A DNA stretch of 64,000 nt, from NCBI GenBank assembly GCA_017436955.1, contig JAFSCD010000012.1, forward strand, positions 51,993-115,992, in the 5' to 3' direction. The notes under the pieces were generated by a model, which was not told where the DNA came from, did no database searches, and worked only from the letters and a program-made list of their open reading frames with translations. This stretch comes from Oscillospiraceae bacterium. Lineage in GTDB: Bacteria > Bacillota > Clostridia > Oscillospirales > Oscillospiraceae. A program made the position numbers and the translations under genes. How positions within the stretch are numbered: position 1 is the first letter of the stretch; the number at the start of each line of letters is the position of its first letter. Shown here piece after piece: positions 1 through 64,000 of this stretch.

Positions 1-732
1 TTTGTTGGAGCCCAGCAGACCGAACTTTTCGTTGTAGCCGCTGCCGTCGATGCTCTCGGTGAGGATATCGTCCAGACCGCAGACCACCTCTGCGCCGGCG
101 GCGCGCAGGATCCGCTTGGTACGGGCACGGGTGTGGATATCGCAGGTAAGCACGTGCTTGGTGTAGTTCAGGATCACCTTGGGATTGTTGGCGAAGATGA
201 TCTCCACCTCGGCACCACATTCCCGGATCAGGTCGCCGTAGTACTGCACGTAGTCCACCAAGGTGAAGGGGTGCAGATTCTGACCAAACAGCGCCCGGTA
301 CTTTTCTTCCGTCAGTACATCGCTGTAGGGATTCACGCCGGCTTCATCCAGCTTGTCCAGAGATACCAGCTCGTTACCCACCTCGTCGGAGGGGTAGCTG
401 AGCATCAGCACGACTTTTTTGGCGCCCATGGCGATGCCGCGCAGACAGATGGCAAAACGGTTACGGGACAAAATGGGGAAGATGACACCGATGGTCTCAC
501 CGCCCAGCTTGGCACGGACGTCCTTGGCGATGGCGCCTACGGAGGCGTAGTTGCCCTGGGCACGCGCCACAACGGACTCGGTGATGCCCACAACATCCCG
601 GTCATTCAGACAGAAGCCCTCGCACGCGGCGGCTTCGATGACGCTGTTTACAACGATATCAGCCAGGTCGTCGCCTTCCCGGATAATGGGGCAGCGAATG
701 CCTCTGGAGGTGGTACCGACTTTTCGTTCCAT
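1..732 (-). CDS. CofE-like (coenzyme F420-0:gamma-glutamyl ligase family) protein; 3' end runs off the window
   Basis: Not in the ORF track. Manual translation from ATG at 732 gives MERKVGTTSRGIRCPIIREGDDLADIVV...DRDVVGITESVVARAQGN...SGYNEKFGLLGSNK, matching the N-terminal pattern of Firmicute CofE-like proteins. GAGG RBS upstream. Confidence 0.7.
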   Translation of the reverse strand, partial: MERKVGTTSRGIRCPIIREGDDLADIVVNSVIEAAACEGFCLNDRDVVGITESVVARAQGNYASVGAIAKDVRAKLGGETIGVIFPILSRNRFAICLRGIAMGAKKVVLMLSYPSDEVGNELVSLDKLDEAGVNPYSDVLTEEKYRALFGQNLHPFTLVDYVQYYGDLIRECGAEVEIIFANNPKVILNYTKHVLTCDIHTRARTKRILRAAGAEVVCGLDDILTESIDGSGYNEKFGLLGSNK

Positions 733-881
733 AAAAAGACCTCATTTCGTGGGAATCGCATCCGCATTCCCGACAGAATAAAAACAACAACATTGTTATA
801 ACGCAAAACGAATGTTTTTTCAATCTTTTTTTGAAAAAATTTGCGGATGTTAAGGGACTGCGGCAGCGGTCCGCTCAAGCG

Positions 882-1757
882 TTAAAATTTGCAGCGGATA
901 GACCAGTTGTTTTCGTAGGTGGCGCCGGGTGCCAGATGCAGCAGGTCAGGGCGCTCCTCGAAGATGGCAGGTACACCGTCAATGGATGCCAGGCTGCACC
1001 AGGGCTCAACGCATACGTAGGGCGCATCGGTCTGATGTGCGTGCCAGAAGGCGATGTAGCGCATATCGGGGTAGGTGACGGTAACGCTGTGGCTGTCGCC
1101 CTCGGTTTCCAGGGTGACCTCCCGTGCGGCGTTGCGCAGTACGATTGCGTCAATGTCGAACAGAGAATGGCGCAGGGGAATGATCTGATCGTCCTGGATC
1201 GGATACGGAGCGACCTCGCCGCTGAGCAGGTACTGGGGGGAGAGCAGGAAGATCTCCGGCTGGCACTTTTCGCTGAAGCGAAGCTGATAGTCCTCAAACT
1301 GCTTGCCGGGTACCAGCGGCACGTTGAAGCCGGGGTGACCGCCGATGCCGAAGGGCAGATCCTTGTCGTCCAGATTCTCTACCTTATAAAGGGTATCCAG
1401 CGTGTCGCCACGCAGAGTGTATGCGATGGTAAAGACGAATTTTCGGGGATACACGGCAAGTGTCGCGTCGCTGTACATCAGCCGCATTTCCAGATAGGTC
1501 GGCTCGTGCTTCACGACCTCAAATTCGCTGCGCCAGGCAAAGCCGTGGCAGCCCAGCTCGTACCAGTTGCCGTCCAGCCGGTACTTGCCCTCGGTCAAAC
1601 GACCCACGGAGGGGAAGATGTTGGGGCAGCGGTCGGTCCAATACTTGGGGTCGGCCTGCCAGATGTACTCGGTGCCGTCGGCAGCCACGATGGACATCAG
1701 CTCTGCGCCCAGAGCGGCGACGGTGACGGTCAGAAATTCATTTTTAATCGTATACAT
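882..1757 (-). CDS. Aldose 1-epimerase family protein (LacX-like)
   Basis: GAELMSI, YIWQADPKYW, HGFAW, GGHPGF and YVCVEPW motifs. Start placed at MYTIKNE behind an AAGG RBS. Confidence 0.85.
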   Translation of the reverse strand: MYTIKNEFLTVTVAALGAELMSIVAADGTEYIWQADPKYWTDRCPNIFPSVGRLTEGKYRLDGNWYELGCHGFAWRSEFEVVKHEPTYLEMRLMYSDATLAVYPRKFVFTIAYTLRGDTLDTLYKVENLDDKDLPFGIGGHPGFNVPLVPGKQFEDYQLRFSEKCQPEIFLLSPQYLLSGEVAPYPIQDDQIIPLRHSLFDIDAIVLRNAAREVTLETEGDSHSVTVTYPDMRYIAFWHAHQTDAPYVCVEPWCSLASIDGVPAIFEERPDLLHLAPGATYENNWSIRCKF

Positions 1758-1771
1758 AGCTTTTCTACCTT

Positions 1772-3238
1772 TCATCCTTGATATCGGGGCTCGCAGGTCA
1801 GGTTGATGCCCAGCCGCTTGAAGGTGCGCTCATCCACGGGCGAGAGGATCACGGAGGAGTGGACCTCGCAGCCACGGAGCTTGCTCAGCTGCTCCATCGC
1901 CAGCTCGGCGGTGGGATTGGTAGCGGCGCTGATGGACAGGGCGATCAGGGTCTCGTCGGTGTGGAGTCTGGGATTGCGGTTGCCCAGGTGATCCACCTTC
2001 AGGTGCTGAATGGGATCGATGGCGATGGGGGAAATTATGTGCAGATCGTCCGGCATATTACCCAGCGCCTTCAGCGCGTTCAGCAGCAGCGCCGAGGAGG
2101 AGCCCAGCAGATTGGAGGTCTTGGCGGTGATGATCCGACCGTCGGGCAGCTCGATGGCTGCGGCCGGCAGCCCGGTCTCTTCCGCCCGTTTCAGAGCGGC
2201 GGCTACCACCCGGCGGCTGGAAATATCCACGCCTGCCTTCTTCATCAGAAGCTCCAGCTTCGCTACGATCTCGGCGGAGCCTTTGCCCTTCTTGTGGGCA
2301 CAGATGGCATCGTAATACCGGCGGATGATCTCCTGCCGGGAGGCTTCCTTTACGGCGTCATCGTCAGTAATGCAGCTGCCGACCATATTGACACCCATAT
2401 CCGTGGGGGATTTGTAGGGACACTGCCCCAGGATCTTCTCAAACATGGCGAGCAGTACGGGGAAGGCCTCCACGTCCCGGTTGTAATTGACGGTGATCTT
2501 GCCGTAAGCGTCCAGATGGAAGGGGTCGATCATATTCACGTCGCTTAAATCGGCGGTGGCGGCTTCATAGGCCAGATTTACCGGATGATTCAGCGGCAGA
2601 TTCCATACCGGGAAGGTCTCAAATTTCGCATAGCCGGCCTGAACGCCCCGCTTATGCTCGTGGTAGAGCTGGCTCATGCAGGTGGCCAGCTTGCCGCTGC
2701 CGGGACCCGGTGCGGTGACCACCACCAGCTCACGGGTGGTTTCGATATATTCGTTGCGACCGTAGCCTTCGTCGCTGACGATGTGGGAGATGTTGGCAGG
2801 GTAGCCTTCGATGGCGTAGTGGTGATACACCTTCACGCCCATACCCTCCAGACGCTCCTGGAACGCCTGGGTACCGACCTGCTTGTTGAAACGGGTCAGC
2901 ACCACGCTGGAAACATACAGCCCCAGACCCCGGAACAGACCGATAAGCCGGATCACGTCCAGATCGTAGGTGATGCCCAGGTCGCCGCGAACCTTGCTCT
3001 TTTCAATGTCTGCCGTGTTGATGGCGATGACCATTTCCACCTGATCCTTCAGCTGCAGCAGCATTTTCAGCTTACTGTCGGGCTGAAAGCCGGGCAGCAC
3101 ACGGGCTGCGTGGTAATCGTCATACAGCTTGCCGCCGAATTCCAGGTACAGCTTGCCGCCGAAGGCGCTGATCCGCTCCCGGATATGGGCAGACTGGGTC
3201 TGCAGATACTGTTCATTGTCAAATCCAATGCATCTCAT
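1772..3238 (-). CDS. DUF1846 family protein
   Basis: KLYLEFGGKLYDDYHAARVLPGF, TAPGPGSGK, YAKFETFPVWN and NPRLHTDE motifs typical of this family. Confidence 0.85.
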   Translation of the reverse strand: MRCIGFDNEQYLQTQSAHIRERISAFGGKLYLEFGGKLYDDYHAARVLPGFQPDSKLKMLLQLKDQVEMVIAINTADIEKSKVRGDLGITYDLDVIRLIGLFRGLGLYVSSVVLTRFNKQVGTQAFQERLEGMGVKVYHHYAIEGYPANISHIVSDEGYGRNEYIETTRELVVVTAPGPGSGKLATCMSQLYHEHKRGVQAGYAKFETFPVWNLPLNHPVNLAYEAATADLSDVNMIDPFHLDAYGKITVNYNRDVEAFPVLLAMFEKILGQCPYKSPTDMGVNMVGSCITDDDAVKEASRQEIIRRYYDAICAHKKGKGSAEIVAKLELLMKKAGVDISSRRVVAAALKRAEETGLPAAAIELPDGRIITAKTSNLLGSSSALLLNALKALGNMPDDLHIISPIAIDPIQHLKVDHLGNRNPRLHTDETLIALSISAATNPTAELAMEQLSKLRGCEVHSSVILSPVDERTFKRLGINLTCEPRYQG

Positions 3239-3337
3239 ATCGGCACCTCGCATAAAAGTACTACCCATTTATTGTAAACGATTGCAGAAAAAATAGCAAG
3301 AATATTCTTTGTTCAAAAATTATTTATAAATGAAGGC

Positions 3338-3366
3338 TTGACATTTTTAGCACTCTGTTGTATAGT
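3338..3366 (+). promoter_or_regulatory. Sigma-A promoter of the hrcA-grpE-dnaK-dnaJ operon
   Basis: TTGACA (3338-3343), 17 nt, TATAGT (3361-3366). Confidence 0.85.
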
Positions 3367-3397
3367 GTGCTTGGCACTCGAGTGAGTAGAGTGCTAA
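3347..3397 (+). promoter_or_regulatory. Tandem CIRCE elements (HrcA operators)
   Basis: TTGGCACTC-N9-GAGTGCTAA at 3371-3397 (one mismatch to consensus), plus degenerate TTAGCACTC-N9-GTGTGCTTG at 3347-3373 overlapping the promoter spacer and -10. Confidence 0.9.
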
Positions 3398-3417
3398 TAT
3401 CGCGAAGGAGGACCGGT

Positions 3418-4479
3418 ATGGAACTGACTGAACGGAAAAAGAAGGTGCTGCGCTGTATCGTAGACCTGTATATCCGGACTGCCGAGCCGGTAGGCTCGAA
3501 AGCCATTGCCCAGTTGCCGGATATGAACTATTCTCCTGCAACCATCCGCAACGAAATGGCGGACTTGACCAGTATGGGCTATCTGGAACAGCCCCATACC
3601 AGCGCAGGCAGAGTTCCCTCCGCAGCCGGTTACCGGCTGTACGTGGATGAGCTGATGGCGGATTACCGCCTGAGCCTGGATGAAACACAGTCCATCAATG
3701 ACGCCATCGAGGAAAAGATGCAGCGTGTGGATAAACTGATGGAAAAGGTGGCAAGATTGGTATCCCAGGCCACGGATCTGCCGGCAATTTCCGTTGCGTC
3801 CCGCAGCGCCAGCGTCACCGTAAAGCGGTTTGACCTGATCAAAGCCGGCGAAGGCAGCATTATTCTGGTCGCGATGCTCAGCACCGAAGAGGTGGTCAAC
3901 AAGCTGATCAAGCTGCCGGTCGCCATCGAAGAAACCGATCTGAAGCTTTTGGGTGCGGTGCTGAACGCCACTATGACGCAGATCTGTGCCGACGAATTCA
4001 CACCCAATCTGATGGAGCGGGTAATGAACTCGGCAGGAATGGGCGCCAGCTTGGTGCCGGTGGTGGTGGAATTCGTCATCGACACCCTGCGCCGGCAGGA
4101 AAGTGCCAATATGGCGGTGGCAGGTCACGTGCGGCTGCTGGAACAGCCGGAATACCAAAGCATCGACAAAGCACAGCGAGTGCTTTCCTCTCTGGATGAG
4201 GGCGCGTTGAGCAATCTGCCGGCGGTGATGCAAAACGCCAGTGGCACAAAGGTGCTGGTAGGACCGGAGAATATTACTGAAGAGCTGAAGGATACCTCCG
4301 TTGTTATGACAAAGTTCGACATCGGCGACGGTCTGCAGGGTATGATCGGCGTAGTCGGTCCCACCCGTATGGATTACGCGAAGGTCACCGCCCGGCTGAG
4401 CTACTTTGCGGAGAGCTTGAGCAAAATGTTCAACAAGCCGGAGCAGGCACAGCTCCCCACAGCGGAAGCGGAAGAATGA
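3418..4479 (+). CDS. hrcA: Heat-inducible transcription repressor HrcA
   Basis: EPVGSK, SPATIRNEMADL, QPHTSAGRVPS, GPTRMDY motifs. AGGAGG RBS before ATG 3418. Confidence 0.97.
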   Translation: MELTERKKKVLRCIVDLYIRTAEPVGSKAIAQLPDMNYSPATIRNEMADLTSMGYLEQPHTSAGRVPSAAGYRLYVDELMADYRLSLDETQSINDAIEEKMQRVDKLMEKVARLVSQATDLPAISVASRSASVTVKRFDLIKAGEGSIILVAMLSTEEVVNKLIKLPVAIEETDLKLLGAVLNATMTQICADEFTPNLMERVMNSAGMGASLVPVVVEFVIDTLRRQESANMAVAGHVRLLEQPEYQSIDKAQRVLSSLDEGALSNLPAVMQNASGTKVLVGPENITEELKDTSVVMTKFDIGDGLQGMIGVVGPTRMDYAKVTARLSYFAESLSKMFNKPEQAQLPTAEAEE

Positions 4480-4499
4480 TCCGTTATTAGGAGGCAAAT

Positions 4500-5003
4500 A
4501 TGGCTAGAAAGAAGAAAAATCCCGAGGAGCAGGCGAAGACCCCTGCGGAAGAAACCGTAGTGGAGCCGACCGTGGATCCCTGGGAAGAGAAATATAACGC
4601 GGAGCGGGATTCCCATCTGCGGCTGGCAGCGGAATTTGACAATTTCCGCAAGCGCACCTTAAAGGAGAAGGAAAGCTCCTACGCCAACGGCAGAGCCGAT
4701 GCGGTGGAGAAGCTCCTGCCGGTGTACGACAATCTGGAACGGGCACTGAATCAGCCCACCGAGGACGCCGCCTACAAAAAGGGCGTAGAAATGACAATGA
4801 CCGAGCTGACAAAGATCCTGACCGCCCTGGGCGTGGAGATCTTCGGTCAGGTGGGGGAGACCTTTGACCCCAATATGCACAATGCCGTAATGCACACGGA
4901 GGATGATGCCTTTGGCGAAAACACCATTTCTATGGTGTTCCAGAAGGGCTTCCGCATTGGCGATAAGATCGTAAGATTCGCCATGGTGCAGGTGGCCAAT
5001 TAA
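4500..5003 (+). CDS. grpE: Nucleotide exchange factor GrpE
   Basis: RLAAEFDNFRKR, FDPNMHNAV, FQKGF...RFAMVQV; position in operon. Confidence 0.97.
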   Translation: MARKKKNPEEQAKTPAEETVVEPTVDPWEEKYNAERDSHLRLAAEFDNFRKRTLKEKESSYANGRADAVEKLLPVYDNLERALNQPTEDAAYKKGVEMTMTELTKILTALGVEIFGQVGETFDPNMHNAVMHTEDDAFGENTISMVFQKGFRIGDKIVRFAMVQVAN

Positions 5004-5118
5004 ATTGACAATTGAAAATTGACAATGGACAGTGAAGGTTTCGCCTTTGGCGAATGTTTTATACAAGTCGGCTTTGCCGACACCGTAAATTGTCAATTGT
5101 CCATTCTCCATTGTCCAT
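5004..5118. repeat. Inverted heptamer-array element (MITE-like) between grpE and dnaK
   Basis: Left arm ATTGACA ATTGAAA ATTGACA ATGGACA (5004-5031); right arm TGTCAAT TGTCCAT TCTCCAT TGTCCAT (5091-5118); two internal hairpins TTCGCC-TTT-GGCGAA and GTCGGC-TTT-GCCGAC. Confidence 0.8.
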
Positions 5119-5161
5119 TATTTTGTTTACAATTTAAGTTTTATATAGGAGGAAATTTATT

Positions 5162-6967
5162 ATGGGTAAGATTATTGGTATTGATTTGGGTACTACCAAT
5201 TCCTGCGTGGCAGTTCTGGAAGGCGGCGAGCCTGTTGTGATCGCCAACGCCGAGGGTGGTCGTACCACACCGTCCGTTGTTGCATTTGCAAAGACCGGTG
5301 AGAGAATGGTAGGTCAGGTGGCAAAGCGCCAGGCTGTTACCAATGCTGACCGCACCGTTGCTTCCATCAAGCGCCACATGGGTGAGGATTACAAGATCAC
5401 CATCGACGGCAAGGCTTACACGCCCCAGGAGATCAGCGCTATGACCCTGGCAAAGCTGAAGGCAGATGCCGAGGCTTATCTGGGTCAGCCGGTTACCGAG
5501 GCGGTCATCACCGTTCCTGCTTACTTCTCCGATGCACAGCGCCAGGCCACCAAGGACGCCGGTAAGATCGCCGGTCTGGAGGTCAAGCGCATCATCAACG
5601 AGCCCACCGCAGCCGCTCTGGCTTACGGTCTGGACAAGGAAAATGAGCAGAAGATCATGGTCTACGACCTGGGCGGCGGCACCTTCGACGTTTCCATTCT
5701 GGAGATCGGTGACGGCGTTGTAGAGGTCAAGGCTACCTCCGGCGACACCAAGCTGGGTGGCGATGACTTCGACCAGAGAATTATGGACTATCTGGTTGCC
5801 GAGTTCAGAAAGGCCGAGGGCATCGACCTGTCCAAGGATCGGGTCGCTATGCAGCGCCTGAAGGAAGCTGCCGAGAAGGCAAAGATCGAGCTGTCCGGTA
5901 TGACCTCCACCGAGATCAACCTGCCCTATATCACCGCTGACGCCACCGGCCCCAAGCACCTGAACGTGACACTGACCCGTGCCAAGTTCAACGAGCTGAC
6001 CGCCGATCTGGTGGAGCGCACGCTGAAGCCCGTCAATCAGGCGCTGTCCGATGCCGGTCTGAAGCCCAGCCAGCTGGATAAGGTGCTGCTGGTTGGCGGC
6101 TCCACCCGTATTCCTGCTGTGCAGGAGGCGGTTAAGAGAATCACCGGCAAGGAAGGCTTCAAGGGCATCAACCCCGACGAGTGCGTTGCTGTGGGTGCAG
6201 CCATTCAGGGCGGCGTTCTCACCGGCGATGTGCAGGACATCCTGCTGCTGGACGTTACCCCTCTGTCTTTGGGTATCGAGACCATGGGCGGCGTGTTCAC
6301 CCGCCTGATCGAGCGCAACTCCACCATCCCCACCCGTAAGAGCCAGATATTCTCCACCGCTGCTGACGGACAGACCTCCGTGGACGTCCACGTGCTGCAG
6401 GGCGAGCGCGAAATGGCTGCTTACAACAAGACCCTGGGTCGCTTCCAGCTCAGCGGTATTGCTCCGGCACCCCGTGGTGTTCCCCAGATCGAGGTTACCT
6501 TTGATATCGACGCCAACGGCATTGTGAAGGTCTCCGCCAAGGATCTGGGCACCGGCAAGGAGCAGAACATCTCCATCACAGCATCCACCAATCTGAGCCA
6601 GGAGGACATCGATAAGGCTGTCCGTGAGGCCGAGGAGTATGCTGCCGAGGATAAGGCACGCAGAGAAGAAGTGGATACCCACAATATGGCAGACCAGACC
6701 ATCTACCAGACCGAAAAGACCCTGGGCGAGCTGGGCGACAAGCTCACCGAGGAGGATAAGGCACCCATTCTGGCTGCCGTCGAAAACCTGAAGGAAGTCA
6801 ATAAGGGCAACGACGTGGCTGCCATCAAGGCTGCTACCGAGGAAGTGCAGAAGGCTTTCTACGCTGTATCCGAGAAGCTGTATCAGCAGACAGGCGGTCA
6901 GGGTCAGCCCGGCGACCAGCCCGGTGATGACGGCGTTGTGGATGCCGACTACGAAACGGTTGACTAA
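5162..6967 (+). CDS. dnaK: Chaperone DnaK (Hsp70)
   Basis: [21 protein letters not shown] and LVGGSTRIP signatures. Confidence 0.99.
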
Positions 6968-7020
6968 ATAAAACTACCCTGCAAGGGACGGCATCCGCCG
7001 CCCCTTGTTGTGGTGTAGAA

Positions 7021-7125
7021 GCCTCCCTTGTGTAAAGGGAGGTGGCACGCCGTCAGGCGTGACGGAGGGATTGTCAATCCCCCAGTCAGCTTCGCTGACA
7101 GCCCCCTTTACACAAGGGGGCCTTT
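7021..7125. repeat. Palindromic intergenic repeat, family A (CCCTTGTGTAAAGGG...CCCCTTTACACAAGGGG)
   Basis: Terminal inverted hairpins with internal hairpins CACGCC-GTCA-GGCGTG and GTCAGC-TTC-GCTGAC. Near-identical flanks recur at 12703, 21921 and 30590. Confidence 0.85.
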
Positions 7126-7152
7126 GTGAAGCGCTCAACGAGGTGAATCCAT

Positions 7153-8295
7153 ATGGCAGAAAATAAGCGCGATTATTATGAGGTGCTGGGGCTGCAGAAG
7201 GGCGCCAGCGCCGAGGACATAAAAAAAGCGTACCGGAAGCTGGCGATGAAATACCATCCCGACCGCAATCCGGATAATAAAGAAGCAGAAGAAAAATTCA
7301 AGGAAGCAGCAGAAGCCTACGAGGTGCTGTCCGACGATGAAAAGCGCGCCAAGTACGATCAGTTCGGCTTTGCCGGCGTGGATCCCAGCTACGGCACAGG
7401 TCAGGGCGGCGGCTACGGCGGCTTTGGCGGTTTCGGTGATTTTGGCGATCTGGGCGATATTTTCGGCTCCTTCTTCGGCGGCGGCGCATCCCGGCGTGCC
7501 AACGCCAACGCACCCCGCAGGGGCGAAAATGTTGGCGCCCGGCTGGACCTGACCTTTGAAGAAGCCGCCTTTGGCTGCGAAAAAGAGGTGCAGGTTCCCA
7601 GAATCGAGAATTGCTCCGTTTGTTCCGGTACCGGCTCTGCCGACGGCAGAATGGAGACCTGTTCTATGTGCCGCGGCTCCGGTCAGGTGCGCACCACCCA
7701 GAATTTTATGGGTATGGCTGTGCAGTCCACGTCTACTTGTCCCCAGTGTAGCGGACGGGGTAAATTTGTGAGAAATCCCTGCGCCACCTGCCGTGGCAAG
7801 GGCAAGGTGCGCCACACCCAGAAGATCAAGGTCAATGTACCTGCCGGTGTGAACGAAGGACAGACCATCCGTGTCCGGGGCGAAGGCTGCGTAGGCACCA
7901 ACGGCGGTCCCAACGGCGATCTGCTGGCAGATGTGCATATCCGCCGCCATCCCATTTTCAGCCGTGAGGACTACACGGTGTATTGCGAGGTGCCCATTTC
8001 CTTCGCCCAGGCAGCGCTGGGTGCGGAGATCCAGGTGCCGACCCTGGACGGTAAGGTCAACTTTACCATTCCCGAAGGCACCCAGACCGGTACGGTATTT
8101 ACCTTAAGCGGCAAGGGCGTTCCGGTGGTGAACAATCCACGGCGCCGCGGCGACCATCGGTTTACCGTGGTGGTGGAAACGCCTACCAAGCTGTCCAAGG
8201 AGCAGAAGGAGCTGCTGCGGCAGCTGGATGAATCTGTTGAGGATACCCCCAAGCGCAAAAAGTTTTTCAATGCCATCAAAGACTTGTTTGACTGA
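7153..8295 (+). CDS. dnaJ: Chaperone DnaJ
   Basis: J-domain with HPD, G/F-rich region, four CxxCxGxG repeats. Confidence 0.99.
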
Positions 8296-8309
8296 TACGG
8301 AGGATAAAT

Positions 8310-8801
8310 ATGAAGCGTACAGATTATATCAGCTGGGATGAATATTTTATGGGAATTGCCATGCTGGCAGCACGCCGCAGCAAGGATCCCAATACGCAGG
8401 TAGGCGCCTGCATCGTATCGAAGGATAATATCATCATCTCCACCGGCTACAACGGTATGCCCAAGGGCTGCAGCGACGATGTGTTTCCCTGGGAGCGCAC
8501 CGGTGCGGATACCAAGTACGCCTACGTTGTCCACGCGGAGCTGAACGCCATTCTCAATGCCAATGGCCGTGACCTGCGGGACAGCCGCATTTATGTGGCG
8601 CTGTTCCCCTGCAACGAGTGCGCAAAAGCCATTATCCAGAGCGGTGTGAAGGAAGTGTTTTATCTGTCGGATAAGTACAAGGATACCATGGGCAATCTGG
8701 CCTCCAAGCGGATGCTGGATGCTGCCGGCGTCAAGTACACCCAGCTGCATACGGACATTACATCCATTACGCTGGACTTTGTCCCCGAAGAAGATAAGTA
8801 A
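8310..8801 (+). CDS. dCMP deaminase family protein
   Basis: RSKDPNTQVGACIV, GYNG, HAELNAI and PCNEC zinc-deaminase motifs. Confidence 0.92.
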   Translation: MKRTDYISWDEYFMGIAMLAARRSKDPNTQVGACIVSKDNIIISTGYNGMPKGCSDDVFPWERTGADTKYAYVVHAELNAILNANGRDLRDSRIYVALFPCNECAKAIIQSGVKEVFYLSDKYKDTMGNLASKRMLDAAGVKYTQLHTDITSITLDFVPEEDK

Positions 8802-8810
8802 AAGTATAAA

Positions 8811-8907
8811 GCTGTCATCCTGAGCGAGTGTAGCGAGCCGAAGGATCTTGGCACTAACTGGGTGCGAGGATTCCTCGATTCCGCTTCGCTTCACTCGGAA
8901 TGACAGC
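8811..8907. repeat. GTCAT...ATGAC-type palindromic repeat (family B)
   Basis: GCTGTCATCCTGAGCGAG...GAAGGATCT ... GATTCCTCGATTCCGCTTCGCTTCACTCGGAATGACAGC: a long imperfect inverted repeat flanked by A and T runs, probably also acting as a terminator. Confidence 0.75.
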
Positions 8908-9031
8908 TTTTTTCTATGCTCCAGGTGGAATAATTTGGATTGCATTTCCCGTAGCGGTGTGCTACAATAAAAATGGTATGGTGGGACTTTGCGTGTGCCA
9001 CCGCCTAAAACGAGATAAAGGTGGAATCGAA

Positions 9032-10111
9032 TTGCAAATTGAAAGAGCAGCCTATGCGTTTCAAATGGAAGGCAATCCTGTTTCCTGCGAGGAATTGACC
9101 CAGGGACATATCAACAAGACCCTGAAGATCACCACGGACGCCGGCAAGGAATACGTCCTGCAGATGATCAATAAATATGTCTTCCGCAACCCCATCCGGC
9201 TGATGGGCAATATCAGTGCCGTAACGGAATATCTGCGGCAACGGGTGGAGGACAAGCGGCAGGCGCAGCACTTTATCCTTACATATAAGGGCACCTATTA
9301 TCACAGAGACCGTAACGGCGAATTCTGGCGTATGAGCGACTATGTTGGCGGCTTTGCGCTGGACACCCCGGAAACACCGGAGGATTTTTACCAGAGCGCG
9401 TTGGCCTTCGGCCGTTTCCAGCAGCTTTTGTCGAATTTCCCGGCGGAAGCGCTGTATGAGACCATTCCGGAATTCCACAACACCATTGACCGTTACCGTC
9501 AGTTCCGGGCATCTCTGGAGCTGGACCCCTGTGACCGCGTAGCCCAGGCTAAGGCAGAGATCGCTTACCTGCTGAAGCAGGAAAAAATTGCGGGCACGCT
9601 GCAGCTTATGCGGGAAAGCGGCGAGCTTCCCCTGCGCGTGACCCACAATGATACCAAGCTGAACAACGTGCTGCTGGATAAGGAAACCCGCAAGGCGCTG
9701 TGCGTGCTGGATCTGGATACGGTTATGCCGGGTCTGAGCGTCCACGATTTTGGCGATGCCATCCGTTACGGCGCTGCCACCGCGGCAGAGGATGAGACGG
9801 ATGTGGACAAGATGGAGCTGGATCTGGATCTGTTCCGGGTCTACACCGAGGGCTATCTGGAAGCGGCACCGTCTCTGACGGACAAGGAAGTGGAAATGCT
9901 TCCCATGGGCGCGCTGATCATGACCCTGGAGGTGGCTGTCCGCTTCCTGAAGGACTTTGTTGACGGCGACCTGTATTTCAAGACCAGCTATCCCGAGCAC
10001 AACCTGATCCGCGCCCGCACCCAGATCAAGCTGGCTATGGATATGCAGGCAAAATGGGACGATATGAACCGAATCGTTGCGGAGACCGCAGCAAAGATGC
10101 GTAAGCAGTAA
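9032..10111 (+). CDS. APH/choline-kinase-fold phosphotransferase, N-acetylhexosamine 1-kinase (NahK)-like
   Basis: GHINKT, YVLQMIN, RVTHNDTKLNNVL, LDLDTVMPG, DFGDAIR, RFLKDF. Probable TTG start at 9032 after an AAAGGTGG RBS. Confidence 0.8.
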   Translation: MQIERAAYAFQMEGNPVSCEELTQGHINKTLKITTDAGKEYVLQMINKYVFRNPIRLMGNISAVTEYLRQRVEDKRQAQHFILTYKGTYYHRDRNGEFWRMSDYVGGFALDTPETPEDFYQSALAFGRFQQLLSNFPAEALYETIPEFHNTIDRYRQFRASLELDPCDRVAQAKAEIAYLLKQEKIAGTLQLMRESGELPLRVTHNDTKLNNVLLDKETRKALCVLDLDTVMPGLSVHDFGDAIRYGAATAAEDETDVDKMELDLDLFRVYTEGYLEAAPSLTDKEVEMLPMGALIMTLEVAVRFLKDFVDGDLYFKTSYPEHNLIRARTQIKLAMDMQAKWDDMNRIVAETAAKMRKQ

Positions 10112-10131
10112 GCACTAAGGAGGAACTCAAA

Positions 10132-11511
10132 ATGAACTATCTTGGCGTAAATTACAATTACAAGCACGTGCCCAAACTGGACCCCGAATTCATCCCCTTT
10201 GGTGTGTGGATGGATGCGTATCAGGAAGGCGCTACCGTTCCCGTAGCCATCGCTGTTGAGCGCAACGAGGGCTTCATCTCTGTGCGCAACGCGAAGATCC
10301 ACGGCACTGCCGAAATGGCAGCGGCGGATTACCGCTTTATCGAGCGCTATATGAAGTTCCTGCTGTGGTCCATCGGCGGCTTCCGTGTGTATATCTGCGG
10401 CTGCAGCGACATCGCAAAGAAGCTGCAGAAGGCTTACACCCCCGAAGGTGAGCGCGCGTTTGACTACGATTTCTTCCAGAAGCTGTATGAGCAGCCGCTG
10501 CAGATCTTGGATCTGCCTCTGGAGAAGTGCCCTGCCGCCAATGAAGCGCCCCGTCCCATCGGCGGTCACGTAAACGGCTGCCGCATCGGCTTTGATGCCG
10601 GCGGATCTGACCGCAAGGTGTCCGCTGTCATCGACGGCGAGGTGGTCTACTCCGAGGAGGTCGTCTGGCTGCCCAAGGTGAATCCCGATCCCAACTATCA
10701 GTATCAGGGCATTCTGGATTCCTTCCGCACCGCTGCTTCCAAGATGCCCCGTGTTGACGGCATCGGCGTTTCCTCTGCCGGCGTTTTCATCGGCAACGCG
10801 CCCATGATCTCCAGCATTTTCTACTGCGTTCCCAGAGAGCGCTGGGACGAGGTCAAGACTGTGTTTGACCGTGCCGCTGCCGAGATCGGTGATGTGCCCA
10901 TCGTTGTTGCCAACGACGGTGACGTTTCCGCTCTGGCCGGCGCTATGGGTATGGATTGCGGCTGCATTATGGGTCTGGCAATGGGTACCAGCGAGGCTGT
11001 CGGCTATGTGGACAAGGATAAAAATGTTCTGGGCTGGATCAGCGAGCTGGCATTTGCGCCCGTTGACCTGAACGAGAACGCCCTGGTGGACGAGTGGTCT
11101 ACCGACCTGGGTGTTGGCTGCAAGTATTTCAGCCAGGATGCGGTCATCAAGCTGGCGCCCAGAGCCGGCATCGAGATCGACCCCACCCTGACCCCCGCCC
11201 AGAAGCTGAAGGTGGTTCAGGCGCTGATGGAGCAGGATGATCCCCGTGCCCAGGCTGTGTTCCATGACATCGGTGTGTATCTGGCTTACGCCGTGCAGCA
11301 GTATGCCAAGTTCTATGACCTGAAGCGGATGATGGTGCTGGGTCGTGTTATGTCCGGCAAGGGCGGCGACACCATCCTGGCTACTTGTCAGAAGGTACTG
11401 GCTGACGAGTTCCCCGAGCTTGCCAAGCAGATCACCGTTATGCTGCCCGATGAGAACACCCGCCGTGTTGGTCAGTCTGTGGCGGCTGCCAGCCTGCCGG
11501 ATATCGGCTAA
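10132..11511 (+). CDS. ROK family protein with N-terminal extension (putative sugar kinase)
   Basis: IGFDAGGSDRK, VANDGDVSALAG, MGTSEAVG, SELAFAP ROK-like motifs. Confidence 0.75.
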   Translation: MNYLGVNYNYKHVPKLDPEFIPFGVWMDAYQEGATVPVAIAVERNEGFISVRNAKIHGTAEMAAADYRFIERYMKFLLWSIGGFRVYICGCSDIAKKLQKAYTPEGERAFDYDFFQKLYEQPLQILDLPLEKCPAANEAPRPIGGHVNGCRIGFDAGGSDRKVSAVIDGEVVYSEEVVWLPKVNPDPNYQYQGILDSFRTAASKMPRVDGIGVSSAGVFIGNAPMISSIFYCVPRERWDEVKTVFDRAAAEIGDVPIVVANDGDVSALAGAMGMDCGCIMGLAMGTSEAVGYVDKDKNVLGWISELAFAPVDLNENALVDEWSTDLGVGCKYFSQDAVIKLAPRAGIEIDPTLTPAQKLKVVQALMEQDDPRAQAVFHDIGVYLAYAVQQYAKFYDLKRMMVLGRVMSGKGGDTILATCQKVLADEFPELAKQITVMLPDENTRRVGQSVAAASLPDIG

Positions 11512-11525
11512 AAGGAGAGAAACCT

Positions 11526-12656
11526 ATGTTTTTCAAGAACGCGAGAATTTATTGCTCCGATTTCCATTTCCATATCGGCGCGTTTGAGGTAAAGGACGGC
11601 GTATTCGGTGAGATCCTGCCTCAGGAGGTCCCCGAAGATGCCATCGACCTCAATGGCGCTACCGTCATTCCCGGTCTGGTGGACGCCCACATCCACGGCG
11701 CTGCCGGTGCGGATTTTTCCGACGGTGATTACGAGGGCCTGAAGAAGATGGCTGCCAAGCTAGCTTCCTTCGGTGTTACCTCCTTTGCGCCCACCTCTAT
11801 GACTCTGCCTTACGAGACACTGGCGAAGGCTTTTGCCACCGCAAAGCAGTTTGTGGAGGAAGCGCCCGAGGGCTGCGCCCGGGTGCTGGGTATCCACATG
11901 GAGGGTCCTTATTTCTCCGAGAAGAAGAAGGGCGCACAGAACGGCGCTTACCTGAAAAAGCCGGACTTTGAAGGCTTCCGGAAGCTGTATGAAGGCTGTG
12001 GCGGTCTGGTGCGCATCGCGGATGTGGCGCCGGAGCTGGATGGCGCGGCAGAGTTTGTGGAAAAGGCAAGCAAGCTGTGTACCGTTTCCGTTGCCCATAC
12101 GGATTCTGACTACGACCACGCCAAGACCGCCTTCGGTCTGGGCGCTACCCACCTGACTCACACGTACAACGGTATGCCCGGCATCCACCACAGAAATCCC
12201 GGTGTGATCCCGGCGGCTGCCGAGAATCCCCACGTCCGTGCGGAGCTGATCTGCGACGGTCTGCACATCCATCCTGCGGCTGTACGGCTGGCATTCCAGA
12301 TCTTTGGCGGCGCGCGGATGGTGCTGATCTCCGATGCGCTGCGCTGCTGCGGTATGCCCGAGGGCGAGCTGGAGCTGGGCGGACAGATGGCTTACTTAAA
12401 GGGCGGCGTTGCCCGGCTGGCTGACGGCACCATCGCCGGTGCAGCCACCAATCTGTTTGACGGTATGCGCAACGCCATTCTCTTCGGCATCCCCGAGGAA
12501 GACGCGGTTCGCGCAGCCACCGCAAATCCGGCTGCCGCACTGGGCGCAACCGACCGTGTCGGCTCGATTGCCACCGGCAAGCAGGCAGACTTCATCATCT
12601 GCCGCGGCGACTACACCGGCAAGCGTGTATTCCTCGGCGGCAAGGAAATTCAGTAA
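11526..12656 (+). CDS. nagA: N-acetylglucosamine-6-phosphate deacetylase
   Basis: PGLVDAHIHG, GIHMEGPY, KGAQ, THTYNGM, ICDGLHIHP, TANPA. Confidence 0.93.
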   Translation: MFFKNARIYCSDFHFHIGAFEVKDGVFGEILPQEVPEDAIDLNGATVIPGLVDAHIHGAAGADFSDGDYEGLKKMAAKLASFGVTSFAPTSMTLPYETLAKAFATAKQFVEEAPEGCARVLGIHMEGPYFSEKKKGAQNGAYLKKPDFEGFRKLYEGCGGLVRIADVAPELDGAAEFVEKASKLCTVSVAHTDSDYDHAKTAFGLGATHLTHTYNGMPGIHHRNPGVIPAAAENPHVRAELICDGLHIHPAAVRLAFQIFGGARMVLISDALRCCGMPEGELELGGQMAYLKGGVARLADGTIAGAATNLFDGMRNAILFGIPEEDAVRAATANPAAALGATDRVGSIATGKQADFIICRGDYTGKRVFLGGKEIQ

Positions 12657-12661
12657 ATACA

Positions 12662-12692
12662 AACCCCCAGAATGTTTACCATTCTGGGGGTT
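12662..12692. terminator. Hairpin after nagA
   Basis: AACCCCCAGAATG-TTTAC-CATTCTGGGGGTT. Confidence 0.6.
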
Positions 12693-12702
12693 ACATTATG
12701 GA

Positions 12703-12816
12703 AGCCTCCCTTGTGCAAAGGGAGGTGGGCAGGCGTAAGCCTGCTCGGAGGGATTGTCAATCCCCCAGTCAAAAATCAAAGATTTTTGCCAGCCCCCTTT
12801 ACACAAGGGGGCCTTT
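12703..12816. repeat. Family A palindromic repeat
   Basis: GCCTCCCTTGTGCAAAGGGAGG...GGAGGGATTGTCAATCCCCCAGTC-AAAAATCAAAGATTTTT-...CCCCTTTACACAAGGGGGCCTTT; closely matches 7021-7125 with swapped internal hairpins. Confidence 0.85.
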
Positions 12817-12828
12817 GCAATGAATGCT

Positions 12829-13836
12829 TTATTTCCCAAAAGCTTGGGCGGCGTGCTGCAGCATTTGGCGGATGGGCAGATCATAGGGGCAGCGGGTCTC
12901 GCAGACGCCGCAGCCGATACAATCCGAGGCGGTTTTGGCAAAGCCGGCGTAGCGCATCTTTGCCCAATCCTCCAGACCGTAACGGGAAAGGTAGCCTTCC
13001 ATCAGGAATATGCCGCTGATGGGAATACCCACGGTGCAGGGCGCACAGTAATTGCAGCGCCGGCAGAATTGGGTGCCCAGGGTGTCGCGGATGGCTTGCA
13101 TTTTTGCCAGCTCTTCACCGGTTAATGGGGAAAGGTCGCTGACGGCGGCGATATTTTGCGCAAGCTCCGCTTCCTCCGCCATACCGGGGATCACAACGGA
13201 AACATCAGAATTTTGCATCACAAAACGCAGCGCAAGCGTAGCATCCTCAATGGCACCGCCGGCCAGGGGCTTCATACAGATAAAACCGATGCCCTTTTCC
13301 CTGCAGCGGCGGATCAGCGCTTCGCCCTGGGTCTCCACGATGTTGTAGGGGAACATAATGGTCTCCACCCAGCTTAGCTCCAGCGCCTTTTCAAAGACCT
13401 CCACCGTATGCGCCGTGATGCCGATATGCCCGATCCTGCCGGCTTCCTTCGCCGCAAGCAGCGCTTCCAGCGCGCCGCCGGCAGCGCAGACCTTTTCCAG
13501 ATCCGCCAGCCCCGGATTATGCACCTGATACAGGTCGATATAGTCGGTGCGCAGATTTTTCAGGCTGATGTCGATATCCCGTGCCATAGCCGCCCGATCC
13601 CGGGACATACTTTTGGTGGCAAGCACAAAATGCTGCCGGATGCCCTCCAGACTGAAGCCAAGATATTCCTCGCTGACGGTATAGCCACGGGCGGTGTCGA
13701 TGTAGTTGATACCTTCGTCCAAAAGGGATCGCATCAGCTTTTTCGTGCCTTCGGCGTCAATTCTCTGAATGGGAATACCGCCGAAGCCCATCCGGGAGAT
13801 CTTCAACCCGGTTTTGCCCAAAACGGTGTATTGCAT
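12829..13836 (-). CDS. Aldo/keto reductase with C-terminal 4Fe-4S dicluster domain
   Basis: LGKTGLKISRMGFGGIP, DTARGY, DLYQVHN; CRRCNYCAPC and CIGCGVCETRCP. Confidence 0.9.
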   Translation of the reverse strand: MQYTVLGKTGLKISRMGFGGIPIQRIDAEGTKKLMRSLLDEGINYIDTARGYTVSEEYLGFSLEGIRQHFVLATKSMSRDRAAMARDIDISLKNLRTDYIDLYQVHNPGLADLEKVCAAGGALEALLAAKEAGRIGHIGITAHTVEVFEKALELSWVETIMFPYNIVETQGEALIRRCREKGIGFICMKPLAGGAIEDATLALRFVMQNSDVSVVIPGMAEEAELAQNIAAVSDLSPLTGEELAKMQAIRDTLGTQFCRRCNYCAPCTVGIPISGIFLMEGYLSRYGLEDWAKMRYAGFAKTASDCIGCGVCETRCPYDLPIRQMLQHAAQAFGK

Positions 13837-13899
13837 ACATATTCCTCCCCTTGCGCTTTTGCCTGCATTATAGCATAGATAGGAAAAAACCTCAACAGA

Positions 13900-13930
13900 A
13901 AAAGACCCGGTAGAGCGATCTACCGGGTCA
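13900..13930. terminator. Intrinsic terminator after metY
   Basis: AAAAAGACCCGGTAG-AGCGAT-CTACCGGGTC; poly-T tail on the minus strand. Confidence 0.7.
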
Positions 13931-13937
13931 ATTTGAT

Positions 13938-15224
13938 TTATACCTTTGCGATGGCCTGTTCCAGATCGGCGATGAGATCCTCGGCGTTTTCCAGACCGCA
14001 GCTGAAGCGGATCAGGTCGGCGCCGACACCGGCGGCATCCAGCTCGGCATCGGTCATCTGCCGATGGGTAGCGGAAGCGGGATGCAGGCAGCAGGTGCGG
14101 GAATCGGCAACGTGGGTCTCGATAGAGCCCAGCTGCAGATGCTTCATAAAGGTCTCCGCAGCCTTTCTGCCACCCTTCAGACCGAAGGAAACAACGCCGC
14201 AGGAGCCATTCGGCAGATATTTCTGCGCCAATGCATAGTGCTTATCGCCTTTAAGACCGCAGTACTTGACCCAGGCAACCTTTTCGTTGCTCTGCAGATA
14301 CTCCGCAACGGCCTGGGCGTTGGCACAATGCTGCCGCATTCTCAAGGGCAGGCTTTCCAGACCCAAATTCAGGTAGTAAGCGCTCTGGGGAGACTGGACG
14401 GAGCCCAGGTCACGCATCAGCTGGGCGGTGCATTTGGTGATAAATGCGCCCTCCAGACCGAAACGCTCGGTGTAGGTGACACCGTGATAGCTGTCATCGG
14501 GAGTGCAAAGACCGGGGAATTTGTCGGGATACTTGGTCCAGTCAAACTTGCCGCTGTCTACGATACAGCCGCCGACGGCGCTGCCGTGACCGTCCATATA
14601 CTTGGTGGTGGAGTGGGTGACAATGTCAGCACCCCACTCAAAGGGACGGCAGTTGATGGGGGTGGCAAAGGTGTTGTCCACAACCAGGGGAACGCCGTGG
14701 GCGTGGGCAGCCTTGGCAAATTTCTCGATGTCCAGCACCGTCAGGGCAGGGTTGGCGATGGTCTCGCCGAAAACAGCCTTGGTGTTGGGCTTGAAGGCGG
14801 CATTCAGCTCTTCCTCGGTACAATCGGGATCCACGAAGGTGGTCTCGATGCCCATCCGCTTCATGGTCACAGCCAGCAGATTATAGCTGCCGCCGTAGAT
14901 GGCAGAGCTGGAAACGATATGATCGCCGCAGGAGGCGATATTGAACAGGGTAAAGAAGGTGGCAGCCTGACCGGAACCGGTGAGCATAGCGGCAGTACCG
15001 CCCTCAAGGGCTGCGATCCGTGCAGCTACGGCGTCGCAGGTGGGGTTTGCCAGACGGGAATAGAAATAACCGGAAGCCTCCAGGTCGAACAGCTTGCCCA
15101 TATCCTCGGAGGTGGCGTATTTGAATGTGGTGCTCTGGTAAATGGGGATCTGGCGCGGCTCGCCGTTTTTGGGGCTGTAGCCTGCCTGGATGCAAAGGGT
15201 CTCAAGATGCAGTTTCTTGTCCAT
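13938..15224 (-). CDS. metY: O-acetylhomoserine aminocarboxypropyltransferase / sulfhydrylase
   Basis: PIYQSTTF, YSRLANPT, VDNTFATP, HSTTKYMDGHG (PLP lysine), HPASATHRQM, IRFSCGLE. Confidence 0.88.
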   Translation of the reverse strand: MDKKLHLETLCIQAGYSPKNGEPRQIPIYQSTTFKYATSEDMGKLFDLEASGYFYSRLANPTCDAVAARIAALEGGTAAMLTGSGQAATFFTLFNIASCGDHIVSSSAIYGGSYNLLAVTMKRMGIETTFVDPDCTEEELNAAFKPNTKAVFGETIANPALTVLDIEKFAKAAHAHGVPLVVDNTFATPINCRPFEWGADIVTHSTTKYMDGHGSAVGGCIVDSGKFDWTKYPDKFPGLCTPDDSYHGVTYTERFGLEGAFITKCTAQLMRDLGSVQSPQSAYYLNLGLESLPLRMRQHCANAQAVAEYLQSNEKVAWVKYCGLKGDKHYALAQKYLPNGSCGVVSFGLKGGRKAAETFMKHLQLGSIETHVADSRTCCLHPASATHRQMTDAELDAAGVGADLIRFSCGLENAEDLIADLEQAIAKV

Positions 15225-15278
15225 GGGGATCACCTCAAATGTAGAATAGCAATATTGTAAGCCCTGAGGCGGAATTTG

Positions 15279-16850
15279 TCAATTCATTTCCGCCGCGGCT
15301 TTTTGCGCTGCCAATGCGGCCTTATAGCGCACCATATAGCTGTCGAAGCCGGCAACACCTGCAGGATCGGGATTCAGGCAGCTGCCCTTGGCATCGGCAA
15401 ATACCTTGGCTTGCAGATAATCCTCCAGCGCCTCGCCGTTTTCGTGCCGCCGCATATAGGCGGCCAGCAGTGCCATACCCCAGGGACCGCCTTCGCCGGC
15501 AGTTTCCATCGTGGTGATGGGCACATTCAGCGCATCAGCAAGGATCTGCTGACCCACACCGGGAGTCTTGAAGAAGCCGCCGTGACCCATCAGACGGTCG
15601 GTTTCCACCTGCTCCTTTTCAGCCAGCATATCCATACCCAGCTTCAGCGTGGCGATGGCGCCGTAGAGCTGGCTGCGCATAAAGTTTGCGATGTTCATTT
15701 TACTCTCCGGCAGACGCACCACCATGGGGCGACCGGTTTCGGTGCCGGACAAGGGCTCGCCGGCAAAGTAATTGAAGGAAATAATACCGTCGCAATCGGG
15801 CGCGCCCTCCAGCGCTTTGTGGAACAAATTGGTGTAGAGGGTGTTCATATCCACCTGCCAGCCCATAGACTGCGCGCAATCGGCGATCAGCTTCACCCAG
15901 GCATCGATCTCCGAGGTGCAGGTGTTGGTGTGCGCCATTGCCACGGTCTTGCCGGCAGGGGTGCAGACTACGTCGATTTCGGGATAGTAGCCCTTCAGGG
16001 GCTTATCCAGCACCAGCAGGGAGAAGGAGGAGGTGCCGGCGCTGACGCTGCCGGTACGGGGTGCAACGGCGTTGGTCGCCACCATACCGGTGCCGGCGTC
16101 GCCTTCCGGCGGACACATGGGGATGCCGGACTCCAGAGTGCCGGTTTCGTCCAGAAGAGCCGCGCCGGAAGCAGTCAGGCAGCCTGCCTGGGTGTCGCAC
16201 TGGACGATCTGCGGCATAATGTCCAGCAGTGTCCAGGGAAGCGCTTTCTCTTTGATCAATTCGTTAAACTGTGCCACACGGATGGGGTCGAAGGACTTGC
16301 TTTCTTCATCGTAGGGGAACATACCGGAGGCTTCGCCTACGCCGGTGACCCACTGACCGGTAAGCAGATGGTGGATATAGCCACTCAAAGTAGTCAGCTT
16401 GTGGATATGGGGCAGATGCGCCTCATTATTGAGGATCGCCTGGTACAGATGCGCGATGCTCCAGCGCTGGGGAATATTGAACTTGAAAAGCTCCGCCAGC
16501 TCCTGGGCGGCCTGGGCGGTGATGGTATTGCGCCAGGTGCGGAAGGGGGCAAGCTGCCTGCCATCCTTATCCAGAACCAGATAGCCGTGCATCATTCCGG
16601 AAATGCCGATGGCGGCAACACGGTGCAGCTTTTGACCGTATTTTGCCTCCACCTGGTTGCGCAGCTCGCTGTAGCAGGCACGCACGCCGGCAACAGCCGC
16701 TTCCAGCGGATAGACCCAAACGCCGTTTTCCAAACTGTTCTGCCAGGAGTAGGCGCCGGATGCCAGAACCTCGTGATTTTCGTCGATCAAAACGGCTTTG
16801 ATCCGGGTGGAGCCCAGCTCAATGCCGATGACAGCAGATTCTAAATTCAT
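15279..16850 (-). CDS. FGGY-family pentulose kinase (xylulo-/ribulokinase-like)
   Basis: IGIELGSTRIKAVL, ISGMMHGY, PFRTWRN, PEGDAGTGM, GEGGPWGMA. Confidence 0.85.
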   Translation of the reverse strand: MNLESAVIGIELGSTRIKAVLIDENHEVLASGAYSWQNSLENGVWVYPLEAAVAGVRACYSELRNQVEAKYGQKLHRVAAIGISGMMHGYLVLDKDGRQLAPFRTWRNTITAQAAQELAELFKFNIPQRWSIAHLYQAILNNEAHLPHIHKLTTLSGYIHHLLTGQWVTGVGEASGMFPYDEESKSFDPIRVAQFNELIKEKALPWTLLDIMPQIVQCDTQAGCLTASGAALLDETGTLESGIPMCPPEGDAGTGMVATNAVAPRTGSVSAGTSSFSLLVLDKPLKGYYPEIDVVCTPAGKTVAMAHTNTCTSEIDAWVKLIADCAQSMGWQVDMNTLYTNLFHKALEGAPDCDGIISFNYFAGEPLSGTETGRPMVVRLPESKMNIANFMRSQLYGAIATLKLGMDMLAEKEQVETDRLMGHGGFFKTPGVGQQILADALNVPITTMETAGEGGPWGMALLAAYMRRHENGEALEDYLQAKVFADAKGSCLNPDPAGVAGFDSYMVRYKAALAAQKAAAEMN

Positions 16851-16907
16851 AAGCTATCTCCTTAAAAATTATGCGCCGATGGGAACACCGGCGCATAATA
16901 AACGTCT

Positions 16908-18167
16908 TTAGATCTTCTTTGCGTTGGCCAGCAGGTACTTTTCTGCTTCGGGGTTCCACAGACCGTTATTTGCCTTGCACAAACGGTCCAGCTCTGCGAA
17001 CATAGGATCGGTCTTGCCCTTTTCCTCAAACTCGGTGATCGCGGTCAGGGGCAGATCAATGTGGTTGTAGATCAGCTTCTTGCCGCCGGGGATGCTGGGC
17101 AGGTTCAGAGTGGTGTCCACAACAGCGTTCAGACCGCCGATATGGGTAACCAGACCGGAGGGATTCAGCTTGCCGGCGTTCATCATAGCGATGGCTTCCT
17201 GCATATCGTTGGTGTTGCCGCCGGAGGTGCCAACCACGTGGGTGTACAGATAGTGGACGTTGTACCAGTTGAAGGGAGCCTTGAACTTGGAGTCGGTGGG
17301 ACCGGCAAAGAAGTTCAGGCAGCCGTCAAAGCCCAGAATGTCGTCAGCCTGCTCGATAACGGGCTTGACGGGAGCGAAGCAGACCACATCGTCGTAGCCG
17401 GTGCCGCCGGTGAGGCTGCGCAGGTACTCGGTGGCGTTCTCCATACGGGTGTTGACGTAGTGCAGCTCGATGCCGTTCTTGGCAGCCTCTTCCACGGTGT
17501 AGATGGAAGCGGCGCGCTCCAGACGAGCCTCGTCAATATCGGTGATGACCAGCAGGCTGGGACGGCGATCGCAGTGGATAGCGTAGTCGATCGCTGCCAG
17601 ACCCATAGGACCGACAGATGCCAGCAGAGCCATCTTGCCGCCTTCCTTAATGCCCATCTCGTGGACGTAGGAGCCGGCCTTGGTGTGGTACATTGCGTGG
17701 AAGGTGCCGATAACGCAGCTCAAGGGCTCAGCCAGGGAGCCGTAGTAGTAGGTATCGGAATCGTAGGGCAGCAGGCAGTTCATCAGCAGGGTGGGCAGCG
17801 GAACGTTGCCGTACTGGGAGTTGCCGCCGCAGAACTGATAGGAGTAGCCGGGTGCTTCCTGGGAGCCCTGATAGTAGTGGGCAGGCTGGATGACGAACTT
17901 GTCACCCACCTTGTACTTGTGCTTCCAGTTTTCGCCGACTTCGATAATGTCGCCGCAGAACTCGTGACCGACGATGGTGGGATGCTCGGCGCAATCGTTG
18001 GGAACGCGCTTGTGATCCCCGCCCTCCAGCGCTGCCTTGTAGCTGGACATGCACAGACTGTCGGAAACAACGCGGATGCGGACGTCATCAGGACCGATCT
18101 CGGGAAGGGTGATCTCTTCCAGGCGCAGATCGTTCTTGCCGTGGATTCTTACTGCTTTTGTATTCAT
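16908..18167 (-). CDS. Zinc-binding MDR dehydrogenase, L-sorbose-1-phosphate reductase (SorE)-like
   Basis: SDSLCMSSYKA, GHEFCG, LAEPLSC, GTSGGN, THIGGL, PGGKKLIY pattern of the SorE/YggP subfamily. Confidence 0.8.
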   Translation of the reverse strand: MNTKAVRIHGKNDLRLEEITLPEIGPDDVRIRVVSDSLCMSSYKAALEGGDHKRVPNDCAEHPTIVGHEFCGDIIEVGENWKHKYKVGDKFVIQPAHYYQGSQEAPGYSYQFCGGNSQYGNVPLPTLLMNCLLPYDSDTYYYGSLAEPLSCVIGTFHAMYHTKAGSYVHEMGIKEGGKMALLASVGPMGLAAIDYAIHCDRRPSLLVITDIDEARLERAASIYTVEEAAKNGIELHYVNTRMENATEYLRSLTGGTGYDDVVCFAPVKPVIEQADDILGFDGCLNFFAGPTDSKFKAPFNWYNVHYLYTHVVGTSGGNTNDMQEAIAMMNAGKLNPSGLVTHIGGLNAVVDTTLNLPSIPGGKKLIYNHIDLPLTAITEFEEKGKTDPMFAELDRLCKANNGLWNPEAEKYLLANAKKI

Positions 18168-18183
18168 AAAAACATTCCTCCTG

Positions 18184-19338
18184 TTATTTGTTTTCGTGTT
18201 CAATGAGTTTCCAGGTCGCGTCGATCAGGTTCTGGAACATGGGGTTTTCCATAGCCTTGATCACGAAGCTCTGCCGGGGAGAGTTGATATCCTCACCGGA
18301 GATCTGGAACATACCGTACTGATCGCACAGACCTCTCAGGCGCTCCAGCTGTGCCGGGGTGTTGCGGGTGGGCATATAGGTAACGGCCTTGACGCCCTCT
18401 TCCTTCAGACATTCAAAAACATCGTCCAGATAATCGTCCTCAAACTTCTGTGCCTTCTTGTCGCCGGTGACACTGTCGCCCACGTCGCCCAGATAGGCGT
18501 AGCACAGATAGGCGTCCACGTCAGCGCACAGCTTCACCATATCGGGCAGCTTGGGACATTCGTCGGTGGCATCAATGAAGATCTGGGGCACGAACGCGCC
18601 CTTCAGGATACCCAGCAGGTCATACTCGTAGAAGGGATATGCGGTGTCCAGCATCTGGGCTTCCTGCTTGGCGGAAAGGGTCAGGCCCATATCGCCCAGC
18701 TTCTTTACCATCGCTTCACCCTTGCCCACCTGTGCTACCAGCTTCTTGGCCAGGGCGTACATCAGGTGCCGCTCGGTGACGCCGCCGTTGTCGGCTGCCT
18801 CGGAAAGGGGCAGAACATCCCGGTCGTAGTCCAGCTCGATACCGGGCAGCAGCGCGTTGATCTTTTCGATCATCTGGCGGTTGCGCAGATGACGGGCTGC
18901 CTGATAGGGACGGAAGAACTCGGTCAGGGTTGCGATCTTGTCGTGGGGAACGGACTGGATGGTCATATAGCTGACGCCGACCTGATCGGGGTTGTTGGTG
19001 CGGCGACCTTCCAGCCGGGTGCCGTCCATGGATACACGGCATTCCATACCGATGGTAACGGGGATGCCGATCATCCTGGCAGCTTCCAGAAACTCCTCGG
19101 CGCCGGAAATGGAATCGTGGTCGATAATACCGGCGGTGCAAAGACCCTCCATACGGGCTGCGTAAACAGCGGCGGTAGGGGAGTAGGGGGAGAAGGAGTA
19201 GGTGGTGTGGATGTGGTTATTGATGTACTGGGGTACGGCTTCGGGGAAAGTGGTGGTTTTCAGCACCTCCGCCAGATTGGCAAGGCGCTGAGCCTTGGCA
19301 GGCGCGTTGAGCTTTTCTAAAATCGCAATATCGATCAT
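18184..19338 (-). CDS. PHP-domain metallo-phosphoesterase
   Basis: NNHIHTTYS, IIDHDSISG, GMECR and SGED PHP metal-binding motifs. Confidence 0.75.
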   Translation of the reverse strand: MIDIAILEKLNAPAKAQRLANLAEVLKTTTFPEAVPQYINNHIHTTYSFSPYSPTAAVYAARMEGLCTAGIIDHDSISGAEEFLEAARMIGIPVTIGMECRVSMDGTRLEGRRTNNPDQVGVSYMTIQSVPHDKIATLTEFFRPYQAARHLRNRQMIEKINALLPGIELDYDRDVLPLSEAADNGGVTERHLMYALAKKLVAQVGKGEAMVKKLGDMGLTLSAKQEAQMLDTAYPFYEYDLLGILKGAFVPQIFIDATDECPKLPDMVKLCADVDAYLCYAYLGDVGDSVTGDKKAQKFEDDYLDDVFECLKEEGVKAVTYMPTRNTPAQLERLRGLCDQYGMFQISGEDINSPRQSFVIKAMENPMFQNLIDATWKLIEHENK

Positions 19339-19349
19339 ATTGATTTACC

Positions 19350-20228
19350 TCAGCTGAGCATGATCTGACCGCCGGTGACGGGGATCGCCTGACCGGTCTC
19401 GTACTTCTGCTCGCAGCAGTACATAACGGCACGGGCAACGTCAATGGGCAGGCAGCCACGGTTCATGGGAACCAGGGACTCGTAGTAGCGGCGGACGTCT
19501 GCAACGGTCTTGGCACCGGGCACCTTGCCGGCTGCCAGATACTGCACGAACAGACCTCTTTCGGGGTCGCTCCACAGCGGACCGTCCAGATAGTTACCGG
19601 GGCAAACGGCGTTGACTTTGATGTTGTATACGCACAGTTCCTTTGCCCAGCTCTGCACCAGACCGATGCCGCCGAACTTGGAGCCTGCATAGGCGAAGTT
19701 CTTGTTGGAGCCTTCCAGACCGGACTTGGAGGAGATGGTCACGATGTCAAAGGTAGCTTCGGGGTCAGCCGCGTGCTGTGCTTCCATAATGATGGCAGCG
19801 TACTTGCAGGTCAGGAACAGACCGGTGTAGTTGATAGCGGTGACGAACTCAAAGTCCTTCTTCTCAAATTCAGCGATGGGGCCGCTGCGGACAACGCCGG
19901 CGTTTGCCACCATCAGATCCAGACCGCCGAACTTTTCAACGGTCTGCGCTACCAGATTGGCAACGCTCTCTTCGTCGGAAACATTGACGGGGATGGCGCA
20001 GGCACGCTCGCCCATTTCGGCAGCCACCTGCTCGGCCAGAGGCTGATTCATATCAGCGATGACGATGGTAGCGCCCTCTTTGTACAGCTCTTCCGCAATG
20101 CCCTTGCCGAAGCCCTGTGCAGCGCCGGTGACGATGGTGATCTTACCGGCCAGACGACCGGTGCCGGTGGGACGGTTGTGAATGTTCTGCTTGGCAAGCT
20201 CCTGCCACTTTGTCATATCTACGCTCAT
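19350..20228 (-). CDS. SDR oxidoreductase, sorbitol-6-phosphate 2-dehydrogenase (SrlD)-like
   Basis: TGAAQGFG, ANAG, SKSG...NFAYAGSKFGGIGL (YxxxK), TGQAIPVTGGQ. Confidence 0.8.
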   Translation of the reverse strand: MSVDMTKWQELAKQNIHNRPTGTGRLAGKITIVTGAAQGFGKGIAEELYKEGATIVIADMNQPLAEQVAAEMGERACAIPVNVSDEESVANLVAQTVEKFGGLDLMVANAGVVRSGPIAEFEKKDFEFVTAINYTGLFLTCKYAAIIMEAQHAADPEATFDIVTISSKSGLEGSNKNFAYAGSKFGGIGLVQSWAKELCVYNIKVNAVCPGNYLDGPLWSDPERGLFVQYLAAGKVPGAKTVADVRRYYESLVPMNRGCLPIDVARAVMYCCEQKYETGQAIPVTGGQIMLS

Positions 20229-20243
20229 AATGATCTCTCCTTA

Positions 20244-21716
20244 TTACAGTAAATTCAATAATTTTTCATAAGCTGCTTCCCAAGCCACGGTGTGGTTGGG
20301 TCTCCAGGCTTCAACGGATTCAGAATTGCGCACGACCTGACGAAGTTCGGTAAGGTCAGCGATATCGCCCAGTGCCATAGCCTGGGTCAGGAGGTTACCG
20401 ATGGCAGCGCCTTCCACGGGACCGGTGATTACATCCCGGTCAAGAGAGTCGGCGATCAGCTGATTCAGGAAGCGGTTGTTGATGGGACCGCCCACGATGT
20501 TCAGCGAGTCGATGCGCTGACCCTTCATCTTTTCCAGCCCCTCCAGGGCATGACGGTATTTCAGCGCCAGAGATTCGTATACGCAGCGGGCAACCTGACC
20601 TACGGTTTCGGGGACGGGCTGACCGGTCTTGCGGCAGAATTCCTGGATCTTCTTTTCCATATTGCCGCCGGCGTAGAACTCGGGGGAGTCGGGATTGATG
20701 ATGGAACGCAGCGGCTCGGCAGCCTTTGCCTGATTCACGACCTCATCCCAGCTGATGTCCATACCGCTCTTCAGCCAATCACGGCGACATTCCTGAATGA
20801 TCCACATACCGATGATGGTGTTTAAGGGGCGGAAGCCACCCTGAATGGTACCCTCATTGGAGAAATGAGCGGCGGCAGCCTCGGGGGAAAGATCCGGCTT
20901 GTCCATTTCCGCGCCGAACAGCGACCAGGTGCCGGAGGAGCAGAATGCGAAACTGCCCGTACCGGGAATGGCGGCAACGGCGGAAGCGGTATCGTGGCTG
21001 CCGACGGCAACGAATGCGGCGGTGTTCAAGCCCAGCTCCTCGCACAGCTCCTTGCGCAGATAGCCGCGGATGGTGCCGGTCTTGTCGATTTTTGTAAAGA
21101 TCCGCTCCGGCAGACCCAGCTCCCGGATGGTTTCCCAATCCCAATCCTTGGTGGTGGGATTGTAAAGCTGGGTGGTGGTGGCGATGGTGTACTCCGTGCC
21201 CTTGGCACCGGTGAGGAAATAGCCCAGCAGATCGGGTGTCAGCAGCATGGTATCTGCGATCTCCAGCGCCGGATCATTTTCTCTCTTTCTGCGGTAGAGC
21301 TGATAAAGCGTATTGAAGGTCAATGTGGTGTCAATGCCGCTGCGCGCGTACAGCTTGTCAGCAGGAATGACAGCTTCGACGGCGTCGATGTCCTCCTGGG
21401 TGCCCAGACGGTAAGACCGGGGGATGCCGGCAAGCTGACCGTTTCTGTCCAGCAGACCGTAGTCAACGCCCCAGGTGTCGATACCGAAGGAATCCAGCTC
21501 GCCGTAGCCGCCCTGCTTGAATTTCAGCAGACCCTGCTTGAGCTGATTGTACAGGTAGGGGGTGTCCCAATAGTAGACGCCGTTCATTTCTATGTAGTTG
21601 TTTTCAAAGCGGTGCAATTCGCACATGGTGATCTTTTCGCCGTCAAACTGACCCAGGATCGCGCGTCCGTTACTGGCGCCCAGGTCAAAGGCGATCATAT
21701 TGCGTACTTTTGCCAT
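20244..21716 (-). CDS. Rhamnulokinase/fuculokinase (RhaB-type) ketose 1-kinase
   Basis: AFDLGASNGR, GIDTWGVDYGL, NTLYQL, GSHDTASAV, SSGTWSLFG, GPVEGAAIGN. Confidence 0.88.
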   Translation of the reverse strand: MAKVRNMIAFDLGASNGRAILGQFDGEKITMCELHRFENNYIEMNGVYYWDTPYLYNQLKQGLLKFKQGGYGELDSFGIDTWGVDYGLLDRNGQLAGIPRSYRLGTQEDIDAVEAVIPADKLYARSGIDTTLTFNTLYQLYRRKRENDPALEIADTMLLTPDLLGYFLTGAKGTEYTIATTTQLYNPTTKDWDWETIRELGLPERIFTKIDKTGTIRGYLRKELCEELGLNTAAFVAVGSHDTASAVAAIPGTGSFAFCSSGTWSLFGAEMDKPDLSPEAAAAHFSNEGTIQGGFRPLNTIIGMWIIQECRRDWLKSGMDISWDEVVNQAKAAEPLRSIINPDSPEFYAGGNMEKKIQEFCRKTGQPVPETVGQVARCVYESLALKYRHALEGLEKMKGQRIDSLNIVGGPINNRFLNQLIADSLDRDVITGPVEGAAIGNLLTQAMALGDIADLTELRQVVRNSESVEAWRPNHTVAWEAAYEKLLNLL

Positions 21717-21920
21717 TGCATTACCTCCTTGTATCACTGCTCATCGCCAAAGATGAAGGATCATCTGCAGCGATCAACGGTGATATGGTTGGCTCTCCCG
21801 GAGAGAGGCAAGGGCGTATTCTTCTCCACCCATTACTATATCACACATATCCGGAAAAGGGAATGGAAAAAACGATTTTTTCTAATATTTTTGCTTTGTT
21901 TTGGATGTTTGCAGATCCAA

Positions 21921-22028
21921 GGCTCCCTTGTGTAAAGGGAGCTGGCTCGCCGTTAGGCGAGACTGAAGGATTGCGACAGTCCTTTCGTCAAAAATCAAAG
22001 ATTTTCGCCACCGCCTCTGTGTAAGGGA
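21921..22028. repeat. Family A palindromic repeat (degenerate right arm)
   Basis: GGCTCCCTTGTGTAAAGGGAGC...GTCAAAAATCAAAGATTTTCG... Confidence 0.75.
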
Positions 22029-22036
22029 TGGCTTAA

Positions 22037-22067
22037 GAAAACCGGCACCACCGAAGTGGTGCCGGTC
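22037..22067 (-). terminator. Terminator after the sugar-binding protein gene
   Basis: ACCGGCACCAC-CGAA-GTGGTGCCGGT with adjacent A run (T run on the minus strand). Confidence 0.7.
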
Positions 22068-22104
22068 GGTGTTCATTAACCGTTAATTCGATTTTTCTTA
22101 CCGA

Positions 22105-23190
22105 TTAGTCGTATACCAACAGAGCGATGTCTTCGTTGTCGATGTTGGTGGAGTCATACCACTGAGCACCGGTGTCCTTGTCAGCAACGGTTTCACCCTT
22201 TGCAGCAGCAACAGCCATCTCAACAGCGTAGTAGCCGATGTGGTAGGGATCCTGAGTGACGGAGCCGTAGAACCAGCCGTTGCGAACAGCGGCCTTCTGA
22301 CCAGCACCGGCGTCGAAGCCAGCAACTACCAGGTCAGCATACTTGCCGCCGTCTGCCAGATCCTCACCGTCGCTGGTAGCAGCCAGGAAGCCGGTGACGG
22401 TGCCTTCGTTGGAGCAGAACAGAGCGATCAGGTCGTTCTTAGCCAGCAGGGTGTTGGCAGCGTTCTGAACGTCGCCAGCCTCGGTGGTAGCAGAGATAGC
22501 AACCTCGATGATGATGGAAGCAGCAGATGCGTCGCCGTCCTTCCACTTGTCGTGGCCGATAACAGCAACAGTGCCGTGCTGAGCAGCAATCTCCTTCATC
22601 TTGTTAACGAAGCCGGTGGTACGGCCGGTAACAGAAGCGGAAACTGCGTCCTGGGACAGAACAGCGATACGGACGGGGTTCTCAACGGTAGCGGCCTTCA
22701 TGGCAGCAACCAGACCCTCGTGCTCACCGAACTTGGTGGCAGCGATAGCAGCAGCGTTCTCGTTGTTGGTGGAAGCGGTAGCCTTAACAGCGCCGGAGGT
22801 ATCGCCGGGAACACCGGAGTCGAAGCCGATGACGGGGATGTTCTTCTCAGCGCACTCGGCCAGGATGTCACCGACAGCTTCGGTGTCCAGAGCAGCCAGA
22901 GCCATAGCCTTGGGGTTCTTGGCCAGTTCCTTGTTGATCATATCAACCTGAGCCTGGATCTCGGTCTCGGAAGCGGGGCCGTCGAAGTAGATCTCGACGC
23001 CGTACTTGTCAGCGGCATCCTGTGCGCCCTTGGCAACAGCCTGCCAGAACTGATGCTGGAAGCCCTTAGCCATAACGGGAATGTACAGCTTGCCATCGTC
23101 AGTGGTGCCGGGGTTGTCGGTGGTGTTGTTACAAGCGACCAGAGCGGTAGCCATAACAAGAACCAGAAGTAATGCGATAAGTTTCTTCAT
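22105..23190 (-). CDS. Sugar ABC transporter substrate-binding lipoprotein (RbsB-like)
   Basis: Lipobox LVAC, KGFQHQFWQAV, GFDSGV, GFDAG, TQDPYHIGY; strongly biased codon usage. Confidence 0.92.
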   Translation of the reverse strand: MKKLIALLLVLVMATALVACNNTTDNPGTTDDGKLYIPVMAKGFQHQFWQAVAKGAQDAADKYGVEIYFDGPASETEIQAQVDMINKELAKNPKAMALAALDTEAVGDILAECAEKNIPVIGFDSGVPGDTSGAVKATASTNNENAAAIAATKFGEHEGLVAAMKAATVENPVRIAVLSQDAVSASVTGRTTGFVNKMKEIAAQHGTVAVIGHDKWKDGDASAASIIIEVAISATTEAGDVQNAANTLLAKNDLIALFCSNEGTVTGFLAATSDGEDLADGGKYADLVVAGFDAGAGQKAAVRNGWFYGSVTQDPYHIGYYAVEMAVAAAKGETVADKDTGAQWYDSTNIDNEDIALLVYD

Positions 23191-23247
23191 TGAGGGTTCC
23201 TCCTTAATATTTATTCTAAGCGCAATTTTGTGCGCGCTTATACGGAA

Positions 23248-24258
23248 TTAAGATCTCTTGACCTTGCTTGCGGTCTTGGTGCGGTAGATATCCAGCAGAA
23301 CGGCGCCGATAACAACCAGGCCGGTGAAGAAGGTCTGCCACTGTGCCTGCAGGCCGCAGGCGGACAGGCCGGTCTTCAGGGTGGACATGATGAACACGCC
23401 GATCAGAGAGCCGACCATGGTGCCGGAGCCGCCGGCCATGGATGTACCGCCGATGATAACGCCGGTAATGCCGTGCATTTCCTGACCCTGGCCAACGCCG
23501 GGAGTAATGGTGGAGTAGACTGCGGCATAGAACAGAGCAGCCATACCTACAAAGAAGCCGGACAGCGTGTAAGCAGCGATCTTCCAGTTGTCAACGTTGA
23601 TACCGGACAGACGGGCAGCTTCCTCGTTGGAGCCGATGGCATAGAAGTAGCGACCCAGCTTGGTCTTGTGCAGGATCAGTGCGGCGATGATGAAGAATAC
23701 CAGCAGCCACACAGCGCCAATGGGCAGGAAATCAAACAGCTTGGTGCGGACAAAGATCTTCTTGAACCAACCGCCGGTGGGGTCGGTAACGGGGGGCCAT
23801 GTCTGTGCCTGAACCTTGGTCAGGATAGAGCCAAGACCGGCAGACATCATCTGGGTGCCCAGGGTAGCGATAAAGGGAGGCAGCTTCAGCTTGGCGATCA
23901 GAATGCCGTTGAGGAAGCCGAAAGCGACTGCGGTGAAGATCGTTACCAGAATGCTGACGTACATAGGCAGGTGCAGAACCTTGAAGGAGTAGCCGCCCAG
24001 CAAGGCAGAGCACATCATGACCGTGCCCAGAGACAGGTCGATGCCGCCGGTGATAATGATAAAGGTAACACCGAAGGCCATAAAGCCAATGTAGTAGGAA
24101 GCCTGCAGGATGTTTTCCGCAGTATGCCAGGTGAAGAAGTTTTCACCTACGATAGAGAAGAGAATGTACAGAATTACCAGCGCCATAGGTGCCAGCAGCT
24201 TCTGCATATCCAGCTTTTTGGTGCCCAGACGGGCGCCCTTGGTTGTTGTGTTGCTCAT
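23248..24258 (-). CDS. Sugar ABC transporter permease (RbsC-like)
   Basis: GGIDLSLG, PPFIATLG, AIGSNEEAARLSGI, IIGGTSMAGG. Confidence 0.95.
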   Translation of the reverse strand: MSNTTTKGARLGTKKLDMQKLLAPMALVILYILFSIVGENFFTWHTAENILQASYYIGFMAFGVTFIIITGGIDLSLGTVMMCSALLGGYSFKVLHLPMYVSILVTIFTAVAFGFLNGILIAKLKLPPFIATLGTQMMSAGLGSILTKVQAQTWPPVTDPTGGWFKKIFVRTKLFDFLPIGAVWLLVFFIIAALILHKTKLGRYFYAIGSNEEAARLSGINVDNWKIAAYTLSGFFVGMAALFYAAVYSTITPGVGQGQEMHGITGVIIGGTSMAGGSGTMVGSLIGVFIMSTLKTGLSACGLQAQWQTFFTGLVVIGAVLLDIYRTKTASKVKRS

Positions 24259-24274
24259 AATTTAATTCCCCCAC

Positions 24275-25765
24275 TTATCTATTGGTTGCAAAAGTCATGA
24301 TTTTTTCCTGCGTAGCCTCGGAAATGTCCAGCTCACCGGTCTTGCGACCCTCGCACATAACCACGATACGGTCGGACATACGCAGCAGCTCGGGCATATC
24401 AGAGGAGATCATAATAATCGATTTGCCTTCGGCGGCAAGCTGATTCATCAGCTTGTAGATCTCGCTCTTGGCACCTACGTCGATGCCGCGGGTAGGCTCA
24501 TCGAAGATCAGGATATCGCAATCGCGCAGCAGCCATTTGGAAATAACGACTTTCTGCTGATTACCGCCGGACAGACTGCCGACCCGGGTTTTGGTAGAGG
24601 GGGTCTTGGTCTTGATCTTTTCGATATATTCCTCGGAATACCGGTCGGCGGCACGGTCATTGATAAACAGACCCTTGAACAGGGTGCCCAGGCTGGGCAT
24701 CACGGTATTGTCGGTAATGCTTAAGTTCAGGCACAGACCGTAGCGCTTGCGGTCCTCGCTGAGGTAGCCGATGCCGTGCTTGACCGCGTCCCGGGGCGTC
24801 TTGATCCGGACGGGCTTGCCGTTGAGCTTGATCACACCGGAGGTCATGGGGTCAGCACCGCACAGCAGACGCATGGTCTCGGTACGGCCGGCACCCATCA
24901 AACCGGAGAAGCCCAGGATCTCACCCTTCTTCAGGTGGAAGGAAACGTCCTTGACGTCGATGGAGTTCAGATGCTCACATTCCAGAATGATGGGAGCGTC
25001 AGCAGGAACAGCGGACTGCGTCTTGGGTTCTTCGTAAATGGTACGACCGACCATCATACGGACAACCTCGGCGATCTCTGTCTCGGCAGTTTCCAGAACG
25101 CCTACGTACTGACCGTCACGCATAACGGTGATACGGTCGGTAATGCGCTGAAGCTCATCCATTCTGTGGGAGATGTAGATGATGCCGACACCGGTGGATT
25201 TCAGCTGCTCAACGAACGTGAACAGGTCGTCGATCTCTGTGTCTGTCAGAACGGCAGAGGGCTCGTCCAGAATCAGCAGCTTGGTGTTGTTGTAAGACAG
25301 CGCCTTTGCGATCTCCACCATCTGCTGCTTTGCAACGGAAAGTGTACGGACAACAGCCTTGGGATCAATGGAAAGATGGAGCTTGTCCAGCAATTCCTGG
25401 GTCTTTCTGTATTGTTCCGCCTGATTCAGAAACAGACCGGTGGAAGACTCGCGACCGATAAAGATGTTATCCGCGACGGTCAGGTGCTGCATCAGGTTCA
25501 GCTCCTGGTGGACGATGCAAATGCCTCTGCTCTGTGCGTCCTTGGGACCGTTGAGCTCGATCTCCTCGCCGAAGTACTCGATGATGCCGCCGTCTTTGGG
25601 ATAAATGCCGGTCAGGATCTTCATCAGTGTGGACTTGCCGGCACCGTTCTCACCTACCAGCGCCATCACTTCGCCGGAACGCACTTCAAGCTGTGCGTTG
25701 TCCAGCGCGTGAACACCGGGGAAGTATTTTTGGATGCCGTGCATCTTCAAAATTGTTTCGCCCAT
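24275..25765 (-). CDS. Sugar ABC transporter ATP-binding protein (RbsA/MglA-like)
   Basis: GENGAGKST, LDEP, LSGGNQQK, DEPTRGIDVGAK. Confidence 0.96.
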   Translation of the reverse strand: MGETILKMHGIQKYFPGVHALDNAQLEVRSGEVMALVGENGAGKSTLMKILTGIYPKDGGIIEYFGEEIELNGPKDAQSRGICIVHQELNLMQHLTVADNIFIGRESSTGLFLNQAEQYRKTQELLDKLHLSIDPKAVVRTLSVAKQQMVEIAKALSYNNTKLLILDEPSAVLTDTEIDDLFTFVEQLKSTGVGIIYISHRMDELQRITDRITVMRDGQYVGVLETAETEIAEVVRMMVGRTIYEEPKTQSAVPADAPIILECEHLNSIDVKDVSFHLKKGEILGFSGLMGAGRTETMRLLCGADPMTSGVIKLNGKPVRIKTPRDAVKHGIGYLSEDRKRYGLCLNLSITDNTVMPSLGTLFKGLFINDRAADRYSEEYIEKIKTKTPSTKTRVGSLSGGNQQKVVISKWLLRDCDILIFDEPTRGIDVGAKSEIYKLMNQLAAEGKSIIMISSDMPELLRMSDRIVVMCEGRKTGELDISEATQEKIMTFATNR

Positions 25766-25867
25766 TCAAAAATCACCTTTCTTGTGTTGTTTTTGCTGCG
25801 CTGCCACCCGAAGGAGGCGCGTACGAAATAAAGGTAAAAAATCCCGTTACGATAGTTTCACCAAAAG

Positions 25868-25879
25868 CGAAACGATTCG
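25868..25879. promoter_or_regulatory. Putative LacI-family operator (ABC side)
   Basis: CGAAACGATTCG, a pseudo-palindrome with central CG; its exact reverse complement is at 26098-26109. Confidence 0.65.
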
Positions 25880-26031
25880 TTTGTACGGGGTGTACAAAGA
25901 CCAAAAATAATCACCAAAAGCGAAGTGATTTTTTTGTTAAAAATAACATCAACGCATGAAATTGTTAATGACCTTTTCTATAATATAATAAACTTTACTA
26001 AAAAAATCAAGAACTTTTTTCAAAATTTGTA

Positions 26032-26060
26032 TTGACAGCACAAATTTGTTTTTATATATT
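26032..26060 (+). promoter_or_regulatory. Sigma-A promoter of the lacI-family gene
   Basis: TTGACA (26032-26037), 17 nt, TATATT (26055-26060). Confidence 0.7.
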
Positions 26061-26097
26061 ATATATTGTAAAGAGGGCAGGATAACCAGAATTTGCG

Positions 26098-26109
26098 CGA
26101 ATCGTTTCG
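26098..26109. promoter_or_regulatory. Putative LacI-family operator (regulator side)
   Basis: CGAATCGTTTCG, downstream of the regulator's promoter. Confidence 0.65.
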
Positions 26110-26133
26110 TTTTCTGACCGGAAGGAGTACCAA

Positions 26134-27114
26134 ATGGCGACCATAAAAGACGTTGCCCGCGTGGCCGGCGTGTCGATTTCCACCATTTCTAAATATATGA
26201 ACGGCGGAAACGTGCGTCCGGATAACGCCCAGGCCATCCGGGAAGCCATCGCAGCGCTGGACTACCGCGCCAATCCCTTTGCGCGGAACCTGAAGATCCA
26301 GCGAAGCCGCTCCATCGGTGTTCTGCTGCCGGATATGGCGGCACCGTTTTACGGCACTGTGGTCATGTCGCTGGACAAGACTCTCCGTGAACACGGCTAT
26401 CACACCCAGATCTCCGTGTACGGCTCCAACTACGGTCTGGAGCGGGACAACCTCCGCTTCTTGATCACCAACGGCATTGACGGTCTGGTTTACATCCCCG
26501 AGGATCTTTCCTGCGATGAATTTTATGAGCTGACTGCCAGTATCGGCATCCCCACGGTACAGATCGACCGGATCATTCCCGGCGTTGCCGGTGATGCGGT
26601 GCTGGTGGACAACGGCGAGGCCGTTTATCAGGCAGTTTCCCGGCTCATCGAGAAGGGACACAGCCGGATCGCCATCATCACCGGTCCCAAGTCCGTATTC
26701 ACTGCCAAGGAACGTCTGGGCGGATACCTCCGGGCGCTGTCGGATCACGGGATCCTTTTTGATGATGAGCTGGTTATCAGTGACCAGAATGCCTTTGCTA
26801 CCGGTTACCGCGGCTGCGAAACGCTGCTGGCGCTGGACGAGCCGCCTACGGCAGTGTTTACGACCAATTACGATATTACCATCGGTCTGGTTACCGCCGC
26901 CCGGGAACGGGGCGTGCGTATTCCCGAGGATATGGACATCTTCGGCTTTGACTGCGTGGAGGTCTGCGCGATGATGCGACCGCCGCTGCCGGTGGTGCAT
27001 CAGCCGGAGCAGGAGATCGGTCAGACTGCCGCCGCCTATTTGATCGAGCGGCTGAACGGTTATGACGGTCCGCCCCGGACAACACGGCTGAAATGCCGCC
27101 TTGCACCGGAGTAA
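26134..27114 (+). CDS. LacI-family transcriptional regulator
   Basis: MATIKDVARVAGVSISTIS HTH, ARNLK hinge, FGFD. Confidence 0.96.
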   Translation: MATIKDVARVAGVSISTISKYMNGGNVRPDNAQAIREAIAALDYRANPFARNLKIQRSRSIGVLLPDMAAPFYGTVVMSLDKTLREHGYHTQISVYGSNYGLERDNLRFLITNGIDGLVYIPEDLSCDEFYELTASIGIPTVQIDRIIPGVAGDAVLVDNGEAVYQAVSRLIEKGHSRIAIITGPKSVFTAKERLGGYLRALSDHGILFDDELVISDQNAFATGYRGCETLLALDEPPTAVFTTNYDITIGLVTAARERGVRIPEDMDIFGFDCVEVCAMMRPPLPVVHQPEQEIGQTAAAYLIERLNGYDGPPRTTRLKCRLAPE

Positions 27115-27204
27115 TATATTATTATATTGTATAAAGACGCACCGCGTTTTTTATAAAAAGTAAATTTGCCGCGTGATCCGCGGCTAGAATCAGGAGGAAA
27201 AATT

Positions 27205-29034
27205 ATGGCAAAGAACAGATACATCGGCGAATATCCCGTTATCGGTATTCGCCCCATCGTTGACGGCCGCCGCGGCCCTCTGATGCTCCGTGAATCCCTG
27301 GAGCCGCTGGTCTGGGCAATGGCAGAGGCAGCCAAGAAGCTGTTTGAGGAAAATCTGTACTACTCCAACGGCGAGCCCGTTAAGGTCGTTTTGGCTGACA
27401 CCTGCATCGGCCGTGTGCCCGAGGCTGCAGCCTGCGCTGACAAGTTCCGCAAGGAAGGCGTTTCCATCACCCTGTCCGTAACACCCTGCTGGTGCTACGG
27501 TTCCGAGACTATGGATATGGATCCCCACACCATTAAGGGCGTATGGGGCTTCAACGGCACCGAGCGTCCCGGCGCTGTGTACCTGGCTGCCGTTCTGGCC
27601 GGCCACGCACAGAAGGGTCTGCCCGCTTTCGGCATCTACGGTCACGAGGTTCAGGACCGCGATCAGGTTTCCGAGATCCCCGAGGATGTCAAGGAGAAGC
27701 TGCTGCGCTTCGGTCGCGCTGCTGTTGCTGTTGCTACCATGCGTGGCAAGAGCTATCTGCAGATCGGCTCCCAGTGCATGGGCATCGCTGGCTCCATCAT
27801 GGACCAGGATATGCTGGAAAAGTACTTCGGTATGCGTGTTGAGTCCGTTGACGAGGTGGAGATCCTGCGTCGAATGGAAGAAGGCATCTACTGCGAAGAG
27901 GACTACCAGAAGGCTCTGGCATGGACCAAGGAGCACTGCAAGGAAGGCCGCGACGACAATGTCGAGGAAGTCGATTTCGTTGGCGAGAAGCGCCGCATTA
28001 AGTTCACCCCCGAAGAGAAGGAAAAGCAGTGGGAGTTCACCGTTAAGATGTACTGCATCATCAAGGATCTGATGGCAGGCAATCACAAGCTGTCGGACAA
28101 GTTTGAGGAAGAGAAGGTCGGTCACAATGCCATCGCCGGCGGCTTCCAGGGTCAGCGTCAGTGGACCGACCATTGGCCCAACTGTGACTACCCCGAGGCA
28201 CTGCTCAGCTCCACCTTCGACTATGAAGGCGCCCGTGAGCCCTACACCCTGGCTACCGAGAACGATATTCTGAACGGTATGGGTATGCTGATGATGCGCC
28301 TGCTGACCCACCGGGCACAGATCTTCGCCGACGTCCGCACCTACTGGTCCGGCGAGGCTACCGAGCGCGTTACCGGCTACAAGCTGGAGGGCAAGGCCGC
28401 TGAATCCAACGGTATCATCCACCTGCTGAACTCCGGCGCAGCCTGCCTGGATGCTTCCGGTGTCTGCACCGATGAGAACGGCAACGCCATTATGAAGAAA
28501 TGGTGGGAAGTCACCGAGGAAGACATCAAGAAGATGACCGACGCTACCGTATGGTGCGAGGCCGGCTTCGACAACTTCCGCGGCGGCGGATTCTCCAGCC
28601 ACTTCAACACCTTCGCTGAAATGCCCGTTACCATGATCCGTCTGAACCTGGTCAAGGGTCTGGGTCCCGTTCTGCAGATCGCGGAAGGCTGGACTGTCAA
28701 CCTGCCCGAGAAGGTCAACGACGTTCTGATGGAGCGCACCAACCCCACCTGGCCCTGCACCTGGTTTGCACCTCGCTGCGACGGCAAGGAAGGCTCTCCT
28801 TTCAAGACCGCTTACGAGGTCATGATGAACTGGGGCGCCAACCACGGTGCCATCTCCTACGGTCACATCGGTGCTGACCTGATCACCATGTGTTCTATGC
28901 TGCGCATCCCCGTGTGCATGCACAACGTTCCCGAGGAGAAGATCTACCGTCCTGCCGCATGGAACGCATTCGGCATGGACAAGGAAGGTCAGGATTACCG
29001 CGCCTGCGCTACCTACGGTCCTCTGTACAAGTAA
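27205..29034 (+). CDS. fucI: L-fucose/D-arabinose isomerase
   Basis: IGIRPIVDGR, PCWCYGSET, GFQGQRQWTD, ATEND, FADVRTYWS, WGANHG. Confidence 0.95.
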   Translation: MAKNRYIGEYPVIGIRPIVDGRRGPLMLRESLEPLVWAMAEAAKKLFEENLYYSNGEPVKVVLADTCIGRVPEAAACADKFRKEGVSITLSVTPCWCYGSETMDMDPHTIKGVWGFNGTERPGAVYLAAVLAGHAQKGLPAFGIYGHEVQDRDQVSEIPEDVKEKLLRFGRAAVAVATMRGKSYLQIGSQCMGIAGSIMDQDMLEKYFGMRVESVDEVEILRRMEEGIYCEEDYQKALAWTKEHCKEGRDDNVEEVDFVGEKRRIKFTPEEKEKQWEFTVKMYCIIKDLMAGNHKLSDKFEEEKVGHNAIAGGFQGQRQWTDHWPNCDYPEALLSSTFDYEGAREPYTLATENDILNGMGMLMMRLLTHRAQIFADVRTYWSGEATERVTGYKLEGKAAESNGIIHLLNSGAACLDASGVCTDENGNAIMKKWWEVTEEDIKKMTDATVWCEAGFDNFRGGGFSSHFNTFAEMPVTMIRLNLVKGLGPVLQIAEGWTVNLPEKVNDVLMERTNPTWPCTWFAPRCDGKEGSPFKTAYEVMMNWGANHGAISYGHIGADLITMCSMLRIPVCMHNVPEEKIYRPAAWNAFGMDKEGQDYRACATYGPLYK

Positions 29035-29047
29035 GTTCCAAACCAAT

Positions 29048-29078
29048 AAAAGTGGCAGTCTCCGGACTGCCACTTTTT
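29048..29078 (+). terminator. Terminator-like hairpin between fucI and fucU
   Basis: AAAAGTGGCAGTC-TCCG-GACTGCCACTTTTT. Confidence 0.65.
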
Positions 29079-29106
29079 GAAAAACCGATTTTTGGAGGTA
29101 AATATT

Positions 29107-29553
29107 ATGCTTAAGAACATTCCTTCCATCCTTTCTCCCGAGCTTTTGAAGGTGCTGTGCGAAATGGGTCACAGCGACCGCATCTGCATCGGCGACGGCA
29201 ATTTCCCCGGCGCATCCATGGCGAAGGCAAAGAACGCCATCTTCCTGCGGGCTGACGGTCACGGCGTGCCGGAGCTGCTGGATGCCATTTTGCAGGTATT
29301 TCCGCTGGATACTTACGTGGAGCAGCCTGCCATTTTGATGGAAAAGATGGATTGCGACAAGGATCTGGTGATTCCCGTGTGGGATGAGTACAAGTCCATC
29401 ATTGCCAAACACGATGACCGCGGCGCGGCAGCTGTGGGCAATATCGACCGCTTCAAGTTCTACGATGAGGCCAAGGATTGCTACTGCATCCTGCAGACCG
29501 GCGAAACCGCTATTTACGCCAACATCATCCTGCAGAAGGGCGTTATCAAGTAA
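29107..29553 (+). CDS. fucU: FucU/RbsD family mutarotase
   Basis: MLKNIPSILSPELLKVLCEMGHSD, DGNFP, QTGETAIYANIILQKGV. Confidence 0.9.
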   Translation: MLKNIPSILSPELLKVLCEMGHSDRICIGDGNFPGASMAKAKNAIFLRADGHGVPELLDAILQVFPLDTYVEQPAILMEKMDCDKDLVIPVWDEYKSIIAKHDDRGAAAVGNIDRFKFYDEAKDCYCILQTGETAIYANIILQKGVIK

Positions 29554-29556
29554 TTT

Positions 29557-30483
29557 ATGGATAAGGTAATTTCTATCATCCAGACGGCGCTGCCGGTGTT
29601 TTTGGCGCTTTTTCTGGGAATGCTGTGCCGCAGCCGGAACTTTTTGACCCGCAGCGGCGTGGACACCTTAAAAAAGGTCGTCATCAACATCACTCTGCCT
29701 GCGGTGCTGGTAAATGCCTTTGCTACAGCCGAGTATTCGATGGCGGCGCTGATCCTGCCGGCGGTTATGTTCGGTCTGTGCTGTGTGGCGTTGGCTCTGG
29801 GAAAGCTCATCATCCGTATCAGCGGTATGAAGAGCCGGCTTGCGCCCTTCCTTGCCACCGGTTTCGAGGCGGGGATGTTGGGCTATGCGCTGTTTAGCCT
29901 GCTGTTCCCCGGCGAAAGTCTTTCCGCCTTTGCGCTGCCGGATATCGGACAGACACTATTTGTGTTTACACTGTTCAAGATCCTCATTTCCGGCAAAACG
30001 GATTGGAAGTCCATCGGTCGGGATATGGCGACCACCCTCATTTTGTGGGCGGTGCTCATCGGCGTGCTCATCGGCGCTACGGGCTTGTACGGTAAGCTGC
30101 AGGCTTGGGGCGTTGCCGGGATCTTGGATTCCGCAACAGATTTTGTAAGCGCGCCCACCGGTATGATCATCCTGCTGACCGTGGGTTATGATCTGGTCAT
30201 CAAGGAGATCCCCTGGCGGAAAACTGCCGGGCTGATGGGTATGCGGCTGGTAATTGCGGCGATTTTGTTTGGCATCGTGGTGCTGCTGAACAAGACGGTG
30301 CTGAATGATATGTTCTTCACCGGCGCGGCAATGCTGATGTTCATTCTGCCGCCGCCTTACGTGATCCCCGTGTTCGCCGACGAGCCGGAGGAGCGGGTAC
30401 AGATCTCCGCAGCGCTGTCTGCTATGACCCTGATGACGGTGATCCTCTTCGCCGTGCTGACGGTGATCGTAGGAATGAGATAA
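29557..30483 (+). CDS. AEC (auxin efflux carrier/malate permease) family transporter
   Basis: About 10 hydrophobic segments; LPVF..LG, NITLPA, GMLGYAL. Confidence 0.7.
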   Translation: MDKVISIIQTALPVFLALFLGMLCRSRNFLTRSGVDTLKKVVINITLPAVLVNAFATAEYSMAALILPAVMFGLCCVALALGKLIIRISGMKSRLAPFLATGFEAGMLGYALFSLLFPGESLSAFALPDIGQTLFVFTLFKILISGKTDWKSIGRDMATTLILWAVLIGVLIGATGLYGKLQAWGVAGILDSATDFVSAPTGMIILLTVGYDLVIKEIPWRKTAGLMGMRLVIAAILFGIVVLLNKTVLNDMFFTGAAMLMFILPPPYVIPVFADEPEERVQISAALSAMTLMTVILFAVLTVIVGMR

Positions 30484-30521
30484 AACCCGATGAATTTGTG
30501 AAAACAGAACAACAAGAGAGA

Positions 30522-30563
30522 AAAAGCCTGCACAGACCCTTCGTGGGTGTTGTGCAGGCTTTC
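30522..30563 (+). terminator. Terminator after the AEC gene
   Basis: AAAAGCCTGCACA...TGTGCAGGCTTTCTTT. Confidence 0.65.
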
Positions 30564-30589
30564 TTTCTGCAGTTTTGGGATGGCGGAAA

Positions 30590-30642
30590 GGCTCCCTTGT
30601 GTAAAGGGAGCTGTCGCGCGAACAGCGTGACTGAGGGATTGT
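30590..30642. repeat. Family A half-repeat
   Basis: GGCTCCCTTGTGTAAAGGGAGCTG...GAGGGATTGT, joined directly to a GTAG REP. Confidence 0.75.
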
Positions 30643-30816
30643 GTAGGGTGGGGGCTTGCTCCCGCCGCTTTTTCCCAGGTTTCGTATCTGTTGCACAGCG
30701 ACACCGGACGCATTGAGCATCAAATAACGAATGGACGAATAATAAACCGCCGCACCGTAATTTTTGGTGCGGCGGTAATTATTTCTGTTGACGGCGGGAG
30801 CAAGCCCCCGCCCTAC
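30643..30816. repeat. GTAG-type REP doublet (REPIN-like)
   Basis: GTAGGGTGGGGGCTTGCTCCCGCCG (30643-30667) and its inverted copy (30792-30816, one mismatch), enclosing the hairpin ACCGCCGCACC...GGTGCGGCGGT. Confidence 0.8.
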
Positions 30817-30844
30817 ATTCCTCTATCAATTCTTCGCTACGCAA

Positions 30845-31024
30845 TTAACTCTCCTTCGTTCCTTTTCTGAAATAATGGATGAACGCAGAGTAGATCAGAA
30901 CAAAAACGAGAGAGGAAATTATCATTTTGGCAAGATGTACACTTTCACCGAATATCCAATTGCACGCCAACGAAACAGCAAAAAGGCCTATGAACATAAG
31001 TGCAAAAAATAAGATTTTCTTCAT
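30845..31024 (-). CDS. Small (59 aa) two-TM membrane protein, AT-rich
   Basis: GGAGG RBS 7 nt upstream of ATG 31024; MKKILFFALMFIGLFAVSLACNW...LVFVLIYSAFIHYFRKGTKES. Confidence 0.6.
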   Translation of the reverse strand: MKKILFFALMFIGLFAVSLACNWIFGESVHLAKMIISSLVFVLIYSAFIHYFRKGTKES

Positions 31025-31148
31025 CAGCATACCTCCCTTGAATTTCAGCACTTAAACATTTTTGTCAAATTTCATTTTCTCGGTTTGCTTTTTAATATAT
31101 TATGATGCGAACATCTATTTTGCAAGGACAAATTCCGGTATTTGGAGT

Positions 31149-31550
31149 TTATTTCGCCGTGTCCAGGCTTTTGCCGAAAACGAAATACCGCTGGTAGAGA
31201 TATTCGGTGACGAAATTCACCAGCATAGACAGCGCCAGCACCAGATATTCATTCCAGCCGATACCCTCCAGCGCTGCACCGCCCCAGGTGGACAGCGGCG
31301 TAAATACGGCGTAGTAAGCGGCGACCTTCAGCATCGCGATGGGGACATTGGCGGCGGAATGGAAGGTGACCTTGCGGTTCAAAGTGAAATTCCACAGCAC
31401 GGACAGCACCAGTGCCGTCAGATAGCTGACCCAGTAATTCCAGTGCAGCACCTCGTTCATCAGGGTGAAGGAGGCGATCTGGATCAAGCCGGCGCTGATG
31501 GAAAACAGGGTGAACTTGACAGTGCGGATCAGTTCCTTATTCTTGCTCAT
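31149..31550 (-). CDS. GtrA family membrane protein
   Basis: KFTLFS, WNFTLNRKVTF, QRYFVF; four TM segments. Confidence 0.85.
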   Translation of the reverse strand: MSKNKELIRTVKFTLFSISAGLIQIASFTLMNEVLHWNYWVSYLTALVLSVLWNFTLNRKVTFHSAANVPIAMLKVAAYYAVFTPLSTWGGAALEGIGWNEYLVLALSMLVNFVTEYLYQRYFVFGKSLDTAK

Positions 31551-32698
31551 AATGCAGCTCCTTTTCTTGCCATTTTCAGCAGACGGAATACCTGCTCGGC
31601 GGTGTCTGCCATATTGGGGTAGGCGTTTTGGACGTCCATAGCGGCCTCAAGGCTGCAGGCAGCCTTGACGATGGGGAAAAACGCGTCGATGCCGCTTGTG
31701 TTGCACACACCGGCCTCCGGGGTAACGCAGCCGGAGAATGCGATAACGGGCTTGCTGTATTTTTTGGCGATCTTCGCGATGCCGATGGGGGCTTTGCCCA
31801 TAACCGTCTGGGCATCCAGCCGACCCTCGCCGGTGATCACCAGATCGGCGGTGCGGATGGTATCCTCAATGCGCAGCTCACCCAGGATCAGATCAATGCC
31901 GCTGTAGGGCTTGCCGCCCAGGAAGGAGAAAAACGCAAAACCGATACCGCCTGCTGCGCCTGCGCCGGGCATATTTTTGTCGGAATGGGGGAAAACGGTC
32001 TTGACTTTATCGGCATAGCTGCCAAGCCAGCCGTCCATTTTCCGGATCACTTCCGGATCGGCGCCCTTTTGCGGACCGTAGATGGCGCTGCAGCCTGATT
32101 CGCCGCACAGCGGATTGGTCACGTCGCAGGCGATGCGGAAGGTGCAGTCGCTCAGCTCCGGCAGGGCGTTTTCTGCCGTAATGGCGGCGATCTTCTCCAG
32201 ACCAGCACCGCCCAGGGCGACCTGCGCACCGGTCTCATCCAGAATCCCGAAGCCCAGTGCCTGCAGCATACCGATACCGCCATCATTGGTGGCGCTGCCG
32301 CCGATGCCCACGATGAAATCCCGGCAGCCACGGGAAATGGCGTCCGCGATGACCTGACCCACGCCGTAGGTGGTGGTTTTCATAGGATCGCGCTCTGCGG
32401 CAGACAGCAGGGTGATGCCGGCAGCGCAGGACATTTCGATGACAGCGGTCTGTCCCGGCAAAATGCCGTATTCGCAGGTAATGGGACGCCCCAGCGGATC
32501 CATAGCTTCCACGCGCTGCAATTTGCCGTTCAAAGCGGTGGTCAGGGCGATGACTGTGCCCTCGCCGCCGTCAGCAATCGGGAAGATCTCGGTTTGCGCC
32601 TGGGGATATACACGGGCGATGCCCTCTGCGGCGGCAGAACCTGCCTGCAGGGAGGTCAAGCTGCCCTTAAAAGAGTCGATTGCGATGACAATTTTCAT
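31547..32698 (-). CDS. glxK: Glycerate kinase (GlxK/GarK family)
   Basis: IDSFKGSL, ADGGEGT, GGSATNDGG, GAGAAGG, ITGEGRLDAQT. Confidence 0.93.
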   Translation of the reverse strand: MKIVIAIDSFKGSLTSLQAGSAAAEGIARVYPQAQTEIFPIADGGEGTVIALTTALNGKLQRVEAMDPLGRPITCEYGILPGQTAVIEMSCAAGITLLSAAERDPMKTTTYGVGQVIADAISRGCRDFIVGIGGSATNDGGIGMLQALGFGILDETGAQVALGGAGLEKIAAITAENALPELSDCTFRIACDVTNPLCGESGCSAIYGPQKGADPEVIRKMDGWLGSYADKVKTVFPHSDKNMPGAGAAGGIGFAFFSFLGGKPYSGIDLILGELRIEDTIRTADLVITGEGRLDAQTVMGKAPIGIAKIAKKYSKPVIAFSGCVTPEAGVCNTSGIDAFFPIVKAACSLEAAMDVQNAYPNMADTAEQVFRLLKMARKGAAL

Positions 32699-32824
32699 AA
32701 AAATGCCTCGTTTTCACAATTAATGTGTAAGAATTATACCAAATTTGCGGGGTTTTGTAAAGGGATTCTTGCAATCAGAGAAGGCTGTGGTATAATAAGG
32801 AAAACCACTTTTACGAGGCGAAAT

Positions 32825-33610
32825 ATGAAGCTTATTGACATCCACACCCATATTTATCCCACCGCCATCGCCCCAAAGGCGGCTGCCAGCATCCGGGATT
32901 TTTATCAGCTGGACACCCGGGAGATGGACGGCACAGCCCAGACCCTGCTGGAGCTGGGCACCAGGGCCGGCGTTGACCGGTTTGTGGTACTGCCGGTGGC
33001 GATGCGTCCCGACAGGACCCGGCATATCAATGATTTTATTCTGGAGCAGGTGGCTGCGCAGCCCCGGTTTATCGGCTTCGGTACCGTCCACGCCGGCATG
33101 GAGAATATCGCTGCCGAGGCGGAATATGTGATGGCGCAGGGCTTGCGCGGCATCAAAATGCACCCGGATTTCCAAACCTTCGGTATCGACGATCCCCGGC
33201 TGTTCCCGATGTACGAGGCCGTGTCCGGCAGGATCCCGGTGATGCTCCACATGGGCGACAAGCGGTATGATTATTCCCATCCTGCGCGGCTGAAGCATCT
33301 TCTGGAGCTGTTTCCGCGGCTGCAGGTCATCGCTGCCCATTTTGGCGGCTACAGCATGTACGAAACCGCCTTTGAATTGCTGAAAGATACGAATTGCGTG
33401 TTCGACGTGTCCAGCTCGCTGATGTTTATGGACGACGGCGTTGCGGAAAGGTATATCCGTGCCTTCGGCGCGGAGCGGATGGCATTCGGCACGGATTATC
33501 CGCTGTGGGATCCCGTGGTGGAGACCAACCGTTTCCTGCAACTAAAGTTGACCGACGCCGAGTTCGACCAGATCGGCCACAAGACAGCAGAACGAATTTT
33601 GCATTTATAA
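32825..33610 (+). CDS. Amidohydrolase_2 family metal-dependent hydrolase
   Basis: IDIHTHIY, GIKMHPDFQ, LHMGD, AHFGG, FGTDYP. Confidence 0.88.
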   Translation: MKLIDIHTHIYPTAIAPKAAASIRDFYQLDTREMDGTAQTLLELGTRAGVDRFVVLPVAMRPDRTRHINDFILEQVAAQPRFIGFGTVHAGMENIAAEAEYVMAQGLRGIKMHPDFQTFGIDDPRLFPMYEAVSGRIPVMLHMGDKRYDYSHPARLKHLLELFPRLQVIAAHFGGYSMYETAFELLKDTNCVFDVSSSLMFMDDGVAERYIRAFGAERMAFGTDYPLWDPVVETNRFLQLKLTDAEFDQIGHKTAERILHL

Positions 33611-33612
33611 AT

Positions 33613-33713
33613 GTAGGGGCGACCATCGGTCGTCCGTGTTTGCGGCGGGAGTAAACCCCCGCCCTACAATCGGCCATCGATGGTTGCTGTAGGGCGGGGC
33701 CTTGGTCCCGCCG
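33613..33713. repeat. Cluster of three GTAG-type REPs in alternating orientation (BIME-like)
   Basis: GTAGGGGCGACCATCGGTCGTCCG (33613-33636); CGGCGGGAGTAAACCCCCGCCCTAC (33643-33667); GTAGGGCGGGGCCTTGGTCCCGCCG (33689-33713). Confidence 0.8.
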
Positions 33714-33744
33714 TTTTAATATCGGGGAACGGAATTGAATATAC

Positions 33745-33776
33745 AAAAGCTCCTACCAAACGGTAGGAGCTTTTTG
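33745..33776. terminator. Bidirectional terminator
   Basis: AAAAGCTCCTACC-AAAC-GGTAGGAGCTTTTT between convergent genes. Confidence 0.85.
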
Positions 33777-33785
33777 TTTTGCAAA

Positions 33786-34817
33786 TTAGCCGTAGATCAG
33801 GGACTCGGCGTAACGGGTGGCGATGACGCCCTCGGGCTCGCCGGTAGCCTTGGATTCGGACAGAATGTGCTCGATGGAACCGTAGATGTTGTCCACCTTT
33901 GCCAGAACGGCGTCCTTGTTGTAAGGACCGTCAACCTCTGCCGCGGCATTGATAACGCCGCCGCCGTTGATGACGAAGTCAGGAGCGTAGAAGATGCCAC
34001 GAGCCTTCAGTGCCAGACCGGATGCATCGTCCAGGATCTGGTTGTTTGCGCCGCCGGCAACAGCCTTGCACTTCAGCTGCGGAATGGTGGTGGGATTCAG
34101 GATCGCGCCCATGGCGTTGGGGGAGAAAATGTCGCACTCCTGGGAGTAGATGGCCTCGGTGGGGACGATGGTTGCACCGAATTCGGCAACAGCTCTTGCG
34201 GCAGCTTCCTGATTGCTGCGGTTGGCGATGATCAGCTTGGCGCCGGACTCGTGCAGCAGACGGCACAGATCGTAGCCGACCTTACCCAGACCCTGCACAG
34301 CGATGGTCAGACCTTCCAGATCGTCACGACCCAGAGCCACCTTGGCGGTAGCGCGGATGCCCTGCCATACACCGCGGGCGGTGAAGGGAGAGGGGTCGCC
34401 GCTGTTCTGGGGCAGACCGCAGATGTGGTTGGTCTTGCGCAGCATGATCAGCGCATCGTCGCAGGTGGTGTTCACGTCCTCGGCGGTGATATAGTCGCCG
34501 CCCAGGTTGTTGACAGCTTCACCGAAGGCCTCGAACATAGCCTCGGTCTTTGCAGAGGGATCGGCGATGATAACGCCCTTGCCGCCGCCGTGGGGCAGAC
34601 CGGCAACTGCGTTCTTGTGGGACATACCGCGGCTCAGGCGCAGAACGTCAAACAGCGCGTCGTCGTAGGATGCGTAGGGGAACAGACGGCAGCCGCCGAT
34701 GGCAGGACCCAGATTGGTGTTGTGCACGGCGATGATGGCCTTCAGACCGGCCTTCTCGTTGTTGATGAACAGAACTTTCTCGTGGCGGTATTTGCTCATT
34801 TCGGTCATTGCATTCAT
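33786..34817 (-). CDS. Leu/Val/Phe dehydrogenase (ELFV family)
   Basis: IAVHNTNLGPAIGGCR, LSRGMSHK, GGGKGVI, TAEDV, QGLGKVG, GANNQ, PDFVINGGG. Confidence 0.92.
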   Translation of the reverse strand: MNAMTEMSKYRHEKVLFINNEKAGLKAIIAVHNTNLGPAIGGCRLFPYASYDDALFDVLRLSRGMSHKNAVAGLPHGGGKGVIIADPSAKTEAMFEAFGEAVNNLGGDYITAEDVNTTCDDALIMLRKTNHICGLPQNSGDPSPFTARGVWQGIRATAKVALGRDDLEGLTIAVQGLGKVGYDLCRLLHESGAKLIIANRSNQEAAARAVAEFGATIVPTEAIYSQECDIFSPNAMGAILNPTTIPQLKCKAVAGGANNQILDDASGLALKARGIFYAPDFVINGGGVINAAAEVDGPYNKDAVLAKVDNIYGSIEHILSESKATGEPEGVIATRYAESLIYG

Positions 34818-34852
34818 AATAATTTTCCTCCTTAAGATGATTGGGAAATGGG

Positions 34853-35392
34853 TTACACGGTATATTCTTTGCCCAGGGTCAGCGCCTTCATATTCAGCTC
34901 GACCAGGGCGGCTTTGGTGGGAGGCACCAGCTTTTCCACCACGGTAGCCGTACCCTCAAAGGACAGCTCGGGGTGATTCTGCAGCAGGTGACCCATAATG
35001 ATCATATTGGCCAGAGTGGGGATGTGCTGCTCTCTTGCCATAGCGGTTGCAGGAATGTAGAACACCTGCACGTCGGTGCGTGCCACCTGCACGCCGATCA
35101 GGGAAGAATCTACATAAACTTGTCCGCCGGGAACAACGGTATCCACATATTTCTGCAGAGAAGGCAGATTCATCGCCACCAGCACGTCGGGGCTGGTCAC
35201 GATGGGAGAGCCTACCGGCTGCTCGGAAATGATGACGTTGCAGTTGGCGGTGCCGCCGCGCATTTCCGGACCGTAGGAAGGCAGCCAGGATACCTGCAGC
35301 TCTTCCAAAAGACCCTTGTAAGCCAGGAATTTACCGGCAAACAGAATGCCCTGTCCGCCGAAGCCGGCAATCAGAATTTGCGTCGTTTTCAT
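34853..35392 (-). CDS. 2-oxoacid:ferredoxin oxidoreductase gamma subunit (Vor-type)
   Basis: [26 protein letters not shown]. Confidence 0.93.
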
Positions 35393-36147
35393 TTGGCATC
35401 CTCCTTTGCAGCGGAGCGATCCTTATAAACGCCGATGGGGTAGTAGGGAAGCATATCGCTTTCCACCCATTCCAGCGCCTTCTGGGGAGTCATACCCCAG
35501 TTGGTGGGGCAGGCGGAAACCACTTCCACCAAGCTGAAGCCTTTGCCCTCGATCTGGTTCTGGAAGGCCTTTTTGATGGCTTTTTTGGCAGCGTTTACAT
35601 TTTTGACGTTGTTGACAGCCACACGTGCCAGATACTCGGGACCCTCCAGAGTGGACAGCATTTCGCATACCTTGATGGGCCAGCCGCAATGGTTTACATC
35701 GCGACCGTAGGGGCTGGTCTGGGTGACCTGACCGGGCAGGCTGGTGGGAGCCATCTGACCGCCGGTCATACCGTAAATGGCGTTGTTGACGAAAATTACG
35801 GTGATATTTTCATTTCTCGCGGCTGCGTGGACAGTTTCTGCCATGCCGATGGAAGCCAGGTCGCCGTCACCCTGATAGGTGAAGACCACATTCTCCGGAC
35901 GGCAGCGCTTGATGCCGGTGGCAACAGCGGGTGCGCGACCGTGAGCCGCTTCGATCATATCGCAGGCGAAATAGTCATACGCCATAACGGCGCAGCCTAC
36001 GGGAGCAACACCGATGGTCTTGCCTTCGATGCCCAGTTCGTCCATGACCTCGGCAACCAGCCGGTGGATGATGCCATGGGGACAGCCGGGACAGTAATGG
36101 AAGGGGAGGTCCGTCAGGGACTTGGGTTTTTGAAAAACAACTGCCAT
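35389..36147 (-). CDS. 2-oxoacid:ferredoxin oxidoreductase beta (TPP-binding) subunit (Vor-type)
   Basis: [18 protein letters not shown]...NN TPP motif, YGMTGGQ, CPTNW. Confidence 0.94.
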
Positions 36148-36149
36148 GA

Positions 36150-37211
36150 TCAGAACACTCCTTTCTCGGCGTTACGGATGCTTTCCAGCACCTCGTCGGG
36201 GCTGGGGATCATACCGCCGCAGCGGTTGCACAGCGCTACGGGGCGCTTACATTCGGTTGCCAGGCGCACATCCTCGATCATCTGACCCATACTCAGCTCT
36301 ACACTGACGAAGCCCTTGACCTGATCGGCAGCCTTATTCAGCACAGCCTTGGGGAAGGGCCACAAAGTGATGGGACGGATCAGACCTACCTTGATGCCCT
36401 CCTGCCGTGCGGCAACGATGGCATTCTTGGCGACACGGGAAGCGATACCGAAGGCGACGACGCAGATATCTGCATCCTCCATCATATATTCTTCCCACAT
36501 TGCCTCGGTCTGTTCAATGTGCTTATAGCGCTCGTAGCGCTGGAAATTGGTAACCTCCAGAGCCTCGGGCTTTAAGTACAAGGAATTGACGACGTTGTGC
36601 TTGCGCTCGCCGTTGGTGCCGGTCAGCGCCCAGGGCTTTTCGTAGGTTTCGATCTCGGCATCCTCGAAAGAGATGGGCTCCATCATCTGACCGATGGTGC
36701 CGTCTGCCAGGATCATAGCGGTCATCCGGTATTTGTCTGCCAGATTAAAGCCCTTGATGGTCAGGCTAGCCATTTCCTGCACGGAGGCGGGTGCCAGCAC
36801 GATCATCCGGTAGTCGCCGTGACCGCCGCCCTTGGTAGCCTGGAAATAATCGGACTGGGAGGGTTGAATACCGCCCAAGCCGGGACCGCCGCGCTGGACA
36901 TTGACCACCAGCGCCGGTACGTCAGAGCCGGCAATATAGCTTAAGCCCTCTGCCTTCAGGGAGATTCCGGGGCTGGAGGAGGAGGTCATAACACGCATAC
37001 CGGCAGCGGCAGCGCCGTAGACCATATTGATGGAAGCGATCTCGCTTTCTGCCTGCAGGAAAACGCCGCCAATCTTGGGCATTTTCTTTGCCATATAGGC
37101 AGCAATTTCTGTTTGGGGGGTGATGGGGTAGCCGAAGTAATGGCGGCAGCCGGCACGGATGGCGGCTTCAGCGATGGCTTCGTTGCCCTTCATAAGAATT
37201 CTCTGCGCCAT
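36150..37211 (-). CDS. 2-oxoisovalerate-type 2-oxoacid:ferredoxin oxidoreductase alpha subunit
   Basis: [48 protein letters not shown]. Confidence 0.92.
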
Positions 37212-37221
37212 ATAAGCCTCC

Positions 37222-37428
37222 TTATTTCTCAACGGTGATGATGCAGTCCGGGCACATAGTGGCACAGAATGCACAACCGATGCATTTTTCCATATCGGTC
37301 ATAACTGCAGGGGAGTAGCCCTTGCTGTTGATCTGGTCCTCGGCGATCACCAGAAGCTTTTTGGGACAGGCGGATACGCACAGGCCGCAGCCTTTGCAAA
37401 GATCCGTATTGAATGTAACTTTTGCCAT
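37222..37428 (-). CDS. 2[4Fe-4S] ferredoxin / OFOR delta subunit
   Basis: CKGCGLCVSACP and CIGCAFCATMCP. Confidence 0.93.
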   Translation of the reverse strand: MAKVTFNTDLCKGCGLCVSACPKKLLVIAEDQINSKGYSPAVMTDMEKCIGCAFCATMCPDCIITVEK

Positions 37429-37463
37429 TGGGATTCCTCCTTTTTGGGTATACGACCAGCAGC

Positions 37464-38147
37464 TTACAGCTTCTGATCGGGGAGATCGAAATATTTTTCC
37501 TGCAGCTGCAGGGGGAATACATTGGGAATGTGCTTGCTGACTGCCGGGGCAAGATCGGCACGCACGGTGGTCATAAAGACGGGCAGCCCGGTCATAGTGC
37601 TTAAGCTTTCGGCATAGCCGGTGCTTTCCAGCACGGTGCTTCCGTCGGTCAGCGGACCCAAATGGGAATTGTTGACGATGTCGGTAAATTTCAGACCGCA
37701 GGCGGCTTCGATTTCCCGCATCACATCCAGCGCATCCGCCGGAGTCTGGGTCAGCGGACGGTAGCAGTTGGCTACGAAAACCATCCGGTAGTTGTTTTCC
37801 TTTTGGATAAAGGGAACGTACCGACCCAGGGCGTAGGCGCCCCGGTCATCACCGCCGATATCCATCACGCCGAAGCTGCTGCGATCCTCCACCAGCCGGT
37901 AGGCCTCTGCCGGCAGCGCAGGCAGATCTACGTTGGAGTTGGCAAACTGGGGCGCGATCAGCTCCACGCCGGCATCCTTTAGCTGCCGGGCGCTGTCCGC
38001 GGTGCGAAAATAGGGATTGACGATATCCAGATCCGCAATACAGACCTTTTTGCCCTCTTTTGCCAGGTGCAGAGCATAATTTACAGCGATATTTGTCTTG
38101 CCGCTGCCGTAATGGCCGGCAAATAAAGTAAGACGCTTGTGGTCCAT
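37464..38147 (-). CDS. P-loop NTPase (MinD/CobQ-like), function unknown
   Basis: Walker A GHYGSGKT, DLDIVNPYFR, DIGGD. Confidence 0.8.
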   Translation of the reverse strand: MDHKRLTLFAGHYGSGKTNIAVNYALHLAKEGKKVCIADLDIVNPYFRTADSARQLKDAGVELIAPQFANSNVDLPALPAEAYRLVEDRSSFGVMDIGGDDRGAYALGRYVPFIQKENNYRMVFVANCYRPLTQTPADALDVMREIEAACGLKFTDIVNNSHLGPLTDGSTVLESTGYAESLSTMTGLPVFMTTVRADLAPAVSKHIPNVFPLQLQEKYFDLPDQKL

Positions 38148-38151
38148 AAAA

Positions 38152-40437
38152 TTACAACTGCTTTCTGATAATCTTGCCGCTGACGGTTTTGGGCAGGCTT
38201 TCCTTAAATTCCACGATACGGGGGTACTTGTAAGGCGCGGTTCTGCTCTTGACGTAGTTTTGGATCTCCTTGCGCAGCTCGTCGGTGCCTTCGTAGCCCT
38301 TGATCAGCACGATGCTGGCCTTGACTACCTGACCGCGAACCTCATCCGGTGCGGCGGAAACGCCACATTCCAGAACGTAGGGTAGCTCCATAATGACGTT
38401 TTCGATCTCAAAGGGTCCGATACGGTAGCCGGAGGACTTGATCACATCGTCCACACGACCCACGTACCAGAAGAAACCGTCCTCATCCTTCCACGCCAGA
38501 TCGCCGGTGTGGTAGAAGCCGTCACGCCAGGTCTCCGCGGTGATCTCCTCGTTGCCCTCGTAGCAATAGGCAAGACCGCAGGGCAGACCCTGGGAAATAT
38601 CAATGCAGATCTCGCCGGTCTCGCCGGATTCCACCTCGGCGCCTTCGGCGTCCAGCAGCTTTACGTTGTACAGCGGAACGGGCTTGCCCATAGCGCCGAA
38701 CTTGTGGCTGTCACCGGCCAGATTGCCGATGATCAGGGTGCTTTCGGACTGACCGAAGCCTTCCATGATCTTCAGACCCGTGGAAAGCTCAAACTGACGG
38801 AACACCTCGGGATTCAGCGCTTCGCCGGCGGTGGAGGCGTGCTGGATGGAGCTCAGGTCGTACTTGCTCAGATCCTGCTTGATCAACATTCTGTACATCG
38901 TAGGCGGTGCGCAGAAGGTGGTGATGTTGTACTTTGCGAACATGGGCAGGATCTTCTCGCCGTCGAAACGGTCAAAATCATACACGAAGATGGCTGCCTC
39001 GCAAAGCCACTGACCGTAGATCTTACCCCAGGAGGACTTTGCCCAGCCGGTGTCGGAAATGGTCAGGTGCAGGCCGTCGGGGTTGACCCGGTGCCAGTAT
39101 TTGGCGGTGATAAAGTGACCCAGAGGGTACTTGTAGTTGTGGGCTGTCAGCTTGGGATAGCCAGAGGTGCCGGAGGTGAAGAACATCAGCATGGGGTCGC
39201 TGCCGCAGGGCGCATCTTCCGCTCTTGCAAAGTGGGAGCTGAAGATGGGATATTCTTCGTTAAAATCGTGCCAGCCATCCCGGCTGCCGTTTACTAAAAT
39301 CTTATGCTTCAGACCCGGGCAGGAAGCAGCGGCTGCATCCACGGCATCGGCAACGATACCGTCGGCGGTGCAAAGAATGGCGCTGACGTTACCGGCCTGG
39401 AAGCGGTAAGTAAAGTCCTTTTCCAGCAGCTGATTGGTGGCAGGGATCGCCACAGCGCCCAGCTTGTGCAGCGCCAGTACAGCAAACCAGTACTGATAGT
39501 GGCGCTTTAGCACCAGCATCACACGGTCGCCCCGCTTGATGCCCAAACTCTTGAAATAGTTGGCAACTCTTGCGGATTCCTTCTTCATATCCCGGAAGGT
39601 AAAGCGCCGCTCGGTGCCGTCCTGCGCGACGTACAGCATCGCCAGCTTATCCGGCTTGCTGCGACCCAGCGCATCCACCACATCGAAGGCAAAGTTGAAT
39701 TTGTCCTCATCGTGGAAGGCGATCTTTTGCAGCTTGCCGTTTTCCACCGTGGGGTCGATGAAATTGCGGTAGATCCGGGGCTTTTTGTCCGGCGTCAGAC
39801 CCGTACCGGGCGTTTCCACAGCGGCAGCGGCTTCGCCGTCACGGGCAGCGGAATTGCTCAGCACAAAGGCGTAGAACGTACAGTCCTCGCCGCCGACGGC
39901 GATCATACCGTGGGGCGTACCGGAATCGTAGTAAATGCTGTCACCGGGGTGGAGGATCTCGGTCTTGCTGCCGATCTGGATGCGCATGGTACCGGAGATC
40001 ACGATGTCACATTCCTGACCCTCGTGGGTAACCAGCTCAATGTCCTTGTGTTCTGCACCGTCGTGGTACTTCAGCTCCATATACAGGGGCAGACCGATAC
40101 GGTTGCGGAAATCCGCCGCCAGGTTGTAGCCCACCATATGATGGGCTTCCTCGATGCGCTGACCTTCGCCTCGCCTTGTTAATGCATAGGAGCGCAGCTT
40201 CGCGCTGCGGCCTTCCAGCAGGTCGGAAAAGTCAACGCCGAAAATCAGAACGCACCGATACAGAAAAGCGATGCTCATATTCCGTTCACCGGCTTCGCAG
40301 CTGCGGTATTCTTCTACGGAAAGATCTGTCCGGGCAGCCATTTCTTCTTCAGAAAGTCCGTGCACCAGCCGAAGTTCCCGGATTCTGGCGGCGACCTCTT
40401 TAATTTTGTAGTCTGCTCCGGTCATATTTTGTTTCAT
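38152..40437 (-). CDS. XRE-HTH + cupin + AMP-forming acyl-CoA synthetase fusion (ACS2)
   Basis: N-terminal RIRELR...HTH, HEGQE...PHGM cupin; FTSGTSGYPK, EGFGQSE, TGD, GRVDD, LPKTVSGKI. Confidence 0.9.
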   Translation of the reverse strand: MKQNMTGADYKIKEVAARIRELRLVHGLSEEEMAARTDLSVEEYRSCEAGERNMSIAFLYRCVLIFGVDFSDLLEGRSAKLRSYALTRRGEGQRIEEAHHMVGYNLAADFRNRIGLPLYMELKYHDGAEHKDIELVTHEGQECDIVISGTMRIQIGSKTEILHPGDSIYYDSGTPHGMIAVGGEDCTFYAFVLSNSAARDGEAAAAVETPGTGLTPDKKPRIYRNFIDPTVENGKLQKIAFHDEDKFNFAFDVVDALGRSKPDKLAMLYVAQDGTERRFTFRDMKKESARVANYFKSLGIKRGDRVMLVLKRHYQYWFAVLALHKLGAVAIPATNQLLEKDFTYRFQAGNVSAILCTADGIVADAVDAAAASCPGLKHKILVNGSRDGWHDFNEEYPIFSSHFARAEDAPCGSDPMLMFFTSGTSGYPKLTAHNYKYPLGHFITAKYWHRVNPDGLHLTISDTGWAKSSWGKIYGQWLCEAAIFVYDFDRFDGEKILPMFAKYNITTFCAPPTMYRMLIKQDLSKYDLSSIQHASTAGEALNPEVFRQFELSTGLKIMEGFGQSESTLIIGNLAGDSHKFGAMGKPVPLYNVKLLDAEGAEVESGETGEICIDISQGLPCGLAYCYEGNEEITAETWRDGFYHTGDLAWKDEDGFFWYVGRVDDVIKSSGYRIGPFEIENVIMELPYVLECGVSAAPDEVRGQVVKASIVLIKGYEGTDELRKEIQNYVKSRTAPYKYPRIVEFKESLPKTVSGKIIRKQL

Positions 40438-40483
40438 AGAGCACCTCGTAAAATACTTTTTGAATCAAATGCTTAACAGAAAA

Positions 40484-40512
40484 AGTGTAACATTTATAGG
40501 GGTTGTTGTCAA
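40484..40512 (-). promoter_or_regulatory. Sigma-A promoter for ACS2-NTPase-vor-dehydrogenase
   Basis: Minus strand TTGACA (40512-40507), 17 nt, TACACT with an extended TG. Confidence 0.65.
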
Positions 40513-40581
40513 GAAATGTCTGGCAGACAGTTGCACAAAAACTGCCCCATCTATGCTGCTTTTTGCCCTTGCCTGCAGGGA

Positions 40582-42849
40582 TCAAAGCTTGTTGCGCTGG
40601 ATCTTGCCGGAGATGGTCTTGGGCAGCTCATCCCGGAACACCACGATACGGGGGTACTTATAGGGAGCGGTGTGCTGCTTGACGTAGTTCTGGATCTCTT
40701 TTTTCAGCGCTTCCGTGCCTTCCACGCCGGGTACCAGCACGATACTGGCCTTAACCACCTGACCGCGCACCTCGTCGGGCGCAGCGGAAACGCCACACTC
40801 CAGCACGTAGGGCAGCTCCATAATGGTGGATTCGATCTCGAAGGGTCCGATCCGGTAGCCGGAGGACTTGATCACATCGTCAGCGCGACCCACATACCAG
40901 TAGTAGCCATCCTCGTCACGCCAGGCCACGTCGCCGGTGTGATACATACCGTCGTGCCATACGCTGTCGGTGGCTTCCTGGTTGCGGTAATAGCCCAGAA
41001 ATACGCCGCAGGTAGGCTTGGGATCGGTGCGGATGACGATCTCACCGTTGACACCGTCCTCCACGGGGTTGCCGTCGGCATCCACGATGTCGATGCCGTA
41101 GCCGGGAACGGGCTTGCCCATAGCGCCGGGCTTGATGTTGGCGCCGTAAAGATTGGCGATGCCCAGGGTCATTTCCGTCTGACCGAAGCCTTCGTGGATC
41201 CGCAGACCCGTGGCCTTTTCAAACTGGTAGAACACCTCCGGATTCAGCGCTTCGCCGGCGGTGGTGGCGTGATGGATGGAAGAAAGATCGTATTTGCTCA
41301 GATCCTGCTTGATGAGCATTCTGTACATCGTAGGCGGTGCGCAGAAGGTGGTGATGCCGTACTTGGCGAACATAGGCAGGATCTTTTCTGCATCAAAACG
41401 GTCAAAGTCATAGGTAAACACAGCACCCTCGCACAGCCACTGACCGTAGAGCTTGCCCCACAGAGCCTTGCCCCAGCCGGTCTCGGAGATGGTAAAGTGC
41501 AGACCGTCGCGCTCGCACAGATGCCAGTATTTGGCGGTGACGTAGTGACCCAGCGCGTACTTGTAGGAATGGGTAGCCATCTTGGGATAGCCGGTGGTGC
41601 CGGAGGTGAACAGCATCAGCATAGGATCGCTGCCGCAGGGCGCATCCTCGGTGCGGACGTAGCGGCGGCTGAAGAGCTTGTATTCCTCGTTATAATCGTG
41701 CCAGCCCGCACGGCTGCCGCCTACCAGGATCTTGGTCAGGGGCATATTGGCAGACCTTTCTGCCAGCTCCACCTGCTCGGCGGTGTTGCCGTCAGCGGTG
41801 CAAAGCACGGCGGACACGTCGGCAGCCTGGAAGCGGTATACAAAATCGTGCTCCATCAGCTGGTTGGTGGCGGGGATGGCGATGGCGCCCAGCTTGTGCA
41901 AACCCAAAATGGCAAACCAGAACTGATAATGGCGCTTCAGCACCAGCATGACCCGGTCACCCTTCTTGATGCCCAGAGATTTGAAATAGTTGGCGCTCTG
42001 GGAAGAAGCGTCCTTCATATCCTTAAAGGTGAAGCGGCGCTCGGTCATATCACCTGCGATATGCAGCATCGCCAGCTTTTCCGGCTCCTGACGGGCGATG
42101 GCGTCCACGGTGTCGAAAGCGAAGTTGTAGCTCTCTTCGTCGGAGAAGGTCATACCCTGGAAAATGCCGTTTTCGTCCTCCTGCGCATTGACAAACCGGT
42201 TGCACAGCAGCTTCTGCTCCCGCTTGCCGGTGTGGCTCTGACCGATGTACAGAGGCTGGTCGGTGGTGTCAGATGCCATGATCATGGAAAGGAACACACA
42301 ATCCGCGCCATCCACGGCGATCATACCGTGGGGGGTGGAGGAGCGGTAGAAAACGGAGTCGCCCTCGTGCAGGACCTCCTCGTGGTCGCCGATCCGGATG
42401 CGCATAGCGCCCTTGACCACCAGGTTAAACTCCTGACCGGCGTGGGTGGTGGTATGGATGGGCTTGTTCTGCAGTTCGGCAGAATACTGATAGGTGACCC
42501 AGTAGGGGGTAGCCAGCTTCTTGCGGAACATAGGAGCCATATCCTGAATGGTGATGCCATCCTCGCTGGCGGTTACAAGACCCTTGCCCCGGCGGGTAAC
42601 GGTATAGCCGGAAAGCTTGGCGCTCTGACCTTCCAGAAGAACGGTGATCTCCACACCGAAAACCTTGGCGCACTTGTGCAAAAATGTAAAGGGCAGATCC
42701 ACAGTGCCGGATTCATACTGGCGGTAAATGTCTTCAGACACCTCCGTTTGCTCAGCCATTTTATGTGTGCTGTAGCCCAGAATTTCTCGCATACCTCTGA
42801 TGCGCGTTGCGATATCCATAAGCTGAGTAGAGGTATTTGTGTTGGTCAT
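40582..42849 (-). CDS. XRE-HTH + cupin + AMP-forming acyl-CoA synthetase fusion (ACS1)
   Basis: RIRGMRE HTH, HAGQEF...PHGM cupin; FTSGTTGYPK, EGFGQTE, TGD, LPKTISGKI; paralogue of ACS2. Confidence 0.9.
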   Translation of the reverse strand: MTNTNTSTQLMDIATRIRGMREILGYSTHKMAEQTEVSEDIYRQYESGTVDLPFTFLHKCAKVFGVEITVLLEGQSAKLSGYTVTRRGKGLVTASEDGITIQDMAPMFRKKLATPYWVTYQYSAELQNKPIHTTTHAGQEFNLVVKGAMRIRIGDHEEVLHEGDSVFYRSSTPHGMIAVDGADCVFLSMIMASDTTDQPLYIGQSHTGKREQKLLCNRFVNAQEDENGIFQGMTFSDEESYNFAFDTVDAIARQEPEKLAMLHIAGDMTERRFTFKDMKDASSQSANYFKSLGIKKGDRVMLVLKRHYQFWFAILGLHKLGAIAIPATNQLMEHDFVYRFQAADVSAVLCTADGNTAEQVELAERSANMPLTKILVGGSRAGWHDYNEEYKLFSRRYVRTEDAPCGSDPMLMLFTSGTTGYPKMATHSYKYALGHYVTAKYWHLCERDGLHFTISETGWGKALWGKLYGQWLCEGAVFTYDFDRFDAEKILPMFAKYGITTFCAPPTMYRMLIKQDLSKYDLSSIHHATTAGEALNPEVFYQFEKATGLRIHEGFGQTEMTLGIANLYGANIKPGAMGKPVPGYGIDIVDADGNPVEDGVNGEIVIRTDPKPTCGVFLGYYRNQEATDSVWHDGMYHTGDVAWRDEDGYYWYVGRADDVIKSSGYRIGPFEIESTIMELPYVLECGVSAAPDEVRGQVVKASIVLVPGVEGTEALKKEIQNYVKQHTAPYKYPRIVVFRDELPKTISGKIQRNKL

Positions 42850-42879
42850 GGGGGATCTCCTTTCTGAAACAATAAGAAA

Positions 42880-43135
42880 TAAAAAAACGCCTCAAGAAAA
42901 CTCTTGAGACGAGAATAAACCCGCGGTACCACTCAAATTGCGGCTTGCGCCGCCACTCATCGGACTCTATCAAGTCCTATCCTTTAACGCAGGCATACGG
43001 GAGCGCTTACTGAAAAACCGTTCAGCACTCCGGCTCGGAAGGGATGGGTACTTAGATCCTGCGCTGCCGGCTCACACCAACCGCCGGCTCTCTGAAAACG
43101 ATAAGATCTGACCGTCTTCGTCAAAGCTTTTTACC
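42880..43135 (-). promoter_or_regulatory. T-box riboswitch, Ile (ATC) specifier, upstream of ACS1
   Basis: Minus strand: AGAGAG/GGTGTGA stem-I loops, c-ATC-c-CTTC-CGA (ATC at 43045-43043), T-box GAGTGGTACCGCGG (42934-42921), terminator CGTCTCAAGAG...CTTGAGGCG-T7. The specifier context matches the ileS T-box in this window. Confidence 0.85.
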
Positions 43136-43310
43136 ATTGCACATAATGTAACACAACGAAAATCAAATGTCAATATGTACGCGGCAGAAAGTCAAATGTA
43201 TTTGTGTACAAAACAAGTGGAGGTAGGTGAGGATTTTTTGTACATATTTTTCAGTGATAAATATTGACAAACCGGGCTTGTTGTGGTTAAATGACTACAT
43301 TATAATAAAA

Positions 43311-43577
43311 ATAAAGACAGTGAAGGAAAATCTGCCCTTTCGTATACTGCTCCAGAGAGCCGGCGGTTGGTGTGAGCCGGTGCAAAAGGAATTGGCAGTC
43401 TGATTCCCGAGTTGGTCTTGTGAACGCATCCGCCAGTAATGAGATCCGGGCGCTCCCGTTACAGAGCTAGGGCTTGTTGGAGCCCGATGAGGGATCCCCT
43501 TTTCGGGGGATAAGCAGGGTGGTACCGCGAATTTACCGATTCGTCCCTGAGATCAGAGGATCTCAGGGCTTTTTTAT
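43311..43577 (+). promoter_or_regulatory. T-box riboswitch, Leu (CTG) specifier
   Basis: AGAGAG/GGTGTGA loops, t-CTG-a-TTCC-CGA (CTG 43400-43402), AGGGTGGTACCGCG (43516-43529), terminator CCCTGAGATC-AGAG-GATCTCAGGG-C-T7. Confidence 0.85.
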
Positions 43578-43593
43578 TGAAGGAGGACTTACT

Positions 43594-45006
43594 ATGAGAC
43601 AGATCCGAATCAGCGATGTGACAATGAAGCAGGCGACCGGAGAGTTCAGCCTGAGCTTTAAGGAGAAGATCGAGCTATCCAAGCTGCTGGATAAGCTGGG
43701 TGTCAGCGTGATCGAGCTGGAGGGCATTACCAGCGCCCGGATCGATGCTCTGCGGATCAAGTCCATCGCCGCAGCCGTTACCGCCAGCACCGTTGCCGTG
43801 CCGGTACAGCTGGAGACGGAAAGCGTAAATCAGACCTGGAGCGCCCTGAAGGAGGCAAAGAAGCCCCGTTTGCAGGTCTGCGCACCGGTCAGCTCCGTGC
43901 AGATGGAGTATCTGTTCCATAAAAAGCCCGATGCTATGCTGAAGGCAATTTCGCAGACCGTAGCCGCCTGCCGTGGGGTTTGCGCGGATGTGGAATTTAT
44001 TGCCGACGATGCAACCCGTAGCGACGGCGCGTTCCTGAGTCAGGCAATCAGCGCTGCCGTGGAAGCCGGTGCTACCACCGTTACGCTGTGCGACGCCGCC
44101 GGCACGATGCTGCCGGATGAGTTCGCTGCCTTTGTAGCCGAGGTTTGCGCCGCCAATCCCTGCCTTGCCGGTGTGGATGTGGGCGTTTGCTGCTCCGATG
44201 GGCTGAAAATGGCAGATTCCAGCGCCGTTGCCGCCATCCGTCAGGGCGCAGCGGAGGTGAAGACCGCTGCTTATCCCGTGGGTAGCGCGTCTCTTGCCAA
44301 CGTCGCCCGGATCCTTACCGCCCGGGGTGAAAGCCTGGAGGCGGCCTGCACCGTCAGCAGCACCCAGCTGGATCGCATCACAGAGCAGATCGCCTGGATG
44401 TGCCAGACCGGTCGCAGGAAGACCTCTCCTTTTGACAATGGCGTCCGTGATGAGGATCCCGGTATGTATCTGACCGTTCACGATGATTTGGGCAGCGTTA
44501 TCAAGGTCGTGGAGCATCTGGGCTACGATCTGTCCGAGGAGGACGCCCAGAAGGTGTTTGAAGCCTTCCGCACCATCGCCGCCAAGAAGGAAAAGGTCAG
44601 CGCCAAGGAGCTGGATGCCATCGTGGCTTCCGCAGCGATGCAGGTGCCGCCTACCTATACGCTGAAAACCTACGTGATCACTGCCGGCAATACCGTTTCC
44701 GCGACAGCCCATTTGAGCCTAATCAAGGATGGTGCTGTGCTGGAGGGCGTTTGTATCGGCGACGGCCCCATTGATGCCGCGTTTCTGGCGATCGAGCAGA
44801 TCACCGGCTGCCACTATGAGCTGGATGATTTCCAGATCCAGGCGGTGACCGAGGGTCGTGAGGCTATGGGTCAGACCGTGGTGAAGCTGCGCTCCGGCGG
44901 CAAGGTATACTCCGGTCGGGGTATCTCTACGGATATCGTGGGTGCCAGCATCCATGCCTACATCAGCGCCCTGAACAAGATCGTCTATGAGGAGGAAACG
45001 GTATGA
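43594..45006 (+). CDS. LeuA (2-isopropylmalate synthase)-like protein with degenerate catalytic motifs and an intact-looking C-terminal regulatory domain
   Basis: ISDVTMKQ in place of DTTLRDGEQ; VCCSDG in place of HxHND; C-terminal GDGPIDA...AVTEGREAMG...STDIVGASIHAYISALNKI. Confidence 0.8.
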   Translation: MRQIRISDVTMKQATGEFSLSFKEKIELSKLLDKLGVSVIELEGITSARIDALRIKSIAAAVTASTVAVPVQLETESVNQTWSALKEAKKPRLQVCAPVSSVQMEYLFHKKPDAMLKAISQTVAACRGVCADVEFIADDATRSDGAFLSQAISAAVEAGATTVTLCDAAGTMLPDEFAAFVAEVCAANPCLAGVDVGVCCSDGLKMADSSAVAAIRQGAAEVKTAAYPVGSASLANVARILTARGESLEAACTVSSTQLDRITEQIAWMCQTGRRKTSPFDNGVRDEDPGMYLTVHDDLGSVIKVVEHLGYDLSEEDAQKVFEAFRTIAAKKEKVSAKELDAIVASAAMQVPPTYTLKTYVITAGNTVSATAHLSLIKDGAVLEGVCIGDGPIDAAFLAIEQITGCHYELDDFQIQAVTEGREAMGQTVVKLRSGGKVYSGRGISTDIVGASIHAYISALNKIVYEEETV

Positions 45007-47516
45007 AACTTTCCTTTTCTACCCGGGGCTGGGCAGACCTTTCCTGGGAAGAAATGATGCAGACCGCGCTGGAAATGGGCTTTTCCGGCATTGAGGTCTA
45101 CAATCTGCCGAAATTCGATCCGATGCTGGATCGGAGCGGTCCTTTTCATAAATATCAGGCAGCGGCAACGGCACGACAGCTGCGGGAAAAGAAGCTGTGC
45201 ATCCCTTGCTTTGATACCTCCTATGATCTTTCGCTGGATGATAGCTGCGTCTCTTATCTGCTTTCCCTGCTGGAGGTAGCCCACAATACCCAGGTGTCTT
45301 ATGTGGCAGCCTGCGCGCTGACTGACAATGAGGAGCAGGTGGTGCGAAATCTGCAGGCACTGCTGCCGGCTGCTGAAAAGCTGCAGGTAACGCTGCTGCT
45401 GAAAACCAGCGGCATTTACGCCGATACCGGCAGACTGCGCAATTTGCTCAATACCTTCGCCAGCGACTATATGGGCGCGCTGTGGGATGTGCATCACACC
45501 TACCGTGACTTTGGCGAAAGCGGCGATACCACCATCAAAAATCTGGGCAGCTATGTGTGCCACGTCCACCTGCGTGACTCCGATGATACCGGCGTCTATC
45601 AGGTCATCGGCGAGGGCACTATGCCCATTGACGATGTGATGCGTGCGCTGTCCTCGGTCAATTATGACGGCTTCCTCTCGCTGGAATGGAAGCCGGTGTG
45701 GCAGGAGGAGCTGCAGGACCGGGATGTGATCTTCCCGTATTATGTAAACTATATGAGTCGCTTCGGCAGCCCCAGAAGCCAGAAGAAATCCCTCTACTTT
45801 AACCACGATGGCTCCGGTCAGTATATCTGGAAAAAGGACGAGCTGATCGACCTGACCTTCTCCCAGGTGCTGGACCGTGTGGCGCAGGAATTCCCGGATC
45901 AGTACGCCTTCAAGTACACCACGCTGGACTATACCCGGACTTACCGCCAGTTCCAGAAGGATGTGGATGATTTTGCCCGTGCTCTGGTATCTATGGGCGT
46001 CAAGGCCGGCAGCAAGGTGGCCATCTGGGCGACCAATGTACCAGCCTGGTACATCACTTTCTGGGCGACTACCAAGATCGGCGCGGTGCTGGTAACGGTA
46101 AATACCGCCTATAAGATCCACGAGGCGGAGTATTTGCTGCGCCAGTCCGATACCCATACTCTGGTGATGATCGAAAACTGTCTGGATTCTGACTACCGTG
46201 GCATCATCAACGAGCTGTGTCCCGAGCTTGCCACCACCAAGCCCGGTGAGCCGCTGCACTGCAAGCGGCTGCCCTTCCTGCGGAACGTCATCACCGTTGG
46301 CTTCCGGCAGCCCGGCAGCCTGACCTTCGAGGAGGCTATGGCACGCAAGGAGCTGGTAAGCCCGGAGCAGGTGGCACGGATGGCGGCTGCCGTCCAGCCC
46401 AACGATGTGTGCAATATGCAGTACACCTCCGGCACCACGGGTTTCCCCAAAGGTGTTATGTTAACCCACTACAATGTAGTGAACAACGGCAAATGTATCG
46501 GTGACCGGATGGGTCTGTCCACCGCCGACCGTATGATGATCCAGGTGCCTATGTTCCATTGTTTCGGCATGGTATTGTCTATGACCTCGTCTATGACCCA
46601 CGGCGCTACGCTGTGTCCGCTGCCCTATTTCTCCGCGAAGTCCTCGCTGGCGTGCATCAATCAGGAGCGGATCACCTGCTTCAACGGCGTGCCGACAATG
46701 TTCATCGCCATGTTCAACCATCCCGATTACCGCAAGACGGATTTCTCCCATATGCGTACCGGTATTATGGCGGGCGCAGGCTGTCCGCCGGAGCTGATGC
46801 GCCGCGCAGCCCAGCCGGATGAGATGAATATGACCGGCATCGTCAGCGTTTACGGTCAGACGGAATCTGCCCCCGGCTCTACTATGTCCGCCTGGGACGA
46901 TCCGCTGGATGTGCGCACCAATACGGTGGGCTATGCGTTCCCCCACGTGCGCTGCAAGATCATCGACCCGGATACCGGTCTGGAAGTGCCGGACGGTGTC
47001 AACGGCGAGTTCTGCTCCCGTGGTTATAACACTATGAAGGGCTATTACAAAATGCCCCAGGCCACCAAGGATACGGTGGATGCGGAGGGCTGGCTCCACT
47101 CCGGCGACCTGGCCTGTCGGGACAGCGCAGGCAATTACCGCATTACCGGACGGCTGAAGGATATGATCATCCGCGGCGGTGAGAACATTTACCCCAAGGA
47201 GATCGAGGAATTTATCTACACCCACCCTGCGGTGCAGGATGTGCAGGTCATCGGCGTGCCGGATAAGAAGTACGGCGAGGAGATCCTGGCAAGCATTGTG
47301 CTTAAGACCCCCGGCAGCGTGAGTGTGGAGGAAATGACCGCCTATATCAAGGCCAGTATGGCACGGCACAAGGTACCCCGGTATATTGAATTTGTGGACA
47401 GCTTCCCCATGAACGCGGCAGGCAAAGTCCTCAAGTACAAGATGCGCGAGGATGCCGCCAGACGTCTGGGTCTGGTTGGCGACGGCGCAGACACCGCCGG
47501 CAACCCGGGCAAGTAA
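45003..47516 (+). CDS. Xylose-isomerase-like TIM barrel + AMP-forming acyl-CoA synthetase fusion (ACS3)
   Basis: N-terminal ~255 aa MKLSFST...GFSGIE...WDVHH...HVHLRD...LSLEW; C-terminal QYTSGTTGFPKG, YGQTE, SGD, GRLKD, GGEN, GKVLK. ATGA overlap with the upstream stop. Confidence 0.85.
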   Translation: MKLSFSTRGWADLSWEEMMQTALEMGFSGIEVYNLPKFDPMLDRSGPFHKYQAAATARQLREKKLCIPCFDTSYDLSLDDSCVSYLLSLLEVAHNTQVSYVAACALTDNEEQVVRNLQALLPAAEKLQVTLLLKTSGIYADTGRLRNLLNTFASDYMGALWDVHHTYRDFGESGDTTIKNLGSYVCHVHLRDSDDTGVYQVIGEGTMPIDDVMRALSSVNYDGFLSLEWKPVWQEELQDRDVIFPYYVNYMSRFGSPRSQKKSLYFNHDGSGQYIWKKDELIDLTFSQVLDRVAQEFPDQYAFKYTTLDYTRTYRQFQKDVDDFARALVSMGVKAGSKVAIWATNVPAWYITFWATTKIGAVLVTVNTAYKIHEAEYLLRQSDTHTLVMIENCLDSDYRGIINELCPELATTKPGEPLHCKRLPFLRNVITVGFRQPGSLTFEEAMARKELVSPEQVARMAAAVQPNDVCNMQYTSGTTGFPKGVMLTHYNVVNNGKCIGDRMGLSTADRMMIQVPMFHCFGMVLSMTSSMTHGATLCPLPYFSAKSSLACINQERITCFNGVPTMFIAMFNHPDYRKTDFSHMRTGIMAGAGCPPELMRRAAQPDEMNMTGIVSVYGQTESAPGSTMSAWDDPLDVRTNTVGYAFPHVRCKIIDPDTGLEVPDGVNGEFCSRGYNTMKGYYKMPQATKDTVDAEGWLHSGDLACRDSAGNYRITGRLKDMIIRGGENIYPKEIEEFIYTHPAVQDVQVIGVPDKKYGEEILASIVLKTPGSVSVEEMTAYIKASMARHKVPRYIEFVDSFPMNAAGKVLKYKMREDAARRLGLVGDGADTAGNPGK

Positions 47517-47521
47517 ATAAA

Positions 47522-47550
47522 AATGGGATGCGAAAGCATCCCGTTTTTTT
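47522..47550 (+). terminator. Terminator after ACS3
   Basis: GGGATGC-GAAA-GCATCCCG-T7. Confidence 0.8.
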
Positions 47551-47560
47551 GTACGGAAAT

Positions 47561-47726
47561 GCCTTCCCCCGGGGGGAAGGTGTCAAAAATCTTTGATTTT
47601 TGACGGATGAGGAATGCGGGCGGTAATCTTAAATTGAGTACAGTTTTAAGACTTCGGCGATGTTTTGCTGCACGCCGTTCCTCTCCCGTCAGCCTGCGGC
47701 TGACACCCTCTCCCCGGGAGAGGGTA
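47561..47726. repeat. Family A-related palindromic repeat
   Basis: CCTTCCCCCGGGGGGAAGG-TGTCAAAAATCTTTGATTTTTGAC-GGATGAGG ... CCTCTCCCGTCAGCCTGCGGCTGACACCCTCTCCCCGGGAGAGGGT. Confidence 0.75.
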
Positions 47727-47770
47727 TAAAAAGCCCCCTCAAAGAGGGGGCCAAGGTGTAGCTTGTTTAT

Positions 47771-48988
47771 TTATCGAATACCGTACTTTTCGATGATGTA
47801 GTCCATATCCTTATCGCCTCTGCCGGAGAGGTTGATGAGCACGCTGCCCTTACCCATCCGCTGTGCCAGCTTGATGCCGTAGGCAACGGCGTGGGCGCTT
47901 TCGATGGCGGGGATAATGCCCTCCATACGCGCCAGCTCATAGAAGGCGTCGATGGTCTCCTCGTCATTGATGACATCGTACTTGACACGACCGCAATCCC
48001 GTAAGAATGCGTGTTCAGGACCGGAGGAGGGGTAATCCAGACCGCTGGCAACGGAGTAGACCGGCGCGGGATCACCGTTTTCGTCCTTCAGCATAATGCT
48101 GTTGAAGCCGTGCATAATGCCCTCGGAGCCGTACTGCAGGCTGGCGGCGTGGTCGCCGGGTGTGGCACCGCGACCCAAAGGCTCGATGCCGTAGATCTCC
48201 ACAGGGTCATTCAGGAAGCCGGAGAAGAAGCCGGCGGCATTGGAACCACCGCCCACGCAGGCAACGATGGCATCCGGCAAATGACCGGTCATATCCACAA
48301 ACTGCGCCCGGGCTTCTTCGCCTACCACGTGCTGGAAATCCCGAACCATCATGGGGAAGGGGTGCGGACCCACCACGGAGCCGATGCAGTAGATGCAGTC
48401 CTTATATTCCTTGGCGTAGGCGGCAAACGCGGCATCCACAGCTTCTTTCAAAGTCTGCTGACCTTCGGTGACTTCTACCACGTTGGCACCCAAAATTTTC
48501 ATACGTGCCACATTGGGCGCCTGCTTTTTGATGTCCTCGGCGCCCATATAAATGTCACATTCCAGACCGAAATAGGCGGCGGCAGTAGCCATCGCCACGC
48601 CGTGCTGACCGGCGCCGGTCTCGGCGATGACCTTCTTCTTGCCCATATACTTGGCAAGCAGCACCTCGCCCATGCAGTGATTCAGCTTGTGGGCGCCGGT
48701 GTGATTCAAGTCCTCGCGCTTGACGTAAAGCTGCACGCTGCCCAGCTTGTTGGACAGCCGCTCCAGATGGGAAACCGGGGTGGGGCGACCCTGGAACTCC
48801 TTGCGAATCCGGCGCAGCTCGGCAATAAACTGCCGGGATTGGGCGATGGTAAAATAGGCCTGGGTGATCTCCTCCATAGCCTTCTGCAGCTCCGGGGCGA
48901 TATAGCAGCCGCCGTATTTGCCGAAAAAGCCGCCCTCGTCGGGGTAGTGACGGAAATAGGTCTCAAAATCCACATTGTTCAGAATCAT
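47771..48988 (-). CDS. trpB: Tryptophan synthase beta chain (stand-alone; no trpA in window)
   Basis: [12 protein letters not shown] (PLP lysine), [31 protein letters not shown]. Confidence 0.96.
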
Positions 48989-49009
48989 AGTATGTACCTC
49001 CTAAAAATG

Positions 49010-49272
49010 AAAAGCCCTTGACAGAATACTGTCAAGGGCGAATTTACGATCCGCGGTGCCACCTTGAATTCATAGGAAAACCTATGCGCTTGACGGGATA
49101 CCATCATATCCCCGGCAACTGACGTATGCCCGCACGTTGCAGAATACTCTGTGGAATTCACATTTCACTGCACCCTCAGCGGCCCATTTGACAACTTGTT
49201 TCCTGCCTGACTCTCAGCACCACAGACTCTCTGTATGGGCATCATTGCCTTTATCCCCGCCTCAACGGTTTA
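49010..49272 (-). promoter_or_regulatory. T-box riboswitch, Trp (TGG) specifier
   Basis: Minus strand AGAGAG/GCTGAGA loops, AAA-TGG-G (49186-49184), AAGGTGGCACCGCGG, terminator GCCCTTGACAG-TATT-CTGTCAAGGGC-T4. Promoter TTGACA (49317-49312), 17 nt, TATAAT (49294-49289). Confidence 0.9.
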
Positions 49273-49390
49273 CTATTCGGTTGGGAGTATTATAGTACAA
49301 GGACACTTGTTTGTCAAGTGATTACAAAGAGAAAAATATGGTAAAACACAGATAGGACGGATTCGCTTTTCTGCGGCGAAGATTACACCA

Positions 49391-49564
49391 AATGATATAT
49401 CGCTTGTGCGATATGATATACGGCGTTGCCGTATGATATATTTCCACTTTGTGAAAATATGAAATAATATCCGTTCCTTAATATGCCGCAGGCATATATC
49501 ATCCACCGAAGGTGGATATCATATCGAAGATATATCACCCGTTCCGCAAGGAACGGATATCATT
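49391..49564. repeat. Multi-hairpin element punctuated by TGATAT/ATATCA
   Basis: Terminal inverted repeat AATGATAT...ATATCATT; TGATATA at 49393, 49414, 49434 and TGAAATA at 49460; ATATCA at 49496, 49516, 49532, 49557; short hairpins between them. Confidence 0.8.
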
Positions 49565-49565
49565 G

Positions 49566-49597
49566 AAAAAAGCACTTGCGATTGCAAGTGCTTTTTT
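49566..49597 (-). terminator. Terminator of the tRNA operon
   Basis: AAAAAAGCACTTGC-GATT-GCAAGTGCTTTTTT. Confidence 0.85.
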
Positions 49598-49598
49598 C

Positions 49599-49683
49599 TG
49601 GTGGGGGAGGACGGATTCGAACCATCGAAGCGATACGCAGCAGATTTACAGTCTGTCCCCTTTGGCCACTCGGGAACTCCCCC
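49599..49683 (-). tRNA. tRNA-Tyr (GTA)
   Basis: GGGGGAGTTCCCGAGTGGCCAAAGGGGACAGACT-GTA-AATCTG...GGTTCGAATCC...CTCCCCCACCA; long variable arm; encoded CCA. Confidence 0.97.
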
Positions 49684-49708
49684 ATATTCAATTCTGTTTC
49701 GGAAGTCT

Positions 49709-49730
49709 GTGGAGCCGGTAGACGGACTCG
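49709..49730 (-). repeat. Duplicated 3' end of tRNA-Thr (att-like direct repeat)
   Basis: GTGGAGCCGGTAGACGGACTCG, identical to 49822-49843. Confidence 0.9.
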
Positions 49731-49822
49731 TTCAATCAAGGAGCGGCTCGGTCAAGCCCTCGCCGGCAACGCTCATCCGCGTTGCATTTGATCATTCGAG
49801 TCTGTTGGAGCGTAAGCTCTGG

Positions 49823-49898
49823 TGGAGCCGGTAGACGGACTCGAACCCCCGACCTACTGATTACAAATCAGTTGCTCTACCAACTGAGCTATACCGGC
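49823..49898 (-). tRNA. tRNA-Thr (TGT)
   Basis: GCCGGTATAGCTCAGTTGGTAGAGCAACTGATT-TGT-AATCAGTAGGTCGGGGGTTCGAGTCCGTCTACCGGCTCCA. Confidence 0.97.
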
Positions 49899-49917
49899 AG
49901 CTGAACAGAACACGCTT

Positions 49918-49946
49918 ATTATAGCGGTGGGATTTGCGTTTGTCAA
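49918..49946 (-). promoter_or_regulatory. Consensus sigma-A promoter of the tRNA operon
   Basis: Minus strand TTGACA (49946-49941), 17 nt, TATAAT (49923-49918). Confidence 0.9.
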
Positions 49947-49973
49947 GTGTTTTTTTCGCCTTTTTGCCGAAAA

Positions 49974-50003
49974 AGAACCGGGGCGAAAATCGCCCCGGTT
50001 TTG
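49974..50003 (-). terminator. Terminator after ileS
   Basis: AACCGGGGCGA-AAA-TCGCCCCGGTT. Confidence 0.75.
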
Positions 50004-50007
50004 CTGT

Positions 50008-52797
50008 TTAGATTTCAATATCCAGCTTGGAAACGACACTTGCGCAGCGGTCGCACAGGTCATCCGCGTTGGCGCTCAAAGAGTGCATCCAGCAGCGGGG
50101 GCACTTGGCGCCCTTGGCTTCGCTGACACCGATCAGCAGGTCGGGGTAGTTGACACCGTTGCCGACCTCGGCGCCTGCTTCCGGTGCGCTCCAGTCGCAG
50201 GAGGACACGATGCAGATCTCCGCCAGGTTCAGACCCTGGCAGGCTGCCTTCAGCGCGTCGCTGCCCTGCAGGGAAACGTGGGCTTCCAGCGCCTTGCCGA
50301 TGCGCTTGTCGGCGCGGGCTCTTTCCAGAATACCGTTGACATCCTGCCGCAGCTTCATCACCGTCTCCCACTTATCCATAGCTGCCTCGGGCAGCAGGTA
50401 GGCGCGCAGATCGGTGGGCATCTGGTTGAGCAGAATATTGCGGTCATCATCGCCCTCACGGTGGGGCATAGCCTGCCAGATCTCATCGCAGGTGAAGGCC
50501 AGGATCGGCGCAAACAGCTTCGCCATGGTATCCACGATCAGGTACAGTGCGGTCTGTGCGCTGCGACGGCGGTTGCCGGTGGCTTCGTCGCAGTACAGAC
50601 GGTCCTTGATGATATCCAGATAGAAGGAGCTGAGCTCAACCACGCAGAAATCGTTGATGGCGTGGGTGATCACGTGGAACTCATAGTTCTCGTACGCCTT
50701 GCGGCACAGGGCGATCAGGTCATTCAGCTTTGTCAGCGCCCACTTATCCAGCTCTTCCATATCGGCAGCAGCGATCAGATTGTTGGGGTCGAAATCGCTG
50801 AGGTTGCCCAGGCAGTAACGGGCGGTGTTGCGGAACTTCAGGTAGTTCTGCGCAATCTGTTTGAAGATCTCCTTGGAGCAGCGGACGTCTGCGTGATAGT
50901 CGGAGCTTGCCGCCCACAGACGGACGATATCCGCACCGAAATCCTTGATCAGGTCAGCCGGGTCAACGCCGTTGCCCAGGCTCTTGTGCATCGCTCTGCC
51001 CTGACCGTCAACCACCCAGCCGTGGGTCAGCACCTGCTTGAAGGGTGCGCCCTGGTCCAGTGCGCCGACGGAGGTCAGCAGGCTGGACTGGAACCAGCCA
51101 CGGTACTGGTCAGCGCCCTCCAGATATACATCTGCAGGCCACAGCTCGGGAGTGCGGTGCATCAGGGATGCAAAATGGGTGGAGCCGGAGTCAAACCAGC
51201 AGTCCAGCGTATCGGTCTCTTTGGTGAAGGTCTTGCCGCCGCAGTGGGGGCAGGTGAAGCCTTCGGGGATCAGCTCCATAGCGTCCTTTTCAAACCAGAT
51301 GTTGGAGCCGTGCTCGTCGAACAGCTTGGAGATCTTGGCAATGGAATCGGGATTGGAGACGGGCTTGCCGCAATCGTCACAGTAGAACACCGGGATGGGC
51401 AGACCCCAGCGGCGCTGACGGGAGATACACCAGTCGGCACGTTCGCGGATCATACTGACCATTCTGTCCTCGCCCCAGGCGGGATACCACTGCACGTTCT
51501 CAATGGCCTTCACCGCCTGATCCTTGAAGGATTCCACGGAGCAGAACCACTGGGGCGTTGCGCGGAAGATGGTAGGCTTCTTGCAGCGATCGTGGTGGGG
51601 GTAGGAGTGGACAACGTCCTCGGATGCGAACAGCACGCCGCTTTCCTTCATATCCGCCAGGATGATGGGATTGGATTCTTCGGTCTTGAGACCGGCGTAC
51701 TTGCCGGCATACTCGGTGTGGCGACCGTGATCGTCCACCGGCACCACCAGTTCAACGCCGTAGCGCATACAGGTCTGGTAGTCATCGGCACCGAAGCCGG
51801 GAGCAGTATGCACCAGGCCCGTACCGGAATCCATGGTAACATACTCTGCGGTCATCAGCAGAGAGGTCTTGGGAAGGAAGGGATGCTTTGCCAGCATCTT
51901 CTCGAAGAATGCGCCGGGGTAGGTGGCAAGGATCTCATAGCTGGTGTAGCCGCCGGCGCCCATGACCTTTTCTGCCAGCGCCTCGGCGACGATGAAGATC
52001 TCATCGCTGTAATCGGGCTTGACCAGGGCGTAGGTCTCGCGGGGATGGAGGCTGATGCCCATATTGCCGGGCAGCGTCCAGGTGGTGGTGGTCCAGATCA
52101 GGAAATAGACCTTGCTCAGATCGAAGCCGGACAGCTTGCCCAGATCGTCGTGCATGGGGAACTTGACGTAAACGGTGGTACACGGATCGTCCTTGTACTC
52201 AATGTCCGCTTCCGCCACGGCGGTGGAGCAGTAGGGACACCAGCTGACGGGCTTTAAGCCCTTGTAGATGAAGCCCTTGTCGAACATCCGGCCAAAGACC
52301 TTGACCTCCTGGGCTTCAAAATGCCGATCCATGGTGCGGTAGGGATGCTCCCAATCGCCCACAACGCCCAGCCGCTTGAAGCCGGACATCTGCTTCTGGA
52401 TGAAATCCTCGGCGAAAGCCTCGCAGGCGGTGCGGAATTCGGGAACGGACATATCCTTGTTCAGCTTCTTCTTGGAAGTTTCGATGGCACGCTCGATGGG
52501 CAGACCGTGATTGTCCCAGCCGGGGACGTAGGGTGTGTAGTAGCCCATCATGGCACGGCTGCGGATGATAAAGTCCTTCAGGGTCTTATTCAGGGCGTGA
52601 CCCATGTGAATGAAACCGTTACTGAAGGGAGGACCATCGTGGAGAACGAAGGGAGGAAGCCCCTTGTTCTTTTCCAGCAGCGCGTTGTAAAGATCCTGCT
52701 CCTGCCAGCGCTCCAGCATGCCGGGCTCCCGGGCAGGCAGACCGGCTTTCATAGGAAAGTCCGTCTTGGGGGTGATGATTGTGTTTTTGTATTCCAT
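50008..52797 (-). CDS. ileS: Isoleucine--tRNA ligase (type 1)
   Basis: LHDGPPF...HMGH, PGWDNHGLPIE, IWTTTTWTLP, GTGLVHTAPG, DWCISRQR, AMHKS (KMSKS position), C-terminal CPRC...CDRC zinc site. Confidence 0.97.
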   Translation of the reverse strand: MEYKNTIITPKTDFPMKAGLPAREPGMLERWQEQDLYNALLEKNKGLPPFVLHDGPPFSNGFIHMGHALNKTLKDFIIRSRAMMGYYTPYVPGWDNHGLPIERAIETSKKKLNKDMSVPEFRTACEAFAEDFIQKQMSGFKRLGVVGDWEHPYRTMDRHFEAQEVKVFGRMFDKGFIYKGLKPVSWCPYCSTAVAEADIEYKDDPCTTVYVKFPMHDDLGKLSGFDLSKVYFLIWTTTTWTLPGNMGISLHPRETYALVKPDYSDEIFIVAEALAEKVMGAGGYTSYEILATYPGAFFEKMLAKHPFLPKTSLLMTAEYVTMDSGTGLVHTAPGFGADDYQTCMRYGVELVVPVDDHGRHTEYAGKYAGLKTEESNPIILADMKESGVLFASEDVVHSYPHHDRCKKPTIFRATPQWFCSVESFKDQAVKAIENVQWYPAWGEDRMVSMIRERADWCISRQRRWGLPIPVFYCDDCGKPVSNPDSIAKISKLFDEHGSNIWFEKDAMELIPEGFTCPHCGGKTFTKETDTLDCWFDSGSTHFASLMHRTPELWPADVYLEGADQYRGWFQSSLLTSVGALDQGAPFKQVLTHGWVVDGQGRAMHKSLGNGVDPADLIKDFGADIVRLWAASSDYHADVRCSKEIFKQIAQNYLKFRNTARYCLGNLSDFDPNNLIAAADMEELDKWALTKLNDLIALCRKAYENYEFHVITHAINDFCVVELSSFYLDIIKDRLYCDEATGNRRRSAQTALYLIVDTMAKLFAPILAFTCDEIWQAMPHREGDDDRNILLNQMPTDLRAYLLPEAAMDKWETVMKLRQDVNGILERARADKRIGKALEAHVSLQGSDALKAACQGLNLAEICIVSSCDWSAPEAGAEVGNGVNYPDLLIGVSEAKGAKCPRCWMHSLSANADDLCDRCASVVSKLDIEI

Positions 52798-52826
52798 TGG
52801 AAGATACCTCCATATTGTGTTTGTAG

Positions 52827-53732
52827 TTATTCAAATGCGACAGAGAAGATCAGCAAGCTGGAACGCTCCTGCGTAGCCTGATTCTTCATGGAAAAGCCGC
52901 CCTTTACTCCACGTAAACCGTCGATCGCGGCAGCGGTATTATGGGACATGGTAGCAAATGTGGAGCCGGACAGCAGAAGCTCCTTGTGCGTAAATCTGCC
53001 GGGGTCAGCACAGCGGATTTCAATAAGGTTTTTGATGGTTTCATCATTTGCAAACCACTTAAGCGCAGGTCGCTGCGGTGCGGCGCTGGTCTTAAAGGTG
53101 ATTGTGATTTTGCCGCTGCGCATTTGGGAGCTGGCTGTGTTGTCCGCTTTGTCAGCCTTGAAACCAAGCTTTCCAACACCCATATTGCCACCGGACTTTG
53201 TGGAACTGGAATCCTGCTGCGTTTCAGTAATTTCGATGGTGCAGGATTTAGCGCCCAGAGAAAAAGCGATCTGCTCCAGCTCCGCGAGACGCTCTTCGTG
53301 CGCTTTCTGGAAAATGCAATCGACATCAATGTAGCGACTGGAATTAAAAGCATCAACATAATAGGTGGCACCGACGGTAACGGCAGGATAAAATTCAATT
53401 TCCTTCATTTCAGCGGCGGTGCTGTAAAGATGCAGGATTTCTGTTTCAGCTTCTACGCTTCGCCAACCGACAGAGCCTTCGCACACATCAATACCACGGC
53501 GTACTGACTCGTCGACAACTGTAATCAAACGGGGCAGGACGAAAGCAGCGGCGGTATATTCCTCCGGGAACAGGGGCGCATACTTTTTCAAGCGTTCCTG
53601 AAAACCGGCGTCCTTTACTCTTTCGGAAAGAGCGATAGCGCCTTTTTCAACACTTTCTGCGGCGCTCATACCGGCGTCCTTGGCTTTTTGCAGGAGCTGT
53701 GAAACTGCGCCTGAATCGAATTTAATAGCCAT
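52827..53732 (-). CDS. Hypothetical 301-aa protein between the ileS T-box and ileS
   Basis: AGAGGAG RBS, open frame, codon usage more AT-rich than neighbours; no family recognised. Confidence 0.8.
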   Translation of the reverse strand: MAIKFDSGAVSQLLQKAKDAGMSAAESVEKGAIALSERVKDAGFQERLKKYAPLFPEEYTAAAFVLPRLITVVDESVRRGIDVCEGSVGWRSVEAETEILHLYSTAAEMKEIEFYPAVTVGATYYVDAFNSSRYIDVDCIFQKAHEERLAELEQIAFSLGAKSCTIEITETQQDSSSTKSGGNMGVGKLGFKADKADNTASSQMRSGKITITFKTSAAPQRPALKWFANDETIKNLIEIRCADPGRFTHKELLLSGSTFATMSHNTAAAIDGLRGVKGGFSMKNQATQERSSLLIFSVAFE

Positions 53733-53752
53733 AGATACTCTCCTCTTAAAAT

Positions 53753-53992
53753 AAAAAAGCCTTTGTCCCTATGATAAGAGACAAAGGCATTTTACCTCTG
53801 CGGTACCACTCTTGTTCCGGCGGTTAGCCGGCACTCGTGTGCGCGGTATCGGGCGCGACCGGCGCAGCTTACTGCCCTGGTGGGGTTCAGTGCGCAGCTC
53901 GGAGGGGATAACCTTCTGCCGCCATCACTGCCTTGCACCGACCGGCAGCTCTCTTAAGAGGGGATGGCAGAACGCTGTGTCCTCGTCATAGC
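53753..53992 (-). promoter_or_regulatory. T-box riboswitch, Ile (ATC) specifier, of ileS
   Basis: Minus strand AGAGAG/GGTGCAA loops, t-ATC-c-CCTC-CGA (53909-53907), AGAGTGGTACCGCA, terminator GCCTTTGTCTC...GGGACAAAGGC-T6; starts right after the divIVA stop. Confidence 0.9.
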
Positions 53993-54718
53993 TTACGTAT
54001 TACCGTTGTTGTTATCGGGGTTGGTGGGATCGTAGTTGGGACCGAATTTCAGTCCGTCAAACTTCCGGCTGGTGGTAGACTGGACGGGGTGGCGAGGCTC
54101 GGCCTTGGGGGCGGTGTCCTCGGTGGTGCCCATCATAGCAGCCAGATTGGAAGAGATCTCATCTGCCACTGCATCGGCAGGATCCACAGCAGGCTCGGCA
54201 GCGCCGGATTCCTGATCGTAGTCATACATCTGGGGAGCGCCGGGCCCGGCCTTGACGGGTGCGGGGCGGTTGGCCTCGCGGATGTCAGAGAGCATCTGCA
54301 GGCAGGCGCGGAGCTGATCCTCCAGCTGCTGGATCTTGGCAGCGGCGGCACGCCGTGCTTCTTCCACACGGGCGGTTTCCTGGGCGATCAGCGCGTCGGC
54401 GTTCTTCGCGTTTTCGATGGCGGCGGCGTTGGCCTCGGCCAGCATCTGTGCGCACTTGGCTTCCGCTTCCTTGATCATGGTGTCGCAAGCCTTCTGGGAA
54501 TTGATCAGCGCATCCTTCATACTGGCTTCGGACTGGCGGTACTCCTCCAGCTTTGCCACCAGAACACGCATCTTGTTCTTCAGCAGGGCGTTCTCTTTGT
54601 AAAGGGTGATGTAATCCTCGGTCAACGGCTCCAGAAACTCGTCAACGGCCTGCATATCGTAGCCGCCGAAGGTCTGCTTGCCGAAAGAGATCTGTTCAAT
54701 TTGTTGGGGTGTAAACAT
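53993..54718 (-). CDS. divIVA: DivIVA domain protein
   Basis: MFTPQQIEQISF...GGYDMQAVDEFL N-terminus, coiled coil; sepF-divIVA-ileS synteny. Confidence 0.88.
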   Translation of the reverse strand: MFTPQQIEQISFGKQTFGGYDMQAVDEFLEPLTEDYITLYKENALLKNKMRVLVAKLEEYRQSEASMKDALINSQKACDTMIKEAEAKCAQMLAEANAAAIENAKNADALIAQETARVEEARRAAAAKIQQLEDQLRACLQMLSDIREANRPAPVKAGPGAPQMYDYDQESGAAEPAVDPADAVADEISSNLAAMMGTTEDTAPKAEPRHPVQSTTSRKFDGLKFGPNYDPTNPDNNNGNT

Positions 54719-54742
54719 ATTTTGTCCTTTCCCGGAAAACGG

Positions 54743-55273
54743 TTAGATGTAACTCTCGGTTTCCGCCTGCAGATTCTCCAGATCGCCAACCACTTCCATA
54801 TTGTGGGGGCAGAACAGGTAAGTAGACTGTGCGACCTTCTTTACCTTGCCGTCTACGGCGTAGGCGCAGCCGGACAGGAAGTCCACAACGCGGCGTGCCA
54901 TAGCCTTGTCCACGTTCTCCATATTCAGGATGACGGCCTTCTTGTTGCGCAGATCGTCTGCGGCTCTGGAGGTGTCATTGAAGGTGGTGGGGCGGAACAG
55001 GACGACCTCCTGACGGTTGCCCAGGCTTACCACCTGACCGCTGAAGCCGGAACGACCGGTGCCGGTGGTGCCGGTGGCGGTGGAGGCAGCAGGTGCCTTG
55101 TATTCGGTTTCATCGGCTGTGCCGAAATTAAAGAAGGAACGGCGGCGTGCGGGACGCTCATCCTCCACATCTTCTTCTTCGAAGGTATCGACGCCCTCTT
55201 CCTCTTCGTAATCGTCAAATTCGTCATCGCTGTAGGGCTGTGCGAATCTCTTTAAGCTATCCAAAAAACCCAT
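54743..55273 (-). CDS. sepF: Cell division protein SepF
   Basis: Amphipathic N-terminus, acidic linker, AVILNME...ARRVVDFLSG..YAVDG...YLFCP. Confidence 0.93.
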   Translation of the reverse strand: MGFLDSLKRFAQPYSDDEFDDYEEEEGVDTFEEEDVEDERPARRRSFFNFGTADETEYKAPAASTATGTTGTGRSGFSGQVVSLGNRQEVVLFRPTTFNDTSRAADDLRNKKAVILNMENVDKAMARRVVDFLSGCAYAVDGKVKKVAQSTYLFCPHNMEVVGDLENLQAETESYI

Positions 55274-55308
55274 TGATCATTTCCTCCTATGTGCTTTGCT
55301 TTTGTGCA

Positions 55309-56001
55309 TCAATACTGTCGGGCGCCGAAGATGGCAGTACCCACGCGGATCATGGTGCTGCCGCAGCGGATCGCGTCCGCAAAATCGCCGGACATTCCCA
55401 TAGACAGAATTTCCATAGATACATTATCGCCTTTTTTTGCCGTTATGTCAACAGCAAGGTTATACATTTCCTGAAAAAATTTGTCATTTCCGCCCGGGAT
55501 CCGGCAGATGGGCGGGATCGCCATCAGACCGTTTACGGCAATATTGGGAAAATGTGCAATCTCTTCAAGAACTTCCCAGACCTCACCTGCGGTGAAGCCG
55601 GTCTTGTTTTCCTCCTGACCGATGTTGACCTCCAGCAGGATATTCTGGCAGATATTCTGCCGCGCGGCTTCCTTTTGGATGGCCTGCAAAAGCCGCAGGC
55701 TGTCCACACTTTGAATGAGATCTACCTTTCCCACCACCTGCTTTACCTTGTTGGTCTGCAGGTGACCGATGAAATGCACCGGTCTGCCACGGTAGGCATC
55801 GTCAGCCAGCTTGGCGACCAGCTCCTGTACCCGGTTTTCACCGCAGCAGTCCACGCCGCAGCGTATGGCTTCCCGGACAGCTTCGGCGTCATTCATCTTG
55901 GTGGCGGCGCACAGCAGGACCGATTTGGGATCCCGCCCGGCTGCCAATGCCGCGGCATCCATTTGGGCACGGATGGCGGCGATATTTTCAGCAATCGACA
56001 T
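55309..56001 (-). CDS. yggS: PLP homeostasis protein YggS/YlmE
   Basis: AATK, GENRVQE, HFIGHLQTNK, LSMGMSGDF, RVGTAIFG. Confidence 0.96.
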   Translation of the reverse strand: MSIAENIAAIRAQMDAAALAAGRDPKSVLLCAATKMNDAEAVREAIRCGVDCCGENRVQELVAKLADDAYRGRPVHFIGHLQTNKVKQVVGKVDLIQSVDSLRLLQAIQKEAARQNICQNILLEVNIGQEENKTGFTAGEVWEVLEEIAHFPNIAVNGLMAIPPICRIPGGNDKFFQEMYNLAVDITAKKGDNVSMEILSMGMSGDFADAIRCGSTMIRVGTAIFGARQY

Positions 56002-57316
56002 AGTGTTTACCTCGTGTTTTTGCGGCTTGTATCAGCGCTTCCCGCTCGTTGGGCAGCGTTTCCTCCAGCACCGCATCCAGCAGGGCGTTCAGGGTGCGGC
56101 CGATGGCAGGACCGGTAATGCCCAGCGCCATCATATCGTGACCGTCCACCGCCAGATCCTTCACCGAAAGGCAGCTTTCCTCTGCCACGATTTGGGCGAT
56201 GGTCTTTTTTATTTCGGCAAAATCAAAGGCCTCGCCGCATACGCCCTTGCAGGTAAAGTCGGCGGTCTGCAGTGCCATCAGCTGCTGCAGCGCTTCTTCT
56301 CCGTAGCGGCTCAGCAGCCGGCGCAGCGGCTTGCGCTCCTGCGTAATGGAATCCATGTGGTGCTTCACGAGAAATACCACCCGTTCCCGAAGGGCTGTGG
56401 GTGCCTTCAGCCGCAGCAGGATCCGGTCTGCCAGTTGAGCACCCACGGAGGCGTGACCGTAAAAATGTCCTTCGCCGTTTTCATCAATGCTCAGGCAGGC
56501 AGGCTTGCCCAGATCGTGGAGCAGCGCAGCCCACCGCAGCGGCAGCTCCCGGCAGACCGCTTCCGTTACGTGGGCGGTGTGGGTGAACACATCAAAAATA
56601 TGATGCTGCGAATGTTGCCGGAAGCCAATGGTGGGCTTCAGCTCCGGGATGACCTGGGTCAAGACTGGGGCAAAGCGCAGCAGATCCTCGGCGGTTGCCA
56701 GGGTAAGTAGTTGACATAACTCTGAAAAGACCCGTTCCCGGGCCAGATTTTCCATCAGCGGTGCCAGCTCGGTCATCGCCCGTTCCGTGGCAGGCTCCGG
56801 GGTCAGCCGGAAGCGGACGGCAAACCGGACGCCGCGCAAGATCCGCAGGGAATCCTCTGTAAAGCGTGCGCCGGCATCGCCAACGGCACGCAGGATTTTA
56901 TTATTGAGATCTGCCTGACCGCCAAAGGGGTCGGCAAGTCCCCGGGTGGGGGAGTACGCCATGGCGTTGACGGTAAAATCCCGGCGCGCCAGATCTTGGC
57001 GGATATCGGTGACAAAGGTCACCGTGTCCGGATGCCGGTTGTCCAGATAATCTCCCTCGGTGCGGAAGGTGGTGATCTCCACTACGCCTTCCGGGGTGAT
57101 AACGCCTACGGTGCCGTGCTTTTCGCCTGCCAAAACCAGATCGTGGTCGCTGAAGATCTCCTTGATCTGCGCCGGCGTTGCGGCGGTGCAAAGGTCATAA
57201 TCGTGGGGTGTCAGCCCCAAAAGCGCGTCACGAACACAGCCTCCCACCGCATAGCAGGGGAAGCCCTTGTTTTCAAGGCTGTTCAGGCAGCTAAGCACAT
57301 ACTCCGGGATCAGCAT
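55988..57316 (-). CDS. tRNA nucleotidyltransferase (CCA-adding enzyme family) with HD domain
   Basis: VGGCVRD, DYDL, EITTFR, DLARRDFTVNAMA, EDSLRILR, ERV, LLHDLGK. Confidence 0.9.
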   Translation of the reverse strand: MLIPEYVLSCLNSLENKGFPCYAVGGCVRDALLGLTPHDYDLCTAATPAQIKEIFSDHDLVLAGEKHGTVGVITPEGVVEITTFRTEGDYLDNRHPDTVTFVTDIRQDLARRDFTVNAMAYSPTRGLADPFGGQADLNNKILRAVGDAGARFTEDSLRILRGVRFAVRFRLTPEPATERAMTELAPLMENLARERVFSELCQLLTLATAEDLLRFAPVLTQVIPELKPTIGFRQHSQHHIFDVFTHTAHVTEAVCRELPLRWAALLHDLGKPACLSIDENGEGHFYGHASVGAQLADRILLRLKAPTALRERVVFLVKHHMDSITQERKPLRRLLSRYGEEALQQLMALQTADFTCKGVCGEAFDFAEIKKTIAQIVAEESCLSVKDLAVDGHDMMALGITGPAIGRTLNALLDAVLEETLPNEREALIQAAKTRGKHYVDC

Positions 57317-58074
57317 TCGCTGTCCTCCTCGCCAAAGGAAATATCATCCAGTGTCAGCGGGATCAGGCTGCAAAGGTCTGTCATCTGCCATACGATGACA
57401 GACAGGAAGAACAGAATATTGCTCCAGCCCACCAGAGAGATGCAGCTAAAGAAAATGGTGGAAAGATTCAAAAACGCGTAGGGGCGGCGCTTGCCTTCCC
57501 GGGCGTCAAAGCTGGCCCGCTGATAGGTAGTCAGCAGCAGGCAGGCGGTGGCTACCAGCTGGAAGCAGTAGTCGAGGATCTGGGGATCGGCGTTCCAGTG
57601 GCGGTAATCGCTTACCAGCCGCAGCATCAGATATACGCAGATGCCAATGTGGATCAGCAGGGAAGGGGGAGTGCCCTTGCGGCGGAAAATGCCGGTCAGT
57701 ACCAGCAGGGCTGCCGCGACGATGCCTGCCAACGCAACCACCAGCTCCAGCGTATCCGCAGACAGAAAAATATCCACAACGGAGCCGATGCCGATGCCGG
57801 CAGCTGCCACAAATGCGCCATAGCAGCTGACCTCCGACACAGGGAAATTAAATTCGTATTTGCCGGCTTCCATCAAGTCTTTGGTGAGGAAAACCAGCGC
57901 CACCATTACGCCCAGCACCAGCGCGAACAGCAGCCAGGCCGCCGCGTGGCTGGTGATGACGAAGCCCTTTTGGTCTACGCCGGAGGTCATCAGCCATACG
58001 CGCAGCAAAAGACCGACGCCACCGGTCAGCAGCGTCCAAAGGGGCAAATGGATGGGATTGATTAGCTTTTTCAT
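57310..58074 (-). CDS. Hypothetical integral membrane protein
   Basis: About 7-8 hydrophobic segments; GGAGG RBS before MKKLIN. Confidence 0.75.
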   Translation of the reverse strand: MKKLINPIHLPLWTLLTGGVGLLLRVWLMTSGVDQKGFVITSHAAAWLLFALVLGVMVALVFLTKDLMEAGKYEFNFPVSEVSCYGAFVAAAGIGIGSVVDIFLSADTLELVVALAGIVAAALLVLTGIFRRKGTPPSLLIHIGICVYLMLRLVSDYRHWNADPQILDYCFQLVATACLLLTTYQRASFDAREGKRRPYAFLNLSTIFFSCISLVGWSNILFFLSVIVWQMTDLCSLIPLTLDDISFGEEDSEC

Positions 58075-58095
58075 AGTTGCCTCCAAGGAGGGAGA

Positions 58096-58809
58096 TTATT
58101 TCAGGAAAAGAATCAGATAGAAAATGCCGCTGAGAATGGGCTGATGCAGCAAATACAGCCACAGGGACTGCCTGCCGCAAAAGCTGAAAAAGCGGATAAA
58201 GATATTGTTTTCGTTGACTTTTGGGAAAAGGCTCTCCTTGCTGCGATAGACCGTCTTACCCAGAACGGCGCCCAGCAGGAAAAAGCCGAAATAGGGAAGC
58301 AGCGGGAAATAGTCTGCGGAAAGAAAGCCATCCTGGGGCAGACCCAGCACCGTCAAATAAGGATGCACCGCACCGGGCAGCGTCCGCAGCCAAAAGCCCA
58401 CGGCGGTCAGCACGCCACCGCACAGCAGCAGCGCCCACCAGGGAAATTTGCGGAACAGCGGCCACAGCAGCATACAAACACCCAGACAATGCAGCACGCC
58501 GAAATAGATGATAATACTTTTTCCCTGCATATCCAGCAGGTACATTCCCACCGTAACAGCGGTAATGAGCATACCGCAGCCAAAGACGATCAGTCCCCGG
58601 CGGACACTGTGGGAGCCAAGCGTGACGCAGATGCCGCTTAAAAGCAGAAACAGCACACCGCCCCAATCCCGGATAAAGGTGAAGATGGCAGGATAGTCCC
58701 ATTGGACAAGCCGGTACAGCTCTACCATATCATAGACAAAATGCACCGCGATTACACCGAGGATGCAGATGCCCCGGAAGGCATCCAGTTCCCAGATTCG
58801 TTTTTTCAT
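58096..58809 (-). CDS. DUF1624 / heparan-alpha-glucosaminide N-acetyltransferase-like membrane protein
   Basis: RIWELDAFRG...H, FGVLH, SADYFPLLPY, GRQSLWLYLLHQP. Confidence 0.85.
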   Translation of the reverse strand: MKKRIWELDAFRGICILGVIAVHFVYDMVELYRLVQWDYPAIFTFIRDWGGVLFLLLSGICVTLGSHSVRRGLIVFGCGMLITAVTVGMYLLDMQGKSIIIYFGVLHCLGVCMLLWPLFRKFPWWALLLCGGVLTAVGFWLRTLPGAVHPYLTVLGLPQDGFLSADYFPLLPYFGFFLLGAVLGKTVYRSKESLFPKVNENNIFIRFFSFCGRQSLWLYLLHQPILSGIFYLILFLK

Positions 58810-60524
58810 TGATTTTCAGCCTCTTTGGCGGCTTCTTCCTCCAGCACCCGGTAGGCCACCTTACCCACCAGGGTCTTGGGCAGCTCGGTACGGAATTCCA
58901 GCTCACGGGGCAGTGCGTACTTTGCCATTTTGGCGGCGCAGTAGTTCAAAAGCTCTGCCTTCAGCTCCTCGGTGGGCTCGATGCCGGGCATGGGCACTAC
59001 GTATGCCTTGATCCGCTGACCGCGGTATTCGTCCTTGATGCCGATAACGCAGGACAGCAGCACCTTTTCGTGGCCGTCGATGATATTCTCCAGCTGAGAG
59101 GGGTAGACATTGTAGCCGGAGGTGATGATCATTCTCTTAAGCCGCTGACGGAAATAGACGAAGCCGTCCTCGTCCATATGACCCAGGTCGCCGGTGTGCA
59201 GCCAGATGCGGCCGTCACCGTGGGAACGCAGGGTCTGGGCGGTCTCCTCGGGCTGATCCATATAGCCCAGCATAACGGTAGGACCGGAAACGCAGATCTC
59301 GCCCTCGGTGTTGGGATCACATTCCTCGCAGGTGCCGGGCTTGACGATCTTATAGAAGGTATCGGGGAAGGGAACGCCGATGGAGCCGCTGCGGGCGTAA
59401 TCCTTGGGGGTCAGGCAGGAGGCGGTAACGCACTCGGTAGTGCCGTAGCCTTCCCGGATCTGCTGGTCGCAGTTATGCTCCTTCAGGAAGGCATCCACCT
59501 TCTTCTTCAGCTCCGGGCTCAAGCTGTCACCGCCGGAGAAAATGCCCTTCAGGAAGCTCAAGTCCACGCCCTCCAGATCCTCTGCCCGGAGCAGCGCCTC
59601 GAACAGCGTGGGTACGCCGGGGATCAGGTTGGGCTTCTGCTTTTTCAGGGTGTCGGCGTAAACCTTCACGCTGAACTGGGGGATCAGAATACAGGTGGCA
59701 CCGCCGATCAGCGCGGTGTGGATGCCAACGCCCAGACCGAAGCCGTGGAACACCGGCATAATGGACAGCATTTTCATACCGGCAACGCTTTCGTAGCCGG
59801 AAGCGGCGATAGTCTGCAGACCCAGGGCGTTAAAATTCAGGTTGGACAGCATAATGCCCTTGGTGGTGCCGGTGGTACCGCCGGAGTAGAGGATGGCGCC
59901 GCAATCGTTGAATTTGCTGTCGTGCTCCGGCAAAACGGCATTCCTGCCGGCCTTGACCATATCGTACCACAGGGTATAGCCGTTGCCCCTGGGCTTTCTG
60001 TCGGCCTTGCCGCCGGCGGTGATGGGGTACAGCAGGTTCAGCGGCGCCGGAAGCTCGTCGGCGATCCGGGCGATCAGCACGGTAACGGGCTGCTCCACCT
60101 GGGGAAGGATGGAAGCAACTTTATCATAAAACTGTGCAAGGGTCAAGATGGCCTTGCTGTGGGAAACGTTGAGATAAAAGGCAATCTCCTCCGCAGCGGA
60201 CAGCGGATGGATCATATTGGGGATGGCGCCGATGCGGTTGAGCGCGTAGAAGCAATCCAGCGCCTGGGGTGTATTGGCCATGCAGATGGTGACCCGGTCA
60301 CCCTTCCCGATGCCCATTTGATGCAGACCCTTGGCGGCGGCATCAATGCGCTTCATAAATTCGGCATAGGTGGTTTCCTTGCCCATAAAGCTGTAAGCCA
60401 CGTTGCCGGGATACTTTTTGCCGGCCTCGCGCAGAAGCTGATACATACTTACATGGGGATAGTCGATGGTGGCAGGGGTGCTGCCGTAAAACTCCCTCCA
60501 GGGTGCGGATGCGGAAATACCCAT
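58806..60524 (-). CDS. Long-chain-fatty-acid--CoA ligase (FadD-like)
   Basis: YSGGTTGTTKG, MPVFHGFG, EGYGTTE, HTGD, LPKTLVGK. Confidence 0.88.
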   Translation of the reverse strand: MGISASAPWREFYGSTPATIDYPHVSMYQLLREAGKKYPGNVAYSFMGKETTYAEFMKRIDAAAKGLHQMGIGKGDRVTICMANTPQALDCFYALNRIGAIPNMIHPLSAAEEIAFYLNVSHSKAILTLAQFYDKVASILPQVEQPVTVLIARIADELPAPLNLLYPITAGGKADRKPRGNGYTLWYDMVKAGRNAVLPEHDSKFNDCGAILYSGGTTGTTKGIMLSNLNFNALGLQTIAASGYESVAGMKMLSIMPVFHGFGLGVGIHTALIGGATCILIPQFSVKVYADTLKKQKPNLIPGVPTLFEALLRAEDLEGVDLSFLKGIFSGGDSLSPELKKKVDAFLKEHNCDQQIREGYGTTECVTASCLTPKDYARSGSIGVPFPDTFYKIVKPGTCEECDPNTEGEICVSGPTVMLGYMDQPEETAQTLRSHGDGRIWLHTGDLGHMDEDGFVYFRQRLKRMIITSGYNVYPSQLENIIDGHEKVLLSCVIGIKDEYRGQRIKAYVVPMPGIEPTEELKAELLNYCAAKMAKYALPRELEFRTELPKTLVGKVAYRVLEEEAAKEAENQ

Positions 60525-60672
60525 ATTTCTCTCTTCCTTTCCATCAGGCAATACTTTATGTATTATAGCAGAAAATTAAGGACATTTCTAGTCCCAACTT
60601 TGCTTTTTGCACTTGTTTCTGCGTGGGAAAGGGAGTATAATAAGTAAAAATTATGCTTTTGGAGGATGCAAT

Positions 60673-61518
60673 ATGTTGTTAGGCGGAATCGTGCTGCTCT
60701 CTGTGCTGTTTGCGGCGCTTATGGGCTTTGGTGCCCAGGGGCTGCACTGGCTGTGGGTGGTGCCGGTAAGCTTTGCGTCGGCATTTTTGGTGCTGGTGGC
60801 GCTGGCGTTCGGCTTCTTGTGGCTGATGTGCCAGTTGGTGGATCAGAATAAGGAACAGCAGCACGACAGCAAATTCTACCGCACTATGATGAAGCTCTAT
60901 ATCAGCGCCGTCAAAACGGCGGTGCGGCTGCGGATCCATACGACGGGTCTGGAAAAGCTGCCCAGGGAAGGGCGCTTCCTGCTGGTGTGTAACCATACCA
61001 GCCTTGCCGACCCGGTAATTTTGCTGCACAGCTTTGCCGACAGCCAGCTGGCGTTTATCTCCAAACGGGAAAATGCTACGATGTTCCTGGTGGGTAAGGC
61101 GATGCACAAGATCATGTGCCAGACCATCAACCGGGAAAATGACCGGGAGGCATTAAAGACCATCTTAAAGTGCATCCAGCTCATCAAGGATGACGAGGTG
61201 TCCATCGCCGTGTTCCCGGAAGGCTACATACACAAGGATAAAAAGCTGCACCGCTTCCGCAGCGGCGTATTCAAGATCGCCCAAAAGACCCAGGTGCCCA
61301 TCGTGGTCTGCACTTTGAAAAATTCCCTGCAGGTCATTCCCAATATCCCCAAGCTGAAGGCAACGGACGTGGAGCTGCATCTGCTGGATGTGATCTGGCC
61401 GGAGCAGTATGCCGGAATGACCACCGTTGCCCTGGGCAACCGGGTGTACGAAATGATGGCAGAAGATCTGGGTCCGGACCTGGTAGCCCGGGAAGAGGAA
61501 AATGAAAACGACACTTGA
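60673..61518 (+). CDS. 1-acyl-sn-glycerol-3-phosphate acyltransferase (PlsC family)
   Basis: NHTSLAD (HX4D), INRE, FPEG motifs; N-terminal TM helices. Confidence 0.9.
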   Translation: MLLGGIVLLSVLFAALMGFGAQGLHWLWVVPVSFASAFLVLVALAFGFLWLMCQLVDQNKEQQHDSKFYRTMMKLYISAVKTAVRLRIHTTGLEKLPREGRFLLVCNHTSLADPVILLHSFADSQLAFISKRENATMFLVGKAMHKIMCQTINRENDREALKTILKCIQLIKDDEVSIAVFPEGYIHKDKKLHRFRSGVFKIAQKTQVPIVVCTLKNSLQVIPNIPKLKATDVELHLLDVIWPEQYAGMTTVALGNRVYEMMAEDLGPDLVAREEENENDT

Positions 61519-61543
61519 TTTACCGCAGGAAAGTCGGTATAAT
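61515..61543 (+). promoter_or_regulatory. Sigma-A promoter of glyQS
   Basis: TTGATT (61515-61520), 17 nt, TATAAT (61538-61543). Confidence 0.7.
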
Positions 61544-61587
61544 AAGGTGTCAAATACAGCAATTACCCGATTTTGGAGGATATATAA

Positions 61588-63015
61588 ATGAAAAACAGCG
61601 AAAAAACCCTGGAGATGATCGTAAATCTGTGCAAGAACCGCGGCTTCGTCTACGCCGGCTCTGAAATTTACGGTGGTCTGGCGAATTCCTGGGACTACGG
61701 TCCTTTGGGTGTGGAATTCAAGAACAATGTCAAGAAGGCTTGGCTAAAGAAATTTGTGCAGGAATCCGACTACAACGTAGGCCTGGATGCTGCCATTATT
61801 ATGAACCCCACCACCTGGGTCACCACCGGTCACGTGGGTTCCTTCTCCGATCCGCTGGTGGACTGCAAGGGCTGCGGCTCCCGTCAGCGTGCTGACCAGC
61901 TGATCAGCGCCTCTGAGTCCGGCAAGAGCGTCAATGTGGATGCTATGGACACCAAGGAAATGAACGCCTTTATCGAGGAGCATGAGGATGTTGTCTGCCC
62001 CAACTGCGGCAAGCATCACTTTACCTCTATCCGTAATTTCAACCTGATGTTCCAGACCAAGATCGGCGTTACCGAGGACTCCTCCTCTGTGGCCTATCTG
62101 CGTCCGGAGACCGCACAGGGTATTTTCGTCAACTTTGATAACATCCAGCGCACCACCCGTAAGAAGCTGCCCTTCGGCGTCTGCCAGGTTGGCAAGGCAT
62201 TCCGTAACGAGATCACCCCCGGCAACTTCACCTTCCGTACCCGTGAGTTTGAGCAGATGGAGTGCGAATTCTTCTGCCAGCCCGGCACCGACCTGGAGTG
62301 GTTTGCTTACTGGAAGGATTTCTGCAAGAACTGGCTGATCAGCCTGGGTATCAAGGAAGAGAGCCTGCGCCTGCGTGATCACGATCCTGCGGAGCTGGCA
62401 TTCTACTCCCGCGCTACCACCGATATCGAGTATCAGTTCCCCTTCGGCAACGGCTGGGGCGAGCTGTGGGGCATCGCTGACCGTACCGATTACGACCTGG
62501 GTCGCCATCAGGAGGCTTCCGGCAAGAAGCTGACCTACTTCGATCCCGACCGTAACGAGCATTATATCCCCTATGTCATCGAGCCTTCTCTGGGCTGCGA
62601 CCGTGTGGCACTGGCATTCCTCTGCGAGGCCTATGACGAGGAGGTCGTGGGTCAGGATAAGAACGGCAAGGACGATGTCCGTACCGTGCTGCGTCTGCAT
62701 CCGGCGCTGGCACCTTTCAAGGCTGCCATCCTGCCTCTTTCCAAGAAGCTGAGCCCCAAGGCAGAGGAGATCTACCGCGAGCTGCGTAAGGACTTTATGG
62801 TGGACTTTGACGATGCCGGCTCTATCGGCAAGCGCTACCGCCGTGAGGACGAGATCGGCACACCGCTGTGTATCACCGTGGACTTCCAGACCGTTGGCGA
62901 TGAGAACACCCCTGCCGACGATTGTGTCACCGTCCGTGACCGTGATACTATGGAGCAGGTCCGTATCCCCATCAGCGAGCTGAAGGAATACATTGCCGAA
63001 AAGTGCAAGTTCTAA
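61588..63015 (+). CDS. glyQS: Glycine--tRNA ligase (homodimeric type)
   Basis: [47 protein letters not shown]. Confidence 0.97.
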
Positions 63016-63026
63016 AATAGTAATGT

Positions 63027-63059
63027 AAAAGCGCCGTGGAAATCTCCACGGCGCTTTTT
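63027..63059. terminator. Bidirectional terminator
   Basis: AAAAGCGCCGTGGA-AATC-TCCACGGCGCTTTT. Confidence 0.85.
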
Positions 63060-63070
63060 AGTTTATTTAG

Positions 63071-63592
63071 TTAGCCCTCAATAGCGTCCTGTGCTGCTAT
63101 ACAAAAAAGGGGGAATTTGGCGAGAGCAGCGTATTTGTCTGCCGGGTTGGTGTAATGATTTAGTGTTTCCAAGGATTCGATAATCTTTAACGGATCAATT
63201 TCTTTTTCCTTAAACACGCTTGCAGCCTGCTCACAACTCATACGATGCAGCAATTCGATTTTGATTTGCTCGCATTCAATATAGGCCACTTTGTCTGCGG
63301 TTTTTCTCCATGCTTCCAGACAATAAGCGACCTCAAAGCTATCTGCTATAATACGAAAGCACCGATCCTCTGTTGTCAGTATCTCGCCTGGTACCAACAC
63401 GTTCTTGCAGTTATCATAAAACTGCTGTACCTGCTCTTCCAAAGATAGTGGTTCACTTTTTGCAAGAGAAACAGCATAAGCGCATATTTCTTTTCCACCT
63501 CTTTTTATTTCTTGTATTTTCCGCAACCGGTATATCGTCTTTGTATTGCAAAACAGGTACTCGTTGATTTGGCGTATGCGTTTGTCGACCAT
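63071..63592 (-). CDS. Hypothetical 173-aa protein, AT-rich
   Basis: GAGGTGAGG RBS, TATAAT upstream; no recognised motif. Confidence 0.65.
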   Translation of the reverse strand: MVDKRIRQINEYLFCNTKTIYRLRKIQEIKRGGKEICAYAVSLAKSEPLSLEEQVQQFYDNCKNVLVPGEILTTEDRCFRIIADSFEVAYCLEAWRKTADKVAYIECEQIKIELLHRMSCEQAASVFKEKEIDPLKIIESLETLNHYTNPADKYAALAKFPLFCIAAQDAIEG

Positions 63593-63807
63593 AGTTCCTC
63601 ACCTCTTAATAGCATTATAGCACACCATCTGTCCGATAGGAAGGATTTTATTAGGAAATATTCGCCCTTGATAACAGCCTGTGCGGCGAGGCGGGCGATG
63701 GGCACAAGTAAGGGTCGGTTGCTCAAGAAATGAATGGCGCCTCAAATTGTACAGTTTACATAACGCCAAAAACAGAGGACGGATCTTCTGCCTAACGATG
63801 CAAAAAG

Positions 63808-63936
63808 GCTTCCCCTGGGGGAAGCTGGCAAAAATCTTTGATTTTTGACTGATGAGGGGCATCCATCGTTCCTGGAAGAAGGAACGCCCTCATCCGACCT
63901 CACTGTCGCGAGGCCACCTTCTCCCAGGAGAAGGCT
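63808..63936. repeat. Family A-related palindromic repeat
   Basis: GCTTCCCCTGGGGGAAGC-TGGCAAAAATCTTTGATTTTTGAC-TGATGAGGG ... CCCTCATC...CCTTCTCCCAGGAGAAGG; same layout as 47561-47726. Confidence 0.75.
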
Positions 63937-64000
63937 TTGGCGACGGATGCCAGCCCATATAAAGCACGGCGCTAAAATTCCACAGTTTACATAACACCAA

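Follow-up and report, generated by a model that had tools for sequence, protein, structure and literature searches.

A T-box-controlled gene cluster predicted to convert branched-chain acids to isoleucine, valine and leucine in an Oscillospiraceae bacterium

What do acyl-CoA ligases and a 2-oxoacid:ferredoxin oxidoreductase (OFOR) do behind RNA switches specific for isoleucine and leucine? This question is raised by positions 33,786 to 47,516 of the 64,000-nucleotide stretch of Oscillospiraceae DNA analysed here (the window). A sequence-only reading had proposed that the cluster rebuilds branched-chain amino acids (BCAAs) from branched-chain fatty acids, and the gene positions and families that it gave were all confirmed. 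Allison and co-workers (1962–1971) reported that rumen bacteria and methanogens convert 2-methylbutyrate, isobutyrate and isovalerate by reductive carboxylation into isoleucine, valine and leucine, as cited in the pertinent passages of PMC7356843, PMC2812497 and PMC10658910. For Prevotella, the conversion of branched acids to BCAAs through a ferredoxin oxidoreductase was still described in 2020, in the relevant part of PMC7709123, as theoretically possible and unproven.

The Rfam covariance model RF00230, with a gathering score of 93 bits, was used to scan for T-boxes, and both divergent T-boxes of the earlier reading scored above it. The Ile T-box (42902–43133, reverse strand; 116.6 bits) has its ATC specifier at 43045–43043, and the Leu T-box (43311–43551, forward strand; 114.8 bits) has its CTG specifier at 43400–43402. 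In both leaders, the antiterminator T-box motif overlaps an intrinsic terminator (42888–42911, reverse strand, and 43545–43568, forward strand, respectively). A promoter-like site lies upstream of the Ile T-box at 43145–43173 on the reverse strand. Both specifiers hold on a register calibrated by eight other T-boxes of the genome; this register was picked after the control sequences had been inspected, and it gives the cognate codon in 8/8 controls, seven by one parser and trpB by another. Six of the control genes were named, presumably correctly, from characteristic motifs, and ileS and trpB from family matches. The fold of the Leu T-box supports CTG within the internal loop of stem I, and a tRNA-Leu(CAG) gene is encoded in the genome. 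Free-energy folding of stem I of the Ile box failed to reproduce the structure of the model (z 0.30), and the Ile specifier was called from the Rfam alignment and the register. The context of this specifier (ATC-C-4bp-CGAG) recurs, as had been claimed, in the ileS-side T-box at 53998–53774, which scores 89.1 bits, under the gathering score, and is separated from ileS by a 301-aa ORF (53732–52827). Both T-boxes in the cluster are real.

The leftward operon, on the reverse strand, begins with ACS1 (40582–42849) and ACS2 (38152–40437), which are 60% identical. Each carries N-terminal XRE-HTH and cupin domains, missed by the earlier reading, fused to an AMP-forming acyl-CoA ligase; a PDB search with the XRE-cupin domain returned a single weak HTH match. 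Besides its domain match, ACS1 has 3etc (MacsMa) as its best PDB match at 620 bits, with the runner-up at 330, and MacsMa favours 2-methylbutyrate as substrate (PMC10455477). ACS1 W464 aligns with chain residue W282, the essential Trp259 of MacsMa (offset 23 from the YHTGD motif), and G556 aligns with the EGFGQ glycine, which stands where acetyl-CoA synthetase has a Trp. Both residues are retained in the commonest ACS2 motif variants, and a conserved G460-to-A change adjoins the pocket Trp in ACS2. MbcS (NF047394) is the top NCBIfam match of both proteins, at 426.7 bits for ACS1 and 415.5 bits for ACS2. The MbcS of S. aureus accepts 2-methylbutyrate and isobutyrate, uses isovalerate poorly and feeds FabH with 2-methylbutyryl- and isobutyryl-CoA. 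MacsMa and MbcS are the closest characterised relatives of ACS1 and ACS2; in contrast to them, the two ligases add the XRE-cupin fusion and fall below the MbcS cut-off of 850, and MbcS serves lipid synthesis. We predict that ACS1 is a 2-methylbutyrate ligase (Ile branch) and ACS2 an isobutyrate ligase (Val branch).

Downstream of ACS2, a P-loop NTPase assigned by family match to the CbiA/ParA type (37464–38147) is followed by genes for all four Vor subunits. These are a 68-aa ferredoxin-like delta subunit with two Cys-cluster motifs, conserved in relatives (37222–37428), an alpha subunit of the VorB family with a probable ATG start at 37211 (36150–37211; NF005507, 550 bits against a cut-off of 399), a TPP-binding beta subunit (35389–36147; PF02775) and a gamma subunit (34853–35392; PF01558). 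The NTPase accompanies vor even at loci without an adjoining ligase and probably serves Vor as an accessory or maturation factor. Atlas searches returned generic labels only, CbiA/ParA in one case and sugar-phosphate-isomerase in another. The last gene (33786–34817; PF02812 and PF00208) encodes a 343-aa Leu/Val dehydrogenase-like enzyme that is predicted to catalyse the aminating step. Among solved ELFV dehydrogenases it is closest to leucine dehydrogenase (LeuDH; 6acf, E 1e-104; 1leh, E 1e-99), and it has the two Lys motifs that we take to act in the active site. An inverted repeat flanked by T-runs (33745–33774) is likely a bidirectional terminator closing the operon. The sequence of a Vor does not settle its 2-oxoacid specificity (PMC13290082): the C. 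sporogenes enzyme turns over all three branched 2-oxoacids, and some VOR-like enzymes favour aromatic ones. A VOR of Blautia is induced by BCAAs; these last two points count against a biosynthetic role. The genome contains rnfD, a possible source of reduced ferredoxin.

The rightward operon, on the forward strand behind the Leu T-box, consists of a degenerate LeuA (LeuA*, 43594–45006) and ACS3 (45003–47516). ACS3 joins an N-terminal xylose-isomerase-like TIM barrel (PF01261), also missed earlier, to an AMP-forming ligase of a different subfamily from ACS1 and ACS2. Its best family match is NF009233, below cut-off, and its best PDB matches are feruloyl/fatty acyl-CoA ligases; no close characterised relative was found in these searches. 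Isovalerate (Leu branch) is its predicted substrate from context, and the poor use of isovalerate by MbcS fits a separate ligase family for this branch. LeuA* is an isopropylmalate-synthase paralogue that shares the barrel and the C-terminal allosteric domain with LeuA (TIGR00973; 3RMJ, 3EWB) but lacks the metal ligands and the catalytic segment in 87/87 sequences. In all 87, the Asp, Glu/Arg and both linker His columns are gapped, and the metal His is replaced. The allosteric domain (PF08502) is retained with its GxGPxD and GxSTDI motifs, which we assume to be leucine-binding; their Gly, Thr, Asp and Ile columns are invariant in 87/87, the Pro is kept in 67/87 and the first Asp in 84/87. Mean identity to three true LeuAs is 31% in the barrel and 41% in the regulatory domain.

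An active synthase was ruled out, since LeuA* has lost the metal ligands and the catalytic His segment and scores 253.6 bits against the TIGR00973 cut-off of 598.7. A decaying pseudogene was likewise ruled out, since dN is far below dS in every domain. The gene always lies directly before ACS3 in the loci seen. LeuA* is most likely a leucine-binding regulatory partner of ACS3. No LeuA* fusions were found among longer proteins, which is weak evidence. Complex prediction with LeuA* and ACS3 TIM barrel residues 1–285 scored 0.02 against a mark of 0.32, with the controls not folded, and weighs neither way; the single-sequence fold of LeuA* had a pLDDT of 40.5, too low for use.

Relatives were examined to see which specifier precedes which ligase, in 100 loci (L042–L141) with three specifiers read by eye. 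T-boxes before ACS1 carry ATC in 54/56 matches, the other two being 3′-half fragments. Those before ACS2 carry GTC or GTA (Val) in 28/28 matches, and those before LeuA* or ACS3 carry CTG or CTC in 86/90, the remaining four being fragments. The specifier thus follows the ligase type in these loci, and the earlier, tentative assignment of ACS2 to isobutyrate and valine is strengthened. Strict specificity of one ligase for one acid is uncertain, as 2-methylbutyrate and isobutyrate are both accepted by related ligases. Moreover, several carriers lacking ilvC (G080, G081 and G141) have an ACS1-type ligase alone, so a strict one-to-one assignment is not general. At most loci the ligases show linkage to both an OFOR and an aminating enzyme; in several genomes they are unlinked from vor. 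The aminating enzyme itself is exchanged, with LeuDH beside vorG in 19 loci and an IlvE cluster, identified from one scored representative, near the genes in 13. The ACS1/ACS2 tree was built in quick mode with a midpoint root, and the order of events was not drawn from it. One study's gut metatranscriptomes (four runs, word share 0.06–0.11) yielded contigs of many relatives that cover the cluster, a result that does not show the presence of this organism or an expression rank.

The sequence-only reading implied that the genome should lack de novo BCAA synthesis. In this genome (G000), which is 82% complete, ilvB, ilvC, ilvD, leuC and ilvE were not found, nor was leuB above cut-off, while the gene set for activation, ferredoxin-linked carboxylation and amination is present. 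Other aconitase- and HMGL-family matches belong, as their motifs suggest, to a citrate synthase-aconitase-icd operon and to a carboxylase-type subunit. Among 130 congeneric genomes, ACS3 occurs in 34 and leuB in 35 with no overlap (9.2 expected), and the fused ACS1/2 in 34 and ilvC in 26, again with no overlap (6.8 expected); neither route was found in 60. As these genomes are kin, Fisher tests overstate the significance and the exclusion may reflect few events. One genome (G038) has ilvC and ilvD, no leuB above cut-off, and ACS1 and ACS3 without ACS2. Another (G033) carries both routes, and therefore the cluster is not solely a replacement.

We propose that the cluster probably leads from branched acid through acyl-CoA and 2-oxoacid to isoleucine, valine and leucine; every sequence-testable prediction of this reading held (the specifiers, the missing de novo genes and the valine assignment of ACS2). 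ACS1, ACS2 and ACS3 would activate 2-methylbutyrate, isobutyrate and isovalerate, with conversion of ATP to AMP and PPi pulling the reaction towards the thioester. A single shared Vor, drawing on reduced ferredoxin, would add CO2 to all three acyl-CoAs, and the dehydrogenase would aminate the resulting branched 2-oxoacids with ammonia and NADH. Uncharged tRNA-Leu would switch on LeuA* and ACS3, the former acting as regulatory partner of the latter. Uncharged tRNA-Ile would switch on ACS1 and then, with no terminator detected in the ACS1–ACS2 interval, the remainder of the operon by read-through. As starvation sensors, the switches would indicate the direction of the reversible oxidoreductase.

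The shared ACS2-vor-LeuDH block may also be served by its own promoter, as had been suspected. A sigma-70-type promoter-like site (TTGACA-17-TACACT with TG) is present at 40484–40512 on the reverse strand, with one such site observed against 0.3 expected, and TTGACA is kept in 14/14 relatives with a short ACS1–ACS2 spacer. Vor and LeuDH are here transcribable without any T-box, which counts against the acid-to-amino-acid reading. No Val T-box was found behind this site in this genome, which has a plain promoter instead; in the four closest relatives (L062–L065) the ACS2-vor block stands behind a Val T-box. The comparison suggests that the site is an ancestral promoter remaining after loss of the Val T-box. 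Such a promoter would suit enzymes common to the three branches, and amphibolic use may still occur.

Catabolic VOR clusters adjoin Pta plus kinase or ADP-forming ligases, and AMP-forming ligases have been argued to mark biosynthesis, in the sections of PMC13285125 that treat them. Our cluster shares the four-subunit VorB-family enzyme with the oxidative Stickland clusters of C. sporogenes and C. difficile, but theirs, as those sections describe them, come with phosphotransacylase and kinase or an ADP-forming ligase, whereas AMP-forming ligases and starvation switches are found here. Family searches of the cluster genes detected no phosphotransacylase, acyl kinase or ADP-forming ligase, and the single acetate-kinase-family (PF00871) gene of the genome lies on another contig. 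A purely catabolic cluster was rejected. It is also very unlikely that the ligases are anabolic while the ACS2-NTPase-vor-LeuDH block mainly oxidises peptide-derived BCAAs, with anabolic use secondary. The T-box-free promoter-like site, with its conserved TTGACA, would fit such a division, Firmicute VORs are often catabolic, and amino-acid dehydrogenases are reversible. However, the Val T-box gates the same block in the closest relatives, the genes of a kinase exit are missing from the cluster, and an AMP-forming ligase would be a poor ATP-yielding exit.

If the ligases instead mainly primed membrane fatty acid synthesis with branched acyl-CoAs, BCAA starvation would be a proxy signal and Vor and LeuDH would be separate. 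The match of ACS1 and ACS2 to MbcS, which supplies FabH, and the ligases unlinked from vor agree with this account. It is nevertheless very improbable, given the exclusion of ilvC and leuB across the genus set, the linkage to OFOR and aminating enzyme in most loci and the cognate specifier of each ligase. Elsewhere in the genome, one operon contains a Phe(TTC) T-box, a ligase, a Na:solute symporter, IorAB and a PaaK-like ligase; this parallel case, which cannot serve lipid priming, counts for the anabolic reading. We give only the slightest chance to a Leu module that uses another precursor or extra barrel chemistry rather than plain isovalerate activation. The two barrel domains do lack an explanation, an amidohydrolase gene often flanks ACS3 in relatives, the metal-type ligand set of the TIM barrel is complete in ACS3 copies without LeuA* (L049, L061 and L148), and a close characterised relative to back the ACS3 substrate was not found. 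Yet neither barrel has catalytic residues in the type that this genome carries, which makes added chemistry unlikely there; the Leu specifier and the exclusion of leuB point to leucine supply, and the alternative leucine route documented in the pertinent part of PMC7356843 is isovalerate carboxylation.

The acid-to-amino-acid pathway resembles Allison-era reductive carboxylation in its proposed chemistry and ecological setting, but that work, as the citing passages present it, was physiological, whereas here the genes are defined and their regulation is amino-acid-specific. OFORs coupled to AMP-forming ligases have been proposed to run towards amino-acid synthesis for the VOR and IOR of Methanothermobacter and for the IOR and arylacetate-CoA ligase of Bacteroides (PMC13285125). 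The coupling is shared; the T-box control, three specifier-matched ligases, XRE-cupin and TIM fusions and LeuA* fall outside what the pertinent sections of that paper describe. The T-boxes share RNA class, Ile/Leu/Val specifiers and transcription-attenuation layout with those of Firmicutes aminoacyl-tRNA synthetase and ilv-leu operons, but acyl-CoA ligases and an OFOR replace the usual targets (de novo enzymes, synthetases and transporters). A literature search, which stopped short of two comparative T-box surveys, found no description of such a T-box-gated cluster.

The chemistry is old; what the cluster offers is candidate genes for a trait of rumen nutrition that is documented chiefly by labelling work of the 1960s. 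Isoacids are fed to livestock, and many anaerobes of rumen and gut need them; how they become amino acids has so far been argued from labelling and from what has been proposed for enzymes of methanogens and Bacteroides, and testable genes are now available. The T-box specifiers act as labels for the substrates of ligases that could not otherwise be assigned. As a tentative and less assured extension, a dedicated tRNA-gated system might lie behind the need of gut and rumen Clostridia for isoacids, with three T-box-matched ligases, an interchangeable carboxylase (Vor or NifJ-type) and an interchangeable aminase (LeuDH or IlvE). In it, the dead LeuA might be the leucine-sensing subunit of the isovalerate ligase, docked on a TIM barrel that lost its metal site, and the XRE-cupin modules might play the equivalent part on the ligases of the Ile and Val branches. 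If the pathway is as proposed, genomes scored as BCAA auxotrophs (34/130 in the genus set) would build BCAAs from the fermentation acids of their neighbours, fixing CO2 and ammonia, and the metabolic models of uncultured gut Clostridia would change, as would the design of media for culturing them.

The genes transcribed leftward encode, in order, two AMP-forming acyl-CoA ligases (ACS1 and ACS2), a P-loop NTPase, the four subunits of a 2-oxoacid:ferredoxin oxidoreductase (Vor) and an ELFV dehydrogenase; those transcribed rightward encode a LeuA homologue (LeuA*) and then a third ligase, ACS3. The Vor alpha subunit scored above the VorB cut-off, and leucine dehydrogenases were the nearest solved structures to the ELFV dehydrogenase (LeuDH). 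T-box leaders were detected at 43133-42902 on the minus strand and 43311-43551 on the plus strand, with Rfam scores of 116.6 and 114.8 bits against a gathering score of 93, and each is followed by an intrinsic terminator. The specifier register (codon-N-4bp-NGAG) was fixed on control T-boxes of the same genome, G000 (1.54 Mb, 82% complete), which has 11 T-boxes in total. Those before tyrS, valS, ileS, pheS, alaS, thrS, cysS and trpB gave TAC, GTC, ATC, TTC, GCC, ACC, TGC and TGG, respectively; six of the eight gene names were assigned by motif. In this register the leftward cluster leader reads ATC (Ile) and the rightward one CTG (Leu); the eleventh T-box has TTC. The gene content and order, the divergent T-boxes and both specifiers were found as the sequence-only reading had claimed. 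The assembly contains a tRNA-Leu(CAG); aragorn found no tRNA-Ile in it, as can occur where an assembly is incomplete. A 301-aa ORF of unknown family (52827-53732, minus strand) lies between the Ile T-box at 53998-53774 and ileS.

The specifiers were compared across 100 loci of relatives, comprising 20 regions from ACS1 matches together with 80 chosen as the best among 353 GTDB-genome matches to LeuA*; the members are kin, and two pairs lie on one contig each. T-boxes preceding ACS1 carried ATC in 54 of 56 matches, those preceding ACS2 carried GTC or GTA in all 28, and those preceding LeuA* or ACS3 carried CTG or CTC in 86 of 90, three assignments having been read by eye. The other six matches are all fragmentary and lack stem I. 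Among named loci, the closest bear the titles Faecousia or Oscillospiraceae, and ruminant hindgut sites appear in many of the titles. GC-rich palindromic repeats occupy the gaps flanking the cluster (33617-33713 and 47563-47752). A PF04909 amidohydrolase gene (32825-33610, plus strand) is convergent with the LeuDH gene; its homologues lie directly 3' of ACS3 in L044, L045 and L046 and 5' of the Leu T-box in L151, and it may be part of the branched-acid system.

ACS2 had been proposed as a possible valine-branch ligase with its own promoter, and both proposals gained support, the former from the Val T-boxes of relatives, of which the sequence-only reading had no knowledge. The ACS1-ACS2 spacer was at least 326 nt in 25 of 39 measurable loci and short with TTGACA in the other 14; the window, with a promoter-like site at 40512-40484 (minus strand), is of the short type. 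Since the Val T-box is kept in the four closest relatives, its loss in the window was probably recent. ACS1 and ACS2 are 60% identical and share XRE-HTH and cupin domains. The best solved relative of ACS1 is the synthetase MacsMa (3etc; 620 bits versus 330 for the next), which, according to PMC10455477, prefers 2-methylbutyrate and requires Trp259. This residue is conserved in ACS1. Four residues before its equivalent, ACS2 has a conserved G460-to-A difference from ACS1 that could narrow the pocket. The related MbcS accepts 2-methylbutyrate and isobutyrate, whereas isovalerate is a poor substrate (PMC10026030).

LeuA*, described earlier as degenerate, is altered at its active site throughout 87 sequences. 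Replacement or deletion has removed the Asp that follows the Arg of the RD motif, the two metal His, the Glu of the barrel and the linker stretch bearing the catalytic His; the motifs of the regulatory domain are nearly invariant. Within the family, identity is 74% in the regulatory domain and 60% in the barrel, whereas three true LeuAs show the opposite pattern (45% and 68%). In comparisons with four relatives, dN/dS was about 0.02-0.07 for the regulatory domain and higher, 0.14-0.19, for the barrel. From these sequence patterns LeuA* is judged a maintained pseudoenzyme and most likely a putative leucine sensor for ACS3. ACS3 itself carries a PF01261 TIM barrel. Its putative metal ligands are intact in three copies without LeuA* (L049, L061, L148), and at least one is lost in the displayed LeuA*-linked copies. 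The barrel, at 45003-45800 in the window, also keeps these ligands where it occurs as a stand-alone gene; the loci compared with the window for this were L049, L061, L148, L149 and L150.

The proposed check for missing ilvBCD and leuBCD was run on G000: at 82% completeness, ilvB, ilvC, ilvD, ilvE, LeuA and LeuC candidates were not found, and no leuB scored above cut-off. In a genus set of 130 (G000 and 129 genomes at least 88% complete), 34 genomes had ACS3 and 35 had leuB, none of them both, and likewise none of the 34 with fused ACS1/2 was among the 26 with ilvC, the significance of these exclusions being inflated by kinship; 60 genomes had neither route. Among 16 other-family genomes, G038 has ilvC and ilvD, no leuB above cut-off, and Ile and Leu ligases without ACS2, which fits de novo synthesis of valine only; G033 combines de novo genes with Ile-, Val- and Leu-T-box ligases. 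Nine congeners (G066, G069, G078, G115, G004, G126, G008, G129, G144) have leuB without an ilvC match. The leuB gene of G078 has a non-fused ACS1/2 relative at a distance of about 3 kb, which suggests that leucine is made from an isobutyrate-derived 2-oxoacid.

OFORs and amino-acid dehydrogenases are reversible, and T-boxes switch on under starvation. We propose that the ligases would convert branched acids to acyl-CoAs, Vor would carboxylate these to 2-oxoacids with CO2 and reduced ferredoxin, LeuDH would yield the amino acids, and uncharged tRNA would turn the system on. Genomic support for this predicted route is good, and we consider it quite probable. rnfD is present in G000. The later genes vary among the 100 loci: LeuDH adjoins vorG in 19, an IlvE-like gene lies within 2.5 kb of the cluster in 13, and L129 has both. 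In 16 loci, most of them Lachnospiraceae by title, a distant OFOR comes after LeuA*-ACS3 (about 1160-1190 aa in the five inspected; the one scored was NifJ-type), and L130 has an OFOR-sized ORF and then IlvE. Such a single-chain NifJ-type OFOR (L101:13942-17427 and similar) lies directly 3' of the Leu T-box-LeuA*-ACS3 genes and possibly substitutes for Vor there. The NTPase gene is 5' of vorD in every fetched vor operon, with or without ligases.

Three rival explanations bear on different parts of the cluster. The ligases might serve lipid priming. The downstream block, with its own promoter-like site, might be mainly catabolic. A single VOR can turn over all three branched 2-oxoacids, but some VOR-like enzymes favour aromatics and one VOR is BCAA-induced (PMC13290082). 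According to PMC13285125, catabolic VORs associate with Pta plus kinase or ADP-forming ligases, and AMP-forming ligases are argued to mark biosynthesis. The Leu module might run a different chemistry: ACS3 belongs to another ligase subfamily with no close characterised member, and isovalerate is its inferred substrate because of the Leu T-box and the leuB exclusion. The branched-acid to amino-acid pathway is already known from labelling, as cited in later papers, and anabolic VOR/IOR has been proposed in methanogens and Bacteroides. No description of T-box-gated ligase/Vor clusters or LeuA* was found in full-text searches that covered few subscription papers and not the two main T-box surveys, which may list such operons.

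Outside the window, a Phe(TTC) T-box (134 bits) heads an operon at G000:C3:79795-86938 (L168) encoding an AMP-forming ligase, a Na:solute symporter, IorA, IorB and a PaaK-like ligase. This operon is likely the phenylacetate-to-phenylalanine counterpart of the branched-acid system. Within the window, a Trp(TGG) T-box (49031-49274, minus strand) heads a stand-alone trpB (47771-48988, minus strand; TIGR00263 met) that is convergent with ACS3. A Gut-1 RNA motif (49491-49565, minus strand) lies directly 3' of two tRNA genes (49602-49683, 49826-49898). The stand-alone trpB likely represents indole-to-tryptophan salvage, part of the same lifestyle as the branched-acid cluster.

Follow-up and report, generated by a model that had tools for sequence, protein, structure and literature searches.

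The DNA that we analysed, hereafter the window, is a 64,000-nt stretch of the forward strand of an Oscillospiraceae bacterium (GCA_017436955.1, contig JAFSCD010000012.1, positions 51,993-115,992), and all coordinates given below are window positions. At 43594-45006 on the plus strand lies an open frame of 470 aa whose product, by Pfam, NCBIfam, alignment, an AlphaFold model and Foldseek, is a catalytically degenerate homologue of LeuA (2-isopropylmalate synthase), for which we use the name LeuAx. The next gene (45003-47516, +) encodes ACS3, an 837-aa protein in which Pfam recognizes a xylose-isomerase-like TIM barrel, with a degenerate metal site, fused to an AMP-forming acyl-CoA ligase. The initial annotation had described the LeuAx frame as intact, its codon usage as normal and its stop as overlapping the ACS3 start, and all three descriptions hold: the frame is open throughout, its GC3 is 0.722 (vs. 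0.73-0.79 in four neighbouring genes), and the TGA stop overlaps the ATG of ACS3 as ATGA (45003-45006). We chose the ATG at 43594 as the start because it is preceded, at a distance of 8 nt, by an AAGGAGG ribosome-binding site and agrees with the starts of all homologues; a 510-aa ORF with a TTG start was rejected as the gene, in that it spans the riboswitch lying upstream.

This riboswitch is a T-box (43311-43551, +; RF00230, 114.8 bits, above the gathering score) with a CUG (Leu) specifier at 43400-43402, and a terminator hairpin with its T-run can be read from the sequence at 43545-43575 (+). A second T-box, in divergent orientation (42902-43133, -; 116.6 bits), has the specifier AUC (Ile). 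The pairing recurs among the 77 loci examined: the T-box before LeuAx has a Leu specifier in 70 (CTG in 40, CTC in 30), and the divergent one reads ATC in all 26 where the pattern matched. If the Leu T-box were read in the -1 frame, its specifier would be TCT or CCT. The discriminator base A73 is carried by tRNA-Leu and not by tRNA-Ser, and because a UGGU T-box fits a tRNA with A73, the specificity is for Leu rather than for Ser.

The Ile T-box operon, on the minus strand, comprises genes for two XRE-cupin-acyl-CoA ligases (40582-42849 and 38152-40437; Pfam and NCBIfam), each with MbcS as its best NCBIfam match, below cut-off; a P-loop NTPase-like protein (37464-38147; Pfam), which in most of the neighbourhoods accompanies the vor genes; a small, vorD-like ferredoxin-like subunit whose translation has two Cys-rich cluster motifs (37225-37428); the alpha (VorB), beta and gamma subunits of a branched-chain 2-oxoacid:ferredoxin oxidoreductase, VOR (34853-37211; VorB scores 550 bits against the NF005507 cut-off of 399); and an amino-acid dehydrogenase of the Glu/Leu/Phe/Val family (33786-34817; Pfam and NCBIfam). 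The substrates of MbcS are branched short acids, and two ligases, VOR and a dehydrogenase together suit a route from branched acids to amino acids. As the initial annotation stated, no leuBCD is adjacent to LeuAx among the ORFs of the window. In the host genome (82% complete) we found no leuB above cut-off, no second LeuA_dimer domain, and no ilvB, ilvC or ilvD; and among the 80 LeuAx genomes tested (of 97), VorB is present in 76 and leuB above cut-off in 12.

Several side observations concern these neighbours. The tandem fusions of XRE-HTH, cupin and ligase (38152-42849, -) have an N-terminal module that may sense a ligand or bind DNA; the best NCBIfam match of the dehydrogenase (33786-34817, -) is the tryptophan dehydrogenase ScyB, below cut-off; a lone trpB (47771-48988, -) lies just beyond ACS3, and aromatic amino-acid salvage may share the locus. 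A Gut-1 RNA motif stands next to tRNA-Tyr and tRNA-Thr genes (49491-49565, 49599-49683 and 49823-49898, all -).

LeuAx possesses both the TIM barrel and the allosteric domain of LeuA, as indicated by Pfam (HMGL-like at residues 6-250, LeuA_dimer at 335-463), by the AlphaFold model (pLDDT 86.9), in which an entire barrel is followed by disorder at 273-289, a bundle of helices and a regulatory fold, and by Foldseek, whose top structural matches are MAM and IPM synthases. The degenerate DRE-TIM barrel (residues 1-270; 43594-44403, +) is followed by a short variable linker (44404-44463, +; pLDDT below 50 at 273-289) in place of LeuA subdomain I, by a helical bundle resembling subdomain II in the model, with an AxxAxQVP junction specific to LeuAx (44464-44643, +), and by the regulatory domain (44644-44994, +), in which the motifs GDGPIDA, AVTEGREAMG and STDIV are kept. 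Against the curated LeuA models, LeuAx scores about half of the cut-off (286 bits vs. 532 for NF002086; 254 vs. 599 for TIGR00973), and an intact LeuA used as a control clears both (752 and 704, respectively).

According to the initial annotation, the DRE-TIM motif DTTLRDGEQ had become DVTMKQ and the metal-binding HxH had become CCS. Alignment to 3rmj, 3ewb and 6e1j bears this out: DVTMKQ (43615-43632) runs from D8 to K12 and Q13 and is followed by a two-residue gap, and the metal-binding HCH corresponds to C199-C200-S201 (44188-44196). Also missing are the GERAGN loop, the substrate Thr and some 35-40 aa of subdomain I (HESGIH...TYE), a deletion that includes the catalytic His and Tyr. In BjMAM (6e1j family), D90, H288 and H290 are described as the metal ligands, and activity as requiring R89 (R89K is inactive), Q93, H388 and Y399 (PMC11532901). 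In the 6e1j alignment these ligands correspond to Q13, C199 and S201 of LeuAx, R89 to K12 and Q93 to a gap; H388 and Y399 are deleted, and the substrate residue T257 is replaced by A168. IPMS itself is described as needing its accessory subdomain (PMC9860122).

These losses extend across the family. We aligned 15 intact LeuA with 142 other rows, five of which (497-516 aa, with near-intact motifs and grouping with intact LeuA in the tree) were dropped, leaving 137 LeuAx; the residue numbers of the M. tuberculosis enzyme that serve as alignment labels are, apart from R80, E218, H379 and Y410, ones that we assumed. Whereas all 15 controls keep the R, D, H and H residues and GERAGN, 123 of the 137 LeuAx keep none of the three metal ligands, 14 keep one, and none keeps two or more; neither GERAG nor HE[SA]G occurs in any of the 137. 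The comparison with characterised LeuA that had been proposed as a check thus finds every catalytic element but one Glu lost, and the claim that LeuAx is a pseudoenzyme is strongly supported. Judged from its residues, LeuAx is very probably not a synthase.

Catalytic erosion could also mark a gene on its way out, and we looked for relaxed selection or a broken frame as signs of a pseudogene. The frame is open, and over 20 independent, non-overlapping close pairs, the per-domain dN/dS that the initial annotation had suggested computing falls from 0.111 in the barrel to 0.066 in subdomain II and 0.058 in the regulatory domain (0.040 in the ligase domain of ACS3), i.e., selection is purifying and, within LeuAx, strongest on the regulatory domain. 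The gene is not decaying. We find it barely credible that LeuAx still works as an isopropylmalate or citramalate synthase or, alternatively, that the gene is a pseudogene in decay: its top family and fold matches are indeed LeuA, a single close ORF among 77 is interrupted (at 267 aa), and genome G106 has a truncated, barrel-only form of 280 aa (L112:9129-9968), ATGA-coupled to ACS3 and accompanied in the genome by an intact LeuA, but this reading has against it the catalytic losses, the halved scores, the scarcity of leuB in the host genomes, the dN/dS of 0.06-0.11 and the some 110 full-length clusters at 50% identity found among the best 150 LeuAx matches.

The family is widespread. The best 120 matches have 72-99% identity to the query, and LeuAx occurs in 32 of 150 genomes sampled from the family (31 full, one truncated); in the class sample, 66 of 398 genomes have a full-length match of LeuAx length and two more a partial one, with 20 verified by sequence, and outside the class it occurs in two of 300 genomes of the phylum sample. 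Carriers with a name are chiefly MAGs of Oscillospiraceae and Lachnospiraceae, a good number of them from the ruminant gut. In a quick tree, a single branch (SH-aLRT 100) splits 32 LeuAx rows from 29 LeuA rows. In two metatranscriptomes of one study (word shares 0.09 and 0.05), only short contigs of relatives appeared at 85%, with no evidence of LeuAx expression. As a separate observation, a highly similar 462-aa subtype (loci L146-L156) occurs across many different families, which suggests horizontal spread.

A barrel without its metal site may nevertheless have acquired a new, metal-independent catalysis in the same pathway. Such a reading draws on the near-invariance of the altered motif among close relatives (D8 and T10 in 196 of 196, K12 and Q13 in 195 of 196), on the retention of E134, D139, R142 and D167, and on the barrel dN/dS of 0.11, from which it follows that the barrel does something. 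However, in distant LeuAx, position 12 is variously R, K, C, A or S and position 13 is E, Q, a gap, D, K or N; because K12 and Q13 are kept in close but not in distant relatives, LeuAx has no constant new site, and we rejected these two residues as one. The barrel is, moreover, the least conserved of the domains and absent in nine genomes, and the route predicted below requires no additional step. We consider a new activity highly improbable; the dead barrel is likely to be a dispensable scaffold.

Conservation in LeuAx is inverted relative to intact LeuA: mean pairwise identity of barrel and regulatory domain is 0.60 vs. 0.43 in intact LeuA and 0.34 vs. 0.59 in LeuAx. The C-terminal allosteric domain, which the initial annotation had called well conserved, is indeed so, with GxGPxDA, AVTxGxxAxG and STDI common to LeuAx and intact LeuA. 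These motifs, which we take to line the leucine pocket, are kept almost throughout the 142 rows (G389 in 141, G391 in 141, P392 in 131, D394 in 134, G426 in 140 and D447 in 141). Charged positions conserved specifically in the LeuAx regulatory domain (H407, E409, D411, D412, R433, E466 and E467) are candidates for residues of a new interface. Because citramalate synthases employ the same regulatory domain for Ile, the pocket sequence by itself cannot separate Leu from Ile. The link to leucine gains independent support from the CUG or CUC specifier, from the relatives of the ligase in isovalerate clusters, and from the existence of forms consisting of the regulatory domain only.

The relatives of the ligase bear on what ACS3 activates. 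ACS3 scores 673 bits against NF009233, below its cut-off of 832. Relatives of its ligase domain matched in 157 records, from which five plasmid regions were opened: in three, the relatives, at 44-47% identity, lie beside leucine/isovalerate catabolic genes (isovaleryl-CoA dehydrogenase is named in two, and a yng-like cluster is present in one), and the other two lack such a context. In a screen of P. putida, one gene of such a leucine/isovalerate cluster is described as possibly activating isovalerate (10.1101/2020.07.04.188060). ACS3 is, from this context, a probable isovalerate-CoA ligase. A sugar-phosphate isomerase beside a Paracoccus ligase was considered as a precedent for the ACS3 fusion and rejected, because it is convergent and belongs to another operon.

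The ACS3 barrel (45003-45788, +) itself resembles a pseudoenzyme domain, the second at this locus. Degeneration of its metal site is frequent (position 134 is K in 63 and E in 41 of 104 sequences); ligase-only homologues have a nearly complete metal motif, the ACS3 of the window has lost part of it, and L146-L156 have lost all of it. In the ligase domain, co-varying residues at ACS3 positions 545-677 (e.g., GAGCP vs. GSPCP) define two subtypes, possibly with different acid preference.

The initial annotation had called ACS3 the coupled ligase; the coupling is tight, and the junction is conserved in close, family and class loci alike. ACS3 directly follows LeuAx in all 80 close loci (picked by similarity to the query, two of them from one contig), with a gap of -4 or -1 in 65; in 30 of 32 family loci, the exceptions being one contig end and one separated pair; in 20 of 20 class loci; and in both loci from outside the class. 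All 32 LeuAx genomes of the 150-genome family sample contain ACS3, and 11 further genomes have ACS3 without a full LeuAx. The active enzyme genetically linked to LeuAx is therefore ACS3, which stands beside it with the exceptions of genome G010, where the two genes are non-adjacent and on different contigs, and of a ligase-only clade. A search for fusions of LeuAx or its regulatory domain to the ligase found none among 227 candidates of 824-2350 aa, which is a weak test. Inter-protein mutual information between LeuAx and ACS3 (104 paired rows, an effective number of about 40) gave clade-level noise only and was discarded.

Conceivably, LeuAx senses leucine but targets VOR, one of the XRE-cupin ligases or a transporter instead; its place before ACS3 would then merely reflect a common Leu T-box. 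The presence of VorB in nearly all LeuAx genomes, often with the vor genes nearby, would suit this. We think it improbable: the vor and XRE-ligase genes change place or are missing at many loci, and VorB is missing from four of the 80 LeuAx genomes, whereas the junction of LeuAx with ACS3 is fixed, mostly as a stop/start overlap, and persists even where LeuAx is reduced to its regulatory domain.

Natural variants separate the parts of this arrangement. Ten of the 150 family genomes have ACS3 alone, with a T-box motif directly upstream in seven and an intact LeuA elsewhere in six; the ligase therefore works without LeuAx, which is an accessory and not an obligate subunit. These ten ACS3 group together in a single clade (support 0.946), and the metal motif of their barrel is better preserved; the trees are midpoint-rooted only and do not fix the order of the ligase-only and coupled forms. 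The eleventh genome without a full LeuAx, G101, has the LeuA allosteric domain only, as a 154-aa gene overlapping the ACS3 start. In nine of 12 genomes of one genus, a regulatory-domain-only gene (124-167 aa) overlaps the ACS3 start as ATGA (L131:635-1099 and L197-L204); eight are close forms and one is a divergent 124-aa form, and eight of the nine have an insert of about 20 residues in the domain. In one further member of the genus, a full LeuAx occupies this position behind vorG; the remaining two yielded no match. The ACS3 barrel is also eroded in the eight close forms, and a search ahead of the regulatory-only genes yielded no T-box motif. These genes may share one origin. When metagenomes were searched with the isolated domain, 21 loci came back, none of them a close standalone form (three were full LeuAx-ACS3 pairs and the rest ordinary LeuA-like or partial genes). 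The regulatory domain is, in sum, the part of LeuAx that has been kept most frequently and most strongly.

Coupling and selection would look no different if LeuAx partnered ACS3 in another capacity: it might activate or stabilise the ligase, bind its acid substrate, or sense a different ligand, for example Ile, Val or 2-oxoisocaproate. Isovalerate resembles the side chain of leucine, co-induction with the ligase under leucine starvation also suits an activator, and the barrel-only form in G106 suggests a structural role; dead subunits are, moreover, described as mediating activation by leucine in GdhA and by AMP in APRTh (10.1101/2025.10.31.685773). Against these roles, the LeuAx pocket motifs agree with those of intact LeuA, the ten ligase-only genomes run the ligase without LeuAx, and end-product inhibition is described as the ancestral job of the LeuA regulatory domain (PMC9860122). 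We hold a partnership of this kind to be unlikely.

We consider it rather likely, from the sequence evidence, that LeuAx is a pseudoenzyme subunit that confers leucine feedback on ACS3, as the initial annotation had proposed. Read from gene content, the route would begin with ACS3 converting isovalerate, an acid produced by fermentation in the gut, to isovaleryl-CoA, continue with the reductive carboxylation of isovaleryl-CoA to 2-oxoisocaproate by VOR, and end with the amino-acid dehydrogenase or a transaminase converting 2-oxoisocaproate to leucine. VOR and the dehydrogenase would be common to the Ile and Val branches, which would leave ACS3 as the only leucine-specific step, one that consumes ATP and sequesters CoA. 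When leucine runs short, the T-box would turn on the LeuAx-ACS3 operon; when leucine is plentiful, it would be bound between the two regulatory domains of a LeuAx dimer, as in intact LeuA, and the signal, passed in trans to ACS3, would switch the ligase off. Feedback of the kind that LeuA gave the canonical pathway would in this way be restored in trans.

More broadly, the balance of evidence tips slightly toward a redeployment of the leucine-sensing domain of LeuA in trans, in which a dead LeuA, or in one genus the isolated domain, docks on an unrelated AMP-forming ligase and supplies end-product feedback for a route from isovalerate to leucine, and toward the locus being an undescribed, fully regulated module for converting isoacids to branched-chain amino acids, widespread in gut and rumen Clostridia. 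The module would be fully regulated because the two sister ligases have their own XRE-cupin modules. Neither the LeuAx family nor its gene cluster is described in the full-text literature searched, which covers few subscription journals, and the search returned no account of the paired Leu/Ile T-boxes or of a feedback subunit for the reductive-carboxylation route.

LeuAx is a real, conserved pseudoenzyme family, and if its role is leucine feedback, an allosteric module has moved from the first enzyme of one pathway to an unrelated enzyme with the same end product, with stages still visible in genomes, i.e., ligase alone, ligase with a full dead LeuA, and ligase with the regulatory domain only. 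Candidate genes and control points could then be named for the isoacid-dependent synthesis of amino acids by anaerobes of the gut and rumen, which has long been inferred from physiology. Annotation is affected as well: LeuAx was present in 32 of the 150 genomes sampled from the family and in about 66 of the 398 from the class, and labelling it leuA would falsely imply the canonical leucine pathway.

Among known systems, LeuAx most resembles short-form LeuA (TIGR00973/NF002086; 3ewb, 3rmj, 3eeg, and the Leu-bound M. tuberculosis 3fig) in its domain order, barrel fold (Foldseek rmsd 1.5-2.0 A over about 275 residues of 3ewb, 3rmj_B and 3eeg), regulatory motifs and placement under a Leu T-box. 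Unlike LeuA, it is without the catalytic Arg, the three metal ligands, GERAGN and subdomain I, is shorter (453-497 vs. 501-517 aa), is coupled to a ligase instead of to leuBCD, occupies a separate branch and has its domain conservation inverted. The AMP-binding proteins of liu and yng clusters (PRK12583-like) share 44-47% identity with ACS3 over the whole ligase domain and lie beside leucine/isovalerate catabolic genes, whereas ACS3 has an additional N-terminal TIM barrel, scores below the NF009233 cut-off and stands in an anabolic, T-box-controlled context. The metabolic precedent comes from the rumen, where the synthesis of Ile from 2-methylbutyrate by reductive carboxylation has been proposed for Methanobrevibacter ruminantium (PMC2812497); the steps of branched-acid reductive carboxylation, i.e., activation of the acid, ferredoxin-dependent carboxylation and amination, have matching genes clustered at the LeuAx locus.

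For the proposed mode of action, the closest parallels are bacterial pseudoenzyme regulatory subunits: ADLP, Thermus GdhA and APRTh, of which ADLP is described as regulating a CoA transferase of short-chain fatty acid metabolism (10.1101/2025.10.31.685773), and HisZ of ATP phosphoribosyltransferase, described as mediating end-product feedback (PMC9734150). Each is a dead enzyme paralogue that still binds a ligand and controls a metabolic enzyme in trans, as is predicted for LeuAx; the likeness is functional and implies no sequence relationship. Their complexes have been demonstrated, whereas that of LeuAx with ACS3 is predicted. In LeuAx, unlike in these systems, it is the allosteric domain of the donor, and not the substrate site, that is retained, with an AMP-forming ligase as the presumed target.
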